NCBI GenBank assembly: GCA_020025575.1
Contig: JAHHRW010000010.1
Span: 250-64,249, forward strand
Source of the DNA: Oscillospiraceae bacterium
GTDB taxonomy: Bacteria > Bacillota > Clostridia > Oscillospirales > Oscillospiraceae
DNA: 64,000 nt
Reading direction: 5' to 3'
Shown: positions 1 to 64,000 of the stretch, piece by piece
Position numbering within the stretch: the first letter of the stretch is position 1
Layout of the letters: the number at the start of each line of letters is the position of its first letter
The notes under the pieces: generated by a model
Database searches by the model: none
What the model was told of the DNA's origin: nothing
The model's input: the letters and a program-made list of their open reading frames with translations, nothing else
Translations under genes and position numbers: made by a program

Positions 1-290
1 ACAAGGATGTAGATGCTCATAAGGCTGAATTGCAGGCAATATCTTTCCCTAGATTAGATGAAGACTATTCCCGTTTTATGGACTTGGATTCTGAACTAGT
101 GAAAGAAATTCAGAATCAGATAGAGAATTGTCAAAAGCTGATAGAGCAATATAAAGTGGCCATTCAACAGAAGTTGAATAGCATTTACAATCCGGTAAAT
201 ATGGCTCCGATAGGCTTGGAGAGTGGTATCCAGCAGCTAAATTTGCTTTTAAATAAACTTGAACTAATAGCGGCAGAAATTTGTAGATGC
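1..290 (+). CDS. Upstream part, in a different frame, of the AAA_13/PrrC-RloC-like ATPase gene; open to the window edge
   Basis: The frame is open from nt 3 (KDVDAHKAELQAISFPRLDED...LNKLELIAAEI) and is coiled-coil-like. It stops making sense near nt 282, where the +1 frame (ORF 292-1818) continues the same kind of sequence. Confidence 0.45.
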
Positions 291-291
291 G

Positions 292-1818
292 ATGCAACAA
301 CGAAAAGCAATCTTGCAAGAGTTGCTTTTGATCAACAAAAAAATTGCACACCTGCAAATAGAACAAGCATATCGAGATTTCCAGAAGCGGCAGCGCGCAA
401 TGAGATCAGCGGAAACCGAATTGCAAATTAAGCAGAAAAAGGTAGGAGAAACCGCAGAGCACTTAAAAAGCCTCAAAGAGAAAAAGTCAAATGTGGGGTT
501 GGCTATTGAAAGCATAAACAATGCACTTGACTATGTGTTCTTTTCGCATGGTCGGCTTTCAATTGAGTTGAAAAATGATAAGTACTACTTGAAGTCAAGT
601 GGAAAAGATGTCAAACCCAAAAATGTGTCCATAGGTGAGAGAAATATTATTGCCTTGTGCTATTTCTTCACCCAGATATTATCAAACCAGGATATTAAAA
701 AACTATATCAGGATGAAGAATTAATAGTGATTGACGACCCAATTTCTAGCTTTGATTTTGAGAACAAAGTCGGGATAAGCTCCTTTCTGAGATACCAGAC
801 GCATAAAATTATTAAAGGTAATGCCAAAAGCAAAATCCTATTTTTGACGCACGATCTATCTACGTTTTCTGATTTGCAAAAAATAGCTGACGAAATAGAG
901 AAGTCTTTCAAAAAACAGAACGCAGGTGGAGCTATAAAGAGTAAATCCTTCGAACTGAGAGGGCAAATATTGTCAAAGCCTATGAAGTCCATTAATGAAT
1001 ATCGAGATTTGCTACACATGATTTTTAATTATGCAATGGGCAATACCGATGGTTTGGATTTGATAATTGGTAACGCCATGCGGCGCACATTGGAAGCGTT
1101 CTCGACTTTTATTTATGGGACAGGAATTGCGGAAGTCTCTTTTGATCCAAAGGTTATAAAAAGCTTGGGCAAGTATTCTAAATATTTTGAAAATCTTATG
1201 TACCGGCTCGTACTCCATGGAGAAAGCCATTTTGAAACACGCGTTTATGCGATACAAGACGATCTGAATTTTTATCATTTTATTTCGGAAAAAGAAAAAC
1301 AGCGCACCTGCAAAGAGGTTTTGTGTTTTATGTACTGCTTGAATCCGGATCACATCGAATCACATATTCCGGACGCAATCCATGAGATTCAGAAATGGAT
1401 GACAGACATTCGTACAAACGAAGAATTTGATGCAATAGCTAATCCGAAAAAGCGAATTATCCCTCTATACGATATTCCTCTATCTGCCGGCTTAGGTGAG
1501 AACATATTAGATAGCGACATACCATTTGTAGAATATGAAACTGATGTTATGGATGGGGACTTTGCACTTCACGTATCTGGTGATAGCATGGAGCCAGACA
1601 TTCCAAACGGAAGCATTGTTGTTATCAAAAAGCAAAGTGAAATAGCCGACGGTATAAGTAGTGCATTTTTCCTTAACGGAGAAGTCTACTGTAAAAAACT
1701 ACTACATAAAGATGGAAAGGTTTTTCTCTGCTCAGATAATACTGAATACCAGCCTATAGAAATTCATGAGGGAGATACCTTAAAAGCGTACGGGAAGATT
1801 GTCAAAGTGCTCTGTTAG
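292..1818 (+). CDS. ABC-type ATPase (AAA_13, PrrC/RloC-like) C-terminal half fused to a LexA-like S24 serine autopeptidase domain
   Basis: ATPase motifs: SIGERNIIAL (signature-like), LIVIDDP (Walker B), FLTHD (H-loop). Nuclease-like motif: NAMRRTLEAF...LVLHGESH. S24 module: IPLSAGLG (Ala-Gly), GDSMEP (Ser432), YCKKL (Lys469). Walker A must lie upstream of the window. Confidence 0.75.
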   Translation: MQQRKAILQELLLINKKIAHLQIEQAYRDFQKRQRAMRSAETELQIKQKKVGETAEHLKSLKEKKSNVGLAIESINNALDYVFFSHGRLSIELKNDKYYLKSSGKDVKPKNVSIGERNIIALCYFFTQILSNQDIKKLYQDEELIVIDDPISSFDFENKVGISSFLRYQTHKIIKGNAKSKILFLTHDLSTFSDLQKIADEIEKSFKKQNAGGAIKSKSFELRGQILSKPMKSINEYRDLLHMIFNYAMGNTDGLDLIIGNAMRRTLEAFSTFIYGTGIAEVSFDPKVIKSLGKYSKYFENLMYRLVLHGESHFETRVYAIQDDLNFYHFISEKEKQRTCKEVLCFMYCLNPDHIESHIPDAIHEIQKWMTDIRTNEEFDAIANPKKRIIPLYDIPLSAGLGENILDSDIPFVEYETDVMDGDFALHVSGDSMEPDIPNGSIVVIKKQSEIADGISSAFFLNGEVYCKKLLHKDGKVFLCSDNTEYQPIEIHEGDTLKAYGKIVKVLC

Positions 1819-2004
1819 TGCTATAATACTTACAAGCCATTCATTTTTCCACCTCAAGCGTAACGCACGATAGGATGGCACCGATAGATTTTTGATAGCA
1901 AAAATCCGGATAGACCCTAGGATAAGGATAATCTGCATCAAATAAAACAACGTCGTATTAAATCCACTATACAAGAAAGTTTAGAAATGGATCTAACCCG
2001 GCGA

Positions 2005-2074
2005 GTGGGAATAATATAATAAAGCCCGGGAGCCTTGCAAATGCACGGTTTCCGGGCTTTTTGCTTGCAAAATC
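2005..2074. repeat. Direct repeat copy A (70 nt, 63/70 identical to 4854-4923) containing a terminator hairpin
   Basis: Hand alignment of gtgggaataatataataaagcccgggagccttgcaaatgcacggtttccgggctttttgcttgcaaaatc with copy B. Confidence 0.8.
2021..2062 (+). terminator. Rho-independent terminator-like hairpin inside repeat A
   Basis: A 14-bp stem (aaagcccgggagcc / ggtttccgggcttt, two G-U pairs) followed by a T-run. Confidence 0.5.
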
Positions 2075-2321
2075 CTTGCACTTTGTTCGGAATTATCAGA
2101 AAAAGTAACAATATGCGATGTTGAGTAAACCTCGGCAGTGATCGTGGCTCTGACTCCGGGCAGGGCTTTTGTTTATGTATCCGGAAGAAATAACTTATGG
2201 CGCTCTGTGATCAGAAACAGCGAGGCCACCCTTCTGACAAATATCCATTTTATAGGATATATCATGTTGTATCATGAGGTCTAGAAGCACCAAATATCTT
2301 CTAAAATACGGAGGCGAGCAT

Positions 2322-3254
2322 ATGGCAAATATCCGTTGTCCCCATTGTGGCAGCCCTGCTAGGGCGTACGCAAATCGTTGGGAATGTGGTTACTGCGGCG
2401 ACTTTGGTGTTCTGAGCACCAGACAAGCTGCACCGGAACCTACACAAACGCAGAATGTCACTTTGACCCTGAAATTCGTCAGCAAGCTGGATTTTGAAGA
2501 AACCTGGAACGACATGAAGAACGTCATTTCCCAGTATGCCGAAGATCTCCTGCCTCAACTGGGCAATGTGCTGGTTTATGAGATCTCCCACGCATTGGCA
2601 ACTCCTGGTCACACCACCGACAACGAAAAGTTTCATGCATTAGATCGGTTTCTACAGGGGCATGATGACCTGCGAAATGGACCGAATATTCGGGACATCA
2701 TTCATGCCTCCAAGCAGGGGACGGAGCTTTGTGTGGCTCAGGGAAAGCTGACAGAGGACGCTTGCGGTGGATTCTGGCAGCAGCTAATCCGAAAACTCCC
2801 CGCCGGAGATTATCCGGAGGATATCGAGGATCTGTTGCATGGTCTTGGGGCTTTCTATCAGTATTTTGTTTCTGATGACTGGAATGCGGAGTCCTTAATT
2901 CGCTTTCGGGAACTTCGGGATGCCTTCGAATACCACTGGTATCATCATCAGTATTTTTCCCCTGATCTCGGTGCGGCAATCGCAAGGCTTCAAAGGGATG
3001 ATACCGGCTGTATCGATGATGACTGCAGGGATATTTTGGTATCTGCTTATCCGGACCATTTCCGGGATTACACATTGGAAGATATGCAGGACTTCCAGTG
3101 GAACTATCTTTTAGAGGATCTTGCAGCGGATGATCCTGCGCTTGCCAAAAACATGTGGGAAACCATTCTTGTAGCAGCCGGACCCGATTTTACAAAAAAT
3201 CCGGCAGTCGAAGAATACCTTATGGACAATAGCCCCTTTGCAGAAGATGATTGA
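2322..3254 (+). CDS. Hypothetical acidic protein with an N-terminal zinc ribbon (CPHCG...CGYCG)
   Basis: ORF 2274-3254. The ATG at 2322 follows ACGGAGG at about 7 nt. It has two CxxC pairs in the first 30 aa and an acidic C-terminus. I recognise no family. Confidence 0.6.
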   Translation: MANIRCPHCGSPARAYANRWECGYCGDFGVLSTRQAAPEPTQTQNVTLTLKFVSKLDFEETWNDMKNVISQYAEDLLPQLGNVLVYEISHALATPGHTTDNEKFHALDRFLQGHDDLRNGPNIRDIIHASKQGTELCVAQGKLTEDACGGFWQQLIRKLPAGDYPEDIEDLLHGLGAFYQYFVSDDWNAESLIRFRELRDAFEYHWYHHQYFSPDLGAAIARLQRDDTGCIDDDCRDILVSAYPDHFRDYTLEDMQDFQWNYLLEDLAADDPALAKNMWETILVAAGPDFTKNPAVEEYLMDNSPFAEDD

Positions 3255-3303
3255 ATATATGCTGATAAAGGGAATTTGAACAATGAAATTCCGGCAGCTT
3301 TCC

Positions 3304-3891
3304 TTATTTTTCTTCCCCATTTTTGCAGTTGCGTTCCATCATCTGCTTCATGTCAATATCATATACATCCATAAAGTCAAACACCCTGCATGCAAGCGTC
3401 TGAGTAATCTTCTCTCCGGAATAGGTGTCGGTAACGAAATTACCATAGAACGTCAGAACTCTTGTTCTCTCATCCCGCTCAAATCTCGTAATCTGGCTGT
3501 ACTTGATATCATAAGCAAAAATGGAATCATAATCACCAACACGGTCATCATGGTAACTATAAATAAATCCATCCGGCTTAAATGTAATCGTCTCTCTGCG
3601 TCGAAAGCTAAATTCACGATTGAGTGTTACAATGTATACCGTTGCAGGTAACCAGGAAAGGCCGTATGGAGCAACAAAGGTTATCATCAGCAAATACGTC
3701 TCATACCATTTCTGTGTCACGAAAACCATATGCAGCACATTTGCAGTTCCGCACACATATCCAACGATTCGTAGAAACATTGCAATGTAATAGCAGGCCT
3801 TTGGAAAGCCTTTCAGTGTTTTCACATTGTCTTTTGTCAGCCGCTTCAGTGCCTGTTTTCTCTTTCTTTCATTTACCGTATATGTTTGCAT
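3304..3891 (-). CDS. Hypothetical membrane protein with two predicted TM helices and a C-terminal soluble domain
   Basis: AGGAGG lies 6 nt upstream of the ATG at 3891. Hydrophobic stretches are ACYYIAMFLRIVGYVCG and LLMITFVAPYGLSWLPATVYIV. The gene is AT-rich. Confidence 0.6.
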   Translation of the reverse strand: MQTYTVNERKRKQALKRLTKDNVKTLKGFPKACYYIAMFLRIVGYVCGTANVLHMVFVTQKWYETYLLMITFVAPYGLSWLPATVYIVTLNREFSFRRRETITFKPDGFIYSYHDDRVGDYDSIFAYDIKYSQITRFERDERTRVLTFYGNFVTDTYSGEKITQTLACRVFDFMDVYDIDMKQMMERNCKNGEEK

Positions 3892-4098
3892 AAATTACCT
3901 CCTGTAGTCTCCTGTCCATTCAGCCAAATCACTGCGAACAAAACGGAGATTACCCGATATGTTTTTCCTGACATATGGGGCATACCCTCAGATGTAGTTT
4001 TTCTGAAATTGCAAAATCCAATGTATATCAGAATGCAGCAACACCGATCACAGCTCCATAAACACCACAACGCTTTACGGAATTGCATTGCTGTCCTG

Positions 4099-4126
4099 AT
4101 TATAGCACAATACTGTCCGTTTGTAA
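4099..4126 (-). promoter_or_regulatory. Sigma-A-type promoter candidate for gene 3304-3891
   Basis: On the minus strand: TTACAA, 16 nt, then TGcTATAAT (extended -10). This implies a leader of about 200 nt. Confidence 0.4.
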
Positions 4127-4193
4127 TTCAAATATTTATAAAATAAACAGGCGGAATGTCCCTCTCCCCCCATCCTTGAAGTGACCCCAAGAA

Positions 4194-4718
4194 GTGAGAC
4201 AATACCTATTCACGCAACAGTTATCCTCTTTTTATTCATTTACCGATACACTCAAAGGAAGTAATATTCTGATTCAGAATAAGATTGTTGACTGCGAGGT
4301 AGTTTCAGCGGATAGATGGCTATCAAAGGAAACTGGATATCCAGAGGGTACAAAATTTCATAAACTGTTGCGATTACGATCGGCTAAAACATATCCTCTG
4401 ATGTTAGAAACGACCTATTTACCTCAGGCACGTTTCTGGAAACTGGATACCGAAATACTTTCTAATGGATCCCCGTACGAGTTTCTCAGAAACAGATATG
4501 ATTTCAATGCTGATCGGGCTACCGAAAAGTTTCAGCCTGTTATCCCTCGTCCAGAGGAAAAAACCTTGTTGCATGTCTCATCGAACACCCCCTGTATGCT
4601 TCCGGAGCGATATAGTTATGAAGGTGATGTGTTGATTGAATACACCAAATCAATCGTGCGCGGTGATAAGTACGCCTTTCGCATTGAATTAACGAAAGAC
4701 GTTGCTCATCCTCTTTAA
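4194..4718 (+). pseudogene. 5'-truncated GntR/HutC-family regulator; only the UTRA effector domain remains
   Basis: The translation begins at the UTRA start (SFYSFTDTLKGSN...ETTYLPQARF...RGDKYAFRIEL). No winged-helix part is present, an in-frame TGA sits at 4182 and there is no RBS. Confidence 0.65.
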
Positions 4719-4853
4719 TTTTTCAGTACACAGCAATTTATTCTCATCTTATCATTTGGGAATAACTAAGCGAGGGAGCGTTGAGCCCTCTCGCTCCCCT
4801 AAAATCACCCCTCAGAGGCCCTAAATCATGGGTTAAACATGTTGAACTTAAGC

Positions 4854-4923
4854 GTAGGAATCATATAATAAAGCCCGGAAACCTTGCAAACCCACGGTTT
4901 CCGGGCTTTTTGCTTGCAAAATG
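4854..4923. repeat. Direct repeat copy B (pairs with 2005-2074)
   Basis: 63/70 identity with copy A. The changes in the hairpin's left arm (gggag to ggaaa) turn G-U pairs into A-U pairs, so the stem still forms. Confidence 0.8.
4870..4911 (+). terminator. Rho-independent terminator-like hairpin inside repeat B
   Basis: A 14-bp perfect stem (aaagcccggaaacc / ggtttccgggcttt) followed by TTTTT. Confidence 0.55.
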
Positions 4924-4967
4924 CTTGGCATTGGCTTATAGGCCAATGCCATCGATAACGCCCTTTG

Positions 4968-4996
4968 TTGACAAAAAAGGAAATTCAGCTTATGAT
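4968..4996 (+). promoter_or_regulatory. Sigma-A promoter candidate for the SARP-like regulator
   Basis: TTGACA (4968-4973), 17 nt, TATGAT (4991-4996). CGGAGG RBS precedes the ATG at 5053. Confidence 0.55.
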
Positions 4997-5052
4997 ATAT
5001 GGACACAAAATAGAAAATTTTTCCATGATTCTATATTTCTTTCGGAGGCGCA

Positions 5053-6258
5053 ATGGAACAGTCCGTGCCGATATTATATGTAAATATGCTTGGTCGCTTT
5101 GCGATGAGCTATGGGGGTCAACAGATCTCCTTTAAAACGCATACTGCAACAAAATCCCTCAAATTATTGCAGATTCTATTATACACATCTGCAGTAAATG
5201 GTGGGATTTCCCGCTCTCAGCTATTGCAAAATCTGTATTATCAGGAAGAACTCTGTGATCTTGCAAACAATCTGCGTGTCACCGTGCATCGTTTGAAAAA
5301 GCTGTTGCTGCAGGCCGGTCTTCCCGAATACGATTATATTCAGATTGACAACGGCATCTATCGCTGGAACAGTCCCATGCCCACAAAAATCGATGCGATA
5401 GAATTTGAACATCTGGTCAAAGCCGCACAGGAAACATCCGATCCGAAAATACAGGCAGACCTTTGCTGTGAGGCTTGTGCCTTATACCGAGGTGTTTTCC
5501 TTCCGGCACTGTCTGAGGATGACTGGGTAATTGTCAACAGCATCCGGTACAAAAAACTCTATGAATACGCCTTTCTCCAACTTTGCGATTATCTGAAACA
5601 CAACCGGGAATATGAAAAGATTTTAGATATTGCCACCACCGCTGTTCAGATCTATCCTTTTGAAGAATGGCAGGCCATCAAAATGGATGCCTTGATGGCA
5701 CTTAACCGCTACAAGGATGCCCAGCAGTACTACGAAGAAACATCCAAAATGTTTTTTGAGGAACTTGGAATCAGCCCCTCGGAAAAGATGATGAATCTGT
5801 TTGAGGAAATGAGCCTGAAAATGGGCAGAACCCATCAGACAACCAAGGACATCAAAGAGGCACTTTCTCTATCTGATTACAAAACCGGTGCGTTTTATTG
5901 CAATTTGCCGAGTTTTCGTGATAATTACCGTCTTATCCGCCGTTTACTTGACCGAATTGATCTTTCCGTGCAGGTGATGATTTGTTCCCTGACTGACTGT
6001 TGCGGGCGTCCTCTGGAAAATAAGGAAAAACTGGAAGTGCTGTCTGAACATCTGCACAAAGCAATTCGCAGCAGCCTTCGTCGTGGAGACTGTTTTACCC
6101 AATACAGTCCAAGCCAGTTTCTGATTCTGGTAATCGGATCAAATCAAGAAAACTGTCAAATGATTTACAAACGGATTTTAAATCATTTTACACAGGAACA
6201 TAAATCCTGGAAGAAGTATATCGAATACAGTGTTTTTTCCGTATCGGAAAATGAATAA
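5053..6258 (+). CDS. SARP-like transcriptional regulator: winged-helix plus BTAD domain, with a C-terminal degenerate GGDEF-like domain
   Basis: The N-terminus (LGRFAMSYGGQQISF..KSLKLLQILL..LRVTVHRLKK) and the BTAD helices (ACALYRGVFLP..EEWQAIKMDALMAL..YYEETSKMFFEELGISPS) fit SARP. The C-terminus reads RRGDCFTQYSPSQFLILV in register with RxxD-x5-GGDEF. Confidence 0.8.
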   Translation: MEQSVPILYVNMLGRFAMSYGGQQISFKTHTATKSLKLLQILLYTSAVNGGISRSQLLQNLYYQEELCDLANNLRVTVHRLKKLLLQAGLPEYDYIQIDNGIYRWNSPMPTKIDAIEFEHLVKAAQETSDPKIQADLCCEACALYRGVFLPALSEDDWVIVNSIRYKKLYEYAFLQLCDYLKHNREYEKILDIATTAVQIYPFEEWQAIKMDALMALNRYKDAQQYYEETSKMFFEELGISPSEKMMNLFEEMSLKMGRTHQTTKDIKEALSLSDYKTGAFYCNLPSFRDNYRLIRRLLDRIDLSVQVMICSLTDCCGRPLENKEKLEVLSEHLHKAIRSSLRRGDCFTQYSPSQFLILVIGSNQENCQMIYKRILNHFTQEHKSWKKYIEYSVFSVSENE

Positions 6259-6288
6259 ATTTCTGAACCTAGACTTCTTTCTATGCAT

Positions 6289-6326
6289 AAAACCTGAGTT
6301 ATCCACACATGGATAACTCAGGTTTT
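6289..6326. terminator. Bidirectional terminator between the regulator and the pilus operon
   Basis: A 16-bp perfect stem (aaaacctgagttatcc / ggataactcaggtttt) with T-runs on both strands. Confidence 0.7.
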
Positions 6327-6360
6327 GTTTTCTCTCAAATTGATCCTGTGGGGCATGCAA

Positions 6361-6978
6361 TCAGACTGTCTTTTCACAGCGAACAGTCAGACGATTCTGC
6401 CCGCCATATGTGCAGGTGAACAGCGTCATATCGTACTCGCCTGACACCATTTCTTCCACTGACGTTGCAGCCAGAATATCCATTGCCACAACTTTATAGG
6501 TGGTTGCGAAGCCATTTACATCGCGGAAATATACCTCATCTCCAACCTCTATTTGGGGCAGCTGACCAAATCCTCGGTCATAATTATGGCCCATCAGGAC
6601 AAGATCATCCCCGCCTACGGACCCTGTATATCTGCATGGCGTAATCCGCAGATTCTCCATGCTCCATTGTGACATAATCGGCATTTCGATTCTCAGCTTT
6701 GGGATCATCAGATAGCCAATATAATCATGCCCGTCCACAGACAGCGTATTCATAACGGTAGAATAGGGATCTGTCAGATGTTCGGCATTCTCAGATGGGT
6801 TCTGCTCGTCGTAAGCGGATTGATTGGACGCAATCTGTTCCATCAGCCTAGGGAGCAATTCCATTGCAGCCTGTTCTGCCGCTGCAGCCTCCTTCTGATT
6901 GTAGGAAAAAAGCGCCAAAGCAGCCAAAACCAGAACCGACCCTAATCCGATTAAAATATTTGATAAGTTATGTTTCAT
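6361..6978 (-). CDS. Sortase-family cysteine transpeptidase (short form, class not assigned)
   Basis: N-terminal TM segment, LVLMGHNY (His), TLFTCTYGG (Cys), RLTVRC (Arg). Its start overlaps the upstream stop (ATGA). Confidence 0.85.
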   Translation of the reverse strand: MKHNLSNILIGLGSVLVLAALALFSYNQKEAAAAEQAAMELLPRLMEQIASNQSAYDEQNPSENAEHLTDPYSTVMNTLSVDGHDYIGYLMIPKLRIEMPIMSQWSMENLRITPCRYTGSVGGDDLVLMGHNYDRGFGQLPQIEVGDEVYFRDVNGFATTYKVVAMDILAATSVEEMVSGEYDMTLFTCTYGGQNRLTVRCEKTV

Positions 6979-7637
6979 TTTCTTTCACCGAATCGAATCA
7001 GCACTCCGCTCCCGATCAGGAGCAGTCCCAGAATCGCAAGCACCGGGACCGGCAGCTTCAGCTGACCAGTCTGCGGAAGAACCGGATCCTTTGGATGATC
7101 CGTGGGGGGAACTGTCGGAGGGGATGCTGTAAGAACGCCCATCTTAGGGGTTGCATTTACATCATACACATAAGCACCATTTTCCCAATTGGGAACAGCA
7201 ATCAAAAACGGGTCAACGCTATTATACCCCGTCGCAGCCTCATGCTGCGCCACAAGATACAATCCCAGTTGATCGACGCCGACTTCATAGCGCACGGTGC
7301 CGTCATAAATTTTTACAGTCTCGCCTGTAATATTTCTTTTTTCGGCATAATCCAGAAGTGATTCTGCAAGCTCCGGAGAATTTTCATCTTCCAGTGTTTT
7401 ACCCCAGTCTGCAAATGCTCCTGAAGGACGAAAATGGTAGTTCCCATTTGTGCTGACAATCTCGCCGACACGGTAAAATGTCAGGGTTCCAGAGGATAGT
7501 TTCTTTCCGTCGTCCTCCAAATGAACCGTAATCGAACCAGAGTCTTCAAAATCCGGCACATCATGCGCCAAAACAGAAACACTCGTCATGCAAAGCAAAA
7601 GGATCACAAAAAGAAAATTTATCATTCGTTTGCGCAT
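6975..7637 (-). CDS. LPXTG-anchored minor (base-type) pilin
   Basis: AAGGAGG RBS before the ATG at 7637. Signal peptide, LYLVAQHEAATGYNSVDPFLIAVP, and LPQTG plus hydrophobic stretch plus RFGERK sorting signal. Confidence 0.8.
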   Translation of the reverse strand: MRKRMINFLFVILLLCMTSVSVLAHDVPDFEDSGSITVHLEDDGKKLSSGTLTFYRVGEIVSTNGNYHFRPSGAFADWGKTLEDENSPELAESLLDYAEKRNITGETVKIYDGTVRYEVGVDQLGLYLVAQHEAATGYNSVDPFLIAVPNWENGAYVYDVNATPKMGVLTASPPTVPPTDHPKDPVLPQTGQLKLPVPVLAILGLLLIGSGVLIRFGERK

Positions 7638-7650
7638 GGTATTTGCCTCC

Positions 7651-8466
7651 TTATTTTTTCTTATGTTTTGGCAGAGATGCCACAATTACAAGCACCAGCA
7701 AAAACGGTGCTGCAATCACAGCTGCCACAAATTTTGAATCCACCAGCACTGCATCTCCAACTACGTGTGTCTGCGAATCCTCTACATAATCAATCCTCTG
7801 CCCCCGAACCAGAAGGCGGTGGGAATTGATCCCATACGGCGTACATGTAACCAGCGTACAGAGATCTTTTCCATCCTCCGGCATTAGAGACTGCACATTA
7901 TCAGGCTCCACAATCAGAATCTGGTCAACCTGATAGGTCAAAACCTCATCCAATACGCGAATGTGAAAAAGATCCCCTTCTACCATTCGGTCCAGATGCG
8001 TCAGCAGCGTCGCACTGGGCAAGCCTCTGTGCCCGGAAAGAACGCTGTGCGTGCCCGCTCCGCCGATTGGAAGACTGGACCACTCCAAGTGGCCCACCGC
8101 AACCTGAAGGACTGCGTGATCTGTTCCATGGTAAATCGGAAGTTTTACATCAATCGAGGGAATTTCAATATATCCCATAATCCCCGTTCCACCCACGTTC
8201 AACAGGGTCTCATACTGGGCCTTTTGCTCATCGGTGGGCATGAACATATTGTCTCTGTGCTGCTGCGCCTGGTTATAGGCCTCTGCGGCATCCCAAAGCT
8301 CCTGATAACGGTCACTTCCCAGATTCTGAACCTGCTCCTGATAGGATGCAATGGCACGTGATTGGTGTCTTGCATTCCAGAAATCACTGACAGTTGGATA
8401 CAGAAGTAAGGACATGCCAATCAAAAATATGCAAACCAGAAGAATATTGTATAGTCTCTTTTTCAT
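7651..8466 (-). CDS. Class C (pilin-polymerising) sortase
   Basis: TLVTCTPYGINSHRLLVRGQR, SGHRG, and both N- and C-terminal TM segments. RBS GGAGAT precedes the ATG at 8466. Confidence 0.9.
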   Translation of the reverse strand: MKKRLYNILLVCIFLIGMSLLLYPTVSDFWNARHQSRAIASYQEQVQNLGSDRYQELWDAAEAYNQAQQHRDNMFMPTDEQKAQYETLLNVGGTGIMGYIEIPSIDVKLPIYHGTDHAVLQVAVGHLEWSSLPIGGAGTHSVLSGHRGLPSATLLTHLDRMVEGDLFHIRVLDEVLTYQVDQILIVEPDNVQSLMPEDGKDLCTLVTCTPYGINSHRLLVRGQRIDYVEDSQTHVVGDAVLVDSKFVAAVIAAPFLLVLVIVASLPKHKKK

Positions 8467-8539
8467 TGGAATCTCCTTACGCCTGCCCCTTGGGGAGATG
8501 ACTCTCCCCAAGGCCGCAAACTTGCAATAAATATGGATC

Positions 8540-10006
8540 TTATGCGTTGCCGGGGCTGCGCTTCTTCAGCAGCAGCATTGCGCCTGCTACCAGAATCAGA
8601 ATGCCGCCGAGGGCATAGAACATGGTGGTACCAACGCCACCGGTGCTGGGCAGAACAAGACCGGGATGGTTCACAACAGTTGCCTCCAGTGTGCCAGCGG
8701 TATTGTTTCCAGTGAATACAACATTGTCACTTTTCAGTTCAGTCAGCTTGGGTTCATCGGACTGGATATCATGCTCAGCAGTAATGTTGAAAGTGATGGG
8801 CTCCATGGTGTTGTAGCCCTTGGGCGTGGTGGTTTCCTCCAGTCTGTACTCGCCATCATCAATGCCCTTCCAGGTAAAGGTGGTCATCTTGTCACCCTTG
8901 ACTTCTTCACCGACAGGCTGGAAGTCACCATTCTTGTCTTTCTTGTAGAGGGTAAAGCCTGCGCCTTCCAGGGGCTGATCCTCCTCATTAGTCTTGTTGA
9001 CAACTGCCTCATAAGTAAAGACGATAACCTTGTCCTTAGGAGTCTGGCCTACTTTGCCTGTGCCGCTGGGATTTGGGTTGTTGGAGTATTCCAGATAAAC
9101 TTCGTTGGGGTTGCCGGTGGAGCCTACAACTGCCTGCTCATTCAGCTTGGCGGTATAATTCACAGTAATAACAGAACCATTGGTTGCATTGAAAGCTTTG
9201 ACATCGTCACAGGTAATTGTCAGAGTATTACCTGTAGAACCGGGTCCAATTTCAAAGTGTCCTGTAACATCTGTACCATTGAACATGACCTGTGCATCCT
9301 TATTATAGGTCAGGCCGGCAGAGAGCGTGTCGTGGAAAACAATCTTGTAAGATTTGTAGCTGGAAACATTGTCTGCAAGGGTTGCAGTGAGCTGGAAGGG
9401 AACATCGTCGCCGATGTCGTAGTCTGCAGAATCCTGCCAACCGGTGGTAACATTGGTGGAATCATTGGTATCCTGGACCTTCTTCTCAACCTGAGGGACG
9501 CTGGACTTGGGCGTAGCAGATACATTGCCGACAACTTCCATGATGTAGGAAGTGTAAGCATCATTTCCGGAAACGGATTTATCCTTGTCCTTAATCAGAT
9601 AGTAACCGGCTTCCAGATCGCTGATGGTGTAGCTGCCTTCACCTGCAACACTGGGCTTTGCATTTTCCCCATTCAGAAAAGTTTCAAGTTCATTTGCAAA
9701 TGTGCGGGCAGCATCAGAATCGGTGAGTTCTTTTGCTTTGTCAGCTGCCTTACCGAACTTCGTCTCGGCAGCGGTAGTAACACCAGTACCCCACTTGATA
9801 TCAGACAGGACCTTCTCCTGATCTTCATTTTCAAACAGCGTTGCTGCAAAAATCTGATAAGCCTCATAGGTGTGGCCAGGCTGGGCATTCTCGATGGTAA
9901 TGGAGAACTTGGGGGGCTCCGCAGCCGGCATTTCGGCTGCATGGGCAACGATGCCCAGGGTGAAAACCATGGTGAAGACCATGATCATGCTAAGAAAACG
10001 TTTCAT
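8540..10006 (-). CDS. LPXTG-anchored major pilin (isopeptide/Cna-B-type backbone subunit)
   Basis: Signal peptide, E-box-like YRLEETTTPKGY, and LPSTGG plus TM plus KKRSPGNA. The alternative start at 10024 has no RBS; 10006 follows AAAGGAAAG. Confidence 0.85.
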   Translation of the reverse strand: MKRFLSMIMVFTMVFTLGIVAHAAEMPAAEPPKFSITIENAQPGHTYEAYQIFAATLFENEDQEKVLSDIKWGTGVTTAAETKFGKAADKAKELTDSDAARTFANELETFLNGENAKPSVAGEGSYTISDLEAGYYLIKDKDKSVSGNDAYTSYIMEVVGNVSATPKSSVPQVEKKVQDTNDSTNVTTGWQDSADYDIGDDVPFQLTATLADNVSSYKSYKIVFHDTLSAGLTYNKDAQVMFNGTDVTGHFEIGPGSTGNTLTITCDDVKAFNATNGSVITVNYTAKLNEQAVVGSTGNPNEVYLEYSNNPNPSGTGKVGQTPKDKVIVFTYEAVVNKTNEEDQPLEGAGFTLYKKDKNGDFQPVGEEVKGDKMTTFTWKGIDDGEYRLEETTTPKGYNTMEPITFNITAEHDIQSDEPKLTELKSDNVVFTGNNTAGTLEATVVNHPGLVLPSTGGVGTTMFYALGGILILVAGAMLLLKKRSPGNA

Positions 10007-10051
10007 ATCTTTCTTTCCTTTCATCTTATAAATTTCGTGTTGCTACACACA

Positions 10052-13000
10052 TTATTGACTGCACTTTCTTTTCTTGGAGTGGCAATACGCCATCCACATT
10101 GCGCTGCACATGAGAACCAAACCTGCAAGGACATACGGTTCTGTACCGATTCCGCCGGTTTCAGGCAGGCTATCGATGCACAGCTTGTTGGTAATTGTGA
10201 TCGTAAATCCATCCGTCACCGCATGAACCTCCATACCGGAATCAGACTTGTAGGCAACCTGGAACGGCGTTCGGTTCACATACCCCATGGTACCCGGCAG
10301 AATTGGATTGGAATCTTCGTCCAGCTCATACACATAGTATTTCTCTCCCAGATTCAGATCCACAAAAGTGCCCTTCTGATTGGCTGTCGTCTCTGTAAAT
10401 TTCAGCGTAACGATCTGAAGAGGCTTACCCGTTCCCTCTGGATTGTCAAACAGACCAAAGCGGTACTCTCCGGGAATTGGATTGATCGCCGTTCCGTCCA
10501 CATTCTGGAATTGTTTCTCTACCGTAACCTCACCCCTGCTGTTGGGTGCTTTGAAGACATGGATTGCAGAGGCATAGTGAACATGGACACCCTCGGGATA
10601 AGGGGGATATTGGTCGTCCACTTTTTTAGCAACGATGAAGTCGTACGGATCTGCGTCTAAGACATATCCTTCCGGTGCGCGGGTTTCCTGAATACGATAG
10701 ACCGTATTGTATTTCATCGGTTTATCAGAACGATTGTCGGTACCGAAGGTCAGTGTCCCATCACTCCCCGTTGTACCAGTCCAAATTTCCCCATTCCCCT
10801 GGAAGACGCCATTTTCCATGGTGCCCTCTTCCATTTGGAATTGCGCACCGGGAAGGTAATGTGTAATATCGTTTTTATCGTATTTCAGAATCTGAACCTT
10901 AGGTGTTCCGTCGCCTCCGGCCGTGCCGCCAATCGTATAGTGGAAGTTCTCAATGACAACACTGTCACCGCCATTCTGGGAATAGCCCATCCAGTAAGCA
11001 TTGTTTGAAAGCGTAATATGCGTATCCGGAACCGCATGAATGTGGGTGATATAGGTGATTGTCAGCGGCTGATTATCCGGAACCGGAATCATCAGGGTCT
11101 GATTATCGTATGCAGGCTTAACAGGCACTGTCTCATTTGTCCGGGAATTCACGACCCGAATGCTCTCAACGTCCAAACTCAGCGTCTGACTCATCTCATC
11201 CACCAACGTTATGGTATCTCCACCCTTGAGCAAGTCCTCTCCATTGGGATTGACTGCAATTGTAAAGTGGATGGAATTTCCCACTGTGGCAGAAGTTTTA
11301 TCAATAGTCTTGACGGACACCTTGACACCGCTGGACGAGGAATCCATCTGCGTTCCGTCTGTATGCTGAAGGTACACCTGATTGACAAATTCTTTTTCGA
11401 TTCCGCCCTGAAGAACCTCTGGGTCGGTCACGCGGCACACAATTTGAAAGTCCACAGCATAGACATCCATCTCATGTCCTGCCACCAGATTCTCTACTTC
11501 CCACAGCACCTGATCTCCATTGGTGTAGTAGTAGCTGGTCCTGTTTCCCAAATTGGAATCCAGCTCTGCCTGAACAGAATGTTCTGTCCAGCCGGGGCCA
11601 AGCGCTCGCTGATAGTCCGGAATCTGAGCCATCTGAATGCCGCTGTTCCGGGTTTTCTCTCCGATCCACTTCAGCCGGGCAAAGGCAATTTCCATTCCCT
11701 CTGGGATCTGATCCACAACACGGTAACGTCCAGCCAAATCTCCGCCATAATTGACCTTGGATGCCCAAGCAATATAGTGGCCGGGATTTTTAAGCAGAGC
11801 TTTCGGAACATTTCCTAACCTACCCGTCTCAAGATTTGTAATGTTTTTTCCATCAAACTTGAAGAATGTTCCAAATTCTTTCAGAATATTCTGGCCGCCA
11901 TAGAGTACCTTTGTCGCCATTCCATAGTTGACCATCGTATCCTCACTGGAGCCAACATCAAGATAATTGGTATAAAGCTTCTTGGTTCGTGTTCCGCTGG
12001 GCAGAGGATCCGGCTCTGATCTGAGGATCAGGAATACCGATTCGTTGTTCTCAAGGGGGATACTCTTGCGCATTTTCACATAAACCGCGCTATACGTATT
12101 TTCCCGATTAAAGTTCAGTTCGTCCTTATAAGTAATCTCGCAGTAGTCCTCGGTGGAAAGCTGTGACACATGGCCGCTGCCTACCAGAGACTGTACATCT
12201 GCATAATCATTGAACCGAACGCCATCCGGGAGATTCCCTTTATAGATTCCTACGAAGGAGTCGCTGCGGAAATAAATGTTTCCCCGCTCATGGTGTGCAC
12301 CTTCGGTTTTTACGAAATCCTTGATCACAGTTCCCTCATGAAGTTGACTGCCATCAATCTGAATCCCCCAATAAATTGCGCCGTTTGACCAAACGCCTGT
12401 GGATACATTTGGTTTTTGGTAATACCATTCCTTCTTTACGGCTTCGATGGCGTATCCGCCCTGAATGCTGATCTCAGCCTCGGAACTAAAACCACCGATC
12501 TGGAATTTCTCTCCGTCTTTAACAACTGTGCCGACAATATTCGCAGTGTTACTGACGTTCACCTTGTTAATCGTCCCGACATTCACAGCGGATGCGTAGT
12601 AGGTAAATTGATAAGCATAGGTATTATCAGCAAATCCAATATCCGAAAGACGGAGCTGAAAGGCATTCATTCCACCGATCTTGACCCAGTGGGTTTCAAC
12701 CAATGCCCCCAGGGGATCGCTGCCCTCACCTTTGGTGTTAAAGGCATCTACCCGGAGATATCCAGTGTACTGGATATAGTTTTTGCTCAAAGTGTCCTTG
12801 ATCACAGCCTCGGTAATATCCCAATCCCCCAAATGATTAAAGGTAATCGTATAGGGATAGCTGCCGGCAGGAACATTGAAATTCTGGGGTGGATTCGACT
12901 CTGCCACGATCGTACCGCTTGTGGCATCGTATACATTATTCTGAGGAAGATCTACCGTCAGGGCTTCACCCAGCGGATCAGATACATTTTTCTTGATCCA

Positions 13001-15154
13001 GTTCTTATAGCCGAGGTCACAATTATCATTGAAACCCTGGATATAGTCCTTTCCAGGCATCTGCGCATTGTCCGCAGTTGCAACGACTCTGTTTTTCACT
13101 GTTAACAGATCCACATTGGCTGCGCCGAATGCTTTTGCATCCACAATCACATCGTACTGCATACAATACGCTTCTCCGGGAGCCATATCCCCCACGGATA
13201 CGGTGAATTCCTGCCCGTCTTTCGTGTATTGAAGTTTTGGGAAGGAACCATCCGATTTATTCAGTTCCATGGGCGTTCCTTCTGCCTGCTTGGAGTGATA
13301 CAGTTTGAAGGATGCCTCATCATAGCGGATATGAGGCAGTGCCTTTTCATTGGTGATCTTCAGACTGTCCTTCACCTGCACCTCACCGAGAACATGGTTA
13401 TTGCTGCTCGGTGCCTCAAACCATACGGTGTAAGTGATCTTATGGCTGCCATCCTCCGGATTCCGCACCGGGGAACTATGAGATTTCCTCATATCCAGAT
13501 CTACCTGGGGGGTGAAATCTGCAACAGCATCATTCTTTTTATAGGTCTTGCTGTAAACCTTCGCTCTGTTTCGCAGCGGTTCATTGGTAATTTTATCTTC
13601 GTGTTGATCCGACAGCTTGACACGATAGGTCAAAGTGCGCTGCTCATTGGCATTCATATTGCCGATCTTCCAGACGAGACTGCCCGATTTCGCAATATCT
13701 GTTCCATTTTCAGGCGGAATGGGCTGGCTTTCCGTGGGAATACCGCCCTGATATATCCAGCCATGCTCCCTTCCGTCCTGGATTCCCTCTCTGGGAATCC
13801 CCTCCCCGCTCAATCGGGTGGGGATCGGCGTAACGCCCACATATTCCGCATACTCGCCGTTATTTTCAAAATAGTCCACTACCTTTACATCCGGACTGCC
13901 GTCTTCGCCGGCTGTAACCGTCAGCGTATACTCCAGATAGTGAACATCGTTCTCTGAAATTACAGTCTTGGAAACAGACTTCGAGATTTCAAGTTGGCCG
14001 AATTTTGCAATTGAATCGGTATCAAAAGACGGTGTGATATGTACATCCCCAAACACAATGTCCAATGCCCCGTCGTCTGTGGGCACTTCAGAAAGATCGA
14101 TTTCACTTTGTACATAGAACGTTCCGTTCAGGACTCCGTTATTTGTGTCCTGCAAATGCTCCAGCCAGGACTGCTCAAACGTCAGTGTCAACATATGCCC
14201 CGAACTGGTGATGGAGCCAACTGTTGCATGATTTTCGTCTTTGATCTCACCCTGAGCCACAGGGTTGCGCATAATCTTCGGAACCTCAAAACTCAGCTGG
14301 CACCCGCTTGCAATCAATTTAGAAATGGGAACATGCTCGTATTCAATATCCAACCGCAATTTTGCATCGCCGGGAATGTTCACACCTTCCTGCATGTCCT
14401 GCCATTCGGCACCCGAATCACTTGCTTTATCCTTATACCGGAGCCTTGCTTTTTCTACGTATTCGTTCACATCAATCGGAGTCTTTTCTCCCACCAAATC
14501 CGCAGTTTCTTCGTCAGCTGTTTCCACAGGTTCCGCATCCATGATTTCAGATACTGTTTTCTCCGGTTTTGCATCCGTGATTTCAGGTACTGTTTCCTCA
14601 GGTTCCGCATCTGCGAATTCAGAAACGTTTTCCCCGAGAATGACCTGCTCATCGGGAGCCGCAGCCATTGTGGCAGGGACCGTGCTCTCTTGCGGGGTCT
14701 CAGTCAATTCATCCGGTCTGGCCTCAGATTGCTGATTTTCTGTAGCCTGGGTCTGAGGCACAGCGGTGGGCTCTTGTGTCTGCTCAGTCTCCGTTGGAAT
14801 TTCTTCCTGTATTTTTCTGCACGCATCCGCGTGGATATGTTCAGGAATCTGGCAAATCAGCACCTTCTCCGTTTCCTCAACCGCCACCACTTGGGTATCT
14901 TCGGGCACTGTGTTTTGCATCAGCTCTCCATTATCCGCAGGCAGATTTTCCTTTTCCTGCTGATTGCTGGAAAGCTGCGCATAACAGGTATCCGTGTGCT
15001 GGTGTTCCTCCAGACCGCACTTGCTGTCCATTGCAATTGCCGGCAGGGTCAGCGCGCAGATCGTCGAAACCGCTACAACGCACGAAAGCCCCGCTACAAT
15101 CGTCTTCCATGTATATTGATGATTATGATTCTTCCATTTACGCATGGATGTCAC
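10052..15154 (-). CDS. Giant (1700 aa) LPXTG surface adhesin, likely the pilus tip subunit
   Basis: GTG start, N-terminal TM/signal segment, E/P/T-rich repeats, C-terminal Cna-B-like modules (YRIQETRAPEGY), and LPETGG plus TM plus KKRK. Confidence 0.85.
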   Translation of the reverse strand: MTSMRKWKNHNHQYTWKTIVAGLSCVVAVSTICALTLPAIAMDSKCGLEEHQHTDTCYAQLSSNQQEKENLPADNGELMQNTVPEDTQVVAVEETEKVLICQIPEHIHADACRKIQEEIPTETEQTQEPTAVPQTQATENQQSEARPDELTETPQESTVPATMAAAPDEQVILGENVSEFADAEPEETVPEITDAKPEKTVSEIMDAEPVETADEETADLVGEKTPIDVNEYVEKARLRYKDKASDSGAEWQDMQEGVNIPGDAKLRLDIEYEHVPISKLIASGCQLSFEVPKIMRNPVAQGEIKDENHATVGSITSSGHMLTLTFEQSWLEHLQDTNNGVLNGTFYVQSEIDLSEVPTDDGALDIVFGDVHITPSFDTDSIAKFGQLEISKSVSKTVISENDVHYLEYTLTVTAGEDGSPDVKVVDYFENNGEYAEYVGVTPIPTRLSGEGIPREGIQDGREHGWIYQGGIPTESQPIPPENGTDIAKSGSLVWKIGNMNANEQRTLTYRVKLSDQHEDKITNEPLRNRAKVYSKTYKKNDAVADFTPQVDLDMRKSHSSPVRNPEDGSHKITYTVWFEAPSSNNHVLGEVQVKDSLKITNEKALPHIRYDEASFKLYHSKQAEGTPMELNKSDGSFPKLQYTKDGQEFTVSVGDMAPGEAYCMQYDVIVDAKAFGAANVDLLTVKNRVVATADNAQMPGKDYIQGFNDNCDLGYKNWIKKNVSDPLGEALTVDLPQNNVYDATSGTIVAESNPPQNFNVPAGSYPYTITFNHLGDWDITEAVIKDTLSKNYIQYTGYLRVDAFNTKGEGSDPLGALVETHWVKIGGMNAFQLRLSDIGFADNTYAYQFTYYASAVNVGTINKVNVSNTANIVGTVVKDGEKFQIGGFSSEAEISIQGGYAIEAVKKEWYYQKPNVSTGVWSNGAIYWGIQIDGSQLHEGTVIKDFVKTEGAHHERGNIYFRSDSFVGIYKGNLPDGVRFNDYADVQSLVGSGHVSQLSTEDYCEITYKDELNFNRENTYSAVYVKMRKSIPLENNESVFLILRSEPDPLPSGTRTKKLYTNYLDVGSSEDTMVNYGMATKVLYGGQNILKEFGTFFKFDGKNITNLETGRLGNVPKALLKNPGHYIAWASKVNYGGDLAGRYRVVDQIPEGMEIAFARLKWIGEKTRNSGIQMAQIPDYQRALGPGWTEHSVQAELDSNLGNRTSYYYTNGDQVLWEVENLVAGHEMDVYAVDFQIVCRVTDPEVLQGGIEKEFVNQVYLQHTDGTQMDSSSSGVKVSVKTIDKTSATVGNSIHFTIAVNPNGEDLLKGGDTITLVDEMSQTLSLDVESIRVVNSRTNETVPVKPAYDNQTLMIPVPDNQPLTITYITHIHAVPDTHITLSNNAYWMGYSQNGGDSVVIENFHYTIGGTAGGDGTPKVQILKYDKNDITHYLPGAQFQMEEGTMENGVFQGNGEIWTGTTGSDGTLTFGTDNRSDKPMKYNTVYRIQETRAPEGYVLDADPYDFIVAKKVDDQYPPYPEGVHVHYASAIHVFKAPNSRGEVTVEKQFQNVDGTAINPIPGEYRFGLFDNPEGTGKPLQIVTLKFTETTANQKGTFVDLNLGEKYYVYELDEDSNPILPGTMGYVNRTPFQVAYKSDSGMEVHAVTDGFTITITNKLCIDSLPETGGIGTEPYVLAGLVLMCSAMWMAYCHSKKRKCSQ
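14529..14636. repeat. Three tandem 36-bp in-frame repeats inside the adhesin gene
   Basis: Units at 14529-14564, 14565-14600 and 14601-14636 encode VSEFADAEPEET / VPEITDAKPEKT / VSEIMDAEPVET. Confidence 0.8.
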
Positions 15155-15160
15155 CCCTTT

Positions 15161-15757
15161 CTAGCGGATCATGCCAATATTTGCAAACGGCCAAATACGC
15201 CACACTACTTTTCCCACAATTTGTTCCTGGGAAACACAACCGACCGCTGTATTTCTCGAGTCAATCGATGTCTCGCGTTGATCTCCCATCACAAAAAATT
15301 TCCCATCGGGCACTTGATACGGCAATTCAATATTTGTATCACCCAACGCTTGACTGGACAGATACGGCTCTTCCAGCTCAGTCCCGTTGACCGTAACCGT
15401 ACCGGTTTCGTCAATATTGATCCAGTCCCCTGCACGTCCAATCACGCGCTTTACCAGAACTTTATTGTTGTAATAAAATGCGATTACATCTCCCGAATCA
15501 ATATCCGAATTCTTAATCGCAACCGTGATATCCCCGCTTTCCATGGTCGGAGCCATGGACGTTCCGTAAATACGCATTACAGGCAGAAAAAGAGTCGCCA
15601 GCAAAACTGCTGCCGCGGCAACCGTAAGCAGGATATACACGGCTCGTCCCAGCATAGATCGATAGCGGTCTTTATTTTGAACTCTCTTTAATTCTGCCTC
15701 CAGCGCCTCCGTTGTGGGGATTTCGGGAAAATCATGTTTCTTCATAGCATTGCTCAT
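15161..15757 (-). CDS. Signal peptidase I (S26), co-transcribed with the pilus genes
   Basis: GTSMAPT (Ser), LVKRVIG (Lys), GDQRETSIDSR. Only a 6-nt gap separates it from the adhesin gene. Confidence 0.9.
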   Translation of the reverse strand: MSNAMKKHDFPEIPTTEALEAELKRVQNKDRYRSMLGRAVYILLTVAAAAVLLATLFLPVMRIYGTSMAPTMESGDITVAIKNSDIDSGDVIAFYYNNKVLVKRVIGRAGDWINIDETGTVTVNGTELEEPYLSSQALGDTNIELPYQVPDGKFFVMGDQRETSIDSRNTAVGCVSQEQIVGKVVWRIWPFANIGMIR

Positions 15758-15760
15758 TTC

Positions 15761-16177
15761 TTATTCCAGTGGCAGCGCATTTTTCAGGCCTTCCGACACT
15801 TGCTGCACCTGCTGCGCTTTCTGATGGGACGGTTCCCTGTAGGCATCAGCCTGACGCTGCGCATCCAGAATCATTTGCTCGCATTTTTCTTTTGTCCTGC
15901 GTTCCATCTCGGTACAGATGCGTTCCTGCTGTTCGCTGCGCTGCTTTATATTTTCGATGTATTGCTGGCAGGCTGCCTGCGCCGTTTCAAAGACGCCATT
16001 GAGTATCAGGGAGGCCTCTGCAATGGATCCGCAGGTTTCAATCTTGATCTGCCGATTGGCCAGCTGCTGATTTGCAATCTTTAACTCCTGCTGAAGTCGA
16101 TCGATTTCACGATTCTGCTGCAATAAAATATCAAGCAAATCTGCGCGTTTCATTCTCTTTAATTCTTTATCCACCAT
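15761..16177 (-). CDS. Coiled-coil protein of unknown function, first gene of the operon
   Basis: MVDKELKRMKRADLLDILLQQNREIDRLQQEL...; a 3-nt gap to the signal peptidase gene. The track start at 16267 would overlap the predicted -10, so the exact start is uncertain. Confidence 0.55.
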   Translation of the reverse strand: MVDKELKRMKRADLLDILLQQNREIDRLQQELKIANQQLANRQIKIETCGSIAEASLILNGVFETAQAACQQYIENIKQRSEQQERICTEMERRTKEKCEQMILDAQRQADAYREPSHQKAQQVQQVSEGLKNALPLE

Positions 16178-16265
16178 ATCTGCTGTCACCCATATTGTAC
16201 GATTATCGTTTATTTCTGATATTTCTGAATTGCATATTTTCTGATGCCAGGTTAGCGTAAAATGC

Positions 16266-16300
16266 ATTATACTAGATCACCCATTACACAACCCATTACA
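16266..16300 (-). promoter_or_regulatory. Promoter candidate: TATAAT plus two perfect 10-nt direct repeats in the -35 region
   Basis: On the minus strand, TGTAATGGGT occurs at 16300-16291 and at 16288-16279 (12-bp period). Seven nt follow, then TATAAT (16271-16266). Confidence 0.4.
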
Positions 16301-16382
16301 TACGATCATATTATTTGTGTTATGTAAAATTTTTCCTAAAATTTATGATTTTTTCCGAAATGTCCCTGCGACATATGGACAG

Positions 16383-16426
16383 AAAATAAAAACCATTGCA
16401 GCTCAATTTGATACTGCAATGGTTTT
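16383..16426 (-). terminator. Rho-independent terminator after the EAL gene
   Basis: A 13-bp stem (aaaaccattgcag / ctgcaatggtttt), then TTTTTATTTT on the minus strand. Confidence 0.7.
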
Positions 16427-16470
16427 CAATCCATTATGGCATTTCGTATATATGATGCGTCTGAAAAAAA

Positions 16471-18999
16471 TTACTCGGGCAGCTGCCGGGATTCTCCCAC
16501 CATGGTATAGCCAAGGAAATATGCCATTGTTTTGACAAGTTCTTTGGCCATTTCCATATTGCTGGGATTGTCAATTCCAATAAAACCAACGGTTCTATTA
16601 TTCCGGACAATGGGATGTATGATTCTTGGAATTTCCTTTTCCTCATAAACCTGCTCCAGACTGCCTGAGAAATTATTGGGGGATGACTCATGCCCTTCGG
16701 CGCACCATTCCCACGTCAGATTCCACCGGTTGCTGTCACCTTCGGGCTTAAAGATATATGCCCTGTCGCCTTTACATAACGCTATCATAATCTTCAGCAC
16801 CTGATACACCGCCTTCTCCGGGTCCGATGCACTGACCAGAATTTTACAGGAGTCCAGAATGGCCCGTTCAAAACTCAGCCTGTTTTGAATTTCCTGACTC
16901 AAAATCTCTTTTTCCGTAATATCCACAGCGATTTCAACACGTGCCATTTTTCCCTTCCACGGGATCAGCTTGTCTTTCAGCATAAAATGTTTGTTTAGGA
17001 ATTTGTTTTCCTGTTCCCAAATCAGGAACTTGTCTTTGCACAGCCGTGAATTCGTACAGAATTCGCACGGCTCATCTCTGCCTTGCAGAACTTGATAACA
17101 TTTTCTGCCTTTATAGTCATATATGCCTGTCACCCGGCGGCCCGTCCCATTTAGATAGTACAGCTGGTAGGTATCGGTATCACTGACGTAGACAATTTCA
17201 TCCACGCTCTCTGTTATATTACCAACTTCTTCGTTACAGAGCTCCTTCAGCTGTTCCTTACGCTCACTGGACCCCATCGACCGAATATGCGTTTCTTTTT
17301 TGATCCGGTCCCGATAAGCCTCGGAGTTTTTCTGAATATAAGTCTCCTCAAAAGCCTGAACCGTGCATGGCTTGGAAAAGAAAAATCCCTGAAGAATATC
17401 TGTGCGCAGCTCCTGCAGCGCCATGAGCTCTTCGAGAGTCTCCACCCCCTCACAGCAAACATCAATCTTTGCGCTGTGCGCAAGCTCAATCATATTGCTC
17501 AGCAAGCGTAAATTGTAGGCATTGTACTGAATATGCTCGACAAAGCATCTGTCGATTTTCACTTCATCGATTTCAATGCTTTTCAGATAGCGAAGGCTCG
17601 AATATCCCGTGCCAAAATCATCGATGGAAATTCGAATGCCATGCTGTTTCCAAATATAGAAAATCTTGTTGAAATGGGGATAATTCTGGAGTTGGATGGA
17701 CTCTGTCAATTCCAAGGTCAGCGCATCTCCCGGCAAGCCCTCCTTTTTCAGCGTATCAAGCACCATGTCCGTCACACAGTTCTTCTTCAGCTGAACATAG
17801 GACATATTGACGCTCATATGCAAATTCGGGATGTATGCTCTCCACTTCCTGCACTGAGAAATTGCTGTCTCCAAGACCCATTTCCCCACCGCACAAATCA
17901 GGCCTGTCTGCTCCAGAAGGGGAATAAATTCCTCCGGACTGATCCGTCCTCTCGATGGAGATTCATACCGAAGCAGGGCCTCCACCCCATAGAGGCTGAA
18001 GTTCTGTCCATTGACCTGCGGCTGATATTTCAGGCCGAACCCTCTGAAGTGATCCATAATCGACGCTTTCATTTCCGCCACAAGTTCTACCTGTTTCAGA
18101 TTTCTCTGGTAATCGTCTTCAGAGAAGAAAATCATACGATTCCTGCCTTCTCTTTTGGCCTGATCCAAAGCATTTTCTGCATATAGGTACAGCTTGCCGC
18201 TGTCTGTGGCATCCGTATGACGATAGTTCACTACACCAGCGGAAACCGTGCATATCTGCTCCAGCGATTTTTTGATTGTGCTGTAAAATGCAACAACTTC
18301 CTCCCGCTGTTTTTGGATGAGGTTTACGGCAAAGCAATCGCCCTCCAGCCGATACAGTTCCATGGGATATCTTGTATTTTCATCCAAGATATCCGCAACC
18401 CGTTTCAGGATATCATCGCAAAATGGTCTTCCCTGACTGAGATTGAGATTCTTAAAATTATCCAGGTCAAGGATCATCAGGTATCCATCGGATGTCTTAA
18501 GATGCTGGTTCATATCCTCGATCAGTTTCTCCGCACCGCAAAGACCGGTCAGGCCATCGATCATGCCGCCTGTTGCCATTTCCGAAATGCGTCCCACCAG
18601 AAGCAGGGACTGGGTATCCTCTTTTTCCCGAAGTGCACCTTTGACACGGATCCATACCTTGTTCCCAGCACGGTCCAGAATCCGATAAGCAATATTGAAG
18701 GACTTAATTTTCCCCTCAAAAATCAGTTGACGGTAATGATTCATCAAATCCCGATCCTTCGGATAGACAATCCGATCCCAGTCATCAAAGTCGTTGCCGT
18801 CATTTCCTGCCGGTGGAATTGGATACTTTTCGCGAATTTTATCCGTTACAAATACGCGCGATGAAGTCAAATCATAAATGTAGATATATTCTTCCAGACT
18901 ATCATCAAAAAACTGAATCGCCTTGATGTACTGCTGAAGTCTTTCGTGTATGGTTTGATTGCTTTCATTTGCCATACAGTTATTATCTGTGCCTTCCAT
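16471..18999 (-). CDS. c-di-GMP phosphodiesterase: PAS, degenerate GGDEF and EAL domains, plus C-terminal PAS/GAF-like sensor region
   Basis: RLEGDCFAV replaces GGDEF. The EAL set is intact (GVEALLRY, DDFGTGYSSL, EGVET, QGFFFSKP). A Cys-rich CYQVLQGRDEPCEFCTN is present. The ATG at 18999 follows GGAGGGGA; the longer track ORF overlaps the upstream gene. Confidence 0.85.
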   Translation of the reverse strand: MEGTDNNCMANESNQTIHERLQQYIKAIQFFDDSLEEYIYIYDLTSSRVFVTDKIREKYPIPPAGNDGNDFDDWDRIVYPKDRDLMNHYRQLIFEGKIKSFNIAYRILDRAGNKVWIRVKGALREKEDTQSLLLVGRISEMATGGMIDGLTGLCGAEKLIEDMNQHLKTSDGYLMILDLDNFKNLNLSQGRPFCDDILKRVADILDENTRYPMELYRLEGDCFAVNLIQKQREEVVAFYSTIKKSLEQICTVSAGVVNYRHTDATDSGKLYLYAENALDQAKREGRNRMIFFSEDDYQRNLKQVELVAEMKASIMDHFRGFGLKYQPQVNGQNFSLYGVEALLRYESPSRGRISPEEFIPLLEQTGLICAVGKWVLETAISQCRKWRAYIPNLHMSVNMSYVQLKKNCVTDMVLDTLKKEGLPGDALTLELTESIQLQNYPHFNKIFYIWKQHGIRISIDDFGTGYSSLRYLKSIEIDEVKIDRCFVEHIQYNAYNLRLLSNMIELAHSAKIDVCCEGVETLEELMALQELRTDILQGFFFSKPCTVQAFEETYIQKNSEAYRDRIKKETHIRSMGSSERKEQLKELCNEEVGNITESVDEIVYVSDTDTYQLYYLNGTGRRVTGIYDYKGRKCYQVLQGRDEPCEFCTNSRLCKDKFLIWEQENKFLNKHFMLKDKLIPWKGKMARVEIAVDITEKEILSQEIQNRLSFERAILDSCKILVSASDPEKAVYQVLKIMIALCKGDRAYIFKPEGDSNRWNLTWEWCAEGHESSPNNFSGSLEQVYEEKEIPRIIHPIVRNNRTVGFIGIDNPSNMEMAKELVKTMAYFLGYTMVGESRQLPE

Positions 19000-19051
19000 T
19001 CGCTTCCCCTCCGATAACAATTTGCAGGTATGTGCATGTTTCCAGAAATTG

Positions 19052-21313
19052 TTACGACTGCCACATTTCTTCTGAGTGACGATCTTCCTGGTAGTGCTGA
19101 TATCCGTTTTTGGTTTTCTTTTTGACCTGATACAGTGCAATGTCGGCTTTTTGATACAGTTCCACAAAGGAGTGTCCGTCAACCGGTGCCCAAGTAACGC
19201 CGACAGACGCGGACAGGGTAACTTCCTTTCCATCTTGGCCATATGTTTTGTGGATCATCTGGCAAAGTTCCTGAATCAAAGACTCCGCATACTGATAAGA
19301 TCTGATATTGCGCAGAAGAATTACAAACTCATCTCCGCCCATTCTTCCGATGATATCACTGGAGCGGAACCGTTTCTGAAGCATATGCGCCACATCTATC
19401 AGCACCTGATCTCCGCAGGTATGCCCAAACGTATCATTGATCTGCTTATAATTGTCAAGGTCAAACAGAATAAACACCTGTTTTTCATCCGTCAGATATC
19501 CATAAGCCAGCGCCCCTTCTATCTTCTTGCGGGTCGTTGCCGCATTGTACAGCCCCGTCAGGCCGTCTCGCTCTGCCTGCTGCTGCAATGCGATTTCTTT
19601 TCGTTTCTGTCGGTCAACATCCTGAAAAATCAAAATGATTTTTGAATGCTTTGTCGGATGAGCGTATCCGATACAGGTCACCCACTTGCGTTTTCCATCC
19701 AACTCCATCATAAAATAAAATTGTACGGAATCCATGCCTTTACGGAACTTGCTCCTCAGGTTTTCAAGCCCAAGCTTTTTGGAAACAGATTTTCTGTCGC
19801 TCCCACGAACCCGACTGATGATTTTTTCATCCAGAAATTCTGTATATGGACCTTGGCACTCTTTTCCATTCATCTCCAGCAAGCACCCGGTGTCGAGATC
19901 CACCTTTACAACCAACAGTGCCTTTGCTATCAGCGCATCCTGAAATTCGAGCTTTCGGCTCGACTGCTGTTCTATTCTTTTCAGCTCTGTAATATCTTCC
20001 AGAAATCCCACCGTACCGATGATCTTCTGGGATTCATAGACATTGTGCAGCGAGATCCGGCACCACGTGACATCCTGGCCATTGTTGATCTGTACATCGG
20101 CTTTTGCCGATTGCTGGGTTCTTATGGTGGTAAACAGATTCATAAAATCACCGATGCTTTGCGGTGCTATGATTCCCCGCTCTACAAAGCTTTCGGGGGG
20201 TATGCTTTCTGAAATTCCCTGAAACAGCGGATTGGGGAAATCTGTTTTCAATGTCAATTCTCCACATACCTGATCGTATTCAAAGATCGGCTGTTTGGAA
20301 TATTCCAGCGCAATATGGAGAATCTCTATGTTGTTGCTTACCTCAAGATGGGCCTGCTTGATTTCCCTGTTTGTTTTTCGAAAATACCTAACAACACAGG
20401 CCACCCAGACCAAGTAACATACACTTAAGAAAATCGTGTGTTTGGCATCCATGCGAAAAATACTGTTCAGAGTTTCCCCTAAAGAAGTATCTTCCATGGT
20501 GTAGACAACCTGCCAGTTTCGTGTGCCGATGGGCATGTAACAGCCGTAGCGGTTGTGCCCATTTTCGCTGAAAGAAAAATCGCCTTCTCTTCTCTGTGCA
20601 AAGTCCTCTTTGATTTTCGAAATATCCTTGTCGATATTTGTGAGCGTTTCCAGATCATCCCAGAAGTTCAGATACTCACTTTCACCTGTTTCAAGCTGAA
20701 AGATGCCAATATAATTGCCATTTGAATCTACAATATAGAGATTCCCATCTGTTTTCATATACTTTTTTCGGATGGCCTCATTGAGATGCTCCAGATCAAT
20801 CACCCCTAAGACGGCACCCTTAACCTGATGGTCCTCCCCCCAGATTGGACAGGCAAAAATCTGAACATACCGCCCCGGCATTACCTTAGACGGATAGACC
20901 TCTGAAAAAGCGACGGTTCCATCCATAACCGTTTGAAAATACTCTTGATCTGCTGTGTTGAGTAAGGTGCCGACATGGCTGTATCCCCTGCCATTCTGAT
21001 CGACCACCGAAGTAAATGTAAACGCATCCATACGATTTGCAATTTCAAGGACATCCTGAACTTCCGGGTCCCATATTGAGTCATACTCTGCAATCACTTC
21101 CGCCGTCCCCCGCAAATTATGGACAAGCGCACCGATATAAGATGACGTATTTTCCAGCCTTATCTTGGTATGCTCGCGAACTGATTCCTTAAAATTCTGC
21201 ATTTCTATTTGCTCAATGGCACTTCGATAGTAAAAAAACGACAGTACAATACCGGCCACGGATAACGCAAGCAAAGCACAAACCGCAATATTCTTCTTAA
21301 TTCTTGTTATCAT
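19052..21313 (-). CDS. Membrane sensor diguanylate cyclase: extracellular Cache-like domain, TM, PAS, GGDEF
   Basis: An N-terminal TM and a second TM near residue 300, GGDEFVILL, and I-site RSSD five residues upstream. AGGAAGGAG RBS. Confidence 0.85.
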   Translation of the reverse strand: MITRIKKNIAVCALLALSVAGIVLSFFYYRSAIEQIEMQNFKESVREHTKIRLENTSSYIGALVHNLRGTAEVIAEYDSIWDPEVQDVLEIANRMDAFTFTSVVDQNGRGYSHVGTLLNTADQEYFQTVMDGTVAFSEVYPSKVMPGRYVQIFACPIWGEDHQVKGAVLGVIDLEHLNEAIRKKYMKTDGNLYIVDSNGNYIGIFQLETGESEYLNFWDDLETLTNIDKDISKIKEDFAQRREGDFSFSENGHNRYGCYMPIGTRNWQVVYTMEDTSLGETLNSIFRMDAKHTIFLSVCYLVWVACVVRYFRKTNREIKQAHLEVSNNIEILHIALEYSKQPIFEYDQVCGELTLKTDFPNPLFQGISESIPPESFVERGIIAPQSIGDFMNLFTTIRTQQSAKADVQINNGQDVTWCRISLHNVYESQKIIGTVGFLEDITELKRIEQQSSRKLEFQDALIAKALLVVKVDLDTGCLLEMNGKECQGPYTEFLDEKIISRVRGSDRKSVSKKLGLENLRSKFRKGMDSVQFYFMMELDGKRKWVTCIGYAHPTKHSKIILIFQDVDRQKRKEIALQQQAERDGLTGLYNAATTRKKIEGALAYGYLTDEKQVFILFDLDNYKQINDTFGHTCGDQVLIDVAHMLQKRFRSSDIIGRMGGDEFVILLRNIRSYQYAESLIQELCQMIHKTYGQDGKEVTLSASVGVTWAPVDGHSFVELYQKADIALYQVKKKTKNGYQHYQEDRHSEEMWQS

Positions 21314-21481
21314 ATTTCTCCTTCCTGCCTAATTGTAAATACGTTTCATAAGTTTAATAAGTATAAGATGAATTGCAAAAGATGTCAATTCATAGAAAAT
21401 ACAATTGATGAACTCGACCAGCGCGATGTTCGTCTGGAAATGCTGGATGCTTTAGTGGATGATTGCAAGCATTCACCATAC

Positions 21482-21524
21482 AAAATAAAATCCACCAAGC
21501 AGTTTCAATCTGCTTGATGGATTT
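21482..21524 (-). terminator. Rho-independent terminator after the MFS gene
   Basis: Stem aaatccaccaagcag / ctgcttgatggattt, followed by TTTTATTTT on the minus strand. Confidence 0.7.
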
Positions 21525-21562
21525 CTTAGTTTCGCTGTTCTTTAAATTTACGCTGCAATCAC

Positions 21563-22858
21563 TCAGGATTGTGTCTCCTGTTTCTCTGTAATTTTCAGGA
21601 ATACATAACCCAGTCCAAAGAACACGGTAAGGCACGCAACGGCTGTATTAATGGTACCGTTATTCAACTTCACAACTGCAATGACTGCAGAACCTAAGAA
21701 AGACGCACCTTTTGAAAAAACATCATAAATTCCAAAATACTCTCCTGAATTTTCCGAAGGAATGATTTTAGAATAATAAGAACGGGACAGGGACTGTATC
21801 GAACCCTGAAAACATCCGACGCCAAAGGCCAATACCGCAAACTCTAACAGAGAATTTAGCACCAGCGCATATAGGCAGAGGAAAAAGTATCCAATAATAC
21901 ACACGCCGATCAAGGTAGTTGTCTTATACTTCTCAGACAATTTTGCAAACACAAGGGAACCACCAAAGGCCACCACCTGGGTCAGCAGCAAGAAAATTAC
22001 CTGTCCTACTGTATCCAGATTTAAGTCAGTTCCAATATTAACGCAGTTATCAATAATGGTTCCTACGCCATCAATGTACAGGAAATAACTGATTAAGAAA
22101 AAGAGCACCTTTTTATCTTTCAAAGCAATTTTTTTCAAGGTTCGAAAGATTTTTAGCAAGGAATTCTTAACTGTATGGGATGTATTCTCCGTCCAGTTGT
22201 TTTGCTTATAATTTTTGAGCAACGGCACCGTTACCATAAACCACCAGACCGCTGTTACGCCAAAACCCAATATTCTGCTTGCAGATCCCGAGATGATTCC
22301 CAACATATCCGGTCCCATCAGATATGCCAGCAAGGCAAACAAAAACGGTATACAGGAACCCAAATATCCCCATGCATAACCATAAGATGACACCTTATCC
22401 ATTCTGTCTTCTGTGGTCACATCATTCAGCATGGAATCATATATGGTGATCGATACGCTATAACAGATACGTGTCAGCACTGTGAATGCTAAAAACCATA
22501 CCCAGCTAACACTAAATCCATTTAACAAACAGACAATCACGCCAAGGGCTGTTGCTGTGGTGAATATGAATTTCTTTGTATTTTTACGATCTGCCAACGA
22601 CCCAAAAATAGGCCCGATAAATGCAATGATCAATGTCACTATGGAGATCGATGCAGAATAAAAGGCAGTTGCCTGACTTCCTGATATTTGTCCAGGTGCG
22701 GTGCCTACCGCCAATTCTTTGAACCAAATCGGAAGAAGTGAACATGCAAGCATGGTAAATGCAGAATTGCCCACATCGTATAATACCCATGCAAATTCTT
22801 GTTCAGTTAGATTTCTAAATACTTTCCGGTTATGCAAAAACTTGTAAACAGACCTCAT
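21563..22858 (-). CDS. MFS transporter (UMF1/Atg22-like)
   Basis: About 12 hydrophobic segments, with WVLYDVGNSAFT near the N-terminus. The ATG at 22858 overlaps the upstream TAA; the track's GTG start at 22867 is an alternative. Confidence 0.75.
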   Translation of the reverse strand: MRSVYKFLHNRKVFRNLTEQEFAWVLYDVGNSAFTMLACSLLPIWFKELAVGTAPGQISGSQATAFYSASISIVTLIIAFIGPIFGSLADRKNTKKFIFTTATALGVIVCLLNGFSVSWVWFLAFTVLTRICYSVSITIYDSMLNDVTTEDRMDKVSSYGYAWGYLGSCIPFLFALLAYLMGPDMLGIISGSASRILGFGVTAVWWFMVTVPLLKNYKQNNWTENTSHTVKNSLLKIFRTLKKIALKDKKVLFFLISYFLYIDGVGTIIDNCVNIGTDLNLDTVGQVIFLLLTQVVAFGGSLVFAKLSEKYKTTTLIGVCIIGYFFLCLYALVLNSLLEFAVLAFGVGCFQGSIQSLSRSYYSKIIPSENSGEYFGIYDVFSKGASFLGSAVIAVVKLNNGTINTAVACLTVFFGLGYVFLKITEKQETQS

Positions 22859-23676
22859 TACACACACGCTCCGCCCTTCATTCGTCCGCCAAAATCATAA
22901 TCAAAGATTACATCAAAAGGTTTTGTTCCTCTCAGATTTTCATCAAAATCATGTATAAATGCCACTGCTCTCATTTTGGCTTGTTCATACAATTCCATCA
23001 GTTTTTGATTGCTTTCCTCACATGCAGGATTACCCGCTGGGTTCACGATCAGACCATGCATCTCTTTATAATTTCCCGTCACTTTTAATAATGTGTAAAT
23101 TACATTTCTTTTGAAATTCGTATCTGCAAGGAGCATTTTATTATAAGAAATCATGGAGTTCAGCGTTTTTTTGATCTGTTTTGCTGTAATTCCGCTATAA
23201 AATTCTGAAATGATTTCTGCGTTGCTGGTTGTCGGATGAATATGGTTCGTCAGGACATGGCCCACTGGATCATGGCCATCTAAAATCATCAAACTGCGGT
23301 CAAATTCAACCTCAATTTCTGTATGCGTAACGCCACTGCGTTCAATCTGTTCATCCACATATTTATGACATGTGGTATCTAACGCAAAATGATTTAACAC
23401 GCCATACGCGTATGCCAAAGCTTGTTCCTTATGATTGCTCTTGGCGATTGCTTTGCAGGCATTTTCAAAGAAGCTACGGCCCGATTGGTCGTGAAGTCCA
23501 AACCCTACCGCATTGACGGGATTGCTCCAAAGTGCACCATAATAAAATAAAATATCTGGCCCATGAAGTCCGATCATATAAAGATCCGGATATTTTTCAA
23601 CAATGTTTCGTTCTTTCGAATTTAACTGGTTTATTACTTCTTTTCCCATGCGATAATGGGCGTATGTTGATGGCAT
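22858..23676 (-). CDS. Zinc-dependent phospholipase C-like family protein
   Basis: His-rich N-terminus (YAHYRMG, LHGPDILFYY, LNHFALDTTCHKY) and no signal peptide. AAAGGAG RBS. The family is assigned from memory only. Confidence 0.6.
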   Translation of the reverse strand: MPSTYAHYRMGKEVINQLNSKERNIVEKYPDLYMIGLHGPDILFYYGALWSNPVNAVGFGLHDQSGRSFFENACKAIAKSNHKEQALAYAYGVLNHFALDTTCHKYVDEQIERSGVTHTEIEVEFDRSLMILDGHDPVGHVLTNHIHPTTSNAEIISEFYSGITAKQIKKTLNSMISYNKMLLADTNFKRNVIYTLLKVTGNYKEMHGLIVNPAGNPACEESNQKLMELYEQAKMRAVAFIHDFDENLRGTKPFDVIFDYDFGGRMKGGACV

Positions 23677-23697
23677 AATCTATTTCTCCTTTATCTT

Positions 23698-24015
23698 TCA
23701 GTGCTTTAGATTCAAAATGACACACCCAGCTGTAATACACAATATTCCAATCACGATTTGGGCACTTAGTTTTTCCCCGAAAACAAAATAAGAAATTAAC
23801 GTGGTCGCAACAATTCCAACTCCACACCATGTTGCGTACGCGATTCCCAAATGAATTTTTGTGACAGCCTTTCCAAAAAAGAAATAACACAGTATATATG
23901 CCCCAATGCATCCAATCGAAGGCCATAATTTTGTTAGTCCCTCTGAATACTTCAACAATGTGGTGGCCACGATTTCACACATTATGGCAAATCCTAACAA
24001 AAAATAATGCAACAT
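23698..24015 (-). CDS. SMR-family small multidrug/quaternary-cation exporter
   Basis: 105 aa with 4 TM helices and a membrane-embedded Glu in MCEIVATTLLK. GAGGT RBS. Confidence 0.9.
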   Translation of the reverse strand: MLHYFLLGFAIMCEIVATTLLKYSEGLTKLWPSIGCIGAYILCYFFFGKAVTKIHLGIAYATWCGVGIVATTLISYFVFGEKLSAQIVIGILCITAGCVILNLKH

Positions 24016-24197
24016 TTCTACCTCTAAATAACTATTTTTTATTTACATCTCAACGAATCGCACAATCCGCTTTATTTTATATCATTTATGTAAAATCCGA
24101 TATCAGGATTATATAAAATATATGTAATTCTTGGTATCAGTTTATCATAGTACTGCCCAACTTTCTATTGCCGAAAAAGATAATTGTGCAATTGGGG

Positions 24198-24247
24198 ATA
24201 AAAGAATTCCGAGGTCGGTTCTTACCGAAACCTTCCTCGGAATTCTT
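24198..24247 (-). terminator. Terminator hairpin after the SLH gene
   Basis: A 13-bp stem (aagaattccgagg / cctcggaattctt) with only a short T-run (TTTTA). Confidence 0.55.
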
Positions 24248-24308
24248 GGCTTATGCGTTGCTATCCCCCGCAAAATCTAATCGCGCATCATCTTCTCAAA
24301 TAATACGT

Positions 24309-24938
24309 TCAATTGGAATTTTCAGATAACGTAATCTGGTCCGCTCTCCACAAGAATGTAACAACCTGTGCACGGGTACAGGTTTCATCAGCGCCGAAAC
24401 GGCGATCTCCCACACCAGCGGTTACCTTGTTTTCCAGTGCCCATGACACTGCATCTGCATAGTGGACGTGGCTTGTCACGTCTGTGAACTGGTTGGCGGT
24501 TCCGTTCGGCGCAGGAGAGCCGCCTACTTTCCACAGGAAGGTCATAACCTGTGCACGGGTACAGGGGGCGCTGGGACCAAATTTGTCACCGCCAATACCA
24601 GCAGTGACTCCATTTTCAACCGCCCACATCACTGCATCGTAAAAGTAATCCCCTTCGCTTACATCGGTAAAGGCACTTTCCGTCGCTTTGTGGGCAGGGC
24701 TGCCTGCCGCACGCCACAGCATGGTCATGATCTGACCACGGGTACATGGGTTGTTTGGGCCAAAGCGATTTTCGCCCAAGCCTTCGGTGATGCCTTGCTG
24801 CACCGCCCAAAGAACTGCCTCATGGTAGTAGGCATTGCTTGCCACATCCCGAAAGGACTCAGGCGTAGCGAATACGGATGTTACCATACAACTGCACACC
24901 ATCATCAGTGTTAGGATCAACGACATCATTCTTTTCAT
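24309..24938 (-). CDS. Secreted protein made of three S-layer-homology (SLH) domains
   Basis: Signal peptide plus three repeats of F(R/T)DV..YY..AV.WA...G(I/V)T.G..F.P...CTR.Q..T.LW. The ATG at 24938 follows AAAGGGGT. Confidence 0.85.
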   Translation of the reverse strand: MKRMMSLILTLMMVCSCMVTSVFATPESFRDVASNAYYHEAVLWAVQQGITEGLGENRFGPNNPCTRGQIMTMLWRAAGSPAHKATESAFTDVSEGDYFYDAVMWAVENGVTAGIGGDKFGPSAPCTRAQVMTFLWKVGGSPAPNGTANQFTDVTSHVHYADAVSWALENKVTAGVGDRRFGADETCTRAQVVTFLWRADQITLSENSN

Positions 24939-25272
24939 GCATATACCCCTTTTCATTTGTTTTCAATTGGATCATATCACACAAATATTGTAATTTCAAA
25001 TGTTTGGATATTAAGAATACTGAATTTATTGAGATGGCCATTAGGCTGTGATAGAATTAGAAAAATCATTTTCAGACTACACTCGAAAATATGCCAAGCA
25101 TAATGGAAAAACAGCTGCAATTTCCATTCCCCCGATACGATATTCCCGAGATTCCCAATGATGCTCAGACGCTGCAAGAAGAACCCCCCTGTCCGTTCAC
25201 GCAGATGCTTTTATCGGCATGGTCCTTATGATTCCCCCACTGATAATATGACTTAAAATCAATATGAATCGC

Positions 25273-25320
25273 AAAAAAGCCCTTACGTCTTTCGATTTCT
25301 CGAAGAACATAAGGGCTTTT
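25273..25320 (-). terminator. Rho-independent terminator after the SBP gene
   Basis: A long hairpin (aaaagcccttacgtctttcga / tcgaagaacataagggctttt) followed by TTTTTT on the minus strand. Confidence 0.75.
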
Positions 25321-25378
25321 GTTCTAAGCTTTTTATATTAGAAGCAAGATCGTTTGTTTAAGGCAATCATTTCAAAAA

Positions 25379-26692
25379 TTATCCCAGTAATTTTTTAGTC
25401 TGATCAGAAATAGCCTGAACAGCCTGCTCCGGGGTATAATTATCCTCTTCCATGCAGCGCTGGATCTCAGTCATCATGATTTCAGCGTGAATCTGGGGAT
25501 AGTTCTCGTTGACTGGACGAGGAATATCGGTAAACTCCATCTGTGCCAGAGCCGTACCAGCATTTGCATTGCTAGCAAGGAACTCCTTGTAGACCTGGCT
25601 TTCGGCAGCCGCAGCACTGCTGGGAACATAGCCAGTCTTGGATGACCATAAGCCAGCAACATCCGGGCTAGTAAGGTATTTGAGGAAGTCCATGGTTGCG
25701 GCGGTATCCTCTTCATGACCAGTCATCATAACCACATTTGCGCCTCCGGTGGGCACACCAAAGCGATCATTTTTGGGCAGGAATGCTGTTCCCAAATCAA
25801 AGTTGCAGGAACTGGTCAACGTACCCAAATCGCCGGAAGAACAAATAATCATGCCGGTAATACCTGCAGAGAAATCAGAACGGGCAGCTTCATAAGAGTT
25901 ATACTCTTTTCCCGGAGGTGTCTTCATCCAACCCTCGTGAACCATATCTTTCCACAGGTGCAAGGGATCCGTTCCTTTTTCGTTGTTAAAGGCAATGTCG
26001 GTTTCGTCTTCATTCAGAATATTGCCGCCGGACTGCATGATGAAAGCTTCATAGAACCAGGCATCAATGGGCATCTCAAAACCCCAGCGCTGATCGGCGA
26101 TAGAAAGCTTTTCTGCATAAGTCTTCAGGTCTTCCCAAGTCGCAGGAGGAGTTTCTGGATCCAGTCCTACTTCTCTAAACATATCCTTGTTATAGTAGAA
26201 CATTGGGGTGCTGCGGTTAAAGGGCAGGGCATACAAACCTTCGCCCCAGTCGCAGCTGGTCATCAGGCCATCATAGAACATGGTGGTATCCAGACCTGCT
26301 TCCTTAGCGGGTTCAGTCATATCTTGCAAAATGCCATAATCGGCGAACATCTTGGTTCGGCCCATCTCAAGCTGTGCAATGTGAGGAATTTCGCCAGAAG
26401 TAACTGCAGTCTGCAATTTGGCTGCCATATCATAGTAGTTGCCCTGGAACTCAACACTGACATGCACTTTATCCTGACTCTCATTGTAGGTTTTAACAAT
26501 CTCATCGACGGTCTCACCCATACCGCCACTCATGCTGGTCCAGAAAACGACCTCAGTCTTTTCCTGCGAAGCATTTCCTGCTGTGCTGCCGGTTCCTTGG
26601 CTGGACGTGTCTGTGGGCTTGGAACTGCTACAGCCCGCAAACATTCCTGCTGCCATGACAGCACATAATGCAAGTGCTAATGTTCTTTTCAT
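25379..26692 (-). CDS. ABC transporter substrate-binding lipoprotein (carbohydrate-type, family 1)
   Basis: Lipobox MFAGCSS and a typical SBP_bac_1-like length and composition. Confidence 0.9.
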   Translation of the reverse strand: MKRTLALALCAVMAAGMFAGCSSSKPTDTSSQGTGSTAGNASQEKTEVVFWTSMSGGMGETVDEIVKTYNESQDKVHVSVEFQGNYYDMAAKLQTAVTSGEIPHIAQLEMGRTKMFADYGILQDMTEPAKEAGLDTTMFYDGLMTSCDWGEGLYALPFNRSTPMFYYNKDMFREVGLDPETPPATWEDLKTYAEKLSIADQRWGFEMPIDAWFYEAFIMQSGGNILNEDETDIAFNNEKGTDPLHLWKDMVHEGWMKTPPGKEYNSYEAARSDFSAGITGMIICSSGDLGTLTSSCNFDLGTAFLPKNDRFGVPTGGANVVMMTGHEEDTAATMDFLKYLTSPDVAGLWSSKTGYVPSSAAAAESQVYKEFLASNANAGTALAQMEFTDIPRPVNENYPQIHAEIMMTEIQRCMEEDNYTPEQAVQAISDQTKKLLG

Positions 26693-26707
26693 GGTAATTC
26701 TCCTTTT

Positions 26708-28006
26708 TTATCTTAATAATTCTTTCAAGGCTACACCCTTCGCATCAGGCAAAGTAAAACCCAAAAGTTTTGCAAATGTTGGCGCTTCATCAATGATGCG
26801 CTGTCTGGGGATAACTACATTTTCCTGTACATCCGGACCGGACATGATAAATACCGGCTGTGGTCCCTTGTGCGGCAGATGGCCGTGGGAGGAAACAGAG
26901 AACTTATAGTCTGAATTATCTGGCTGAACCAAAACCGGGCCACTGCATTGTGCACCAAAGCTTGTAGCACGAGTCCCTTCTAGCACATATTCAAACGCTC
27001 CAGTCAGGTGATATTCTCGCTGGACCTCTTCTTTTGTAAACACGCTTTCTACACCATATTCATAATGTTCGCGCATTTCATAGAGAATCTTCTCCAGTTT
27101 TTCCCTAGTCTCTCTGTCTGAAGGATCTTTCATAACCACCTGACAGGACAGTGACGCCGAATTACAGTAGGCCTTCCAACTCTTAATTGCACCATTTTCG
27201 TCCAATGTGATGAGACCTTCCCTGACCAATAATACATTGGGATTAAACATCTGCTTCACATCCAGATGTCCATGATCGCTAATCACCGCAAAATTTGTCT
27301 GCTCATAGGTGCCAGCATCCATAGTTGCTTCCATCAGGCGACCAAGCCAGTCATCATTGGCAATAATTGCCTGATCAACAGCTGCGCCGTGTACACCATT
27401 TGCGTGACGCGTGTGGTCAAGGTGCGCCAAATGAATAAACATTACATCTGGTTTATAACGGCGGATAATATCGCAGGAGCACCCTACCATCATATGGTCC
27501 ATAAAAGGCTGAGTGGTCTTGCGTAGTTTGTGCCAGTGGCGCTCTAACACGCCGCCTGGCTCCAGCATATTGGCACTGCTGGCGGAATTCAGAATTGGCC
27601 GGGGATCCACCTTATCATTTTCTGGCCAGATTTCTCCCACCAACCAGTCCACATTGGGATCTGCGCCCATGCAAGGCCAGCCAACGCAGGCTGTAGTAAA
27701 TCCGTTCCGATGTGCCACATCCAAGATGGTATCGACCTTTAGATCCTTATGATACCAAAACCATTCTGGTGCAGGGTTTCCTACATCCAAATGCTCATTG
27801 TGATAAACACCATGAAACTCTGGCCAGGTACCAGTAATGATCGATGCGTGTGCCGGATATGTAAAAGAAGGATACACACTGCGCATACCGCCTTGTACAT
27901 AGCTTCCCTTTTCCAAAATCTTTTTGAAGTTCGGTAATGTCTTCAGAAACTCCATGTCTTCATCAAACAGAGAATCAACTGAAAGAACAATCAGTTTTTT
28001 ATTCAT
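26708..28006 (-). CDS. Type I phosphodiesterase / nucleotide pyrophosphatase (NPP, alkaline-phosphatase superfamily), cytoplasmic
   Basis: LSVDSL, PSFTYPAHASIITG (Thr nucleophile context), HLDHTRH, SDHGH. No signal peptide. AAGGAGG precedes the ATG at 28006. Confidence 0.85.
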   Translation of the reverse strand: MNKKLIVLSVDSLFDEDMEFLKTLPNFKKILEKGSYVQGGMRSVYPSFTYPAHASIITGTWPEFHGVYHNEHLDVGNPAPEWFWYHKDLKVDTILDVAHRNGFTTACVGWPCMGADPNVDWLVGEIWPENDKVDPRPILNSASSANMLEPGGVLERHWHKLRKTTQPFMDHMMVGCSCDIIRRYKPDVMFIHLAHLDHTRHANGVHGAAVDQAIIANDDWLGRLMEATMDAGTYEQTNFAVISDHGHLDVKQMFNPNVLLVREGLITLDENGAIKSWKAYCNSASLSCQVVMKDPSDRETREKLEKILYEMREHYEYGVESVFTKEEVQREYHLTGAFEYVLEGTRATSFGAQCSGPVLVQPDNSDYKFSVSSHGHLPHKGPQPVFIMSGPDVQENVVIPRQRIIDEAPTFAKLLGFTLPDAKGVALKELLR

Positions 28007-28020
28007 AATTGCAATCCTCC

Positions 28021-28866
28021 TTACTTGATTCCAGAGTAGGCAAATGCTTTCCGAATCTGTTTGTTCGCAACCAAATAGACCAATAGGATGGGAAGTACCA
28101 AGAACATATTGCCTGCCATTAAGGTATTCCATTGGCGTCCGCCTTCCTGACTATTCAGCATAGCCACACCAATGGGCAACGTACGGTATGCATCCTTGGT
28201 GGTCATAATGAGCGGCCAGAAGTAGGAGTTCCAACTAGCAATAAAGCTAAGCAAGCCAATGGTGAAAATTGCCGTACGCGCCATAGGAACCATAATTTTC
28301 ATAATGATTTTAAACTCGCCTGCATCATCAAGACGCGCAGCCTCAATGATTTCTTCTGGTATCTGCATAAAATACTGGCGCAGCAGAAAAATGCCAAACG
28401 CATTGCAGATAAACGGCAGGATCTGAGGCCAGAGGCTTTGCAGCATTCCGGCTTTACTAAACATCATGTAAATCGGGACGAAGGTTACCTGCTGCGGAAT
28501 CATAAAGCCCAGAAGCACGATGCCAAAGAAGAGTCCCTTAAAGCGGAACTTGCAGCGTGCAAAAGCGTACGCAGCGGGAATAATGATTAGATATTGCAAA
28601 AACAGAACTGCTAGGCTCACAATGATAGAATTCTTGAAGAATTTCCATACATCAATCATGCCCATAGCACTTGTATATCCTTCAATTGTCCAATCCTTTG
28701 GAAAGAGTGTGGGCGGATAAACGGTTGTTTCTGCATATGGTTTGAAAGATGTCAAGACCATCCAGATGAATGGGTACGCGATGATAAGAATCACCAACAG
28801 CTTCATCACAGCGTTGATCGCGCCGCCAGCCATTCGCCCCGACTTTCTCAATGCTTTTTTGCCCAT
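28021..28866 (-). CDS. Carbohydrate ABC transporter permease (MalG-like)
   Basis: Six TM helices; EAA loop EAARLDDAGEFKIIMKIMVPM. Confidence 0.9.
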   Translation of the reverse strand: MGKKALRKSGRMAGGAINAVMKLLVILIIAYPFIWMVLTSFKPYAETTVYPPTLFPKDWTIEGYTSAMGMIDVWKFFKNSIIVSLAVLFLQYLIIIPAAYAFARCKFRFKGLFFGIVLLGFMIPQQVTFVPIYMMFSKAGMLQSLWPQILPFICNAFGIFLLRQYFMQIPEEIIEAARLDDAGEFKIIMKIMVPMARTAIFTIGLLSFIASWNSYFWPLIMTTKDAYRTLPIGVAMLNSQEGGRQWNTLMAGNMFLVLPILLVYLVANKQIRKAFAYSGIK

Positions 28867-28881
28867 GACGAGGTATCCTCC

Positions 28882-29814
28882 TTATTGATAGTGTACTTTC
28901 TTACCCAGGAATGCAAAATAAATGATCGTAAGTATGCCAACAAATCCCAGAAGAACAACACCCTCTGCAGAGGCAGGGCCTAGTTTCAAATACTTGAATG
29001 CATCCGAATAAATCAGGTATACCAGTGTATTGGTCGAGTTTACCGGGCCGCCTTGTGTCATCAGGTTAACCGTTTCAAATACCTGGAAAGAGCTTATGGT
29101 GGCCACGATGGTGGTAAAGAACAGAGTGGGACTTATCATAGGCAATGTAATACGGAAAAATACCCGAATTTTAGGCGTGTCATCAATCTCAGCAGCCTCA
29201 TAAATATCTTTTGGCACACCCTGCAAAGCTGCCAAGATCAGCAGCGAATAGTAGCCAAGGCTCTTCCAAATCATCATACCAATCAATGAGGCCAGCGCTG
29301 TTTTACTACTTGCCAAAAATGGAAACGGTTTCAGTCCCAAGGTTCGCAGGACAAAATTAATCGCGCCAATCTGGGGATCCATAATCCACAAGAATACTGT
29401 GGAAACCGAAACCAGAGATACAATGTGCGGTGTAAACACAGCAGCTAGTGTCACACTGTTCAGGTGCTTTTGTGTCTTACCGTTTACCCAAACGGCAAAC
29501 ACAGTTGCTAAAACCATCAGAATTGCAACCAAACCCACGCTGTAAATAATCGTGTTTTTAAGCGTAATCATAAAGTCTACACTGTGAAACAAATCAATAA
29601 AGTTTTCAAAAGCAACAAAATTGCGTTTTTTACTCAGAAGGCTTCCATCATGCATACTGGAGCCGATCAGGTAAAAGATTGGGTAAATCGTAAAAACACA
29701 CAGCAGCGCGATTGCGGGGAGAATCAACATATATCCTTTAAGGGCATCTTTGCGGTCATGATTCAGCCAGTGTTTTTTTTGTAGTGACTGTTTGTTCTGG
29801 GCTTTTACCGCCAT
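28882..29814 (-). CDS. Carbohydrate ABC transporter permease (MalF-like)
   Basis: Six TM helices; EAA loop YEAAEIDDTPKIRVFFRITLPM. Confidence 0.9.
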   Translation of the reverse strand: MAVKAQNKQSLQKKHWLNHDRKDALKGYMLILPAIALLCVFTIYPIFYLIGSSMHDGSLLSKKRNFVAFENFIDLFHSVDFMITLKNTIIYSVGLVAILMVLATVFAVWVNGKTQKHLNSVTLAAVFTPHIVSLVSVSTVFLWIMDPQIGAINFVLRTLGLKPFPFLASSKTALASLIGMMIWKSLGYYSLLILAALQGVPKDIYEAAEIDDTPKIRVFFRITLPMISPTLFFTTIVATISSFQVFETVNLMTQGGPVNSTNTLVYLIYSDAFKYLKLGPASAEGVVLLGFVGILTIIYFAFLGKKVHYQ

Positions 29815-29816
29815 TG

Positions 29817-30851
29817 TTAATCCTCCTTCCCGAGGTTTTTCAGCTGGTTCAACACAGCATCGCTCAAATCAATCCGCTCTCCATTTTCTTCAAAAGCAAA
29901 CAAGTTCTTTTCACACACATAAAGCCGGCAATCTGAACCATCGATATCTTCTTCGCTTTTAACCATCACCCTGCCATATGCTGTATCAATGGAATAATTC
30001 ATTTCTGCTCCCAACTGTTCTTTCGTCAAGATGTTGCCCGTAATTGTCAGGGCGGCATCACCGGGGTCTACCAAAAATGCTTTCTCAGGCCGAAAACCGA
30101 TTCGTACATTTGGCACCATTCCATCCACAATATTCATAGGAGGAGTCCCAATAAACTGTGCCGTATAGACGTTGTGGGGATTGTGATACATCTCTTTGGG
30201 AGTAGAACGCTGCATTACCACACCTTTATCCATCAACACGATATTATCGCCCATACTCATGGCCTCCACCTGATCATGTGTGACATAGATAAAAGTGGTA
30301 CCGAGTCGCCGATGCAGCCCAATCAACTCAATACGCATCTGCTGGCGCAGCTTCGCATCCAGATTAGAAAGAGGCTCATCCATCAGGAAAACCCTAGGCT
30401 TTTTCACCATTGCGCGGGCCAAAGCCACACGCTGACGCTGACCACCAGACAGTGCCGATGGTTTGCGGTCCAGATAAGGGGTAAGCCCCACAATATCGCT
30501 TACTTCCTTGATCAGCTGTTGCCGTTCTTCTTTCGGAACTTTTTTGTTTTTGAGTCCAAACTCGATGTTATCCCGCACTGTCATTGTAGGATACAAGGCG
30601 TAGTTCTGAAACACCATGGCAATTCCGCGTTTACCGGGATCCGTATCCACAACATTTTCGTCGTCAATCAGAATTTCACCGGATGTAGGCTTTTCCAGAC
30701 CCGCAATCATACGCAGTGTTGTGGATTTGCCACATCCAGAAGGACCTACCAAAACAGTAAAAGAGCCATCCTCGATCACTAGATTTAAGTCGGGAATAAT
30801 CACATCCTTACCGAAGGCCTTATGGATATGCTTTAATGTAATGGAACTCAT
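29817..30851 (-). CDS. ABC transporter ATP-binding protein (MalK/UgpC type)
   Basis: GPSGCGKST, LSGGQRQR, FLMDEPLSNLD, and a C-terminal regulatory TOBE-like domain. Confidence 0.95.
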   Translation of the reverse strand: MSSITLKHIHKAFGKDVIIPDLNLVIEDGSFTVLVGPSGCGKSTTLRMIAGLEKPTSGEILIDDENVVDTDPGKRGIAMVFQNYALYPTMTVRDNIEFGLKNKKVPKEERQQLIKEVSDIVGLTPYLDRKPSALSGGQRQRVALARAMVKKPRVFLMDEPLSNLDAKLRQQMRIELIGLHRRLGTTFIYVTHDQVEAMSMGDNIVLMDKGVVMQRSTPKEMYHNPHNVYTAQFIGTPPMNIVDGMVPNVRIGFRPEKAFLVDPGDAALTITGNILTKEQLGAEMNYSIDTAYGRVMVKSEEDIDGSDCRLYVCEKNLFAFEENGERIDLSDAVLNQLKNLGKED

Positions 30852-31461
30852 TTACAAACTCCTCCTGTTTGTCTCTATTTTTCTCCGCTGTCATACTCAT
30901 TGCACGCTACAGGTCCTCGCCGCGGTCTATCCTTCTCCACCACAGCCGATCCGATTATCTTAAATGAACCGATCATTCTCTTATTTACCGGACACTGCCG
31001 GATTATTTCATCGTTCACACAAACTCTGCGCTTATCCAATGCTAGGAGCACACTCTGCACATCTTACTCATTGAGCTCAGATGGGCTTAGCATATATAAC
31101 AACTTTTCCTAATATTTCTTTTTTGTTTTTTACCTTTTGTCTTGCGGCAACCGGATGGTCCAAGAAATGAGGTTAATTCCTCAGCTTGAATTTTTATGTC
31201 CAGATTTTTTACTTAAAAACTTGAACCAAAGCACTTACCATTATTTTTTGGCACGGTATTTATGTACTGGTCACCTCAACGCTACTAAGTATATTGATAA
31301 GGGCCATTCGTTTCTATCGTAGTATCGTAAAGCTATTATAGAGTCTGTGTAAAATGGACTCCGTAACATAACCCTAAAAACACCCTCGCAATCAATGGCT
31401 TTGGTTGGCAGTTTTGGAAAATTACCCGGTCCTAATTCGTCTTTTCTTCCGATCTCAGCCT

Positions 31462-31505
31462 GTTAAAATGAACGCCCCCCAGAGAATGTGATCTCTGAGG
31501 GGCGT
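31462..31505 (-). terminator. Terminator-like hairpin after the ABC exporter genes
   Basis: acgccc..agaga / tctct..gggcgt (6+6 bp with an internal loop), then TTTT. Confidence 0.5.
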
Positions 31506-31592
31506 ACGCAACCCGGTGACATTACAGCGGCTGCATTCAACAATTATGTGATTAGATTAGGGGGAACATTGAAACAATCTGAAGGGCTTTCC

Positions 31593-33164
31593 TCATGTCC
31601 GAATCCGAAATGTCTTTGGGGCCAGTCGATAAACGAGAATGGATGCAACAATAGTATACAACATACAAAACGCAATACACCCAGCGCCAAACACCATAAT
31701 CGGCAGTTGCACCTGCATCATCCCCCAGCAAAGCAGATATGTACCGGCCATGATGATTTGATAGGTTCCGCTCTTCAGCTCCGTTCCTGCATTGTACGGC
31801 TGGAGCAGATAATAAATGGTGAGATAATGAATGGAGAAAAAAACGCTCATAAACAGAATGGATACAAACAGCACCACATAATTCAAGGGATTGTCCGTGC
31901 CACCGGAAACAAACAGGAGCAGTGACAGACCAGCACCAATCACCACCGCCGGAACCGCATTGATCTTGATGATTTCCCACAAACGAATCCGATACAGCTT
32001 TAACACAAATTTTGGCTGCTTGTAAAAAGAGTAAGTCAGCAGACTGTGGTCACAATTCATGAACAGCGCCTGGGTAAACCCGGTGCCACGATTGATTGCG
32101 TACATGATAAAGGTAAAATACGGGAGCCAGTTTAGAATCAGCTCATTAATATGCGGTTTTGATTCCGGAGAAAAATACAAAAACAGCAAAGCGCCCAAAA
32201 CCGCAAAAATACAAACTGCCGCAATTTTAATGGTAGACTTCCACAGGATTTTCTGATGCCGCTTGATAAACAATTCATTTAGATATTCAAAACCCTTCCG
32301 ATTGCTGGTAATGGATGTATCCGCAGAGATGGCTTTTTGACTAGCCGTTTTTGCTGCAGCTTTTGCCGCATCCATTTGATTCATTACCCCAGCCAAAAGC
32401 TCCTGATTGATCTGGCGATAGTATGGAAATGTGATGATTTTCCGGATACTCAGTACCCCCAGCGGTATAAACGCAAGCATCAGCGCCATGGATGCCACCG
32501 CTGGCAGAGCGAACCCAACTGCCGGAAGGCCATAGGCGAGTGCTAAAAAGATTCCCGTCAAAATCCAGACATTTTTTTGAATTTTGTTTTCATTGGGGAC
32601 AAGGCCGCTTTTTTCATAATTCCATAGAGAATAGGCTGCTAAGGCCAATTTCACCCCTGCCACGCAGAACGGAATCAGAATACAGAACCAGAGCGAAACA
32701 CCCCGATTCCAGCCAAAAAGAATGGTAAAGGGCAAGAATCCCACAATAACCTTCAAGATGGCATAGCCGTAGTTCACCAGGGTGTATTCTCTTGCATTCA
32801 TCCGCATCAGGATCATGGCGTAATACTTATCCCGTGTGGGATTGAAAATGCTGGTATTCATATATGCGCCGATCACCGTCAGAAAGAGCAGAATATGCAC
32901 AAACACCTGATCTGCCGGTACTTTTTCATACAGGATTCCGATTCCGCAGACCATCGTAAGAAAATAAATCAGTTTTCCTCCAAAAACAGAAATAAGCTCC
33001 CAAATTACAGATAGGATATTGGCAAAGATCTTAAGTCCATGCACCTGATAAAGCTTTTCGGGCAGTATCTTTTTTAAGAGCGGTATCTGTTTGAGCGAAA
33101 ACAGAATGCTGTTAACCCGGTATGTATTTTTTAGGGAAAAGGAAAGACATAATGTTTTAAACAT
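31593..33164 (-). CDS. Polytopic membrane protein, putative permease partner of the adjacent ABC ATPase
   Basis: More than 10 hydrophobic segments. The ATG at 33164 overlaps the ATPase stop by 8 nt (ATGTTTAA). Confidence 0.7.
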   Translation of the reverse strand: MFKTLCLSFSLKNTYRVNSILFSLKQIPLLKKILPEKLYQVHGLKIFANILSVIWELISVFGGKLIYFLTMVCGIGILYEKVPADQVFVHILLFLTVIGAYMNTSIFNPTRDKYYAMILMRMNAREYTLVNYGYAILKVIVGFLPFTILFGWNRGVSLWFCILIPFCVAGVKLALAAYSLWNYEKSGLVPNENKIQKNVWILTGIFLALAYGLPAVGFALPAVASMALMLAFIPLGVLSIRKIITFPYYRQINQELLAGVMNQMDAAKAAAKTASQKAISADTSITSNRKGFEYLNELFIKRHQKILWKSTIKIAAVCIFAVLGALLFLYFSPESKPHINELILNWLPYFTFIMYAINRGTGFTQALFMNCDHSLLTYSFYKQPKFVLKLYRIRLWEIIKINAVPAVVIGAGLSLLLFVSGGTDNPLNYVVLFVSILFMSVFFSIHYLTIYYLLQPYNAGTELKSGTYQIIMAGTYLLCWGMMQVQLPIMVFGAGCIAFCMLYTIVASILVYRLAPKTFRIRT

Positions 33165-33864
33165 GTTCTTCCTCCCGTAGCGCAGCAATGATCTTTTCCT
33201 TAAACTCTGCGTGATTGAGATTGGATTTTTCCACCACTTCCAGTTCCCCATGGCTAAGCAGTACGATCTCATCGCACAGATCCAAGGCAAGATCCATGAT
33301 ATGGGTAGAAAAAATCGTGATTCTGCCACTCTTGAGGGAACGCAGCAGCTGTTTCATTTCCTCTGCCACAACCACATCCAAGGACGTCAGCGGCTCATCC
33401 AGCAGCAGGATGTTGGGCTGGGCAATGATGTTCACCAGCATCTGCATTTTATTTTTCATGCCGTGGGAATAATCTTTGAGCAGCTTATCTCTGTCTTCCA
33501 CCGCAATGCTCATCTCATCAAAGTATTCATCCAGTGTTTTGGGCTGCTGAATGGCAGATTCATTGATATCCAAAAAGAACTTTAAAAACTCCCGACCGGT
33601 GAGAAATTCCGGAACCGTGGGGGTGGATAACACATATCCGATATCTTCCGGCTTGACATCCCGCCGGGTGCCGTTTTCCTCCAGATAAAAGCTGCCCTTG
33701 TCTGCCTTGATATCCCGGTTGAGGCAATTAAACAGTGTCGTTTTTCCAGCGCCGTTTCGGCCCAGCAGGCCATAGATTTTTCCCTCCTCAAAGGTAAAAT
33801 CGATATCGCGTAAGACTTCCTTTTTTTCAAAATGCTTTGACAGGTGTTCAATGGTAAATTTCAT
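33157..33864 (-). CDS. ABC transporter ATP-binding protein (exporter type)
   Basis: GRNGAGKTT and LLLDEP. AAAGGAGAAAG precedes the ATG at 33864. Confidence 0.9.
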   Translation of the reverse strand: MKFTIEHLSKHFEKKEVLRDIDFTFEEGKIYGLLGRNGAGKTTLFNCLNRDIKADKGSFYLEENGTRRDVKPEDIGYVLSTPTVPEFLTGREFLKFFLDINESAIQQPKTLDEYFDEMSIAVEDRDKLLKDYSHGMKNKMQMLVNIIAQPNILLLDEPLTSLDVVVAEEMKQLLRSLKSGRITIFSTHIMDLALDLCDEIVLLSHGELEVVEKSNLNHAEFKEKIIAALREEEHV

Positions 33865-33975
33865 ATCTTTCTCCTTTTTCCACATTTTTATCCTTCCTTG
33901 TCTGAATCAGGAAGTCTAATTTCCATTATTATAAACATTGAAAACAAAACATCAAGGAAACTTAAGATTTTTTAA

Positions 33976-34009
33976 TAAAAAAGATTGCGCCGCAGGCAGC
34001 GCAATCTTT
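33976..34009 (-). terminator. Rho-independent terminator after yfhO-like gene
   Basis: aaagattgcgc / gcgcaatcttt, followed by TTTTTTATT on the minus strand. Confidence 0.75.
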
Positions 34010-34028
34010 CTGAATGGTTATAAAGTTT

Positions 34029-36755
34029 TCAGCTCAGACGAACCGTTTCTGTCCCCGCAATCACATTTGGCAGAATCGATCGGCAGCTTAACGCACTGCC
34101 TTTTCTGCCGCGATAATAAAGGAACATCACTGCTATCAGGGCCGCAACACCTGCTAGGCATAGGAACAAAGAAATTCCCCTCACCGGATTTTCGTATGCC
34201 AGGACAACATCATACTCTCCTGCATCCAGGTAAACGCCACACAAGCCATCCTGTATGCAGAAAACATCCGCTTTTTCCCCATTTACCGCAGCAGACCACC
34301 CCTGCTGAAATGGCACTGCAATGCAGACAATCCCCGGAGCCGTCCGGTCAGACGAAAAGAGAATCCTGTCATTGTCCACTAAAATGTTGGAGATGCCACT
34401 GTTGGCAAGGCCTTCGATCTCATCAAAAAAGTTCTCCATTGGCTGTTCTACAACAGAAAATTCGGTAAATTGGTACTCCCCCGCCCTGTTAAAAGAAACG
34501 GTCATCTCCGTTCTGCCTTCCGCAGCATATCCCAGATTGATTAAAAAATCGTGTCGGTCACTGGCATAATTGTCATAAGAAGTTCTGTACTGGAGTGTCT
34601 TGGTTACATCATCGCAGGAGACTGTAATGCCTGCCTGTGAAGCTTGATTGTCCGACTGATAATCCAACCCTTCCAAGATGCAGTACAGCTCACAGTTTTC
34701 TGCGCCGTCAAAGCGGAATGTTACCGTTGCCCCCGGCTTTTCCACGGTAAAACCATTGTCATGCATGGTAACATCCTTCGCATCTGAGATTCTCAGGGGT
34801 ACCCCGCGATCACAAAATTCCGGAATCCGATCCGGTAAACCAAAATCGGCATCGGTCATGGCTCTTTGCAGCAGCGCCTGCTGCTTTTGCGTTACAGACA
34901 GCGTGTCCCCACCAGTATAGACAGAATCAAACGCATAGACAAGCGGAAGGACATGGGCAGAGGTATAGATATTTTCAGCAACCGGCGTGTCATATCCATA
35001 GGGTCTGCGCTTCGTCCCACTGTCATCCGAAATAAAATAAGCTACTGACAGCGCAGCATCCAGATAACTGCGTCCATCCAAGCCGGAATACTGCTGATCT
35101 ACGGCACAATTCATCATCTGACTCCTCTGAAATTCCGCAGTTCCGGGATTGATGGTGCTGAAATAAAATCCCGTACCGCCGATATCATAGAGCAGCGCCG
35201 TATTATAATCCACCACTGCGTTTGCACTGTCAAATCGTCCAAACCCTTCATTGGGCAGCACATCAACGGTTTTCACTATGGATTGATCGTATCGACTGTA
35301 TGCCTCGCCGGAACGCGCACTGTTGCCGACCCAATTCCCGTATTCACTGGACGCATGGAAATAGCCATTGGCTGCAAGCGTCACCATGGTCAGCAGTGCA
35401 ATGCTTATGCGAAAAAGCTTCCTTGGCATCACCTTTGCAGACACAAGCCCCACCAGCACCACGCACAGACAAAGTATCCAAATTGCAAAGGTTGCCTGTA
35501 CTGATAGCGCCTGACCCGGAAGATAGCAAAGCAGATAGAAAACAAAACTGAACAGCAAGAGCTTTACAAGCTGCATTGCTGTAAGTTCCTCTGTTCTCGG
35601 CAAAATCTTTGCCGTAACATAGCTCAAAGCAAAGACCAATGCCCAAATCCATCGGTTGGTCACATAGTTAAAGCCATTGAATATCGAGCCTACTTTCGGG
35701 AACAGCAAAAACGAGAAAAGAACCGAAACAGCGATGATAAGTCTGAGATTTTCCTTTGGCGGAAGCGCCAGCATGGCAAATACCGTCACCATTGCCACTG
35801 CGCTTATGGAAAGATATACATAATATTGTCCAAAGTCAGAAATGATTCCTTCAAAAAGGGAACGGTAATAGTCGGTGGGGTAAAGCAGTGGTATTTCCCT
35901 TGCCACTGAAACACGGTCTGATTGCAGCAAGGAGACTAGATTCGGCAGAAAGACCGGCATCGCAATCAGGACACCGATCATCCCACAAACCAGAAATCTC
36001 GAAAAAATTCGAGAGAACTCTACAAGCCGGAATTTGTCATAATAGCACGAATACCGCAGCAGGGCATACAGCACAACCATAATCACCAGCATGTAGAAAA
36101 AGTAAAAATTAGAAAGCAGTGCCAATGCTACCGATAGCATAAATAGCAAAGGACTCTTCTTCTCGTACAAAAAATCTGCCCCCAGCAAAAGCAGCGGTAA
36201 ATAAATCATCGGTATCGCAAAAAAGGGGTGAAAAACCGCCGGCGAGATGGCGTATCCCGAAAAGCTATAAATCAACGCACCGATTACCGAAGAATACGCC
36301 GCTACTGCCCGGTGCTTACAGTAGCATAGCATCACAATACCCGATAGATAAAGGCGCAGAATCACCAAAATTTCATAGCAAAGTTCTGTTTGTTCTTTCG
36401 AAAAGAAAACACTGATTAAGGTCAGAGGATCGCCAAGGCAGTAATAATGCAGCGTGGTGATAATATCGCCGCCGTAACCAATCCCCAGATCCCACGCCGG
36501 AATCACAAGACGGTGCTCATTCCAAAGGGTTCTGAAGATACTGCGCAGATATTCCCCATAATAGCAAAGGGCTGGGTAATGCTGAATCGACGCATCGCCG
36601 CTGCAAATCAGGCTGCGTCCGTCTGCATAATATGGCAAGAACACGAGAAAAGCCACAACCAAAAAGAAAGCCGAAAAAGACACAAATCGGTTGTTCATAA
36701 ACTTCCAGAGAATGGAATCTGTATTTTTCTTGAGATTTTCTTCTTTATACTGCAT
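34029..36755 (-). CDS. YfhO-family polytopic membrane protein (putative extracytoplasmic glycosyltransferase)
   Basis: 908 aa with more than 12 N-terminal TM helices, a large C-terminal extracellular part and a terminal TM. The N-terminus (DASIQHYPALCYYGEYLR) is typical of YfhO, assigned from memory. Confidence 0.75.
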   Translation of the reverse strand: MQYKEENLKKNTDSILWKFMNNRFVSFSAFFLVVAFLVFLPYYADGRSLICSGDASIQHYPALCYYGEYLRSIFRTLWNEHRLVIPAWDLGIGYGGDIITTLHYYCLGDPLTLISVFFSKEQTELCYEILVILRLYLSGIVMLCYCKHRAVAAYSSVIGALIYSFSGYAISPAVFHPFFAIPMIYLPLLLLGADFLYEKKSPLLFMLSVALALLSNFYFFYMLVIMVVLYALLRYSCYYDKFRLVEFSRIFSRFLVCGMIGVLIAMPVFLPNLVSLLQSDRVSVAREIPLLYPTDYYRSLFEGIISDFGQYYVYLSISAVAMVTVFAMLALPPKENLRLIIAVSVLFSFLLFPKVGSIFNGFNYVTNRWIWALVFALSYVTAKILPRTEELTAMQLVKLLLFSFVFYLLCYLPGQALSVQATFAIWILCLCVVLVGLVSAKVMPRKLFRISIALLTMVTLAANGYFHASSEYGNWVGNSARSGEAYSRYDQSIVKTVDVLPNEGFGRFDSANAVVDYNTALLYDIGGTGFYFSTINPGTAEFQRSQMMNCAVDQQYSGLDGRSYLDAALSVAYFISDDSGTKRRPYGYDTPVAENIYTSAHVLPLVYAFDSVYTGGDTLSVTQKQQALLQRAMTDADFGLPDRIPEFCDRGVPLRISDAKDVTMHDNGFTVEKPGATVTFRFDGAENCELYCILEGLDYQSDNQASQAGITVSCDDVTKTLQYRTSYDNYASDRHDFLINLGYAAEGRTEMTVSFNRAGEYQFTEFSVVEQPMENFFDEIEGLANSGISNILVDNDRILFSSDRTAPGIVCIAVPFQQGWSAAVNGEKADVFCIQDGLCGVYLDAGEYDVVLAYENPVRGISLFLCLAGVAALIAVMFLYYRGRKGSALSCRSILPNVIAGTETVRLS

Positions 36756-36859
36756 TTGGCAATCCTCTTCCCATGCCTCTATTTTGAAACTGACTCTGTT
36801 CTATCCCCGCAGGTTCCCCGCTGCACAAGGGGGATATGTACATACACATTTTCCGAAAT

Positions 36860-37411
36860 TCAGCGTGTCTTTCTACCACTGCAAAGGCTGCGCCATTTAT
36901 CCACCCGTTCTTTGGATAGCACATAATTGATTACAAGTGCAATGGCGACCCCCACGCCGGTGTCGAGAATCCGGTTCAGCGAATAGGCCACATAAGTCTC
37001 CACCGGGGTGTTGAACAGAAGAATACACAAAACCACACTGCCGGGCTGAACCGCACCGGGCCACACATTCCGGCTAATCAAAATCAGAATCACCACGCCC
37101 ACAAACAGTGGCAGTAAAATCAGTGGGTGGGTACTTCCATCCGGATAAAAAATAATGTAAATTCGGAACAATGCCATACCCAAAAAGCCACCAATGGCTG
37201 TACCAAACAGGCGGTTTCCCCCGTGAAGTTGGCTGTTTTCCATGTCGGAGCCCATTCCAAAAACCGCACCAATGCAGGCAAAGGTGGGATTTCGGCCAAA
37301 GGGCAAATAAAGCAGCGCACACAGGGTTGCTGCAAAGGCAGTCTTGATGTTGCGCATACCAACGTGCAGATTCACACTTTTCAGACAAGATTCTAAATTC
37401 TTTCTACTCAT
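36860..37411 (-). CDS. Short FUSC/aromatic-acid-exporter-like membrane protein
   Basis: MRNIKTAFAATLCALLY... with 4-5 TM helices. It is only 183 aa and may be a truncated form. Confidence 0.55.
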   Translation of the reverse strand: MSRKNLESCLKSVNLHVGMRNIKTAFAATLCALLYLPFGRNPTFACIGAVFGMGSDMENSQLHGGNRLFGTAIGGFLGMALFRIYIIFYPDGSTHPLILLPLFVGVVILILISRNVWPGAVQPGSVVLCILLFNTPVETYVAYSLNRILDTGVGVAIALVINYVLSKERVDKWRSLCSGRKTR

Positions 37412-37696
37412 AACGCTCCCTACAATCCAGGGGATATCCTATGATTTCTCTCAGCCATCTGGCGGTGTACCGTCATCGGTCACCGTCTAAAATACACGAA
37501 ATCGTACATACCCCCATATTATATTCCCTATTATACTGTAAGCCCATGCTGAACGCAATGCATTTCTGCCTTCCACCAACTTTTTTTAGTCCCAATTGCC
37601 ATTTTTATCGTCCAATATTGGTAAAAAGGCCCTGCGCAAACCACATTGTATGCTGATTGAAATTGTATTCATATCATTTGAAACGGTATTATTGAT

Positions 37697-37725
37697 TTGA
37701 CATTAGCACGATTATTTGCTAAAAT
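37697..37725 (+). promoter_or_regulatory. Strong sigma-A promoter candidate for the M23 peptidase gene
   Basis: TTGACA (37697-37702), 17 nt, TAAAAT (37720-37725). Confidence 0.6.
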
Positions 37726-37912
37726 ATAATCGCTTATTTAGGATTCTCATTGTAGGAACGAGGTATGCCAGAGATCCTAGGGAAGCGTTTTGCAGCGTGC
37801 TAACAGGCGCTTTACCCGGTGCGCACCTGCATTTCTCCGTCACACGCAGTGGTTATGCCGTGATTCGATGAACTACATCTACCCATACCTCAACGCAGAA
37901 AATGGAGTACTT

Positions 37913-39241
37913 ATGAAGAATTATCGCAAAATATTTTCCGGGGTATTGGCAGCATCCATGCTGTTTGCTGCAATTCCCTCTACAAATGCCGCCTCCACTA
38001 CTGAAATTCAGAGTCAGATCGATGCTCTGGAGGCGGAACACAGCAGCATCTCAGAGCAGTTAGCCGCTCTGCAGGAGCAGGAAAACGCCAACTGGGAGTC
38101 CACCGAGGAAATGGTGGCACAGAAGAGCAACATCGACCAGCAGATATTCCTGCTATATTCCGAGCTGGACAATCTGGACAGTCAGATCATGGAACACCGC
38201 AATCTGATTTCCCAGAATCAGACCAAACTAAAAGAGGCCCAGGCCCATTTGGACGACCTGAACGAAAAGAACAAAGAGCGCTTGCGTTCCATGGAAGAGA
38301 ACGGCAAGCTGTCCTATTGGTCCGTGGTATTTAAGGCCAACAGTTTCATTGACCTGATTGACCGGATGAACATCGCCCAGGAAATTGCTGATTCCGACAA
38401 ACGAATGATGGAATCTATGGAGCAGGCCGTCAACGAAGTGACCAGAGTCCAGAACGAACTGGTTACCCAGAAGACCGAGTTGGATAAGTCTCATGCACAG
38501 CAGCTGGCAGCCCAGGAAAATCTGGAAGCCAAGCGTGCTGAATCCGACGAAATTCTCAACCGCCTGAATATGGAGCGCAGCAGTCTGGCTAGTGAACAGC
38601 AGGAAATGGAAGACGCACAAAATGCGCTGCTGGAAGAGATTGCCCAGGCTGAGGTCGCATACAACGAAGCCCATGCCCGCGAGGAAGAGGAGCGTCGCAG
38701 ACAGGAAGAGGAACGCCGCAAGCAGGAAGAAGAGGAGCGCCGCAAGCAGGAAGAGGCAAACAAGCCTGCCCCCGCCCCTGCTCCCCAGTCCGGTAATGAA
38801 TCCCAACCCGAGCCTACTGCACCTCCCGAAACCGAGCCCGAGGAAGAGACTTCCTCCCCTTCCAGCGGTGACAGCGGTTGGCTGCAGCCTTGTTCTTACA
38901 TTTACATCAGCAGCCCCTATGGCAACAGAAGCAGCGGTTGGCATAACGGCGTAGATTTTGCCGGCAGCTACGGCATCCCCATTTACGCGACCCGTTCCGG
39001 CACTGTGACCAGAGTCCGCAGCATGACAACTTCCTATGGCAACCATGTTGTGATCAACCACGGCGACGGTTTCTCCAGCCTATATGCCCACATGGATTAC
39101 TATGTGGTGTCTGAGGGGCAGTATGTAAGCCAGGGCGAGCTGATTGGCTATATGGGTTCCACTGGTAACTCTACCGGTCCGCACCTGCACTTCACCATTA
39201 TGTATAATGGTGATGACGTCAATCCTCTGGGGTACGTATAA
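37913..39241 (+). CDS. Secreted coiled-coil M23 peptidoglycan DD-metalloendopeptidase (EnvC-like architecture)
   Basis: Signal peptide, a long coiled coil, then HNGVDF, INHGDGFSSLYAHM and GPHLHF. GGAG RBS precedes the ATG at 37913. Confidence 0.9.
   Translation: MKNYRKIFSGVLAASMLFAAIPSTNAASTTEIQSQIDALEAEHSSISEQLAALQEQENANWESTEEMVAQKSNIDQQIFLLYSELDNLDSQIMEHRNLISQNQTKLKEAQAHLDDLNEKNKERLRSMEENGKLSYWSVVFKANSFIDLIDRMNIAQEIADSDKRMMESMEQAVNEVTRVQNELVTQKTELDKSHAQQLAAQENLEAKRAESDEILNRLNMERSSLASEQQEMEDAQNALLEEIAQAEVAYNEAHAREEEERRRQEEERRKQEEEERRKQEEANKPAPAPAPQSGNESQPEPTAPPETEPEEETSSPSSGDSGWLQPCSYIYISSPYGNRSSGWHNGVDFAGSYGIPIYATRSGTVTRVRSMTTSYGNHVVINHGDGFSSLYAHMDYYVVSEGQYVSQGELIGYMGSTGNSTGPHLHFTIMYNGDDVNPLGYV
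38681..38757. repeat. Imperfect 21-24-bp tandem repeats encoding the EEERRRQEEERRKQEEEERRKQEE linker
   Basis: Repeated gaagaggagcgycgcaracag units, read directly from the sequence. Confidence 0.5.
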
Positions 39242-39259
39242 CGAATCCATCCTATGATC

Positions 39260-39302
39260 ATCCCCACAGTGACACAGTTTTGTCGCTGTGGGGATTTTTT
39301 TT
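39260..39302 (+). terminator. Rho-independent terminator after the M23 gene
   Basis: atccccacag / ctgtggggat followed by TTTTTTTT. Confidence 0.8.
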
Positions 39303-39325
39303 GCTTTATCCATCCTTCCTTAACG

Positions 39326-39365
39326 AACAAAAAGCAGCAGGAAAACGATTTCCTGCTGCTTTTTA
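39326..39365 (-). terminator. Rho-independent terminator after the anti-sigma gene
   Basis: aaaagcagcagga / tcctgctgctttt with T-runs on both strands. Confidence 0.7.
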
Positions 39366-39380
39366 TAGTTCCTGCATCCA

Positions 39381-40490
39381 CTATTTCTGGAATCTGGAAA
39401 CCTTTACATCATTTACCACAATCTGCGTAATGGGCAGCTGCTCCATAAGTCTTTCCAGATCCTGCTGTCCGATCTCCAGTCGCATTCCATAGCACGCCCA
39501 TTCCTTCTGCGCATTTTCAAGGCGTTTCTCTAACAGTGTCTGGGAAATCATATATTCAAAGTTGCTGTTTATTGTTTTCACAAAATCCGGATGATCTATC
39601 AGCAGCTGCAAACGAGAACGCAGACACTGTTCCAGATCCGCCCCGGTTATTTCAGATGGATTGGGAAGGAAATATCCCGGATAACGCTCTGCCGCTTTGT
39701 CATCAAATGCATCCCCAAATATACTGTACAGGGACATTCCGCCGGCGATTCCATGGATCAACGTCTGCTCCTGCCCCTTGAGGGCAAGCCACTGAAATTG
39801 AACCCCGGAATAGTTGTGCATCAGCTGGGCAACTTCATCCGCCGTCAGATCGGACGAAAAGCTCACCGAAACATCCAGATAGGCTGAAGCAGGCAATTTC
39901 TCCAACTCTTCCTTTACTGCTTTCGGCGTAAATTGTTCCAAACCTGCGTGGTCTGAATCAGGTGCGATGAATTCGTCTACACGCCTTACCAGCGGAGCAT
40001 AGCCCGTTTCCAGCTTAGCCGGTCCCGTCATCTTGGACATGCCAATGTGGAAGGTGTGCGTAGGTGGAGCGGGCAGTGTCACATAATCAAACGTATCCGT
40101 CAGACTCACGTCCACGTCATAGGTTCCAAAGCCCTTGGCTCTATAATAATCCCCATCATCACCGCTGACCACACGGCACCGCACCCCCGGGTAGTTCATG
40201 TGGATGGTCTCCTCCAATAAAAAGGCGAACGAACGTCCATTGTTGTCGGTTTCCGTCATAAACGAGGTTTCTTTACCTGGGTGATAAAAGATTCCATTCA
40301 TTGCTGCCGATATTCCAAAATAGATGCCCGTCCCCAGAAGTGCCACTACAAGCAGCGCCAAAAGAATGCGGCTGTACAGGCTGCGATTCATGGCCCTGCG
40401 TACCTTCCTTTGAAACTTCTGTTCTGCTAAATCTGTTGTTTCATCAGGAATCTCCTGCTCCAACAGACGATTCAAATCCTGCTCTTTCAT
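39381..40490 (-). CDS. Putative membrane-anchored anti-sigma factor
   Basis: A 4-nt overlap (ATGA) with the ECF sigma gene. It has a short cytoplasmic N-terminus, one TM (ILLALLVVALLGTGIYFGI) and a large extracytoplasmic domain. Confidence 0.6.
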   Translation of the reverse strand: MKEQDLNRLLEQEIPDETTDLAEQKFQRKVRRAMNRSLYSRILLALLVVALLGTGIYFGISAAMNGIFYHPGKETSFMTETDNNGRSFAFLLEETIHMNYPGVRCRVVSGDDGDYYRAKGFGTYDVDVSLTDTFDYVTLPAPPTHTFHIGMSKMTGPAKLETGYAPLVRRVDEFIAPDSDHAGLEQFTPKAVKEELEKLPASAYLDVSVSFSSDLTADEVAQLMHNYSGVQFQWLALKGQEQTLIHGIAGGMSLYSIFGDAFDDKAAERYPGYFLPNPSEITGADLEQCLRSRLQLLIDHPDFVKTINSNFEYMISQTLLEKRLENAQKEWACYGMRLEIGQQDLERLMEQLPITQIVVNDVKVSRFQK

Positions 40491-40975
40491 GGTTTTACCT
40501 CCTCACTGGTTGCGATGATACGCTGCTTTGCACGGTGCCGCAGCACCCGAACATGTGCAGCTGTCAGTCCTAGAATCTCTGCAATTTCATTGTCCCGATA
40601 ATCCGTCTGAATGGTCAAGAGCAGGACCTCCCTTTCACGCTCCGGAAGATGGCTGATCTGCCCATAGAGCCACTGCCTGCGCTCATTCTCCATATAATCT
40701 TCAAGCACATCTTCTACCATTGGCTGGTTTTGGACGATCTCATCATCACAGTGTACTTCCCGCTTTTGCCGTTTTTTCAGATCCAGAAATTCATTGTGCA
40801 GGACTGTATACATCCACGCCTGTATATTGCCACTACGAAAAGTGGTCAGGGCTTTCACAAAGGTATTTGCTGTCAGATCCTCTGCATCCTCTTTTACGTG
40901 CGTAAGGGAATAGGCGTATAGAAACAGCGGTCTGTAATATCTGCGATACAGCTCTTCAAACATTTCCTGTTTCAT
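40487..40975 (-). CDS. ECF-type RNA polymerase sigma-70 factor
   Basis: Region 2 (YRRYYRPLFLYAYSLT) and region 4 HTH (LPEREREVLLL...NEIAEILGLTAAHVRVLRHRAKQ). Confidence 0.9.
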   Translation of the reverse strand: MKQEMFEELYRRYYRPLFLYAYSLTHVKEDAEDLTANTFVKALTTFRSGNIQAWMYTVLHNEFLDLKKRQKREVHCDDEIVQNQPMVEDVLEDYMENERRQWLYGQISHLPEREREVLLLTIQTDYRDNEIAEILGLTAAHVRVLRHRAKQRIIATSEEVKP

Positions 40976-41261
40976 ATCCCATCCCCCCTTCTACTTATAG
41001 AACGATTACAAAGGCAAAACATTACAGAAAATTCTGAGCAAATTTTTGATATCCTTATCTATGTTATCGTATCATCTGCAAGCGTCTATTTCCACCGTTT
41101 TTTCATACCCCATCTCTATTGAGAAGACGAATCCCCCTCGGAGGGCGCACTTAGTATCATTCGGTGCAGATTGCAGGAGAGGCGCTTCATTGATTTTCTC
41201 TTCTCTGCGTGCTATAATTAGCCCTGTTCAATAAACTGGCATCCGCAGGAGGAAACTGGAG

Positions 41262-41894
41262 ATGAAAGAAAAAGAGCATAAGCTTACCCCCGCTGAGCAG
41301 CAGCGAAAAGAGCAATTTGAGGTACGCAAGGCAAGCCTTGAACAGGCAGGCTATCAGGCGCAGGATCTGACCATCGGTATCGTAAAGGCCAATGTTCTGG
41401 CCGTTGTGATCATATTACCCTTTATAGCGGCGCTGCTCATTTGGTACATATGGGTCAACGGCGAATTGTTATCCGATCTGTCTCCTTTGAATTTGGTACT
41501 CCTGCCGGTAGTATCCATTCTCTTGGTCGTAGTTCATGAGCTAATCCACGGTTTGGTGTGGGGATGCTTTGCCCCCAGTGGGTTTCAGGCGATCAAGTTC
41601 GGTGTCATTTGGTCTGCCCTGACTCCGTACTGCACCTGTGCCGATCCGCTGAGCAAGGGGCAATACCTTTTAGGTGGAGCGATGCCTACCCTGATTTTGG
41701 GCTTTGGTCTTGGGGCTGTGGCTGTGTTCACTGGGCAGAGTTTTTTATTGTGCCAAGCCTTGTTGATGATATTGGGAGGCGGTGCCGATTTCTGTATTAT
41801 TTTGAAACTGCTGCGGCACAAACCGCTGGGAGAGACCATTTACTGTGACCATCCTTATGAGTGCGGCGTAGTGGCCTTCGTTCAACCCGACTGA
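41262..41894 (+). CDS. DUF3267-like membrane protein with an HExxH zincin-type motif
   Basis: HELIHGLVW sits between TM helices. AGGAGG RBS. Confidence 0.7.
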   Translation: MKEKEHKLTPAEQQRKEQFEVRKASLEQAGYQAQDLTIGIVKANVLAVVIILPFIAALLIWYIWVNGELLSDLSPLNLVLLPVVSILLVVVHELIHGLVWGCFAPSGFQAIKFGVIWSALTPYCTCADPLSKGQYLLGGAMPTLILGFGLGAVAVFTGQSFLLCQALLMILGGGADFCIILKLLRHKPLGETIYCDHPYECGVVAFVQPD

Positions 41895-41991
41895 ATCATC
41901 CTGTCAATCATGCACAGGGGCGGCACCAATCAAATCCGGTCGTAAGCCCCATGGTATTTGTGTTAAATTGGACCCCCGAAATATTTGATCT

Positions 41992-42037
41992 AAAAAAGGT
42001 GCTCTGCCAACTGTGAATCGTTGGCAGAGCACCTTTT
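41992..42037. terminator. Bidirectional terminator (DUF3267 / degV)
   Basis: A 17-bp perfect stem (aaaaggtgctctgccaa / ttggcagagcacctttt). Confidence 0.8.
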
Positions 42038-42065
42038 CATATGGCACTCGTATTTTTTCTTAGCC

Positions 42066-42953
42066 TTATCTCTGGCGTGGTTCTCCCCAGAAAAACAGGG
42101 CTACCGTACCGGGGCCTGTGTGACTTCCGATTGTGGTTCCCACATAATTGATTTCTACGGAACCATTCAGATTTGGAAATGCCTCTTCCACAAGCTTGGC
42201 CACCGCAACGGCATCTTCATAACAGCCGGCCTGAGAGATGTAGCATTTGCCACGATATGCTTGGCCATCCTGTGCGCACAGTTTCATCTGCTCCACAATT
42301 CTCTTGATGACCGCCGCCTTTCCTCTGACCTTAAACCGGGGAATCAGTTTTCCTTCGTCATTCATATTCAGCAGCGGGCAGATTTTGAGTGCAGTACCAA
42401 ACCATCCTGCAGCCTTGGTAATACGTCCACCCTTAACATAGAATGACAAATCCGTTGAGAAGAACCAATGGTTCAATTCCAATTTATGGTCGTTGGCCCA
42501 GTTGTAAAGATCCTCGATTTCCATGCCCTCGTCCCGAAGATCCGCCAGTCGATCCATTAACAATCCGTATCCTGAGGACGCACTCAGGGAATCGACAATA
42601 TAGATTTTTCTTTCCGGATATTTTTCCAGCAATTCTTCCCGAGCAATGCACGCAGAGTTATAGACGCCCGAAAGACCGGATGAAAGGGTAACATGCAGAA
42701 TATCCTGCCCGTTTTCCAGAAAAGGCGTAAAGTATTCAATAAACTCCGAGGCATTGATTTGAGAGGTTTTTGTCTCGGCGCCCTCACTCATAGCCTGATA
42801 GAAATGATCAAACGGAATGGATTTTCCCAGATCATCGCTATAGTTTACGCCGTCCAATGAAAAATGGAAACAGATATACTCAATATTTCTATTGCGAAAA
42901 TGCTCCTCGGTCAAATCCGCTGTTGAGCAGCAGCTTAAAACATATGGTTTCAT
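42066..42953 (-). CDS. DegV-family fatty-acid-binding protein
   Basis: YVLSCCSTADL and IVDSLSASSGYGLL, with length and layout typical of DegV. Confidence 0.9.
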   Translation of the reverse strand: MKPYVLSCCSTADLTEEHFRNRNIEYICFHFSLDGVNYSDDLGKSIPFDHFYQAMSEGAETKTSQINASEFIEYFTPFLENGQDILHVTLSSGLSGVYNSACIAREELLEKYPERKIYIVDSLSASSGYGLLMDRLADLRDEGMEIEDLYNWANDHKLELNHWFFSTDLSFYVKGGRITKAAGWFGTALKICPLLNMNDEGKLIPRFKVRGKAAVIKRIVEQMKLCAQDGQAYRGKCYISQAGCYEDAVAVAKLVEEAFPNLNGSVEINYVGTTIGSHTGPGTVALFFWGEPRQR

Positions 42954-43300
42954 ATATTAAATCCTCATATTCATGCGCATTTGCTGATCGATCTGTTTCC
43001 CATGCGAAATCAGATACAATCATCACTTAAAACTTCCCGGCAGGATCGTCAATCCATGACATGTGCGAAGGAAAGCCGCCCGGTTTGGGGCACCTTTGGT
43101 TCCGCCTGCGGCATTGCTTATGCTGGTATTCTCCCTCAAATATGTCAATTGACCATACTTCCTGTATAAAGTCTACCATTATAACAATTATTAGTCAAGG
43201 GAACAATGCGCAGATGCGCGCATTCTCTATAAGATTACAGATTCACCCTAATTTTTCCATGGAATTGATTCCGAAAATATCCATTTCCCATGGCATCACC

Positions 43301-43329
43301 TTGCAATACGGTTGTAAAAGGAATATAAT
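43301..43329 (+). promoter_or_regulatory. Sigma-A promoter candidate for the second sugar ABC operon
   Basis: TTGCAA, 17 nt, TATAAT (43324-43329). Confidence 0.55.
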
Positions 43330-43378
43330 GGAATCAATATACGCAAAACACACTATAGAATAAAAGGAATGGTGTCCA

Positions 43379-44482
43379 ATGAAAGTAGTCCTGCAAAATC
43401 TGACGAAAACATACCCAAACCGCAACAAAAAAGCTCCCGGCCAAGTGGTGGCCGTGAATGATTTCACCATGGAAATTCCCGATGGAAAGCTGATAGGCCT
43501 GCTGGGTCCCTCCGGCTGCGGCAAAAGCACAACGCTGAATCTGCTTTCCGGTCTGCAAAAGCCTACCAGTGGAAAAATCTTCTTCGGAGAGGACGATGTG
43601 ACAGATCTTCCCCCAGAAAACCGTGGGGTCGGTCTGGTGTTCCAAAACTACGCCCTTTATCCCCATCTGACCGTCAAACAGAACATTACATTTCCTCTGG
43701 AAAACCGAAAGGGTGCCGACAAACTGACCAAACAGCAGATGCTGGAAAAAGCCACCGCCGCAGCAAAGCTGGTGCAGATTGAGGAGCTGATGGATCGCAA
43801 ACCCAATGAACTCTCCGGCGGTCAGCAGCAGCGGGTGGCCATCGCCCGAGCTTTGGTAAAGATGCCCCGCATTCTGCTATTGGACGAGCCACTTTCCAAT
43901 TTGGATGCCAGACTCCGTCTGCAAACCAGAGAAGAACTTCGCCGGATTCAGCGTGAAACCGGTATTACCACCATTTTTGTCACCCACGATCAGGAAGAGG
44001 CCATGAGCATCTCCGATCTGATTGTGGTCATGAATGCAGGCGTGATTCAGCAGATTGGCGAGCCGCAGCAGGTCTACGACAATCCCTCAAATCTGTTTGT
44101 GGCGAAATTTCTGGGGACGCCCCCCATCAATGTTTTCTCCGGCACCATTCAAAACGGGATGCTGTACATTGGACGCGATGCGGTTCTGCCCTGCAAAGGT
44201 CTTGCGGATCAACCTGTCACCGTGGGGATTCGGCCCGAGGGTTTCCAGCTGTGTGAGGATGGCCCTCTATGCTGCAGTCTCAAGGGGGTAGAGGTCATGG
44301 GCCGTGATATCAGTGTGGTATCCACCCACACCGCTTGCCAAAGCCAGACCATCCGCTCCATCATCCGTGCAGAAAATGCTGTAGACACCAGCTTGACAAC
44401 CGTGCGATTCTCCCTAAACCCCAAAAAAGTGTTCCTATTCCACGGAGAAACCGGTAATCGTCTGCAATTTGCACAAGAATAA
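43379..44482 (+). CDS. ABC transporter ATP-binding protein (MalK/MsmK type)
   Basis: GPSGCGKST, LSGGQQQR, LLLDEPLSNLD. Confidence 0.95.
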   Translation: MKVVLQNLTKTYPNRNKKAPGQVVAVNDFTMEIPDGKLIGLLGPSGCGKSTTLNLLSGLQKPTSGKIFFGEDDVTDLPPENRGVGLVFQNYALYPHLTVKQNITFPLENRKGADKLTKQQMLEKATAAAKLVQIEELMDRKPNELSGGQQQRVAIARALVKMPRILLLDEPLSNLDARLRLQTREELRRIQRETGITTIFVTHDQEEAMSISDLIVVMNAGVIQQIGEPQQVYDNPSNLFVAKFLGTPPINVFSGTIQNGMLYIGRDAVLPCKGLADQPVTVGIRPEGFQLCEDGPLCCSLKGVEVMGRDISVVSTHTACQSQTIRSIIRAENAVDTSLTTVRFSLNPKKVFLFHGETGNRLQFAQE

Positions 44483-44497
44483 GGCAGGAGCAAGGAA

Positions 44498-45391
44498 ATG
44501 GAAAAACGAAATCGAAAAGGCTGGCTGTATCTGCTGCCGGCACTCCTGTTCCTCGGCGTATTTATGGTATATCCGCTGATTGATGTACTGATTTACTCCC
44601 TGGAAGAGGGCTATAATTTTGCCTCCCAGACCTATCAGGGCGTGGGAATCTTTAACTATTCCTATGTGCTCCACGATCCCTATTTTTTGCAGGCAGTGAA
44701 AAATACCTTCCTGCTGGTAATCATCACCGTCCCACTATCCACAGGCATCGCGCTGCTGCTGTCTGCCGGACTCAGCTCCATCAGGCCCCTGCGTCAGGCC
44801 TACCAAACCATCTATTTTCTGCCCTATGTGACAAACACCTTAGCCGTGGGCCTTGTATTTATGATTCTGTTCAAAAGGACTCCCTATTCCGATGGCTTTG
44901 CAAATCTGATTCTATCCTGGTTTGGCACCGGTCCCGTGGATTTTATCGACGGTCCCTACTGGGCAAAAATGTTCGTGCTATGTTTTTACACCATTTGGGT
45001 GGTCATGCCTTTTAAGGTTTTGATTTTAACCAGTGCCATGGCCTCTGTCAATCAGAACTACTATAACGCTGCCAGGATAGACGGCACCTCTTCTCTGCGT
45101 ATTTTTACCAGAATCACCCTGCCCATGATTTCCCCTACGGTGTTTTATCTGATTATTACGGGTTTCATCGGCGCATTTAAGGCATACAGTGATGCAGTTG
45201 CCCTGTTTGGCACGGATCTAAACGCCGCCGGCATGAATACCATCGTGGGTTATGTATACGATATGCTCTACGGAAACAGCGGCGGGTATCCGTCCTACGC
45301 TGCGGCAGCCGCAATCATACTGTTCGCCATCGTATTGACGATCACCTGCATCAACCTGATGGTCAGTAAAAAACATGTCCACTATGAATGA
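44498..45391 (+). CDS. Carbohydrate ABC transporter permease
   Basis: Six TM helices; EAA loop YNAARIDGTSSLRIFTRITLPM. Confidence 0.9.
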   Translation: MEKRNRKGWLYLLPALLFLGVFMVYPLIDVLIYSLEEGYNFASQTYQGVGIFNYSYVLHDPYFLQAVKNTFLLVIITVPLSTGIALLLSAGLSSIRPLRQAYQTIYFLPYVTNTLAVGLVFMILFKRTPYSDGFANLILSWFGTGPVDFIDGPYWAKMFVLCFYTIWVVMPFKVLILTSAMASVNQNYYNAARIDGTSSLRIFTRITLPMISPTVFYLIITGFIGAFKAYSDAVALFGTDLNAAGMNTIVGYVYDMLYGNSGGYPSYAAAAAIILFAIVLTITCINLMVSKKHVHYE

Positions 45392-46278
45392 GGAAAATCG
45401 ATATGGCAAAAAAAGTTGATTATGAAAACATTGCCCACACCTCCAGAACACGAAGGAACATGGTCCGGGCCATTACCTATGTGTTTCTGACCATTTGGGC
45501 GTTGATTGTGCTGTTCCCTTTTTACTGGATGGTTCTATCCTCCATAAAAAGCTACGGTGCATATAATTCTGAGTATATTCCCCAGTTTTTCACCCTCTCC
45601 CCCACATTAGAGAACTATGTGCAGGCGTTTACTGCTGTACCTTTGGCGCAGTACTTTTTGAACACCGTGATCTTCACCGTTTCCACCACTGCCATCATGC
45701 TGGTTGTCACAGTGCTGGCAGCCTTCGCTTTCGCAAGGCTCAACTTCAGGGGCAAAGATCTCGTCTTTACCCTGTTTCTGGCGCTGATGATGATTCCAAA
45801 CGAGCTGGTCATCATCACCAATTTTGTCACCGTCACCAATCTGGATATGCGAAATACCTTTCTGGGGCTGATTCTCCCCTCCGTCACTTCCATATTCTAC
45901 ATCTACCTGCTGAAAGAAAATTTCTCCCAGATTCCGGATGAGCTTTACTATGCCGCTAAGGTAGATGGAACCTCTGACCTGAGATACCTTCTGAAGGTGA
46001 TGGTTCCCATTTGCAGGCCCACCCTCATCACCATCACCATCCTGAAGGTCATCGAGTGCTGGAATTCCTATGTGTGGCCCCATCTGATTACCGATCAGGA
46101 GTCTTATTTTTTGGTGTCAAACGGTATCCAGTCCATTCGCGAAAACGGCTTTGGACGGGAGAACATCCCCGCCATGATGGCCGCTGTGGTGGTCATATCG
46201 GTTCCGCTGATTCTTTTATTCTTGATTTTCCGTAATAAAATCATGGAAGGCGTGTCCAGAGGAGGAATCAAGGGATGA
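45388..46278 (+). CDS. Carbohydrate ABC transporter permease
   Basis: EAA loop YYAAKVDGTSDLRYLLKVMVP. The alternative start at 45403 sits behind GAGGA. Confidence 0.9.
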   Translation: MRKIDMAKKVDYENIAHTSRTRRNMVRAITYVFLTIWALIVLFPFYWMVLSSIKSYGAYNSEYIPQFFTLSPTLENYVQAFTAVPLAQYFLNTVIFTVSTTAIMLVVTVLAAFAFARLNFRGKDLVFTLFLALMMIPNELVIITNFVTVTNLDMRNTFLGLILPSVTSIFYIYLLKENFSQIPDELYYAAKVDGTSDLRYLLKVMVPICRPTLITITILKVIECWNSYVWPHLITDQESYFLVSNGIQSIRENGFGRENIPAMMAAVVVISVPLILLFLIFRNKIMEGVSRGGIKG

Positions 46279-47882
46279 AACATCTGCGAACATATACCTG
46301 CCTGCTGCTGGTGCTGGCAAGCCTGCTGGGTCTAGCTGGATGCCACGGCTCCCGAGGGCTGGACGCCTTTCAGATTCCAGAGGAATTTGACACTTCCAGA
46401 CCGTATGAGATTACTTTCTGGGCGAAAAACGACACCAACAAGACCCAATCGAACATTTATGAAAAAGCCATCAAGGACTTTGAATCCATATATCCCAATA
46501 TTCATGTAAATCTGCGGCTTTACACGGACTATGGCAAGATTTACAACGATGTCATTACAAACATTTCCACAGGCACCACCCCCAATGTATGCATCACCTA
46601 TCCGGATCATATTGCAACCTATATGACCGGAACCAACAGCGTTGTCCCTCTGGACGAACTGTTGGTCAACCCAAAATACGGTCTTGGCGGCAGTGAAGTG
46701 GCCTTTGATGCGCCTGTGAAAGCGGAAATCATTCCCCAATTTCTGAAAGAATGCTTTATCGGCGGTCATTACTACGCACTGCCCTATATGCGCTCCACAG
46801 AGGCCTGCTATATCAACAAAACTTATGTAGAATCCTTGGGCTATACCCTGCCGGAGCAGCTCACATGGGATTTCATCTGGGAAGTATCCGAAGCCGCCGC
46901 CAAAAAGGGCGCTGACGGTAACTACCTTCTGAACGGCCAGCCCGTTATGATTCCTTTTATCTACAAATCCACCGACAACATGATGATTCAGTTACTTCGT
47001 CAGGCCGGTGCCGGCTATTCCACCGATACAGGTGATATCCAGATTTTCAACGACACCACCAGAGGGATTCTGGAAACTGTCGCCTCCCATGTGAAAACCG
47101 GGGCTTTCTCTACCTTTAAGATATCCAGTTATCCTGCCAACTTTTTGAATGCCGGCCAGTGCGTCTTTGCCATCGACTCCACTGCCGGAGCTACATGGAT
47201 GGGTACCAATGCACCCCTTTCCGATATCAGCGGGGATAAGCTGGTGGAATTTGAAACCGAAGTACGCCCCATCCCCCAGCTTGACCCCAATCATCCCCAG
47301 ATGATTTCTCAGGGGCCTTCTGTTTGCGTGTTCAATAAGTCGGATCCTCAAGAAGTTCTGGCATCTTGGCTTTTTGTCCAATATCTTCTGACCAACGATG
47401 TGCAGATTGCCTATTCCCAAACCGAAGGCTATATTCCCGTCACCGCAAAAGCCCACAGTGACGCTGGATATCAGGAGTATCTTTCCCGTGCCGGGGAGGA
47501 CAATGGATTTTACTATGATGTAAAGCTGAAAGCATCCAAGCTGCTGCTGGACAACATGGAAAACACTTTTGTAGCCCCTGTATTCAATGGTTCGGCATCC
47601 CTGAGAGACGCCGCCGGACAGCTGATTGAAAACACTGCAAAATCTGTCAGGCGAAATGAGCAGATTGATGATGCCTACTTTGATACGCTTTATGAAAACA
47701 TTTCTTCCCTGTACCGACTGGATCAGATTGGAAATCAAGGTGCATTCTCCTCTGCAAAAGAAAAAGATCTGGGAAAACTTCCCACAACTTCCGTGATTTT
47801 GCTCAGTTCTCTTGGCGCTGCATGGCTCTGCATTGTAGCTTATGCCGTTTTCAAGAGATTCCAGGAGAAAAAGTCCCGTTAA
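46275..47882 (+). CDS. Large extracellular solute-binding lipoprotein with an extra C-terminal TM anchor
   Basis: Lipobox LLGLAGCHG. The C-terminus reads LPTTSVILLSSLGAAWLCIVAYAVFKRFQEKKSR. Confidence 0.85.
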   Translation: MKHLRTYTCLLLVLASLLGLAGCHGSRGLDAFQIPEEFDTSRPYEITFWAKNDTNKTQSNIYEKAIKDFESIYPNIHVNLRLYTDYGKIYNDVITNISTGTTPNVCITYPDHIATYMTGTNSVVPLDELLVNPKYGLGGSEVAFDAPVKAEIIPQFLKECFIGGHYYALPYMRSTEACYINKTYVESLGYTLPEQLTWDFIWEVSEAAAKKGADGNYLLNGQPVMIPFIYKSTDNMMIQLLRQAGAGYSTDTGDIQIFNDTTRGILETVASHVKTGAFSTFKISSYPANFLNAGQCVFAIDSTAGATWMGTNAPLSDISGDKLVEFETEVRPIPQLDPNHPQMISQGPSVCVFNKSDPQEVLASWLFVQYLLTNDVQIAYSQTEGYIPVTAKAHSDAGYQEYLSRAGEDNGFYYDVKLKASKLLLDNMENTFVAPVFNGSASLRDAAGQLIENTAKSVRRNEQIDDAYFDTLYENISSLYRLDQIGNQGAFSSAKEKDLGKLPTTSVILLSSLGAAWLCIVAYAVFKRFQEKKSR

Positions 47883-47960
47883 CACCTGTAAAAGATTGAT
47901 TTTTATTTTCAGAAGAGTATAATATGGTTCGTGAGGAAAATAAAAACTATGAAATGAGGA

Positions 47961-48707
47961 ATGAAAATGAAAAAGTTCGTTGCACTGTCCATGGCTCTTG
48001 TTCTGGCTCTGTCCATGTTTGGCTGCTCTTCCGCTGCCAAGGATGACCCCAGCAAGAAATCCGAAGGCGTCATGACCTACACTGAGTACGCTGCTGCCCC
48101 TGTTGAATCCGAAGTTGTCATCGAGGCTTATGTTCAGGCAAAGCAGTCCTGGTGGGAAGACAAGGCTACCGTCTACGCCCAGGATGCTGACGGCGCTTAC
48201 TTCCTGTACGATATGGCCTGCTCCAAAGAGGACTATGAAAAGCTGACCACCGGCACCAAGATCAAGGTTACCGGCTACAAGGCTGAGTGGTCCGGCGAAG
48301 TTGAAATCATCGATGCTACTTTCGAGATCCTGGAGGGCAACTTTGTTGCAACCCCCATGGACGCTACCGCACTGCTGGGCACCGATGAGCTGATTCAGCA
48401 TCAGAACCAGCTGGCTTCCTTCAAGGGCATGACCGTTGAGGCTTCTCAGACCCAGGACAAGCAGGATGTTGCTTTCCTGTACAACTGGGATGGTTCCGGT
48501 CAGGATGGCGATGACCTGTACTTCAACGCTTCTGTCAATGGCCAGACCTATACCTTTGTCATTGAGTCCTACCTGTGTGACAAGACCACCGATGTCTACA
48601 ATGCCGTCAAGTCTCTGAAGGTTGGCGACAAGATTGATATGGAAGGTTTCCTGTACTGGTATGAGGGCGTAAATCCCCACATCACCTCTGTGACTGCCGC
48701 AAAGTAA
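47961..48707 (+). CDS. Lipoprotein of unknown function
   Basis: Lipobox SMFGCSS. The start is probably the second ATG (47967), 6 nt after GAGGA. Confidence 0.7.
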   Translation: MKMKKFVALSMALVLALSMFGCSSAAKDDPSKKSEGVMTYTEYAAAPVESEVVIEAYVQAKQSWWEDKATVYAQDADGAYFLYDMACSKEDYEKLTTGTKIKVTGYKAEWSGEVEIIDATFEILEGNFVATPMDATALLGTDELIQHQNQLASFKGMTVEASQTQDKQDVAFLYNWDGSGQDGDDLYFNASVNGQTYTFVIESYLCDKTTDVYNAVKSLKVGDKIDMEGFLYWYEGVNPHITSVTAAK

Positions 48708-48721
48708 TTCCATAACGACCG

Positions 48722-48761
48722 CAAAGGGCGCACTCCGAAGGGAATGCGCCCTTTGTTTTTT
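48722..48761 (+). terminator. Rho-independent terminator after the lipoprotein gene
   Basis: caaagggcgca / tgcgccctttg followed by TTTTTT. Confidence 0.8.
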
Positions 48762-48883
48762 AGAATTTTCCCTGGGGGCACAGGACACCGTTGGCTTGCT
48801 CGAAGTTGATTGTAAAGTGACAAATCTGTAATGGTAATCCGGAGTCAAAGATGATATGATGTTCAAAATAAGGAGTTGTTTCT

Positions 48884-49552
48884 ATGGATAAGATTTTGCT
48901 TGTAGAGGATGATGCATCCATCATCCATGCCCTCAGCAGTTTTTTAACAACCGAACATTTTCTGGTGGAATCTGTAACCGGACAAAGCGATGCCATTACC
49001 GCTCTGGAGCATAAAGCCCCGGACTTGGCGCTGGTCGATATTTCTCTGGCAGAGGGCAATGGATTCGCTGTCTGTTCCCGGGCAAAAGAATTGGGGGTCC
49101 CTGTCATTTTCTTGACTGCCTCCAGCGATGAATACAGCGTGGTCACTGGGCTTGATATGGGCGCAGACGACTATATTTCCAAACCGTTCCGCCCCAGAGA
49201 GCTGGTTTCCCGGATTCGCAGTGTCCTGCGCAGAGTCGGAAAACGGCAAAACATTATCACGATCGGGGAACTCACCATCGATATGGATAAGGGCAGTGTC
49301 CTGCGCCATGGACAGAATGTATATCTGTCTGCCCTGGAATACAAGCTGTTCCTTGTTTTTCTCAACAACCGGGGACAGGTGCTGAGCCGGGATCGGCTGT
49401 TGGAAGAGATCTGGGACTGCGCCGGGGATTTTGTAGGAGACAACACCCTCACGGTGTATATCAAACGGCTGCGAGATAAGATTGAGCCTGACCCCCAGAA
49501 CCCCATCTACATCCGAACCATCCGAGGGATGGGCTACCAGCTGGAGGGATGA
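48884..49552 (+). CDS. OmpR-family response regulator (BceR/VanR-like)
   Basis: Receiver domain (LLVEDD, DLALVDISL, KPF) and winged helix (IRTIRGMGYQL). Confidence 0.95.
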   Translation: MDKILLVEDDASIIHALSSFLTTEHFLVESVTGQSDAITALEHKAPDLALVDISLAEGNGFAVCSRAKELGVPVIFLTASSDEYSVVTGLDMGADDYISKPFRPRELVSRIRSVLRRVGKRQNIITIGELTIDMDKGSVLRHGQNVYLSALEYKLFLVFLNNRGQVLSRDRLLEEIWDCAGDFVGDNTLTVYIKRLRDKIEPDPQNPIYIRTIRGMGYQLEG

Positions 49553-50553
49553 GCGTGTTTCAGAACAACAAAGAACTTCATTTTGGTCTGGGTATCTTGA
49601 TGGTTTCCACCGTTATATTGTCCGTGGTTGGATTTTGCTTTTCGTCCGTCTGCGGAAGTTTGGTGATGGTCGCCTGTATGGTGACAATGGGTGTATATTG
49701 TGCCACAGAATACTACCGCTACCGGCAGCTGCAAAAACTCAGTCATGATTTAGACACCCTTCTGGCTGCCGGTACCCCTCTGCCCATTCGGGGCTATGCT
49801 GAGGGGGAGCTTTCCATTCTTGCGAATCAGATTCAAAAAATCACCATACAGCTCAGCGAGTCTGCCGAGGCAAGCCAATCCGATAGACTGTACTTAGCGG
49901 ATTCTCTGGCAGATATTTCCCATCAGCTGCGAACCCCTCTGACCGCCATGAATCTCACCGCCACCATGCTCCGTGACCCAAATCTCCCCAGCGAAAAACG
50001 GATTGCACTTGCAAGAGATCTGCAAAGTCTTCTATCCCGTACCGACTGGCTGGTGGAAAGTCTTTTGAAATTAAGCAAGCTGGATGCAGGCACGGTCACA
50101 CTGGCAAAAGAACCTGTTGCCGTCTCGGAGCTAATTCACCGCGCAGCATCCGCCATTGCAATCCCCATGGATTTGCGCAATCAACAGCTTGTTGTGAACT
50201 GCACCCAGGAGCAATTCGTTGGCGATTTAATCTGGACATCTGAGGCACTGGGCAATATCCTAAAAAACTGCATGGAGCATACCCCCGATGGCGGTAGCAT
50301 TACAGTTACCGCTCTGGAAACTGCGCTTTATACCCAGCTGGAAGTGACCGACACGGGCTCCGGATTCCAACCAGAGGATCTGCCCCACCTGTTTGAACGA
50401 TTCTATCGAGGCAGCAACGCATCCCAGACAAGCTACGGCATCGGGCTTGCCCTGGCCCGAACGGTCATTGTGTCCCAGAATGGAACGGTACAGGCAATGA
50501 ACACGCCATCCGGAGCAAAATTCGTGATTAAATTCTATAAACAGGTTATTTGA
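49549..50553 (+). CDS. Intramembrane-sensing histidine kinase (BceS-like)
   Basis: Two adjacent TM helices joined by a loop of about 3 aa. H-box SHQLRTPLT, plus N, G1 (DTGSGF) and G2 (GIGLAL) boxes. Confidence 0.9.
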   Translation: MSVFQNNKELHFGLGILMVSTVILSVVGFCFSSVCGSLVMVACMVTMGVYCATEYYRYRQLQKLSHDLDTLLAAGTPLPIRGYAEGELSILANQIQKITIQLSESAEASQSDRLYLADSLADISHQLRTPLTAMNLTATMLRDPNLPSEKRIALARDLQSLLSRTDWLVESLLKLSKLDAGTVTLAKEPVAVSELIHRAASAIAIPMDLRNQQLVVNCTQEQFVGDLIWTSEALGNILKNCMEHTPDGGSITVTALETALYTQLEVTDTGSGFQPEDLPHLFERFYRGSNASQTSYGIGLALARTVIVSQNGTVQAMNTPSGAKFVIKFYKQVI

Positions 50554-50573
50554 AAAATCAGACACCAGCTGCT

Positions 50574-50629
50574 TTGTGACGATTCTGTCACAAGCGTGTC
50601 ACTTGGGTGTCACTTTGCCCCTGTATACT
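50574..50629 (+). promoter_or_regulatory. Operator array plus -10 element upstream of the ABC/FtsX genes
   Basis: Inverted repeat TTGTGAC-N6-GTCACAA (50574-50593). TGTCAC occurs at 50586, 50597 and 50608, an exact 11-bp period. TGTATACT -10 at 50622-50629. Confidence 0.5.
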
Positions 50630-50658
50630 AAAGGCATATCAAACAGGAGGTCATTCCT

Positions 50659-51339
50659 ATGGAAATTCTAAGAGTTGAGCACCTTTCTAAGATTTATGGA
50701 AAAAATGAAAATCAGGTTCGGGCATTGGATGATGTGTCCTTCTCCGTGGAGAAGGGTCAGTTCGTCGCCATCATTGGCCCCTCCGGTTCCGGCAAGTCCA
50801 CCCTGCTGCACATACTGGGTGGTGTTGACCGCCCCACATCCGGAAAAGTCTTTCTGGATGGGCAGGATGTTTTTGCCCAGAATGAAGACCAGCTGGCCAT
50901 CTTCCGCCGCCGGCAGGTGGGTCTCATCTACCAGTTTTACAATCTGATTCCCGTTTTGAATGTGACAGAAAACATCACTCTGCCTGTTCTCATGGATGGG
51001 CGCAAGGTAAATGAGCAGCGGCTGGATGAGCTGCTCACCACACTGAATCTGCACGGAAGGGAAACACACCTTCCAAATCAGCTGTCCGGCGGTCAGCAGC
51101 AGCGGGTTTCCATTGGCAGAGCCTTGATGAATTCCCCTGCCGTTGTATTGGCAGATGAACCCACCGGCAACCTGGATTCCAAAAACTCCCAGGAAATTGT
51201 AGAGCTGCTGAAACTTTCCAACAAACAATACGGGCAGACGCTCATTGTCATTACCCACGATGAATCCATCGCATTGCAGGCAGACCGAATCATTACCATT
51301 GAAGATGGTCATATCTGGCGAGATGAGGTGATTCGATGA
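50659..51339 (+). CDS. ABC transporter ATP-binding protein (BceA/MacB type)
   Basis: GPSGSGKST, LSGGQQQR, VLADEPTGNLD. Confidence 0.95.
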   Translation: MEILRVEHLSKIYGKNENQVRALDDVSFSVEKGQFVAIIGPSGSGKSTLLHILGGVDRPTSGKVFLDGQDVFAQNEDQLAIFRRRQVGLIYQFYNLIPVLNVTENITLPVLMDGRKVNEQRLDELLTTLNLHGRETHLPNQLSGGQQQRVSIGRALMNSPAVVLADEPTGNLDSKNSQEIVELLKLSNKQYGQTLIVITHDESIALQADRIITIEDGHIWRDEVIR

Positions 51340-54128
51340 ACATTATGAATCGGGTCACCTGGCGCGCCATGTGGCAAAATCGGACTCGAACGCTGGTCAC
51401 CATTGTGGGCATTATCCTGTCTGCTGCCATGTTCACCGCTGTGACAACCCTGGGTGTCAGTCTGCTGAATTACATGATTGATGCAGAAATGCACAACACC
51501 GGCGATTATTTCATTCAGTACGACTACGCATCGGATGAAGATTTAGAAAGCCTGCGTCAGCAGGAATCTGTCAGCAGCCTGGGTGATTTGAAAGCCTTGG
51601 GATACACAACCTTTGAATCCCTGACCGACGAATCATTCCGTGCAGAAACCTGCATTGTTGCAGCCGGTGATGATGCTTTTTTCCACATGGTTGCCACACA
51701 TCTGGAAGAGGGCCAGCTCCCGCAGACCAGCTCCCAAATCGTCATTCCCCGCAGTGTTTCCGATTTTCTTCAGGAATCCGGTATTCCCTGTGACATTGGA
51801 GACATCCTGACGCTGGAAATTGTCCCTGAATATCCGTCATCACCAATTCCTCTGCCCAGCAAAGGGGGCATTGCTTTTACGCAGCACTATGAAATTGTGG
51901 GTATTTCGGACTATTATCAGGCATTTGACGATATCGATCTCAATCTGAACCATCTGCTGACCTATGCCGATGGCAGCGAAAAAGCGTTATGGCATCGGTT
52001 CTTTGTAAAAACGGACCCTGCCAATGCCGCCTATGATTTGAAGGAACTATCCTACGGTGCTTCTTCCCTGAATTACAACCTGCTGCAACTGATGGGTGGA
52101 AATAAATACCGTAATTTTGATACCGTAATCCAAAATTTCTGCATCATGCTGATGGGCATCATTATGATCGGTTCCATCAGTCTGATTTATAACGCATTCT
52201 CCATTTCTGTGTCTGAACGGACAAAGCAGTTTGGGCTGCTCTCCAGCATTGGCGCTACCAGAAAGCAGCTGCGGCGCAGTGTCTACTTTGAAGCCCTTTC
52301 CCTTTGCGCAATCAGCATTCCCCTGGGAATCCTGTTCGGATATCTGGGAATTGCAGCAACCCTGTATCTGACCCATGATATCATCGAGTCTTTTCTGTGG
52401 AGTGCCTCTGAGAACGGCGTTTTCCTCAAGGCAGTCCCCTCCATTGCTGCCTTTGTTGCCGCCGGAGCCATTTCCCTTGTGACGGTTCTGATTTCCTGCC
52501 GGATTCCCGCTGGCCGTGCGACGAAAATCGCCCCCATCAGCGCCATTCGCCAAACCCAGGAATACGATGCATCCAAGGCAAATGTGAAGGTCGGAAAGCA
52601 AACGGCAAAACTCTTTGGCTTGCCGGGAATCCTTGCGAAAAAGTACTATACCGTCAGCAAGAAGAAATACCGTTCCACCGTTTTTTCCATCACCATCAGT
52701 GTGGTGCTCTTCATCACCGCATTCAGTTTCACCAATGAACTCCAGGGCATTGTCCAGCAGAACGCAAATACATACAATTATGATATGGATATCTACTTTT
52801 CGACCCAGGAGGAACTGGCTCAGCTCCGGGCGCAGCCTTTTGTTGCAGAATCCGCCCTTGTGCAGGACACGCCTTTCTATAGCTACATCCCGGACAATGC
52901 TTTCTCCGACGAATATGTAACCTTGTGGAACGAGGCAATCGAAAATGGAAACGCGTCCAATCACATTGACGCCAAGCGTACACGGGTCTATTATCTGGAG
53001 GATGCCGTTTTCAGAGCCTATCTGGATGCGCATAAAATCGATCCTGCACCCTATTTTGATGCCAAAACCCCCACTGCCCTGGTCAGCGCGGCAGATATCA
53101 TGATTTATTCTACGGATGAATCCGGCAATCCCACCCGAGTCTCTCACCACGAAAATGTTTTTCTGGATGATGCAGCCACCATCGATCTCTATCCCGTTGC
53201 TCTGCCTGCACAGGTGGATGACTTTATCCTAAAAATGAGCAATTCTCATTACTTGGAACTATCCTCTTATGACGGTATGCTGGTAATTTCATTCTACTTT
53301 GATGAATCCGATTTATCCGAATTTTCCAAGTCCCAGCCATTTCTGATGGAGGACAACAGCCTCCACATTGCCATCAGACGGGAAAAGCAGGACGGCATCA
53401 TCACAGATGGCTACTACCTTTTGAATCCGGTCACCAGAGAAATGGATTCCAAGCCTCTGGCTGAAACCACTTCCCCCGATACCGAATTCTGCATGCATCT
53501 GGGCGCTGCAATTGATGAGCTGCCCTTTGGCATACCCACGGGCTCTAATGAAAATACCATTGCCCTCATTCTGCCTCTTTCCATGGCAAATCCAGAGACT
53601 GCGCTCCCCCAGCTTGCCATCAAAACAACCGATTACCAAGGCACCCTCAATTTCTTAGAGGAAAACGAGCTGACCTATGCGGATTATCTGAGCTTCCAGA
53701 TGGATTTCCGGAACTATATCACAATCATAAATATTTTTTGCTATGGTTTTATCGTCCTGATTTCTCTGATTTGTGTCTGCAATGTTTTCAACACCATTTC
53801 CACAAACATTGCATTGCGGCGCAAGGATTTCGGTATGCTGCGGAGCATCGGCATGAAAAACAGCGAGCTATATCGAATGATGTCCTTTGAGTGTCTGCAA
53901 TATGGTCTCAAGGCGATGCTGTTTGGGTTTCCTCTTTCCCTTGCGGCAAGCGTTGGAATCCATCAGATTGCACGAGATGTATCCGCTGGCCTCTATCAGC
54001 CTCCCATTGCCGCCATTTTGATTGCTGCATGCTGCGTATTCCTTGTGGTGTTCATCACCATGTACTATGCAGTCACAAAGCTTAAAAAAGACAATCCCAT
54101 CGAGGCCATTCGGATGGAATCTGTGTAA
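51336..54128 (+). CDS. FtsX-family ABC permease, tandem type (930 aa) with two large extracytoplasmic domains
   Basis: Two FtsX-like TM bundles (around residues 270-400 and 790-925) are separated by long hydrophilic segments. A 4-nt overlap links it to the ATPase gene. Confidence 0.9.
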   Translation: MNIMNRVTWRAMWQNRTRTLVTIVGIILSAAMFTAVTTLGVSLLNYMIDAEMHNTGDYFIQYDYASDEDLESLRQQESVSSLGDLKALGYTTFESLTDESFRAETCIVAAGDDAFFHMVATHLEEGQLPQTSSQIVIPRSVSDFLQESGIPCDIGDILTLEIVPEYPSSPIPLPSKGGIAFTQHYEIVGISDYYQAFDDIDLNLNHLLTYADGSEKALWHRFFVKTDPANAAYDLKELSYGASSLNYNLLQLMGGNKYRNFDTVIQNFCIMLMGIIMIGSISLIYNAFSISVSERTKQFGLLSSIGATRKQLRRSVYFEALSLCAISIPLGILFGYLGIAATLYLTHDIIESFLWSASENGVFLKAVPSIAAFVAAGAISLVTVLISCRIPAGRATKIAPISAIRQTQEYDASKANVKVGKQTAKLFGLPGILAKKYYTVSKKKYRSTVFSITISVVLFITAFSFTNELQGIVQQNANTYNYDMDIYFSTQEELAQLRAQPFVAESALVQDTPFYSYIPDNAFSDEYVTLWNEAIENGNASNHIDAKRTRVYYLEDAVFRAYLDAHKIDPAPYFDAKTPTALVSAADIMIYSTDESGNPTRVSHHENVFLDDAATIDLYPVALPAQVDDFILKMSNSHYLELSSYDGMLVISFYFDESDLSEFSKSQPFLMEDNSLHIAIRREKQDGIITDGYYLLNPVTREMDSKPLAETTSPDTEFCMHLGAAIDELPFGIPTGSNENTIALILPLSMANPETALPQLAIKTTDYQGTLNFLEENELTYADYLSFQMDFRNYITIINIFCYGFIVLISLICVCNVFNTISTNIALRRKDFGMLRSIGMKNSELYRMMSFECLQYGLKAMLFGFPLSLAASVGIHQIARDVSAGLYQPPIAAILIAACCVFLVVFITMYYAVTKLKKDNPIEAIRMESV

Positions 54129-54140
54129 CAGCGCGCAATA

Positions 54141-54174
54141 AACCCGGCTCTGCGTCAACGCTCAGAGCCGGGTT
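54141..54174. terminator. Terminator between the convergent permease and folC genes
   Basis: aacccggctctg / cagagccgggtt. Confidence 0.7.
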
Positions 54175-54208
54175 ACTATTTTTATGACGAGTGATGCATC
54201 GCCTGCGA

Positions 54209-55483
54209 TCAGATGTTCACATGATGCAGTGCCTCACGAATTGTGCCAATGCTGTACAGGGAGCCGAAACACATAATCACACCGTCTGCACCTGCAAGTT
54301 CCATTGCCTTTTTCACACCATCGTCAATGCTGTCACAGGCAGTTGCGCAAGCTCCCGCCTGCTGAAGATAGGCTGCAAGCTGGGATGCCTCCAGTTTTCT
54401 GGGGTTGGGTGGTGTGATGCAGACGAACTGCTCCACCAAGGGCATCACAGGCTGATACATATCCGCATAGTCCTTATCCGCCAAAACGCCTGTCAGTGCA
54501 ATGATTCTGCGGCCCGCAAGATAGTCCTGAATGTTCTTGACCAGAGCCTCCAGGCACTGGGGATTGTGACCGCCATCAATGATGAACAGAGGATCTCGGC
54601 TGACCACGTCGAAACGACCGGCCCAGCGGGTGTCCCGAAGGCCCTCGGAAATATGTTCCTCTGTGATATGCCAACCCTTTTCAATCAGCGTGTCAATGAT
54701 TTCCAGAACCACTGCAGCATTTTTCAGCTGATGTGCGCCCAACAGCGGCAGAAACAGATTCTTTCTTGCACCGCAGTCAAACACCTGACCATCCAAATCA
54801 TGGGTATGGAGCTTGATTGCATCAAAGTCAGCCTTTCTCAGCTTTACATTGCGCTCTTTGCAGATATTTTCCAGTACCGCTTCCACAGAAGGTGCACTGC
54901 GATAAATGACTGCGCTGCCATTTTCCTTGAAGATTCCCGCCTTGGTTTCTGCAATTTTTTCCAAGGTATCCCCCAGATATTCCGTGTGATCCAAACCGAT
55001 ATTGGTAATCACAGCAACCTCCGGCACCTCGATGACATTGGTGGAATCCAGCGCACCGCCCATGCCCACCTCCAGCACCACGATGTCGCAGTTCTGGCGG
55101 AAGAAATACTCGAAAGCGATGCAGGATACCAATTCAAATTCTGTGGGGGTATCCTCCATAGATTCTGCCATTGGTTTCACAAATTCGGTAACAGCAGCCA
55201 GATCTTCGTCGGAAATTTCCGTGCCGTTCACCTGCATCCGCTCGTGGAAACGGTAGATATAGGGGGAAGTAAACAGTCCCGTGCGGTAGCCTGCCTTCTG
55301 CAGAATGGACGCTGTCATGGCGGCTGTACTGCCCTTGCCGTTGGTTCCGGCAATGTGGACGAATTTCAGCTTTTTTTCGGGATTTCCCATCTTCCGGAGC
55401 AAAGTCTGGGTGCGTTCCAGTCCCGGAACACTGCCCTTCCAGCAGACGGAATGAATGTATTCGATTGCTTCATTTGCGGTCAT
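54209..55483 (-). CDS. folC: Bifunctional folylpolyglutamate synthase / dihydrofolate synthase
   Basis: HIAGTNGKGST P-loop and Mur-ligase layout. GAAAGGA RBS. Confidence 0.95.
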   Translation of the reverse strand: MTANEAIEYIHSVCWKGSVPGLERTQTLLRKMGNPEKKLKFVHIAGTNGKGSTAAMTASILQKAGYRTGLFTSPYIYRFHERMQVNGTEISDEDLAAVTEFVKPMAESMEDTPTEFELVSCIAFEYFFRQNCDIVVLEVGMGGALDSTNVIEVPEVAVITNIGLDHTEYLGDTLEKIAETKAGIFKENGSAVIYRSAPSVEAVLENICKERNVKLRKADFDAIKLHTHDLDGQVFDCGARKNLFLPLLGAHQLKNAAVVLEIIDTLIEKGWHITEEHISEGLRDTRWAGRFDVVSRDPLFIIDGGHNPQCLEALVKNIQDYLAGRRIIALTGVLADKDYADMYQPVMPLVEQFVCITPPNPRKLEASQLAAYLQQAGACATACDSIDDGVKKAMELAGADGVIMCFGSLYSIGTIREALHHVNI

Positions 55484-55633
55484 TGTTGATGCATCCTTTC
55501 GTTATCAGTCTACATCGGCAGATAAAATCAGCCGGTATCCCAATCGTTCAAAAATTCCAGAATGGAACAGTATATATACGCTGGTTAGGCGCAACGGGTC
55601 ACACAGTCTAAACGGTCCCAGCGGGCAGAATGC

Positions 55634-55664
55634 AATAAAAAAATCCCGACGACGGATCATCGGG
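55634..55664 (-). terminator. Intrinsic terminator of the riboswitch expression platform
   Basis: On the minus strand: CCCGAUGA-UCCG-UCGUCGGG followed by AUUUUUUUAUU. Confidence 0.7.
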
Positions 55665-55768
55665 GAGATTATTACAGACCTGGACTACCCCTAGGGAAGG
55701 ACAGCAAAAATCGCCGACCAATCGCCCCACCGAGTATCGTTGCTGCCGAGAGGAGTAATCTCCTATAT

Positions 55769-55872
55769 GGCGCAGCGGGTGCGGAAACCCTATCGCGGAC
55801 AAAATCCTTCGTCTGCCAGACAACTCCCCATTTTGGCAGCACTTCACGCAGGGAACCCTGCTCTGTTCTTGG
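55769..55872 (-). promoter_or_regulatory. THF (tetrahydrofolate) riboswitch aptamer upstream of folC
   Basis: On the minus strand: ACAGAGCAG..CUGCGUGAAGUG-CUGCCA..AUGGGGAG..UGGCAG-ACGAAGG..CCGCG..GCACCCGCUGC. This matches the conserved blocks of the THF-I class as I remember them from the E. siraeum aptamer (AGAGUAG, GCGUUAAGUG, AUGGGA, ACGAAG, GCAUCCGCU). Confidence 0.75.
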
Positions 55873-55874
55873 CT

Positions 55875-55903
55875 ATCATACATCACCCTTCGACAAATGT
55901 AAA
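55875..55903 (-). promoter_or_regulatory. Sigma-A promoter candidate driving the riboswitch and folC
   Basis: On the minus strand: TTTACA (55903-55898), 17 nt, TATGAT (55880-55875). The aptamer starts about 7 nt downstream. Confidence 0.55.
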
Positions 55904-56261
55904 GCACCGTTTTTCATGATGGTTATGAATTTTTTACACGCAAAATCTAATGTTTTTCCAGATTTACAGAGAGAATTTTGGAATAATACCTAAAAACGCT
56001 ACAAAACTACCGAAAAGAACGGAAAGTTTTTTGATCTTTTCCTTTGTAAATGAAAACGCAAGATTTTTACAGGCCGAAAGAATTTTTTTGCCCATTCATC
56101 AGGTACCTGCTCCGTGAAAATTTTTACCCACCCACAAATATTTTGTAAATTCAGGTAAAATCTATATAGTGTTTTCATTTTCTTCTGGAATTTTTAACGG
56201 TTTCCTGATAATATAGTGATATCTGGTTTTATTAGATCCGGTTGGAGCAAACAGGCGATAC

Positions 56262-56834
56262 ATGGTCTTGCTTGTTCCTGCGCCGGCTCACACTTTGCAG
56301 AACGGAGGACACGCATTGTTTGCACTTCAGTGTATGGATGAAAAAGTATTATTGTGGATTCAGGAACATCGTCGGCCGGTTGCGTTGAACTATGCAATGA
56401 AGTTCTTTACCTGTCTGGGAAACGGTGGGTTCATTTGGATTATAATATCCATAGCAATGCTTTTTAAGAAACCCACATATCATGCAGGCATGTGCGCCGG
56501 ACTTGCGCTGACTTTCGGAGTGCTTTTTACCAATCTGGGATTAAAACCCTTTGTTGCACGGCCTCGCCCTTATGTAACACTCAAAGCCGTAACACCCCTG
56601 TTAATCTCGCAGGACCCGAACTCCTTCCCCTCGGGCCATACCTGTGCTGCATTTTCTGCCGGAATTGCGTGGGCAGCTACCCTGCCCGGTCGATGGATGC
56701 CCGGCGCCGCCATTGTTCAGGCTGTGTGTATGGGATACTCCCGGCTGTATGTGGGCGTGCATTACCCCAGCGACGTCATTGCCGGAGCAATTGTAGGAAG
56801 TTTATGCGCGGCCCTCTCCCTTGCCATCCTGTAA
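56262..56834 (+). CDS. PAP2-family phosphatase (BcrC-like undecaprenyl-diphosphatase candidate)
   Basis: KPFVARPRP, PSGH, SRLYVGVHYPSD. The start is uncertain; the ATG at 56334 is an alternative. Confidence 0.85.
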   Translation: MVLLVPAPAHTLQNGGHALFALQCMDEKVLLWIQEHRRPVALNYAMKFFTCLGNGGFIWIIISIAMLFKKPTYHAGMCAGLALTFGVLFTNLGLKPFVARPRPYVTLKAVTPLLISQDPNSFPSGHTCAAFSAGIAWAATLPGRWMPGAAIVQAVCMGYSRLYVGVHYPSDVIAGAIVGSLCAALSLAIL

Positions 56835-56875
56835 GCCGCTGTGCATTGCCCCAGAAAATTTAAGATCATTCGGCT

Positions 56876-56909
56876 CCTGTGGCGACCTTGCGTCGTCACA
56901 GGTTTTTTT
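56876..56909 (+). terminator. Rho-independent terminator after the PAP2 gene
   Basis: cctgtggcgac / gtcgtcacagg followed by TTTTTTT. Confidence 0.8.
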
Positions 56910-57027
56910 ATTATAGATTATCCGCTCTATTTCCGTACAATTTTACCATGAGGTTCTACGCCCGGGGGAAAGAAAATACGGTGTTTGGTATTGTCTATGA
57001 GAATTTTTCTGAAAATGAAATTTTCTA

Positions 57028-57056
57028 TTGACATCCGCCTTTATCGATGATATTAT
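57028..57056 (+). promoter_or_regulatory. Sigma-A promoter candidate for adhE
   Basis: TTGACA, 17 nt, TATTAT. Two TATCGAT palindromic boxes flank the -10. Confidence 0.6.
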
Positions 57057-57109
57057 ATCGATACGTAAAGACCGATATCAATTTATATATCTGAAAGGTG
57101 ATTCTGAGA

Positions 57110-59701
57110 ATGAATAACTACCCAATTGTTACCAACCCACAGGAACTAACCGATGTTATGGCTCGCTGCCGGAAAGCCCAGGCCCAATTCGCCACCTATT
57201 CACAGGAGCAGGTCGACAAGATTTTCCTTGCTGCCGCTACCGCTGCAAACAAAGCCAGAATCCCTCTGGCAAAGCAGGCTGTAGCCGAGACCGGGATGGG
57301 TGTCGTTGAAGATAAAGTCATCAAAAACCACTACGCCGCCGAATATATCTACAACGCATATAAAAATACCAAGACCTGCGGTGTCATTGAATCTGACCCC
57401 GCATATGGCATCCAGCGCATCGCTGAGCCTATCGGCGTGATTGCTGCCGTCATTCCCACTACAAACCCCACTTCCACCGCGATTTTTAAGGCTCTGATTA
57501 GCCTGAAGACACGCAACGCCGTTATCTTCAGCCCCCACCCCAGAGCAAAGAGCTGCACCATTGCTGCTGCTAAGATTGTTCTGGACGCCGCAGTTGCTGC
57601 CGGTGCTCCCGAGGGCATCATCGCCTGGATTGACCAGCCCTCTCTGGAACTGACCAACCAGGTTATGAAGGAGTCTGACCTGATTCTGGCTACCGGCGGT
57701 CCCGGCATGGTTCAGGCTGCATATTCTTCCGGAAAGCCCGCACTGGGTGTCGGCCCCGGCAATGTGCCTGCCATTATCGATGACAGCGCAGATATTCTGC
57801 TGGCTGTTTCCTCTGTGATACACTCCAAGACCTTTGACAACGGCATGATCTGCGCATCCGAGCAGAGCGTTGTGGTTCTGGACAGCATTTACGATCAGGT
57901 AAAGGCCGAGTTCCAGAAACGCGGCTGCTATATTCTGAATGCAGAAGAGACGCAAAAGGTCGGCTCCACCGTTATTATCAACGGTAATGTGAATGCCAAG
58001 ATTGTTGGCCAGAGCGCACACACCATTGCTGCTTTGTCAGGCGTTGACGTCCCCGAAAACACCAAGATTCTCATTGGCGAAGTGACCAGCACGGATATCT
58101 CTGAACCTTTCGCCCACGAAAAGCTGTCCCCCGTTCTTGCCATGTATCGTGCCAGCGACTTTGAGGATGCCCTGAACAAGGCAGATACCCTAGTCAAGGA
58201 CGGCGGCTATGGACACACCGCCTCCATCTATCTGGATACCGTAAGTGAAAGAGAAAAATTGGATGCCTTTGCTGCGCGCATGAAGACCTGCCGAATTCTG
58301 GTGAACACCCCCTCTGCTCAGGGCGGTATCGGTGATCTGTACAACTTCCGTCTGTCCCCCTCTCTGACTCTGGGCTGCGGCAGCTGGGGCGGCAACTCCG
58401 TTTCCGAAAATGTCGGTGTCAAGCACCTGCTCAATATCAAGACTGTGGCTGAGAGGAGAGAAAACATGCTCTGGTTCCGTGCGCCTGAAAAGGTTTATTT
58501 CAAGAAGGGCTGCCTGCCTGTTGCACTCGATGAGCTGAAGCACTACAAAAAGGCTTTCATCGTCACCGATACGTTCCTGTATCAGAACGGCTACACCAAG
58601 CCTGTTACCGACAAGCTGGATGCCATGGGCATTCTGCACCAGACCTTCCACGCTGTTGAGCCTGATCCCACCTTGGCTTGTGCAAAGGCCGGTGCTGCTC
58701 AGATGAACGGTTTCCAACCCGATCTGATCATTGCCATCGGCGGTGGTTCTGCCATGGACGCTGCCAAGATCATGTGGGTTCTGTACGAGCATCCCGAGGC
58801 TGATTTCATGGATATGGCCATGCGCTTTGTGGATATCCGCAAGAGAGTCTATACCTTCCCCAAGATGGGTGAAAAGGCATACTTTGTCGCTGTTCCCACC
58901 ACCGCCGGCACTGGCTCCGAAGTCACGCCTTTCGCTGTGATTACCGACGAGCAGAGCGGTGTCAAGTATCCGCTGGCCGACTATGAGCTGCTGCCCAAGA
59001 TGGCCATTGTGGATGCTGATATGATGATGAACGCGCCCAAGGGGCTGACCGCCGCTTCCGGTATCGATGCTGTCACCCATGCGCTGGAAGCCTATGCATC
59101 CATGCTCGCTACTGGCTACACCGATGGTCTGGCACTGCAGAGTTTGAAGCTGATCTTCAACAACCTGCCTTCCGCTTACGAAAACGGTGCCAAGGACCCC
59201 AAAGCCCGTGAAAACATGGCCACCGGCGCCTGCATGGCCGGTATGGCATTTGCAAATGCATTTTTAGGTGTCTGCCACTCCATGGCTCATAAGCTGGGTT
59301 CCTTCCATCATCTGCCCCACGGCGTTGCAAACGCACTGATGATCGACGAAGTCCTGCGCTTTAACGCAGAGGAAGTTCCCCCCAAGATGGGTACCTTCTC
59401 CCAGTATGACCATCCCCATACGCTGGCCCGTTACGCTGAGATTGCCGACTATCTGGGGCTGGGTGGCGAGACCGACCAGCAGAAACTGGATCATTTGATT
59501 GCAGCTCTGGACGAACTGAAGGCCAAAGTGGGCATCAAGAAGACCATCAAGGAATACGGTATTGACGAAGAAGATTTCCTGAACCGTCTGGACGATATGG
59601 TGGAGCAGGCATTCGACGACCAGTGCACCGGTGCAAACCCCAGATACCCGCTGATGAGCGAAATTAAGCAGATGTATCTGAACGCTTACTACGGCGTGTA
59701 A
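57110..59701 (+). CDS. adhE: Bifunctional acetaldehyde-CoA / alcohol dehydrogenase
   Basis: N-terminal ALDH domain (catalytic Cys in GMICASEQS) plus a C-terminal Fe-ADH domain (GGGSAMDAAK, His cluster). AAAGGTGA RBS. Confidence 0.95.
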   Translation: MNNYPIVTNPQELTDVMARCRKAQAQFATYSQEQVDKIFLAAATAANKARIPLAKQAVAETGMGVVEDKVIKNHYAAEYIYNAYKNTKTCGVIESDPAYGIQRIAEPIGVIAAVIPTTNPTSTAIFKALISLKTRNAVIFSPHPRAKSCTIAAAKIVLDAAVAAGAPEGIIAWIDQPSLELTNQVMKESDLILATGGPGMVQAAYSSGKPALGVGPGNVPAIIDDSADILLAVSSVIHSKTFDNGMICASEQSVVVLDSIYDQVKAEFQKRGCYILNAEETQKVGSTVIINGNVNAKIVGQSAHTIAALSGVDVPENTKILIGEVTSTDISEPFAHEKLSPVLAMYRASDFEDALNKADTLVKDGGYGHTASIYLDTVSEREKLDAFAARMKTCRILVNTPSAQGGIGDLYNFRLSPSLTLGCGSWGGNSVSENVGVKHLLNIKTVAERRENMLWFRAPEKVYFKKGCLPVALDELKHYKKAFIVTDTFLYQNGYTKPVTDKLDAMGILHQTFHAVEPDPTLACAKAGAAQMNGFQPDLIIAIGGGSAMDAAKIMWVLYEHPEADFMDMAMRFVDIRKRVYTFPKMGEKAYFVAVPTTAGTGSEVTPFAVITDEQSGVKYPLADYELLPKMAIVDADMMMNAPKGLTAASGIDAVTHALEAYASMLATGYTDGLALQSLKLIFNNLPSAYENGAKDPKARENMATGACMAGMAFANAFLGVCHSMAHKLGSFHHLPHGVANALMIDEVLRFNAEEVPPKMGTFSQYDHPHTLARYAEIADYLGLGGETDQQKLDHLIAALDELKAKVGIKKTIKEYGIDEEDFLNRLDDMVEQAFDDQCTGANPRYPLMSEIKQMYLNAYYGV

Positions 59702-59804
59702 GATTTTATCCGCATAACCAATGAACACTCTGATTTCCCTCTGCGAGCCTGGTATTTCTATTGTTTTACCGAACGACACCCCTTATGTTTGAACAAAAGA
59801 CAAG

Positions 59805-59833
59805 CGGCGCCCCACTGTGGAGCGCCGTTTTTC
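59805..59833 (+). terminator. Weak terminator after adhE
   Basis: A 6-bp GC stem (cggcgc / gcgccg) followed by TTTTT. Confidence 0.45.
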
Positions 59834-59963
59834 TTTATCCATATTCATCTTGCCGATTTGACTTTTTATCACAAATCATGTATAAATGACATGGATTATC
59901 ATGCTGAATTGTTTTTTTAAGAATCCATTATAATTGAACAAAACAAATACAGAGGAGTCGTAT

Positions 59964-60971
59964 ATGGAATACAGAATTTTAGGAAAAACAGGACTAAAAA
60001 TCTCTCGACTTGGCTTTGGCGGTATCCCCATCCAGCGAATTGAATCCGCAGATACTCGCCCCCTCATGCTGCAGTTGATAGAAAACGGCGTCAATTTCAT
60101 CGATACTGCCCGTGCTTATACCGTAAGCGAATCCTATCTGGGCGAGGCACTGGAGGGCATCCGTGACCGCTTTGTACTGGCCACCAAGAGTATGTCCCGA
60201 GATAAGGAATCCATGGCTCGTGACATCCAAATCAGTCTTGGAAATCTTCGCACAGATTACATTGACCTGTATCAGGTGCATAACCCCAGTGTCCAGCAGT
60301 TTCAGCAGGTCTTGGCTCCCGGCGGCGCCCTGGAGGCCTTGCTGGAGGCTAAAGAGGCTGGAAAAATCAGACACATCGGTGTCACCGCGCACTCTAACGA
60401 GGTCTTCCAGATGGCTCTGGAACAGCCCTGGGTGGAGACCATCATGTTCCCGTACAATCTGGTGGAAACACAGGGTGAAGAGCTGATGCGCAAATGCACC
60501 CAGCAGAATGTAGGATTCATATGCATGAAACCTCTGGCAGGCGGCGCACTGGAGGATGTTTCTCTGGCGCTTCGTTTTATCGCCGCCAATCCCGATGTGA
60601 CTGTTGTGATTCCCGGCATGGCTACCGAATCTGAAATCAGCCAGAATCTGGAGGCTGTCTGCGACAACCGTCCCATCACTGCGGAAGAAAACCATAAAAT
60701 TCAGGCCATTCGCAAGGAACTGGGCACCACCTTCTGCCGTCGGTGCAACTACTGCGCTCCCTGCTCGGTTGGAATCGACATTCCATCCATGTTTATCCTG
60801 AATGGATATCTGACTCGCTATGGACTGGTAGACTGGGCGAAAAGCCGTTATTTTACCCATGCGCACACAGCCTCTGCCTGCATCGAATGTGGTGCATGTG
60901 AAGAGCGCTGTCCCTATCAGCTGCCCATTCGGGATATGCTCAAGCAGGTTGCAAAGGGTTTCGGCGGTTAA
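59964..60971 (+). CDS. Aldo/keto reductase with a C-terminal 4Fe-4S cluster-binding domain
   Basis: The LGFGGIPIQR-type N-terminus fits AKR. C-terminal CRRCNYCAPC and CIECGACEERCP motifs. AGAGGAG RBS. Confidence 0.9.
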   Translation: MEYRILGKTGLKISRLGFGGIPIQRIESADTRPLMLQLIENGVNFIDTARAYTVSESYLGEALEGIRDRFVLATKSMSRDKESMARDIQISLGNLRTDYIDLYQVHNPSVQQFQQVLAPGGALEALLEAKEAGKIRHIGVTAHSNEVFQMALEQPWVETIMFPYNLVETQGEELMRKCTQQNVGFICMKPLAGGALEDVSLALRFIAANPDVTVVIPGMATESEISQNLEAVCDNRPITAEENHKIQAIRKELGTTFCRRCNYCAPCSVGIDIPSMFILNGYLTRYGLVDWAKSRYFTHAHTASACIECGACEERCPYQLPIRDMLKQVAKGFGG

Positions 60972-60980
60972 CAACGCATG

Positions 60981-61014
60981 ACAGGCTGTCTACTGTATGA
61001 GGACAGCCTGTTTT
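60981..61014 (+). terminator. Rho-independent terminator after the AKR gene
   Basis: acaggctgtc / gacagcctgt followed by TTTT. Confidence 0.7.
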
Positions 61015-61167
61015 AACCATCAAGCATAGATTTCCCCAAAAATTAGATGATGATATTTCATAAAGACATTCTCATTCCGGTGTTTTCGGGAAGAACATGG
61101 GAAAATGCCAAGATATCTCATGACTGTATTGAACCGTGAAACCGGAATCCATGCAGGAGGTACTACT

Positions 61168-62355
61168 ATGATTGTGCGAAAAACCACCCCAGCGGAAAGC
61201 CAGAGAGTCAACGAAGTGTTTGCCATCGCATTTGAACAGCCAATGGAAAATGGGCCGGCAGACCCTAAAAATGAGCATATTCACCACTGGGCAGCATTTG
61301 AAGAGGAAACTACCCGAATAATGAGTGCCCTCACGGTATCTAACCACATGGTTCACTTCGATGGGCATTGCTGCAAGCTTGGAGGAATCGGCGGTGTTTC
61401 AACGCTGCCTGAATACCGCCGCAAGGGCGGAATCCGAGGATGTTTTAACAAGGTACTGCCGTATCTGTACGAAAATGGATACGATTTTTCCTATCTTTAT
61501 CCTTTTTCCACAGGCTATTACAGAAAATTCGGGTATGAATCCTGCGTGCAGAAATACCATGTCACGCTGGATCTGGCTCTGCTAAATCCCCCTAAGATGC
61601 AAGGCAGTTATCATCTGTCGGAAACGCCCCACACGATGAGCGACGCCATTTGTGCCATCGACCGAATCTGGGAAAGCCGCTATAATATGATGGTTATGCA
61701 CAGCGACAACTACTACGACCGATACAGCAAGGCAAATCCTGCCGCCACGCAGGAATTTACCTATGTCTATTTTGACCCCCAGCGGCAGCCCAAGGCCTAT
61801 GTGACCTTCCGCAAAGCCGACGAGCCGGACGGCCGTAACATCATTTGCAGCAATTTCTATTTTCTGGACAAAGAAGGGTTTGCAGGACTCCTAAATCTAC
61901 TGAAAAGCCTGTCATCCGACCACAGATTTGTCAAGTTCACCCTTCCCGCCGAAACCGCCATGCAGTATCTCCTGCCGGAATGGTCTATGGGTGCGGCTCA
62001 GTGGAACATTCTACCTGCCGGAATGGTGCGGGTGATATCCGTCAAACAGGTTCTTGAAAAAGCCAAATATCTTGGCAGCGGCGTGATTCATCTGGGAATT
62101 CAGGACGCCCAAATCCCCGAAAACAACGCTGTTTTTACCGTTACATTTTCCGATGGTCAAGCCTCTTCCGTTGTGACCAGCCAAAACTCCCCGGATGTGC
62201 TCATGGATATTTCCACATTCTCTGCACTGATCTGCGGTGTTTGCAATTTTGGCGATGCCGCGCAGTGGTTTAACGGACTGCAAGTCATCCATCCGGACGC
62301 CTGCTTTGACCGGGTTTTCTACCACAAAAAGCTGATGATTGTGGATTCCTTCTGA
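61168..62355 (+). CDS. Eis-like GNAT N-acetyltransferase (about 395 aa, GNAT plus C-terminal sterol-carrier-like domain)
   Basis: YRRKGGIRG acetyl-CoA loop and an Eis-like length. AGGAGG RBS precedes the ATG at 61168. Confidence 0.75.
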   Translation: MIVRKTTPAESQRVNEVFAIAFEQPMENGPADPKNEHIHHWAAFEEETTRIMSALTVSNHMVHFDGHCCKLGGIGGVSTLPEYRRKGGIRGCFNKVLPYLYENGYDFSYLYPFSTGYYRKFGYESCVQKYHVTLDLALLNPPKMQGSYHLSETPHTMSDAICAIDRIWESRYNMMVMHSDNYYDRYSKANPAATQEFTYVYFDPQRQPKAYVTFRKADEPDGRNIICSNFYFLDKEGFAGLLNLLKSLSSDHRFVKFTLPAETAMQYLLPEWSMGAAQWNILPAGMVRVISVKQVLEKAKYLGSGVIHLGIQDAQIPENNAVFTVTFSDGQASSVVTSQNSPDVLMDISTFSALICGVCNFGDAAQWFNGLQVIHPDACFDRVFYHKKLMIVDSF

Positions 62356-62437
62356 TCTATTCGGGAAGATTTTGGCAATCTTGGTTCATTTTCCTTACAT
62401 TCTGCTATCAAATTTCAAAGAAACGAGTATCAACACC

Positions 62438-62956
62438 ATGAATCACACGCAAACCATCCGGGCAGGCTCTGCCGCTGATCGGGAACGAGCCGATACACTA
62501 TACGCTCTTGCCAAGATGAGCCTAAAATCCGCCGGAATCGACCAGTGGCAGGGAATTTATCCCAACGGTGACGATTTCATGCTGGATGTGAGGGAAAACC
62601 GGGCAATTGTCATGGAGCAAGACGGTGTTGTATGTGGCATTGCCGCCGCATACATTGGTCACGAACCGACTTATGATCGGATATTGGACGGTCAATGGCT
62701 CACAGATTACCAAGTTTACGGAATTATCCACAGAATCGCTGTGGACCCCTGTGCAAGGAATGCAGGCATAGCCAGTTCCATTGTGGCATATTTACAGGGA
62801 CTATGCCGAAAGGACAGTATCCGCTCTATGCGGTGTGACACGCACCCAGATAACAAAATCATGCAGCACACGCTGGAAAAGAACGGCTATCAAAAATGCG
62901 GCATCATTATTGTGGAAGACGGAACCGAGCGATTTGCATACGAAAAGATTCTATAA
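62438..62956 (+). CDS. GNAT-family N-acetyltransferase
   Basis: IAVDPCARNAGIASSIV motif A; about 172 aa. Confidence 0.8.
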   Translation: MNHTQTIRAGSAADRERADTLYALAKMSLKSAGIDQWQGIYPNGDDFMLDVRENRAIVMEQDGVVCGIAAAYIGHEPTYDRILDGQWLTDYQVYGIIHRIAVDPCARNAGIASSIVAYLQGLCRKDSIRSMRCDTHPDNKIMQHTLEKNGYQKCGIIIVEDGTERFAYEKIL

Positions 62957-62990
62957 CCCCTTCTCCGGATTGCCAAATCCCATAGGGGCA

Positions 62991-63028
62991 AACCGGGGGC
63001 GCAGCTCATACTGCGCCCCCGGTTTTTT
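62991..63028. terminator. Bidirectional Rho-independent terminator
   Basis: A 14-bp GC-rich stem (aaccgggggcgcag / ctgcgcccccggtt) followed by TTTTTT. Confidence 0.85.
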
Positions 63029-63248
63029 ACTTTTCCTTGCATTTTACCCCGTAATTTCCACGACTTCCGTTTTCATAGCCTCTGTATATCTCGTATTCCT
63101 TTCCGTTGATTTCCACCTGGTCGTCTCCGGTAAACGTGTAGGTATCTCCATTTTTCTCACAATATTTAGAAATTGCATCCATGGCTTTTGTTTGGCTCGG
63201 GTATTGTGAACCATCCTCATATGGAACCCAAAATGATTTTTTAAACAT
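63027..63248 (-). CDS. Small hypothetical protein (73 aa)
   Basis: The ATG at 63248 lies about 8 nt after GAGGGGG. The gene sits downstream of the MerR-like gene. I recognise no family. Confidence 0.45.
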   Translation of the reverse strand: MFKKSFWVPYEDGSQYPSQTKAMDAISKYCEKNGDTYTFTGDDQVEINGKEYEIYRGYENGSRGNYGVKCKEK

Positions 63249-63276
63249 ACGAAAGGCCCCCTCATATGATGTGCCG

Positions 63277-64000
63277 TCATTTGCCCCGGTAGTTATAGGT
63301 AAACAGTAAGAAACGGAACACACTGATAATGGCGAGAATCGGAACACTGATGAACAGCACCCAACCTTCCACCGTAGTGAACATGGCCTTCCCACCGCCC
63401 ATTTCGGTTACAAAACCGAGGTTCAGTAGAATGATGGGAACAAGAATCCAGCAGTAATGGAACATTTTTAGAATTCGCTTTTCCCATTTGGGCAGATCTG
63501 GCTCAAACTTCTCCGGATGTTTTGCGGTGCAGCGAATGGTGGCCATCGGCACAGAACAGGCGCGGGTATAGAACCGTTCTGCGGAATATTCGATTCCATC
63601 GATGGTAAATTCCGGATACATGCCTTCCTTTGTAATGACCATATCCAAATCATACTGGTTTGCATATTGGAACAGCGCCATTGTAAATTCTGCCGGTGTG
63701 GTCACCGCCTCATCCAGGATAAAGGTAAAGGTTTTTTTATGTTGCGCCTTTGCCACCTTCTGATAGTCATGGGTCCACTGTTTAAATAGATTGCCGCGAT
63801 TTTCCGGTGCATCCATTCGACTGAGTACCGCATCAATGTCGGTAATCTGTTCGTTGGACAGGCCACCCAGTTCCCGGCAAAACCGGATGGCTGTCTCCAG
63901 CGCTTGGGCCTTCTGCTTTAGCCGTAACTCTTGTTCGGCAGCAGCCTGGTGGATCTCTATTTCACCTGCAATGATATTTCGGATCTGCTCTAGAGGCATA
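63277..64000 (-). CDS. MerR-like regulator C-terminal part with two C-terminal TM helices; the N-terminus is outside the window
   Basis: The ORF is open at the window end. It has PLEQIRNIIAGE plus a coiled coil typical of the MerR dimerisation helix. Hydrophobic stretches are HYCWILVPIILLNLGFV and WVLFISVPILAIISVFRFLLF. Confidence 0.55.
   Translation of the reverse strand, partial: MPLEQIRNIIAGEIEIHQAAAEQELRLKQKAQALETAIRFCRELGGLSNEQITDIDAVLSRMDAPENRGNLFKQWTHDYQKVAKAQHKKTFTFILDEAVTTPAEFTMALFQYANQYDLDMVITKEGMYPEFTIDGIEYSAERFYTRACSVPMATIRCTAKHPEKFEPDLPKWEKRILKMFHYCWILVPIILLNLGFVTEMGGGKAMFTTVEGWVLFISVPILAIISVFRFLLFTYNYRGK

Follow-up and report, generated by a model that had tools for sequence, protein, structure and literature searches.

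The window analysed here is a 64,000-nucleotide stretch of a contig from an Oscillospiraceae bacterium. Its first 1,818 nucleotides hold the downstream part of a forward-strand rloC-S24 gene. A first-pass annotation, made from the letters alone, had read nt 1–1818 as one protein. That reading fails at the 5' end: frame 1 is stop-rich before nt 277, and the upstream part of the gene (nt 3–267) lies in frame 3. The frame-3 translation (KDVDAHKAEL...LNKLEL) agrees with the relatives P0010 and L010, and corresponds to codons 310–398 of the intact 913-codon orthologue, which is the distal half of a coiled-coil insert. A single extra T at nt 268 (context CTAA[T]AGCGG) splits frame 3 from frame 1, a +1 frameshift that makes TAA TAG in frame 1 at nt 265–270. 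At this site the window reads GAACTAATAGCGG, and L010, the intact 913-residue orthologue from a Schaedlerella MAG, reads GAACTAAAGCGG. The T is missing from four related loci (L010, L004, L002 and L001). Once it is removed, 604 codons are open with zero further indels, and they share 95.2% amino acid identity with residues 310–913 of L010.

Frame 1 then holds an ORF of 508 residues (nt 292–1818, stop codon at 1816–1818), whose numbering we use for the window. It encodes the remainder of the coiled coil, ABC lobe II, a HEPN-like nuclease domain, a linker and an S24 domain. Because the window begins at about codon 310 of 913, its edge cuts off some 309 N-terminal codons (1–309), and with them Walker A and the CPYC zinc hook. 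ATG 292 was considered as an independent start for the ORF and rejected: no Shine-Dalgarno-like sequence lies upstream, and the product would be without Walker A. Being both frameshifted and cut by the window edge, this copy is therefore probably non-functional here. Most likely it is a pseudogene that lost its function recently through the one-base insertion at nt 268; the alternative is that the T is an assembly error. The gene is AT-rich, as first noted, with a GC content of 0.378 over nt 1–1818 vs 0.469 in the rest of the window. Megablast of nt 1–2300 and nt 1–6300 found zero matches among E. coli genomes, plasmids and phages, so the locus does not come from those collections.

Pfam recognizes the two parts of the ORF that the first-pass annotation had proposed. 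AAA_13 matches residues 22–317 (E 1.6e-29, well over the gathering score; profile positions 410–690 of 713) and Peptidase_S24 (PF00717) matches residues 398–504 (E 2.5e-21, 76 bits vs a cutoff of 23.3). The motifs SIGERNIIAL, LIVIDDP and FLTHD that it had quoted are all present, and the positions it had given for A399-G400 and S432 were correct. The motifs of ABC lobe II span nt 628–855: SIGERN at residues 113–118 (the longer SIGERNIIAL also starts at 113), VIDDPISSFD, comprising Walker B and the D-loop, at 146–155 (LIVIDDP starts at 144), and the H-loop THD at 186–188 (FLTHD starts at 184). Residues essential in PrrC (D215, D216, S219, D222, T250 and H251) follow the same DD..SS.D and TH pattern (PMC3025547). 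In alignment A1, S518/G520–N523, D553/D554, S557/S558/D560 and H592 (full-length numbering) are invariant. So is the Walker A motif GKNGSGKS, found at residue 36 in the intact L001, L010, L013 (Ruthenibacterium, 913 residues), L014 and L015, and about 480 residues lie between it and the signature motif at 518. The CPYC cysteines (C285 and C288), invariant across full-length relatives, form a putative zinc hook; the zinc-hook cysteine of the Geobacillus protein GkaRloC is C291 (PMC2610378).

In the AF2 model of the relative P0016, a helical insert of roughly 400 residues (112–487), which includes a 107-residue helix, interrupts the ABC head. Foldseek matched this model best to Lamassu LmuB and Rad50 (E 1.5e-7 to 2e-3). 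The leading PADLOC family is PDC-S06, a computationally defined candidate system, which matches the window ORF with E 1.5e-23 and P0016, over nearly the whole profile, with E 1.2e-49.

Beyond the ATPase lie the residues of a putative anticodon nuclease (nt 1081–1230): R264 (nt 1081–1083), E268 (nt 1093–1095), R305 (nt 1204–1206), H309, S312 and H313 (nt 1228–1230). RloC proteins are defined by the motif Arg-X3-Glu-X36-52-His, often with Ser before the His (PMC2610378). Indeed, the window ORF reads R264-x3-E268-x44-S312-H313, and its Glu-to-His spacing of 44 is inside the RloC range of 36–52. The R-x3-E pair followed by His that had been spotted at first sight is thus an RloC motif by the published definition. 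Moreover, R, E, R and S-H do not vary among the 39 homologues of alignment A1 or the 52 of A2, down to about 35% identity. R305 and H/N309 are the counterparts of R349 and N352, both essential in PrrC (PMC3025547). We compared the family with RloC and PrrC through residue positions and motif descriptions taken from the literature (PMC1484252, PMC3025547, PMC2610378) and through the PADLOC PrrC HMM.

Does this domain cut tRNA anticodons? The protein could instead be a Rad50/SMC-like ATPase of the AAA_13/PDC-S06 type whose C-terminal helical domain acts on another RNA or DNA target. PDC-S06, the best PADLOC family, is uncharacterized, and its matches (1e-23 to 1e-49) are far stronger than the weak ones to PrrC (E 4.3e-8 for the window ORF, 7.6e-8 for the relative P0039). 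Neither PADLOC nor NCBIfam returned an RloC model for these proteins. Among PDB sequences, phmmer with P0039 and hmmsearch with the family profile turned up no solved structure of PrrC or RloC; they matched only UmuD/LexA, through the S24 domain, and P-loop fragments of a generic kind. The AF2 model of residues 195–395 is mostly helical (pLDDT 82), and its top Foldseek match in the PDB is the HEPN domain of sacsin (3o10, probability 0.84), a weak match with E 0.43 and TM 0.35/0.46. The HEPN protein AbiV ranks 25th, and is as non-significant as sacsin. The R305-to-H313 spacing is x7 (R-LVL[H/N]GES-H), outside the canonical HEPN Rx4-6H, and PrrC itself has R349-x6-H356. PrrC and RloC have been described as atypical HEPN domains (PMC3710099). 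Against a different target, the motif agrees in full with the RloC definition, down to the Ser-His pair and a CXXC near residue 290 (PMC2610378); the PrrC HMM aligns through the C-terminal domain (P0039 residues 458–695 on model positions 131–359 of 372); and the AAA_13 match continues almost to the end of its profile. A target other than the tRNA anticodon strikes us as distinctly unlikely. Judged by its sequence, the protein is RloC-like rather than PrrC-like, with a long helical insert that bears a CXXC zinc hook, and with a length of about 800 residues when S24 is left aside. Of the likeness to PrrC/RloC originally suggested, the RloC half holds; the compact form of PrrC, about 400 residues long, is absent.

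The C-terminal S24 module has the complete predicted apparatus for self-cleavage. It follows a linker and strand at nt 1441–1485 (DAIANPKKRIIPLYDIPLS), the point at which S24-less members of the family end when C-terminal tails are compared; the ends of those proteins lie no more than about 25 residues from the predicted site of cleavage. That site, A399-G400 (nt 1486–1491), aligns with A84-G85 of LexA and C24-G25 of UmuD. The nucleophile S432, in GDSM (nt 1585–1587), aligns with LexA S119 and UmuD S60. The general base is K468 (nt 1693–1695), which aligns with LexA K156 and UmuD K97, and not K469 as had been thought. K468 is kept in 48 of 49 fusion proteins (in the sole exception, P0010, a stop codon falls just before the Lys), while position 469 varies (K in 26, Y in 10, R in 8, others in the rest). 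The Ser–Lys spacing is correspondingly 36, rather than the 37 of LexA previously assigned to it, because one residue is deleted after GDSM. S398, A399, G400, G402 and S432 are invariant in all 49 fusions. UmuD' is matched in the PDB by P0039 (E 2e-5), and the NCBIfam LexA and UmuD models score under their equivalog cutoffs, as a domain-only match would. The nearest free-standing relatives of the module are HTH_3-S24 repressors of 230–250 residues from Lachnospiraceae and Oscillospiraceae (35–45% identity). The same module is also joined to defence-type proteins with GmrSD_N and DACNH-DAC domains.

The fusion of ABC ATPase, PrrC/RloC-type nuclease module and S24 domain recurs well beyond the window. 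Is it an artefact of assembly or gene calling, in which an RloC gene was merged with a neighbouring S24 repressor gene? RloC and S24 are separately called in L091 and L009, as such an artefact would have it. However, these separated cases differ from fused relatives by one-base indels, the S24 part comes without an HTH domain, and we found more than 40 distinct in-frame fusions on independent contigs (NCBI, ENA and Logan assemblies), including stop-free ORFs that encode proteins of 913–939 residues. We regard the artefact as effectively refuted. The fusion is rare, occurring in about 8 of 185,579 species genomes, every one of them from gut Clostridia. The first-pass annotation knew of no described protein combining an ATPase, an anticodon nuclease and S24; likewise, our literature search found no papers on RloC, HEPN or AAA_13 combined with S24, LexA or autocleavage, and the RloC-S24 architecture is apparently undescribed.

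Across loci the gene has a GC content of 0.34–0.39, vs 0.49–0.53 in the flanks. Its neighbours are often restriction-modification (R-M) genes: type I genes are directly upstream in L004, L006 and L013 (hsdR); hsdR is not directly upstream in L001, L002, L007 and L014. Mrr, a type IIG enzyme and Fic are found upstream in L005 and L015, and McrBC-like genes in L091.

Many copies are broken. Among 12 loci assessable over the whole gene, 7 are disrupted (the window, L002/3, L004, L005, L006, L007/8 and L009). In L009 and L091 a frameshift falls at the junction of core and S24, and in L004 a stop lies ahead of the catalytic Lys. Such frequent disruption suggests that the fusion is costly to carry. 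The frequency is compatible with toxicity, and equally with simple decay.

Two other explanations of the disruptions and of S24-less copies were tried and rejected. S24-fused copies are not always N-terminally disrupted, as the intact genes for 913–939 residues attest. P0016 is not a clean modular loss of S24: a run of A in it has gained one base, and the S24 frame is still open beyond that point. P0072 resembles P0016 in this respect; P0018 is truly S24-less. Programmed frameshifting at the AAAAAG junction was also considered, but fused forms are already in frame and the disruptive indels are at differing sites.

What might an RloC gain from an S24 domain? RloC is a latent anticodon nuclease activated by inducers of DNA double-strand breaks, as described in PMC3874168 and PMC3458546. 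We propose, with moderate confidence, that a horizontally acquired, AT-rich, RloC-family anticodon nuclease gained a C-terminal S24 domain in a small lineage of gut Clostridia, and that RecA-stimulated cleavage gates the nuclease. In intact orthologues the S24 domain would restrain or modulate the latent enzyme. RecA-ssDNA filaments, formed on DNA damage or during phage DNA replication, would stimulate Ser-Lys self-cleavage at the Ala-Gly bond, shedding the last 109 or so residues and leaving a core comparable in size to an ordinary RloC that lacks S24. The freed core may then cut tRNA anticodon loops, shut down translation and bring about abortive infection or growth arrest. S24 would thus be a RecA-based damage sensor added to an enzyme whose response to DNA breaks is already known. 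Counting against the RecA step, some LexA-like proteins, such as IrvR, cleave without RecA (PMC7101444).

The polarity of this switch requires care. Cleavage inactivates LexA and CI, parting the functional domain from the dimerization domain. Activation by cleavage is something that we infer. The opposite polarity would have S24 needed for the active oligomer and RecA-stimulated self-cleavage turning the nuclease off, so that ordinary SOS-inducing damage would not set off suicide by an enzyme fired by breaks. S24 is the dimerization domain in LexA and CI, and HEPN RNases are usually dimeric (PMC3710099). Moreover, if S24 is required, all the natural disruptions, including the frameshifts that uncouple S24 (L009 and L091) and the pre-Lys stop in L004, fit plain loss of function. 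However, most members of the family are S24-less proteins of about 790 residues with all catalytic residues present, so S24 is not needed for the core to assemble. An off-switch worked by the same signal would also be paradoxical, RloC being activated by breaks (PMC3874168). We consider the opposite polarity unlikely.

Cleavage might also be beside the point. S24 could be a non-cleaving tether, binding RecA filaments or dimerizing, that recruits the Rad50-like ATPase to DNA that is damaged or being replicated. LexA, UmuD and CI all dock in the groove of the RecA filament (PMC9926225), and the RloC ATPase is DNA dependent (PMC3458546). Yet among fusions diverged to about 42% identity the Ala-Gly pair and Ser never vary, and only one copy, a truncated one, is without the Lys. 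Such conservation would be unexpected were catalysis dispensable, and it therefore argues against a mere tether, which we judge very unlikely.

Gating of the RloC nuclease by self-cleavage, our preferred reading, would have consequences beyond this locus. The interest lies in the family and not in the window, where the copy is broken. Few defence nucleases are reported to respond to DNA breaks, and RloC is one of them. A natural fusion to a LexA/UmuD module is independent, evolution-derived evidence coupling this enzyme family to the RecA-ssDNA damage signal. It also offers an experimental handle: through mutations in one Ala-Gly bond and a Ser/Lys dyad, the switch can be fixed in either state. 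If self-cleavage does gate the nuclease, it would provide a post-translational, repressor-free path from the SOS signal to abortive infection, and possibly a compact damage-triggered protein switch for engineering. The presence of S24 on GmrSD_N and DAC-type proteins suggests a broader design principle. Tentatively, gut Clostridia may attach S24 as a portable RecA-sensing fuse to the C-termini of immune effectors (RloC, GmrSD_N/DUF262 and DACNH-DAC), so that damage or phage replication intermediates activate them directly after translation and without a transcriptional step. RloC-S24 would then be the first case of the SOS co-protease signal wired into a tRNA-cleaving suicide enzyme, a generalization that we regard as possible rather than probable.

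How does the fusion compare with known systems? RloC of Geobacillus kaustophilus and Acinetobacter baylyi is reportedly an anticodon nuclease that excises the wobble nucleotide (Davidov & Kaufmann 2008; Klaiman et al. 2012, 2013). The fusion shares with RloC a core of about 800 residues, an N-terminal Walker A, a CXXC near 285–291 in a Rad50-like helical insert, the ABC signature, Walker B and H-loop, and the C-terminal Arg-X3-Glu-X36-52-(Ser)His. Both genes are AT-rich, sporadically distributed and occasionally linked to type I R-M. In contrast to every described RloC, the fusion adds a C-terminal linker and S24 module of about 110–125 residues. It also forms a separate, Clostridia-specific sub-lineage in which the tRNA nuclease role is putative, and the window copy is frameshifted.

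PrrC, the E. coli tRNA-Lys anticodon nuclease of EcoprrI, has the same DD Walker B, SS-x-D D-loop and TH H-loop, has R-x3-E and R-x2/3-N/H-x3-H in its C-domain, and is a latent toxin kept beside type I R-M genes, as the fusion, a putative latent toxin, is at some loci. However, PrrC has 396 residues to the roughly 800 of the fusion core, and it has neither a coiled-coil/zinc-hook insert nor S24. Its gene is embedded in the hsd operon, and the phage peptide Stp unleashes the protein. The LARP-type motif by which PrrC recognizes tRNA-Lys was not identified in the fusion family.

LexA, UmuD, lambda CI and the HTH-S24 repressors of Firmicutes prophages and ICEs share with the fusion an S24 fold that is complete by sequence, with aligned Ala-Gly site, Ser nucleophile and Lys base. 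The N-terminal partner differs: where these have a DNA-binding domain or the UmuD arm, the fusion has an ATPase-nuclease of about 800 residues, and cleavage would act on an enzymatic activity instead of on transcription. Lamassu LmuB, Rad50/SbcC and PtuA (retron Eco7/Ec78) are the best structural matches to the ATPase and its helical insert, and they recognize the ends or structures of DNA and govern a nuclease attached to them. In these systems, however, the nuclease is a separate subunit or another domain (Cap4, Mre11 or HNH), and none has a HEPN-like anticodon nuclease domain or an S24 domain. CapH/CapP of CBASS and ImmR/ImmA tie the activation of an immune system or mobile element to DNA damage through proteolysis of a regulator. 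There a separate metalloprotease acts on transcriptional repressors, whereas in the fusion the protease is joined to the effector itself.

The RloC-S24 family joins a complete RloC-type ATPase-nuclease core, through a short linker, to a complete S24 module with a conserved scissile site. The first-pass annotation had read nucleotides 1–1818 of the window as one such protein. This is not how the sequence is organised. Frame 1 of nucleotides 1–1830 has many stops up to nucleotide 276, and a 508-residue ORF then runs on the forward strand from an ATG at 292 to a stop at 1816–1818. The upstream part lies in frame 3, open at nucleotides 3–431 (KDVDAHKAEL...LNKLELIAAEI); as far as LNKLEL, its translation directly continues the protein on the N-terminal side, as P0010 and other full-length homologues show. 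When the DNA is aligned with three homologous loci, the window has a single additional base, CTAA[T]AG. The closest orthologue found, L010 from a Schaedlerella sp. MAG, is intact and shares 93% nucleotide identity; it has GAACTAAAGCGG at the site where the window has GAACTAATAGCGG. Removing T268 in silico restores a single 604-codon frame with zero further indels, 95.2% identical to residues 310–913 of the 913-residue L010 protein. The first 309 codons, with Walker A and the zinc hook, are absent from the window, the part that remains is +1 frameshifted, and no Shine-Dalgarno-like sequence was found before ATG 292. Barring an assembly error at T268, the gene in the window has most likely become a pseudogene recently.

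Both domains are present in the 508-residue ORF. Pfam matches AAA_13 at residues 22–317 (E 1.6e-29, profile positions 410–690 of 713) and Peptidase_S24 at residues 398–504 (E 2.5e-21). The quoted motifs all lie where the annotation had placed them: SIGERNIIAL at residue 113, LIVIDDP at 144, FLTHD at 184, NAMRRTLEAF at 261 (giving R264 and E268) and LVLHGESH at 306 (giving H309, S312 and H313). The AT-richness it described is also real, with GC 0.378 in nucleotides 1–1818 versus 0.469 in the remaining window.

The S24 modules of 49 fusions were aligned with LexA and UmuD reference sequences of E. coli, whose numbering agrees with LexA A84-G85, S119 and K156 and UmuD C24-G25, S60 and K97. Against the LexA reference, the predicted cleavage site A399-G400 (nucleotides 1486–1491) aligns with A84-G85, the predicted nucleophile S432 (1585–1587) with S119, and K468 with K156. 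The Ala-Gly site and serine of the earlier reading thus stand, and its Lys469 gives way to K468 as the catalytic lysine. S398, A399, G400, G402 and S432 are invariant in the 49 fusions; K468 is kept in 48, the exception being P0010, which has a stop codon directly before the lysine. UmuD' was also among the matches in a search of PDB sequences. The nearest free-standing relatives are HTH_3-S24 repressors of 230–250 residues from Lachnospiraceae and Oscillospiraceae (35–45% identity).

How might the fusion work? LexA-type S24 domains cleave themselves on binding RecA-ssDNA filaments. The ACNase RloC stays latent in its natural host until inducers of DNA double-strand breaks switch it on (PMC3874168). 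Family members lacking S24 terminate within about 25 residues of the predicted scissile site. In intact orthologues, RecA filaments would stimulate cleavage at Ala804-Gly805 (L010 numbering), which would shed the S24 domain and leave an RloC core of ordinary size; the freed core would cut tRNA and arrest translation. Cleavage could alternatively be an off-switch that inactivates the enzyme; that cores without S24 suffice is weak evidence against this. Were S24 only a non-cleaving tether, its catalytic residues would not be expected to be as strictly conserved as they are. A further alternative to tRNA cleavage by the released core is that the C-domain acts on a different target.

The fusion is rare. 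A search covering one genome for each of 185,579 species found the junction in only about 8 loci, each of them in a MAG of gut-associated Clostridia (Schaedlerella, Oscillospiraceae, Erysipelotrichaceae, Ruthenibacterium and Eubacteriales). About a dozen fusion clusters, including intact proteins of 914–939 residues, occur among 1.84 billion 50%-identity representatives. A neighbour-joining tree built on the shared core intermingles fused with unfused forms in one half of the family, which implies that the S24 module has been lost or exchanged repeatedly. L090 is a relative cleanly without S24. Two other close relatives that looked S24-less were rejected as such, since they carry one-base indels in short A-runs, at the junction or just before it, that uncouple an S24 frame intact downstream: A5 to A6 at NPKK in L009 (5040–5200) and A4 to A3 at WxKA in L091 (7900–7970). 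These could reflect sequencing error, recent mutation or slippage-prone switching.

Disruption of the gene is common. The full span could be assessed in 12 distinct loci; five are intact (L001, L010, L013, L014 and L015) and seven carry disruptions, no two of them at the same position: the window (+1 frameshift, T268), L002/3 (frameshift near residue 165), L004 (stop before the catalytic lysine), L005 (stop at codon 281), L006 (frameshift near residue 327), L007/8 (5' truncation beside a recombinase gene) and L009 (one-base junction indel). In every host examined the gene has a GC content of 0.34–0.39 versus 0.49–0.53 in its flanks. A 438-residue protein on a 2.5 kb contig (P0064) joins a Mob_Pre plasmid relaxase N-terminus to the last ~200 RloC-S24 residues (90% identity), probably by rearrangement or mobile-element insertion.

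Defence genes adjoin several loci. In L004, L006 and L013, a type I hsdR of the same orientation directly precedes the gene; L005 and L015 have Fic, Mrr and a type IIG enzyme upstream, and L091 an McrBC-like pair. Integrase or serine recombinase genes adjoin L006, L007 and L014, and no obvious defence neighbours were seen in L001 and L002. The L091 defence island (429–13602) comprises McrB-like (MrcB_N + AAA_5) and McrC-like (DUF2357/PDDEXK_7) genes followed by the split RloC and S24, together with a DUF6788/AAA_14 gene and a large AAA_11/AAA_12 helicase with DUF559/MTES_1575. In L001 (4478–9650), two DNA_alkylation (PF08713) repair-type genes lie no more than about 5 kb upstream of the intact gene (GCA_964440115.1), which may be coincidence.

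The window covers only the downstream side of its own copy, and the ORFs there say little about context. A near-consensus sigma-70-type promoter (1799–1827, forward strand; TTGTCA, 17 nt, TATAAT, extended-10 TG; 11/12 matches) overlaps the S24 stop codon, and could drive an unannotated 326-residue ORF at 2274–3254 that has zero family matches. A 174-residue ORF (4194–4718, forward) has a UTRA effector-binding domain (E 9.7e-31) without a GntR HTH and is probably a regulator that has been truncated; beyond it come a BTAD regulator and sortases. The first 6.5 kb has GC 0.35–0.45, below the rest of the window. Sortase-domain ORFs (6361–6978 and 7651–8511), the unassigned ORF between them (6975–7685) and a 1700-residue ORF beside them (10052–15154), all on the reverse strand, likely form a Gram-positive pilus or adhesin locus (6361–15154).

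Taken separately, RloC, PrrC and S24 are all well known. Their RloC-S24 combination was not found in the literature searched, mostly outside subscription journals, or in a HEPN survey listing PrrC and RloC architectures (PMC3710099). The same S24 subtype occurs on another defence-type carrier, a 488-residue GmrSD_N/DUF262 protein (E 4.7e-27; S24 E 1.9e-25) of Lachnospiraceae bacterium A75_68 (L027:9001–9378), and the same module (KKKTINLYDTPLSAGSG...ISGDSMEP...YCKK) follows a DACNH sensor and a diadenylate-cyclase-like DAC domain in P0242, a 641-residue protein from the representative library. These two carriers hint at a broader theme of S24-gated effectors. The value would sit with the family, tempered by the truncated, frameshifted window copy and the hypothetical mechanism.

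Which known system does the core resemble? A search of 5.8 billion proteins found 1,499 relatives, mostly AAA_13 proteins of ~790 residues, with an added Peptidase_S24 in a minority. An AF2 model of the 800-residue homologue P0016 (pLDDT 81) runs from ABC lobe I through a helical insert (112–487, with one 107-residue helix) to ABC lobe II and an all-alpha C-domain; its closest counterparts in the PDB are Lamassu LmuB and Rad50. [quoted passage not shown] PADLOC assigns candidate family PDC-S06, of hypothetical function (E 1e-23 to 1e-49), and searches of PDB sequences detected no solved PrrC or RloC structure.

Among 39 homologues down to ~35% identity, the invariant residues (P0016 numbering) are Walker A G36 to K42, C285 and C288 (CPYC), S518-x-GERN, D553, D554, S557, S558, D560, H592, R671, E675, R712, S719 and H720. 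They mirror the residues essential in E. coli PrrC (D215, D216, S219, D222, T250, H251, R320, E324, R349, N352 and H356; PMC3025547, PMC1484252), consistent with the proposed triad, in which the counterparts of R264, E268 and H313 would correspond to R320, E324 and H356. PADLOC gives a weak PrrC match (~4e-8). Of the original PrrC/RloC label, the RloC half is borne out by the CPYC zinc hook and the long helical insert. The protein is RloC-type, not PrrC-type, a likeness drawn from the published motif description. The invariant residues match that definition: PrrC-like ABC motifs, a Rad50-like coiled-coil insert bearing a CXXC zinc hook (GkaRloC C291), and a nuclease motif Arg-X3-Glu-X36-52-His, often with Ser before the His (GkaRloC R692, E696 and H737; PMC2610378).

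Follow-up and report, generated by a model that had tools for sequence, protein, structure and literature searches.

A SARP-type regulator with a degenerate GGDEF-like domain beside a sortase-pilus operon of gut Clostridia, and its possible gating by c-di-GMP

The window analysed here (the whole 64-kb stretch of DNA, to which all coordinates refer) carries an ORF on the + strand (5053–6258) encoding a 401-aa regulator, in which a SARP module is followed by a degenerate GGDEF-like domain. A consensus scan placed a candidate sigma-70-type promoter (TTGACA-17-TATGAT; 4968–4996, + strand) 57 nt ahead of the start codon (ATG, 5053); it matches 11 of 12 consensus positions and is assigned by consensus match alone. 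Converging on the regulator gene, as originally predicted, is a sortase-pilus operon (6361–16267, − strand) with the Pfam families Sortase, GramPos_pilinBB, SpaA, LPXTG anchor and Peptidase_S26. Its genes encode p168 (no family), an S26 signal peptidase, a 1700-aa SpaA-type tip adhesin, a backbone pilin, a class C-type sortase, a 236-aa protein and a second sortase, and the same pilus gene set is present in related loci L001, L003, L011, L013–15, L028 and L065. Between the regulator and sortase genes lies a hairpin with a 19-bp stem followed by a T run (6287–6328), a probable bidirectional terminator.

Beyond the operon are the phosphodiesterase and cyclase genes that had been predicted there. 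The first (16471–19242, − strand) encodes a PAS–degenerate GGDEF (LEGDCF)–EAL protein (EAL, E = 1.5e-60; GGDEF, E = 1.5e-17; PAS_3), a probable c-di-GMP phosphodiesterase with intact EAL, DDFGTG and EGVE motifs; its true start is probably M82 (nt 18999). The second (19052–21313, − strand) encodes a dCache–GGDEF diguanylate cyclase (GGDEF, E = 9.7e-41; dCache_1, E = 3.6e-21) with an RSSD-x5-GGDEF motif. The phosphodiesterase gene is followed by a hairpin and T run read by eye (16381–16427, − strand; aaaaccattgcag...ctgcaatggttttt-atttt), a probable terminator, and the pilus operon should therefore have its own promoter.

The SARP module of the regulator occupies residues 1–255. An OmpR/PhoB-type winged-helix DNA-binding domain (residues 1–105; 5053–5367, + strand) was assigned from model secondary structure and Foldseek, with a strand-helix-helix-helix-hairpin layout over residues 8–105 of the model. 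It is followed by a BTAD (bacterial transcriptional activator) domain (residues 113–252; 5389–5808, + strand), detected by Pfam PF03704 at E = 2e-14 and 54.6 bits against a cutoff of 22.1. The full-length AlphaFold model (pLDDT 81.9) has its best Foldseek PDB matches in EmbR (2ff4/2fez, E about 4e-10) and in the SARP domain of AfsR (8k60/8hvr, about 1e-8), the EmbR and AfsR matches spanning about 260–330 columns with E-values of 4e-10 to 5e-8. Both the Pfam hit and these fold matches support the winged-helix and BTAD layout proposed earlier for residues 1–250. At the sequence level, the N-terminus matches the SaeR DNA-binding domain weakly, and PF00486 is precomputed on many homologues. The recognition helix within the winged helix (N72-N-L-R-V-T-V-H-R-L-K-K83, + strand, from model secondary structure) has invariant residues at N72, L74, R75, V76, T77, R80 and L81 (alignment A1).

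Upstream of the pilus operon, a tandem direct repeat, TGTAATGGG-N3-TGTAATGGG (16280–16300, − strand), was read from the sequence as a putative SARP box over the −35 position. A TATAAT −10 hexamer (16266–16271, − strand) follows 8–10 nt after the second repeat, giving the arrangement TGTAATGGG-N3-TGTAATGGG-N8-TATAAT (16300–16266, − strand), a promoter with a good −10 and without a −35. Known SARP boxes are direct repeats over the −35, and 8 bp separate their 3′ repeat from the −10; they are bound by a side-by-side dimer whose extra C-terminal domains modulate activity (PMC10936776). Tandem repeats over the −35 at a fixed short distance from the −10 place the pilus promoter among SARP-type promoters by sequence pattern; its repeats have a period of 12 bp, where SARPs typically have 11 or 22. 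As a family pattern, the box before the pilus operon reads TGTAATG-N5-TGTAATGG-N9-TAnAAT. Its consensus, TGTAATGnTTTnTGTAATGG, was found in 47 of the 90 related loci, where chance would give about 0.5, and allowing up to one mismatch in 14 positions gave 49 matches in these loci against 0.46 expected. Nearly all of the matches are oriented toward pilus genes, and the offset of TAnAAT is constant over 42 unique sites that differ in their spacers. The invariant recognition helix (NNLRVTxxRL) is matched by an invariant DNA repeat, and the regulator probably binds the TGTAATG box.

Pilin or sortase genes were found in at least 37 of the 51 loci having at least 9 kb of downstream sequence, and four additional loci have a giant secreted ORF behind the box. 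Regulator and pilus genes occur in two gene orders, convergent in Oscillospiraceae and co-directional in Lachnospiraceae, so that the co-occurrence with pilus loci anticipated in the original prediction holds across both. Because the box is conserved and the linkage has lasted despite rearrangement, chance adjacency of the regulator to pili can be rejected. It is also very improbable that the regulator is an orphan whose targets lie elsewhere and that the box belongs to another factor. The gene does face the operon's 3′ end, some 10 kb away from the promoter, and binding of the box by the regulator is a prediction; against this, the regulator, the box and the pilus genes have remained linked in the two families in spite of their changed order, the box has a SARP-type architecture, helix and repeat are both invariant, and no exact copy of the repeat was found elsewhere in the window, in which the box occurs once. 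That the regulator is a SARP activator of sortase pili is well supported.

The winged helix and BTAD core is common to the regulator, EmbR (SARP+FHA, M. tuberculosis) and AfsR (SARP+NOD+TPR, Streptomyces), and so are tandem direct repeats over the −35 at a fixed distance from the −10 and an appended domain that modulates activity (PMC10936776), the last two features being predicted for the regulator. The proteins differ in sensor (a GGDEF-like domain in the regulator, FHA in EmbR, NOD-TPR in AfsR), in hosts (gut Clostridia as opposed to Actinobacteria), in targets (the pilus operon, as predicted, as opposed to antibiotic or cell-wall genes) and in repeat period (12 bp for the regulator's putative box, 11 for EmbR/AfsR-type boxes).

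The SARP module is separated by a flexible linker (residues 259–278; 5827–5886, + strand; pLDDT <50 in the full-length model) from the GGDEF-like domain (residues 279–397; 5887–6243, + strand), which was delimited by model, Foldseek and profile. Residues 278–395, for which a GGDEF fold had been proposed, correspond exactly to nt 5884–6237, as do the RRGD and SPSQF motifs discussed below to the positions first given for them. As a single sequence, the regulator reaches 18.0 and 19.9 bits for PF00990, short of the gathering score (23.8), and 12.5 against the TIGR00254 cutoff of 37.4; among the 120 homologues listed, none has a precomputed GGDEF hit. A comparison by hhalign of the C-terminal family alignment with 11 real GGDEF domains, drawn from the window and related loci, gave the expected register at E = 0.15 and low probability, a match too feeble to be counted; the alignments were shallow. 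When the C-terminal family profile was run against PDB sequences, the ten best matches were all diguanylate cyclases (top match 4urg, E = 2.5e-4). By HMM, then, the proposed fold is recovered with the family profile and falls below the Pfam threshold with the single sequence.

Structure prediction favoured the GGDEF fold without such a division. The model of the C-terminal domain (pLDDT 86.5) has diguanylate cyclases as its top 31 Foldseek PDB matches, each with probability 1.00 and TM 0.5–0.68, the best being 6khu (E = 1.9e-5, rmsd 2.8 Å over 117 columns, TM 0.62/0.66). The layout of this model is helix-strand-helix-hairpin-helix-strand, a core of about 120 aa that lacks the final helix and strand of the GGDEF fold and, behind strand 1, the FKxIN segment; six residues are deleted where FKxIN, with its guanine-binding Asn, belongs. 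The original prediction had placed MICSLTD at the DxD strand, but in the HMM alignment S312, and not the 'TD', stands at the position of the first metal-binding Asp, and D315-x-x-G318 aligns with the 'D..GH' motif. S352-P-S-Q-F356 (6106–6120, + strand) aligns to GGDEF/GGEEF of PDB cyclases, in agreement with the predicted replacement of the active-site motif; these positions are moderately conserved, and GG(D/E)EF is never present among 151 family representatives. With SPSQF at the motif, S312 at the Asp position and the Asn segment deleted, the regulator is therefore not a cyclase. Modelling confirms a truncated GGDEF fold for the C-terminal domain, and the lost motifs mark it as catalytically dead.

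The residues of the inhibitory site have fared differently from those of the active site. R343-R-G-D346 (6079–6090, + strand) was identified as an RxxD I-site motif by register and conservation: RRGD, the five residues CFTQY and SPSQF are in the register of RSSD, IIGRM and GGDEF in the neighbouring cyclase, which is the canonical spacing claimed originally. Among 93 full-length representatives, each standing for one cluster at 50% identity, D346 (100%), R343 (98.9%) and R301 (98.9%) rank first, second and third in conservation of the 401 positions, and R374 eighth; in the larger set of representatives, R343 is kept in 149/151, D346 in 150/151 and R374 in 145/151. The I-site of PleD consists of R359/D362, R390 and R313 (PMC7288161). 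R374 (6172–6174, + strand) is the counterpart of the third of these residues, R390, by offset, alignment and conservation; its distance from F356, +18, equals that in PleD (F372 to R390) and 3ign, and it aligns with the 'ERI' Arg of 4urg and 3ign. R301 (5953–5955, + strand) pairs in the alignment with the 'AKREG' Arg of TM1788; from this and its conservation it is a candidate for the role of PleD R313, the secondary I-site Arg, which is supplied in trans, with R297 as an alternative candidate for that position. Of 12 distinct bona fide GGDEF domains from these loci, 5 have RxxD and 7 do not, so the motif is not demanded by the GGDEF fold. Judged by its conservation, the RxxD of the regulator is no chance leftover. 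Five further residues (F288, R297, Y351, Q355 and C368) are family-specific invariants without an I-site counterpart, and could define a different pocket.

The family is large. There are 510 homologues of the regulator at E ≤ 1e-3, named in their sources as AfsR/SARP or BTAD regulators, and the C-terminal domain profile recovers 2316 clusters at 50% identity, nearly all of which measure about 400 aa and have the domain in residues 260–400. Hosts include Blautia, Fusicatenibacter, Coprococcus, Eubacterium ramulus, Faecalicatena, Lacrimispora, Faecousia and others. In Lachnospiraceae the regulators are accompanied by two small proteins, p149 and p70; p149 after the regulator and p70 after the box are found in 72 of 90 loci, and a p149-like domain is fused behind the GGDEF-like domain in P0138 (582 aa), P0243 (549 aa) and P0252. 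None of p149, p70, p168 and p236 has a Pfam family, the p149 profile found no sequence relatives in PDB, and homologues of p149 and p70 and their QNATWQG motif were sought in the window and not found. These partner proteins suggest that the GGDEF-like domain may bind a protein besides, or instead of, a nucleotide.

Taken further, this suggestion would make the regulator a SARP pilus activator in which the GGDEF-like domain serves as a dimerisation or protein-interaction module, binds no nucleotide, and uses its Arg and Asp residues for salt bridges. The Rosetta-stone fusions and the placement of p149 and p70 speak for such a module, as do its truncation and weak likeness to GGDEF by sequence; GGDEF domains are known to bind proteins, SiaD–SiaC (7e6g) being among the Foldseek matches, and RNA polymerase is another possible partner. 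We nevertheless consider this unlikely, if the most serious of the alternatives. The window and its Oscillospiraceae relatives, in which p149 and p70 are absent, still keep R343, D346, R374 and R301, whose function is therefore independent of that partner, and the residues conserved most strongly stand in the register of the four c-di-GMP I-site residues, which would be unexpected for a repurposed interface.

Less probable still is a SARP activator with a pocket for some other nucleotide, such as pGpG, GTP, (p)ppGpp, cGAMP or c-di-AMP. Degenerate GGDEF domains offer precedents in GTP sensing by CC3396 and the ATPase YybT (PMC7288161), extra family-specific invariant residues surround the site, and c-di-GMP enzyme genes are absent near most loci. 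The precedent ligands, however, use the A-site, which is destroyed in the regulator, and an RxxD plus Arg pocket is known in characterised proteins solely as a c-di-GMP site (PMC7288161); GGDEF/EAL genes are moreover the only nucleotide-signalling genes seen linked to the loci, and they recur. The retained I-site pocket of the regulator would accordingly be expected, from its residues, to bind c-di-GMP.

GGDEF/EAL genes lie within 10 kb in 12 of 80 related loci, directly adjoining in 7, and are absent in 68. The loci with c-di-GMP genes are the window, L003/L015, L007/8, L018, L020/25/26, L029, L036, L063, L075 and L084–87, with the genes in several arrangements near the regulators. The linkage to c-di-GMP genes that had been predicted thus recurs, and is not universal. 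A search of the whole window with Rfam found no c-di-GMP-I or -II riboswitch; riboswitch control of the pilus operon is unsupported, and any c-di-GMP control of the pili would need a protein receptor. The sole Rfam riboswitch match in the window is a THF riboswitch, far from the pilus operon.

We regard it as moderately probable that the regulator activates sortase pili as a SARP under the control of c-di-GMP bound at its kept I-site. It would be a medium-sized SARP activator whose winged helix and BTAD domain sit on a pair of direct TGTAATG repeats of 12-bp period, forming a side-by-side dimer by analogy with AfsR; with the repeats over the −35 of the pilus promoter, the bound regulator would recruit RNA polymerase. 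The flexible linker would couple the SARP module to a truncated GGDEF sensor, in which the active site, the metal-binding Asp and the guanine-binding segment are lost while R343, D346, R374 and probably R301 are kept. In this pocket c-di-GMP would bind, likely as an intercalated dimer cross-linking two GGDEF domains as in PleD and WspR, and binding may promote or stabilise the active SARP dimer and so turn pilus expression on. Dimerisation as the mechanism, with high c-di-GMP meaning pili on, is what these features suggest. In the window, c-di-GMP would come from the neighbouring dCache-GGDEF cyclase, and the PAS-GGDEF*-EAL phosphodiesterase, also a neighbour, would degrade it. A broader proposal, which we hold more tentatively, is that the family represents an unrecognised class of c-di-GMP-dependent activators, in which a c-di-GMP dimer bridges two I-sites and assembles the SARP dimer on TGTAATG as a master switch for sortase-pilus and giant-adhesin genes across gut Lachnospiraceae and Oscillospiraceae. 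Counting against the c-di-GMP reading are the weak GGDEF sequence similarity, the truncation of the domain and the 68/80 loci without GGDEF/EAL genes within 10 kb, to which the 12-bp repeat period, the p149/p70 partners and the invariant residues outside the I-site may be added.

The closest sensory parallels are PelD (P. aeruginosa) and PopA (C. crescentus), which like the regulator have an inactive A-site and an RxxD five residues upstream; receptors of this type and the regulator also keep the extra Arg at the PleD R390 position, and the domain acts as a sensor (predicted for the regulator), not an enzyme. B. subtilis YdaK and L. monocytogenes PssE are further degenerate-GGDEF I-site receptors of c-di-GMP. 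The regulator differs in output, being a DNA-binding SARP where known I-site receptors are polysaccharide synthase partners, protease adaptors or parts of membrane complexes. Unlike them, it has a core of about 120 aa that escapes Pfam and is shorter by about 40 residues than every characterised I-site receptor, and its c-di-GMP binding is predicted. GGDEF remnants reduced to the I-site can escape Pfam thresholds, and censuses of c-di-GMP receptors therefore undercount them.

Among c-di-GMP-responsive transcription factors, BldD and VpsT dimerise with c-di-GMP, and FleQ, MrkH, Clp and CuxR sense it otherwise; the logic proposed here is alike, although none of the six senses via a GGDEF I-site and none is a SARP. 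In that logic, c-di-GMP oligomers bridge two protomers and so control DNA binding or the activation of genes for adhesion and biofilm formation (PMC4151990, PMC12564702). SARP and sortase go unmentioned in a 2025 review of c-di-GMP effectors. Literature searches on BTAD+GGDEF, on SARP, c-di-GMP and sortase, on degenerate-GGDEF transcription factors, and on sortase pili with c-di-GMP did not find the architecture, in line with the initial impression that no SARP-GGDEF effector of sortase pili had been characterised. Locus-encoded positive regulators beside sortase-pilus islands are familiar (RlrA, EbpR, RogB/RofA-like and AraC-type proteins), and the present gene resembles them in this respect, but they belong to other protein families; we know of no second-messenger input for any of them, nor of a regulator linking c-di-GMP with sortase-assembled pili.

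Explanations of how c-di-GMP controls surface structures in Clostridia have to date relied mostly on riboswitches, and protein receptors are scarce. If the proposal is true, the regulator would be the first protein c-di-GMP receptor for sortase pili as well as the first SARP under second-messenger control, adding a new sensor type to the SARPs, and its box would provide a defined operator-regulator pair for engineering. Reading of c-di-GMP by the regulator would open a testable route from environmental sensing by the dCache cyclase to adhesion in abundant gut commensals, and may be how many of them turn c-di-GMP into attachment.

The regulator gene (5053–6258, +; 401 aa) is convergent with a sortase-pilus operon (6361–16267, −) encoding two sortases, a backbone pilin, a 1700-aa SpaA-type adhesin and an S26 signal peptidase. 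After this operon comes the gene for a PAS-GGDEF*-EAL protein (GGDEF* being a degenerate GGDEF domain) with intact EAL, DDFGTG and EGVE motifs, and beyond it a dCache-GGDEF cyclase gene (19052–21313, −), as the original prediction had described. The gap between the converging regulator and sortase genes holds a hairpin with a 19-bp stem (6287–6328) that is probably the terminator of both.

The SARP layout proposed for residues 1–250 is borne out by a BTAD domain at residues 113–252 (Pfam, E = 2e-14) and by a full-length AlphaFold2 model (33 homologues as input, pLDDT 81.9), for which the best PDB fold matches are EmbR (2ff4 and 2fez, E ~4e-10) and the SARP domain of AfsR (8k60, 8hvr), with GGDEF domains next. 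Because of these matches, the N-terminal 255 residues are regarded as a bona fide SARP module. In databases the family carries no label other than AfsR/SARP or BTAD regulator.

Translation of the ORF places residues 278–395 at nt 5884–6237, RRGD (R343-R-G-D346) at 6079–6090 and S352-P-S-Q-F356 at 6106–6120, exactly where they had been reported. PF00990 matches the single regulator sequence below its gathering score (18–19.9 bits, threshold 23.8), and none of the 120 homologues listed has a precomputed GGDEF match. The GGDEF fold predicted for the C-terminal domain is recovered by profile and structure comparison. A 21-sequence family profile of the domain, compared with PDB sequences, gave ten best matches that are all diguanylate cyclases (top, 4urg, E = 2.5e-4). 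A small profile-profile test (hhalign) yielded a match too weak to count as support (E = 0.15), though in the expected register. The domain model (pLDDT 86.5, pTM 0.78) returned diguanylate cyclases as its top 31 Foldseek matches, all at probability 1.00, the best being 6khu (E = 1.9e-5, rmsd 2.8 Å over 117 columns). Some 120 residues long, with elements in the order helix, strand, helix, hairpin, helix and strand, the domain is missing the terminal helix and strand of GGDEF. It has a six-residue deletion at the FKxIN position, S312 in place of the first metal-binding Asp, and SPSQF at the active site; these last positions are only moderately conserved, and GG(D/E)EF occurs in none of 151 aligned sequences. 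It is an incomplete GGDEF remnant and cannot be an active cyclase.

The inhibitory c-di-GMP site (I-site) of PleD consists of R359 and D362 (RxxD) and R390 of one domain, with R313 of the adjacent domain (PMC7288161). In the regulator, the five residues CFTQY separate RRGD from SPSQF, the same spacing as in RSSD-IIGRM-GGDEF of the neighbouring cyclase, so the proposed register holds. Running the C-terminal profile against 1.84 billion representative proteins (E ≤ 1e-3) yielded 2316 clusters, nearly all of about 400 aa with the domain at residues 260–400, and the regulators therefore form a large, single-architecture family. When the window protein was aligned with the best 150 representatives, D346 was kept in 150 of the 151 sequences, R343 in 149, R374 in 145 and R301 in 143. 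Ranking all 401 positions across the 93 full-length sequences put D346 first, R343 second, R301 third, R374 eighth and R297 twelfth. R374 lies at +18 from the motif Phe, the offset from F372 to R390 in PleD and also that of 3ign, and is matched to the Arg of 'ERI' in 4urg and 3ign; R301 falls on the 'AKREG' Arg of TM1788, from which we infer that it is the counterpart of PleD R313. The GGDEF fold does not need RxxD, since among 12 distinct real GGDEF domains, taken from the window and from related loci, just 5 carry it.

The I-site-defining residues are thus the best conserved of the whole protein while all catalytic features have decayed, and this conservation, the strongest argument at hand, suggests that the pocket is functional. 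Its simplest ligand is plausibly c-di-GMP, although the retained pocket could bind another nucleotide; sensing of c-di-GMP by the regulator seems somewhat probable. PelD and PopA are known I-site receptors with degenerate GGDEF domains, which the regulator resembles in its C-terminal part, and its appended domain recalls EmbR and AfsR, known SARPs with sensor domains. A SARP fused to a degenerate GGDEF domain, with a sortase-pilus target and gut-Clostridia hosts, was not found in the literature that could be searched.

Co-occurrence with pilus loci was assessed by looking up exact proteins and scanning 185,579 species genomes, and homologues proved to be tied to such loci in two gene orders. 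In the window clade (Faecousia and other Oscillospiraceae, 67–86% identity) the same pilus operon recurs, its 3′ end facing the convergent regulator. Lachnospiraceae (44–60% identity; Blautia, Fusicatenibacter, Coprococcus, Eubacterium ramulus, Faecalicatena and others) have the genes co-directional, in the order regulator, p149, p70, giant SpaA/VWA adhesin, pilin and two sortases. Pilin or sortase homologues are present in 37 of the 51 loci with at least 9 kb downstream, and a giant signal-peptide ORF runs off the locus end in at least four more. Type IV pilus genes also adjoin the regulator in Blautia: in B. producta (L004, 8992–9813) the gene directly upstream encodes a PilJ-type pilin (N_methyl + PilJ_C), and there is a T2SSE/T2SSF cluster with a GGDEF gene upstream in Blautia sp. 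An81 (L007, 4804–9709), where the downstream cargo is a VWA giant protein and several ~200-aa proteins without a confident Pfam match.

The small proteins p149 and p70 bear on a second reading, in which the GGDEF-like domain could be a protein-interaction module. In Lachnospiraceae both occur with the regulator, p149 immediately behind it and p70 as the first gene past the promoter box, a pattern seen in 72 of 90 loci (e.g., 11285–11734 and 11945–12157 in B. producta L004). Both have the C-terminal motif RQNATWQG...W.E...F.S.LEL.KLID (RQNATWQG...LELIKLID in short), and a p149-like domain is fused to the regulator C-terminus in some family members (P0138, P0243, P0252), a Rosetta-stone fusion. 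However, neither p149 nor p70 was found in the window, and the window clade, lacking both, still keeps the I-site residues. No Pfam family was found for either protein, and the p149 profile has no sequence relative in the PDB.

A hairpin terminator after the PAS-GGDEF*-EAL gene precedes the promoter region of the window's pilus operon, where the minus strand (16300–16266) reads TGTAATGGGT-TG-TGTAATGGGT-GATCTAG-TATAAT. Relatives keep both repeats and the −10 hexamer while the sequence between them varies, giving the consensus TGTAATGnTTTnTGTAATGG-N9-TAnAAT. With one mismatch tolerated across the 14 positions of the repeats, 49 matches occur in 47 of 90 loci (0.46 expected), nearly all pointing to pilus genes, and the box is found only once in the 64-kb window. 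In Lachnospiraceae it lies between p149 and p70. Duplicated genes of 308–364 aa with near-identical N-termini, possibly mobile-element genes, lie between p149 and the box in some loci (L016, 13265–15716; L067, 12076–14454), and these insertions shift it 4–5 kb from the regulator.

SARP targets are direct repeats that overlap the −35 and whose 3′ copy lies 8 bp from the −10; a side-by-side dimer binds them, with activity modulated by additional C-terminal domains (PMC10936776). The window box has a period of 12 bp compared with 11 bp in known SARP boxes, and 17 bp separate the starts of its downstream repeat and −10. The recognition helix of the regulator (NNLRVTxxRL) is invariant, matching an invariant operator. 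That the regulator merely adjoins pili is unlikely because the box is conserved; given the pilus linkage, the box and its fit to SARP boxes, the regulator is very probably a locus-specific activator of the pilus operon.

The predicted link to c-di-GMP genes recurs, in several arrangements independent of one another, yet is by no means universal, GGDEF/EAL genes being linked in 12 of 80 genome loci (adjacent in 7). Both the window and a 67%-identical relative (L003/L015) have a GGDEF-EAL gene directly upstream of the pilus operon; a gene for a large intact GGDEF protein is immediately upstream of the regulator on the same strand in L020, L025 and L026; and in one Lachnospiraceae clade (L084–L087, ~9030–9780, −) ~240-aa GGDEF proteins with a degenerate NGGNKF motif are encoded immediately upstream of, and divergent from, the regulator. 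GGDEF or EAL genes are within 10 kb in L007/8, L018, L029, L036, L063 and L075. This pattern fits a diffusible messenger but does not prove one.

If AfsR and EmbR are a guide, the C-terminal domain would be the regulatory input of the SARP. In PleD and WspR, RxxD/R390 of one GGDEF domain is cross-linked to R313 of another through an intercalated dimer of c-di-GMP. Similarly, c-di-GMP might bridge two C-terminal domains of the regulator and so favour side-by-side dimerisation of the SARP on the two repeats. High levels of c-di-GMP, produced by the dCache cyclase, would turn on pilus expression, with the EAL enzyme serving to reset the system. We infer both this positive sign and the step of dimerisation.

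Two starts in the window probably need revision. As listed, the PAS-GGDEF*-EAL ORF runs 190 nt into the 3′ end of the cyclase gene, and its true start is likely M82 (nt 18999; 18999–19242, −), about 50 nt past the cyclase stop; the two c-di-GMP genes would therefore be a tandem pair, with the terminator at its end, just before the pilus promoter. The listed ATG of p168, the first pilus-operon ORF (15761–16267, −), overlaps the TATAAT hexamer, and the true start is probably M31 (nt 16177; 16177–16267, −) because the homologues in L001 and L003 are 137–138 aa long. An Rfam scan of the window found no c-di-GMP riboswitch, its sole match being a tetrahydrofolate (THF) riboswitch (55771–55867, −; 75.3 bits, gathering score 36). 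The gene at 292–1818 (+) encodes 508 aa and joins an AAA_13 ATPase domain to a Peptidase_S24 (LexA/UmuD-like) domain at the C-terminus; the fusion is unusual, and the gene might serve in phage defence or be linked to the SOS response. The ORF at 4194–4718 (+; GTG start) carries a UTRA effector domain alone (E = 1e-30), without the GntR helix-turn-helix, which may mean either a truncated GntR/HutC regulator or a start that was called wrongly.
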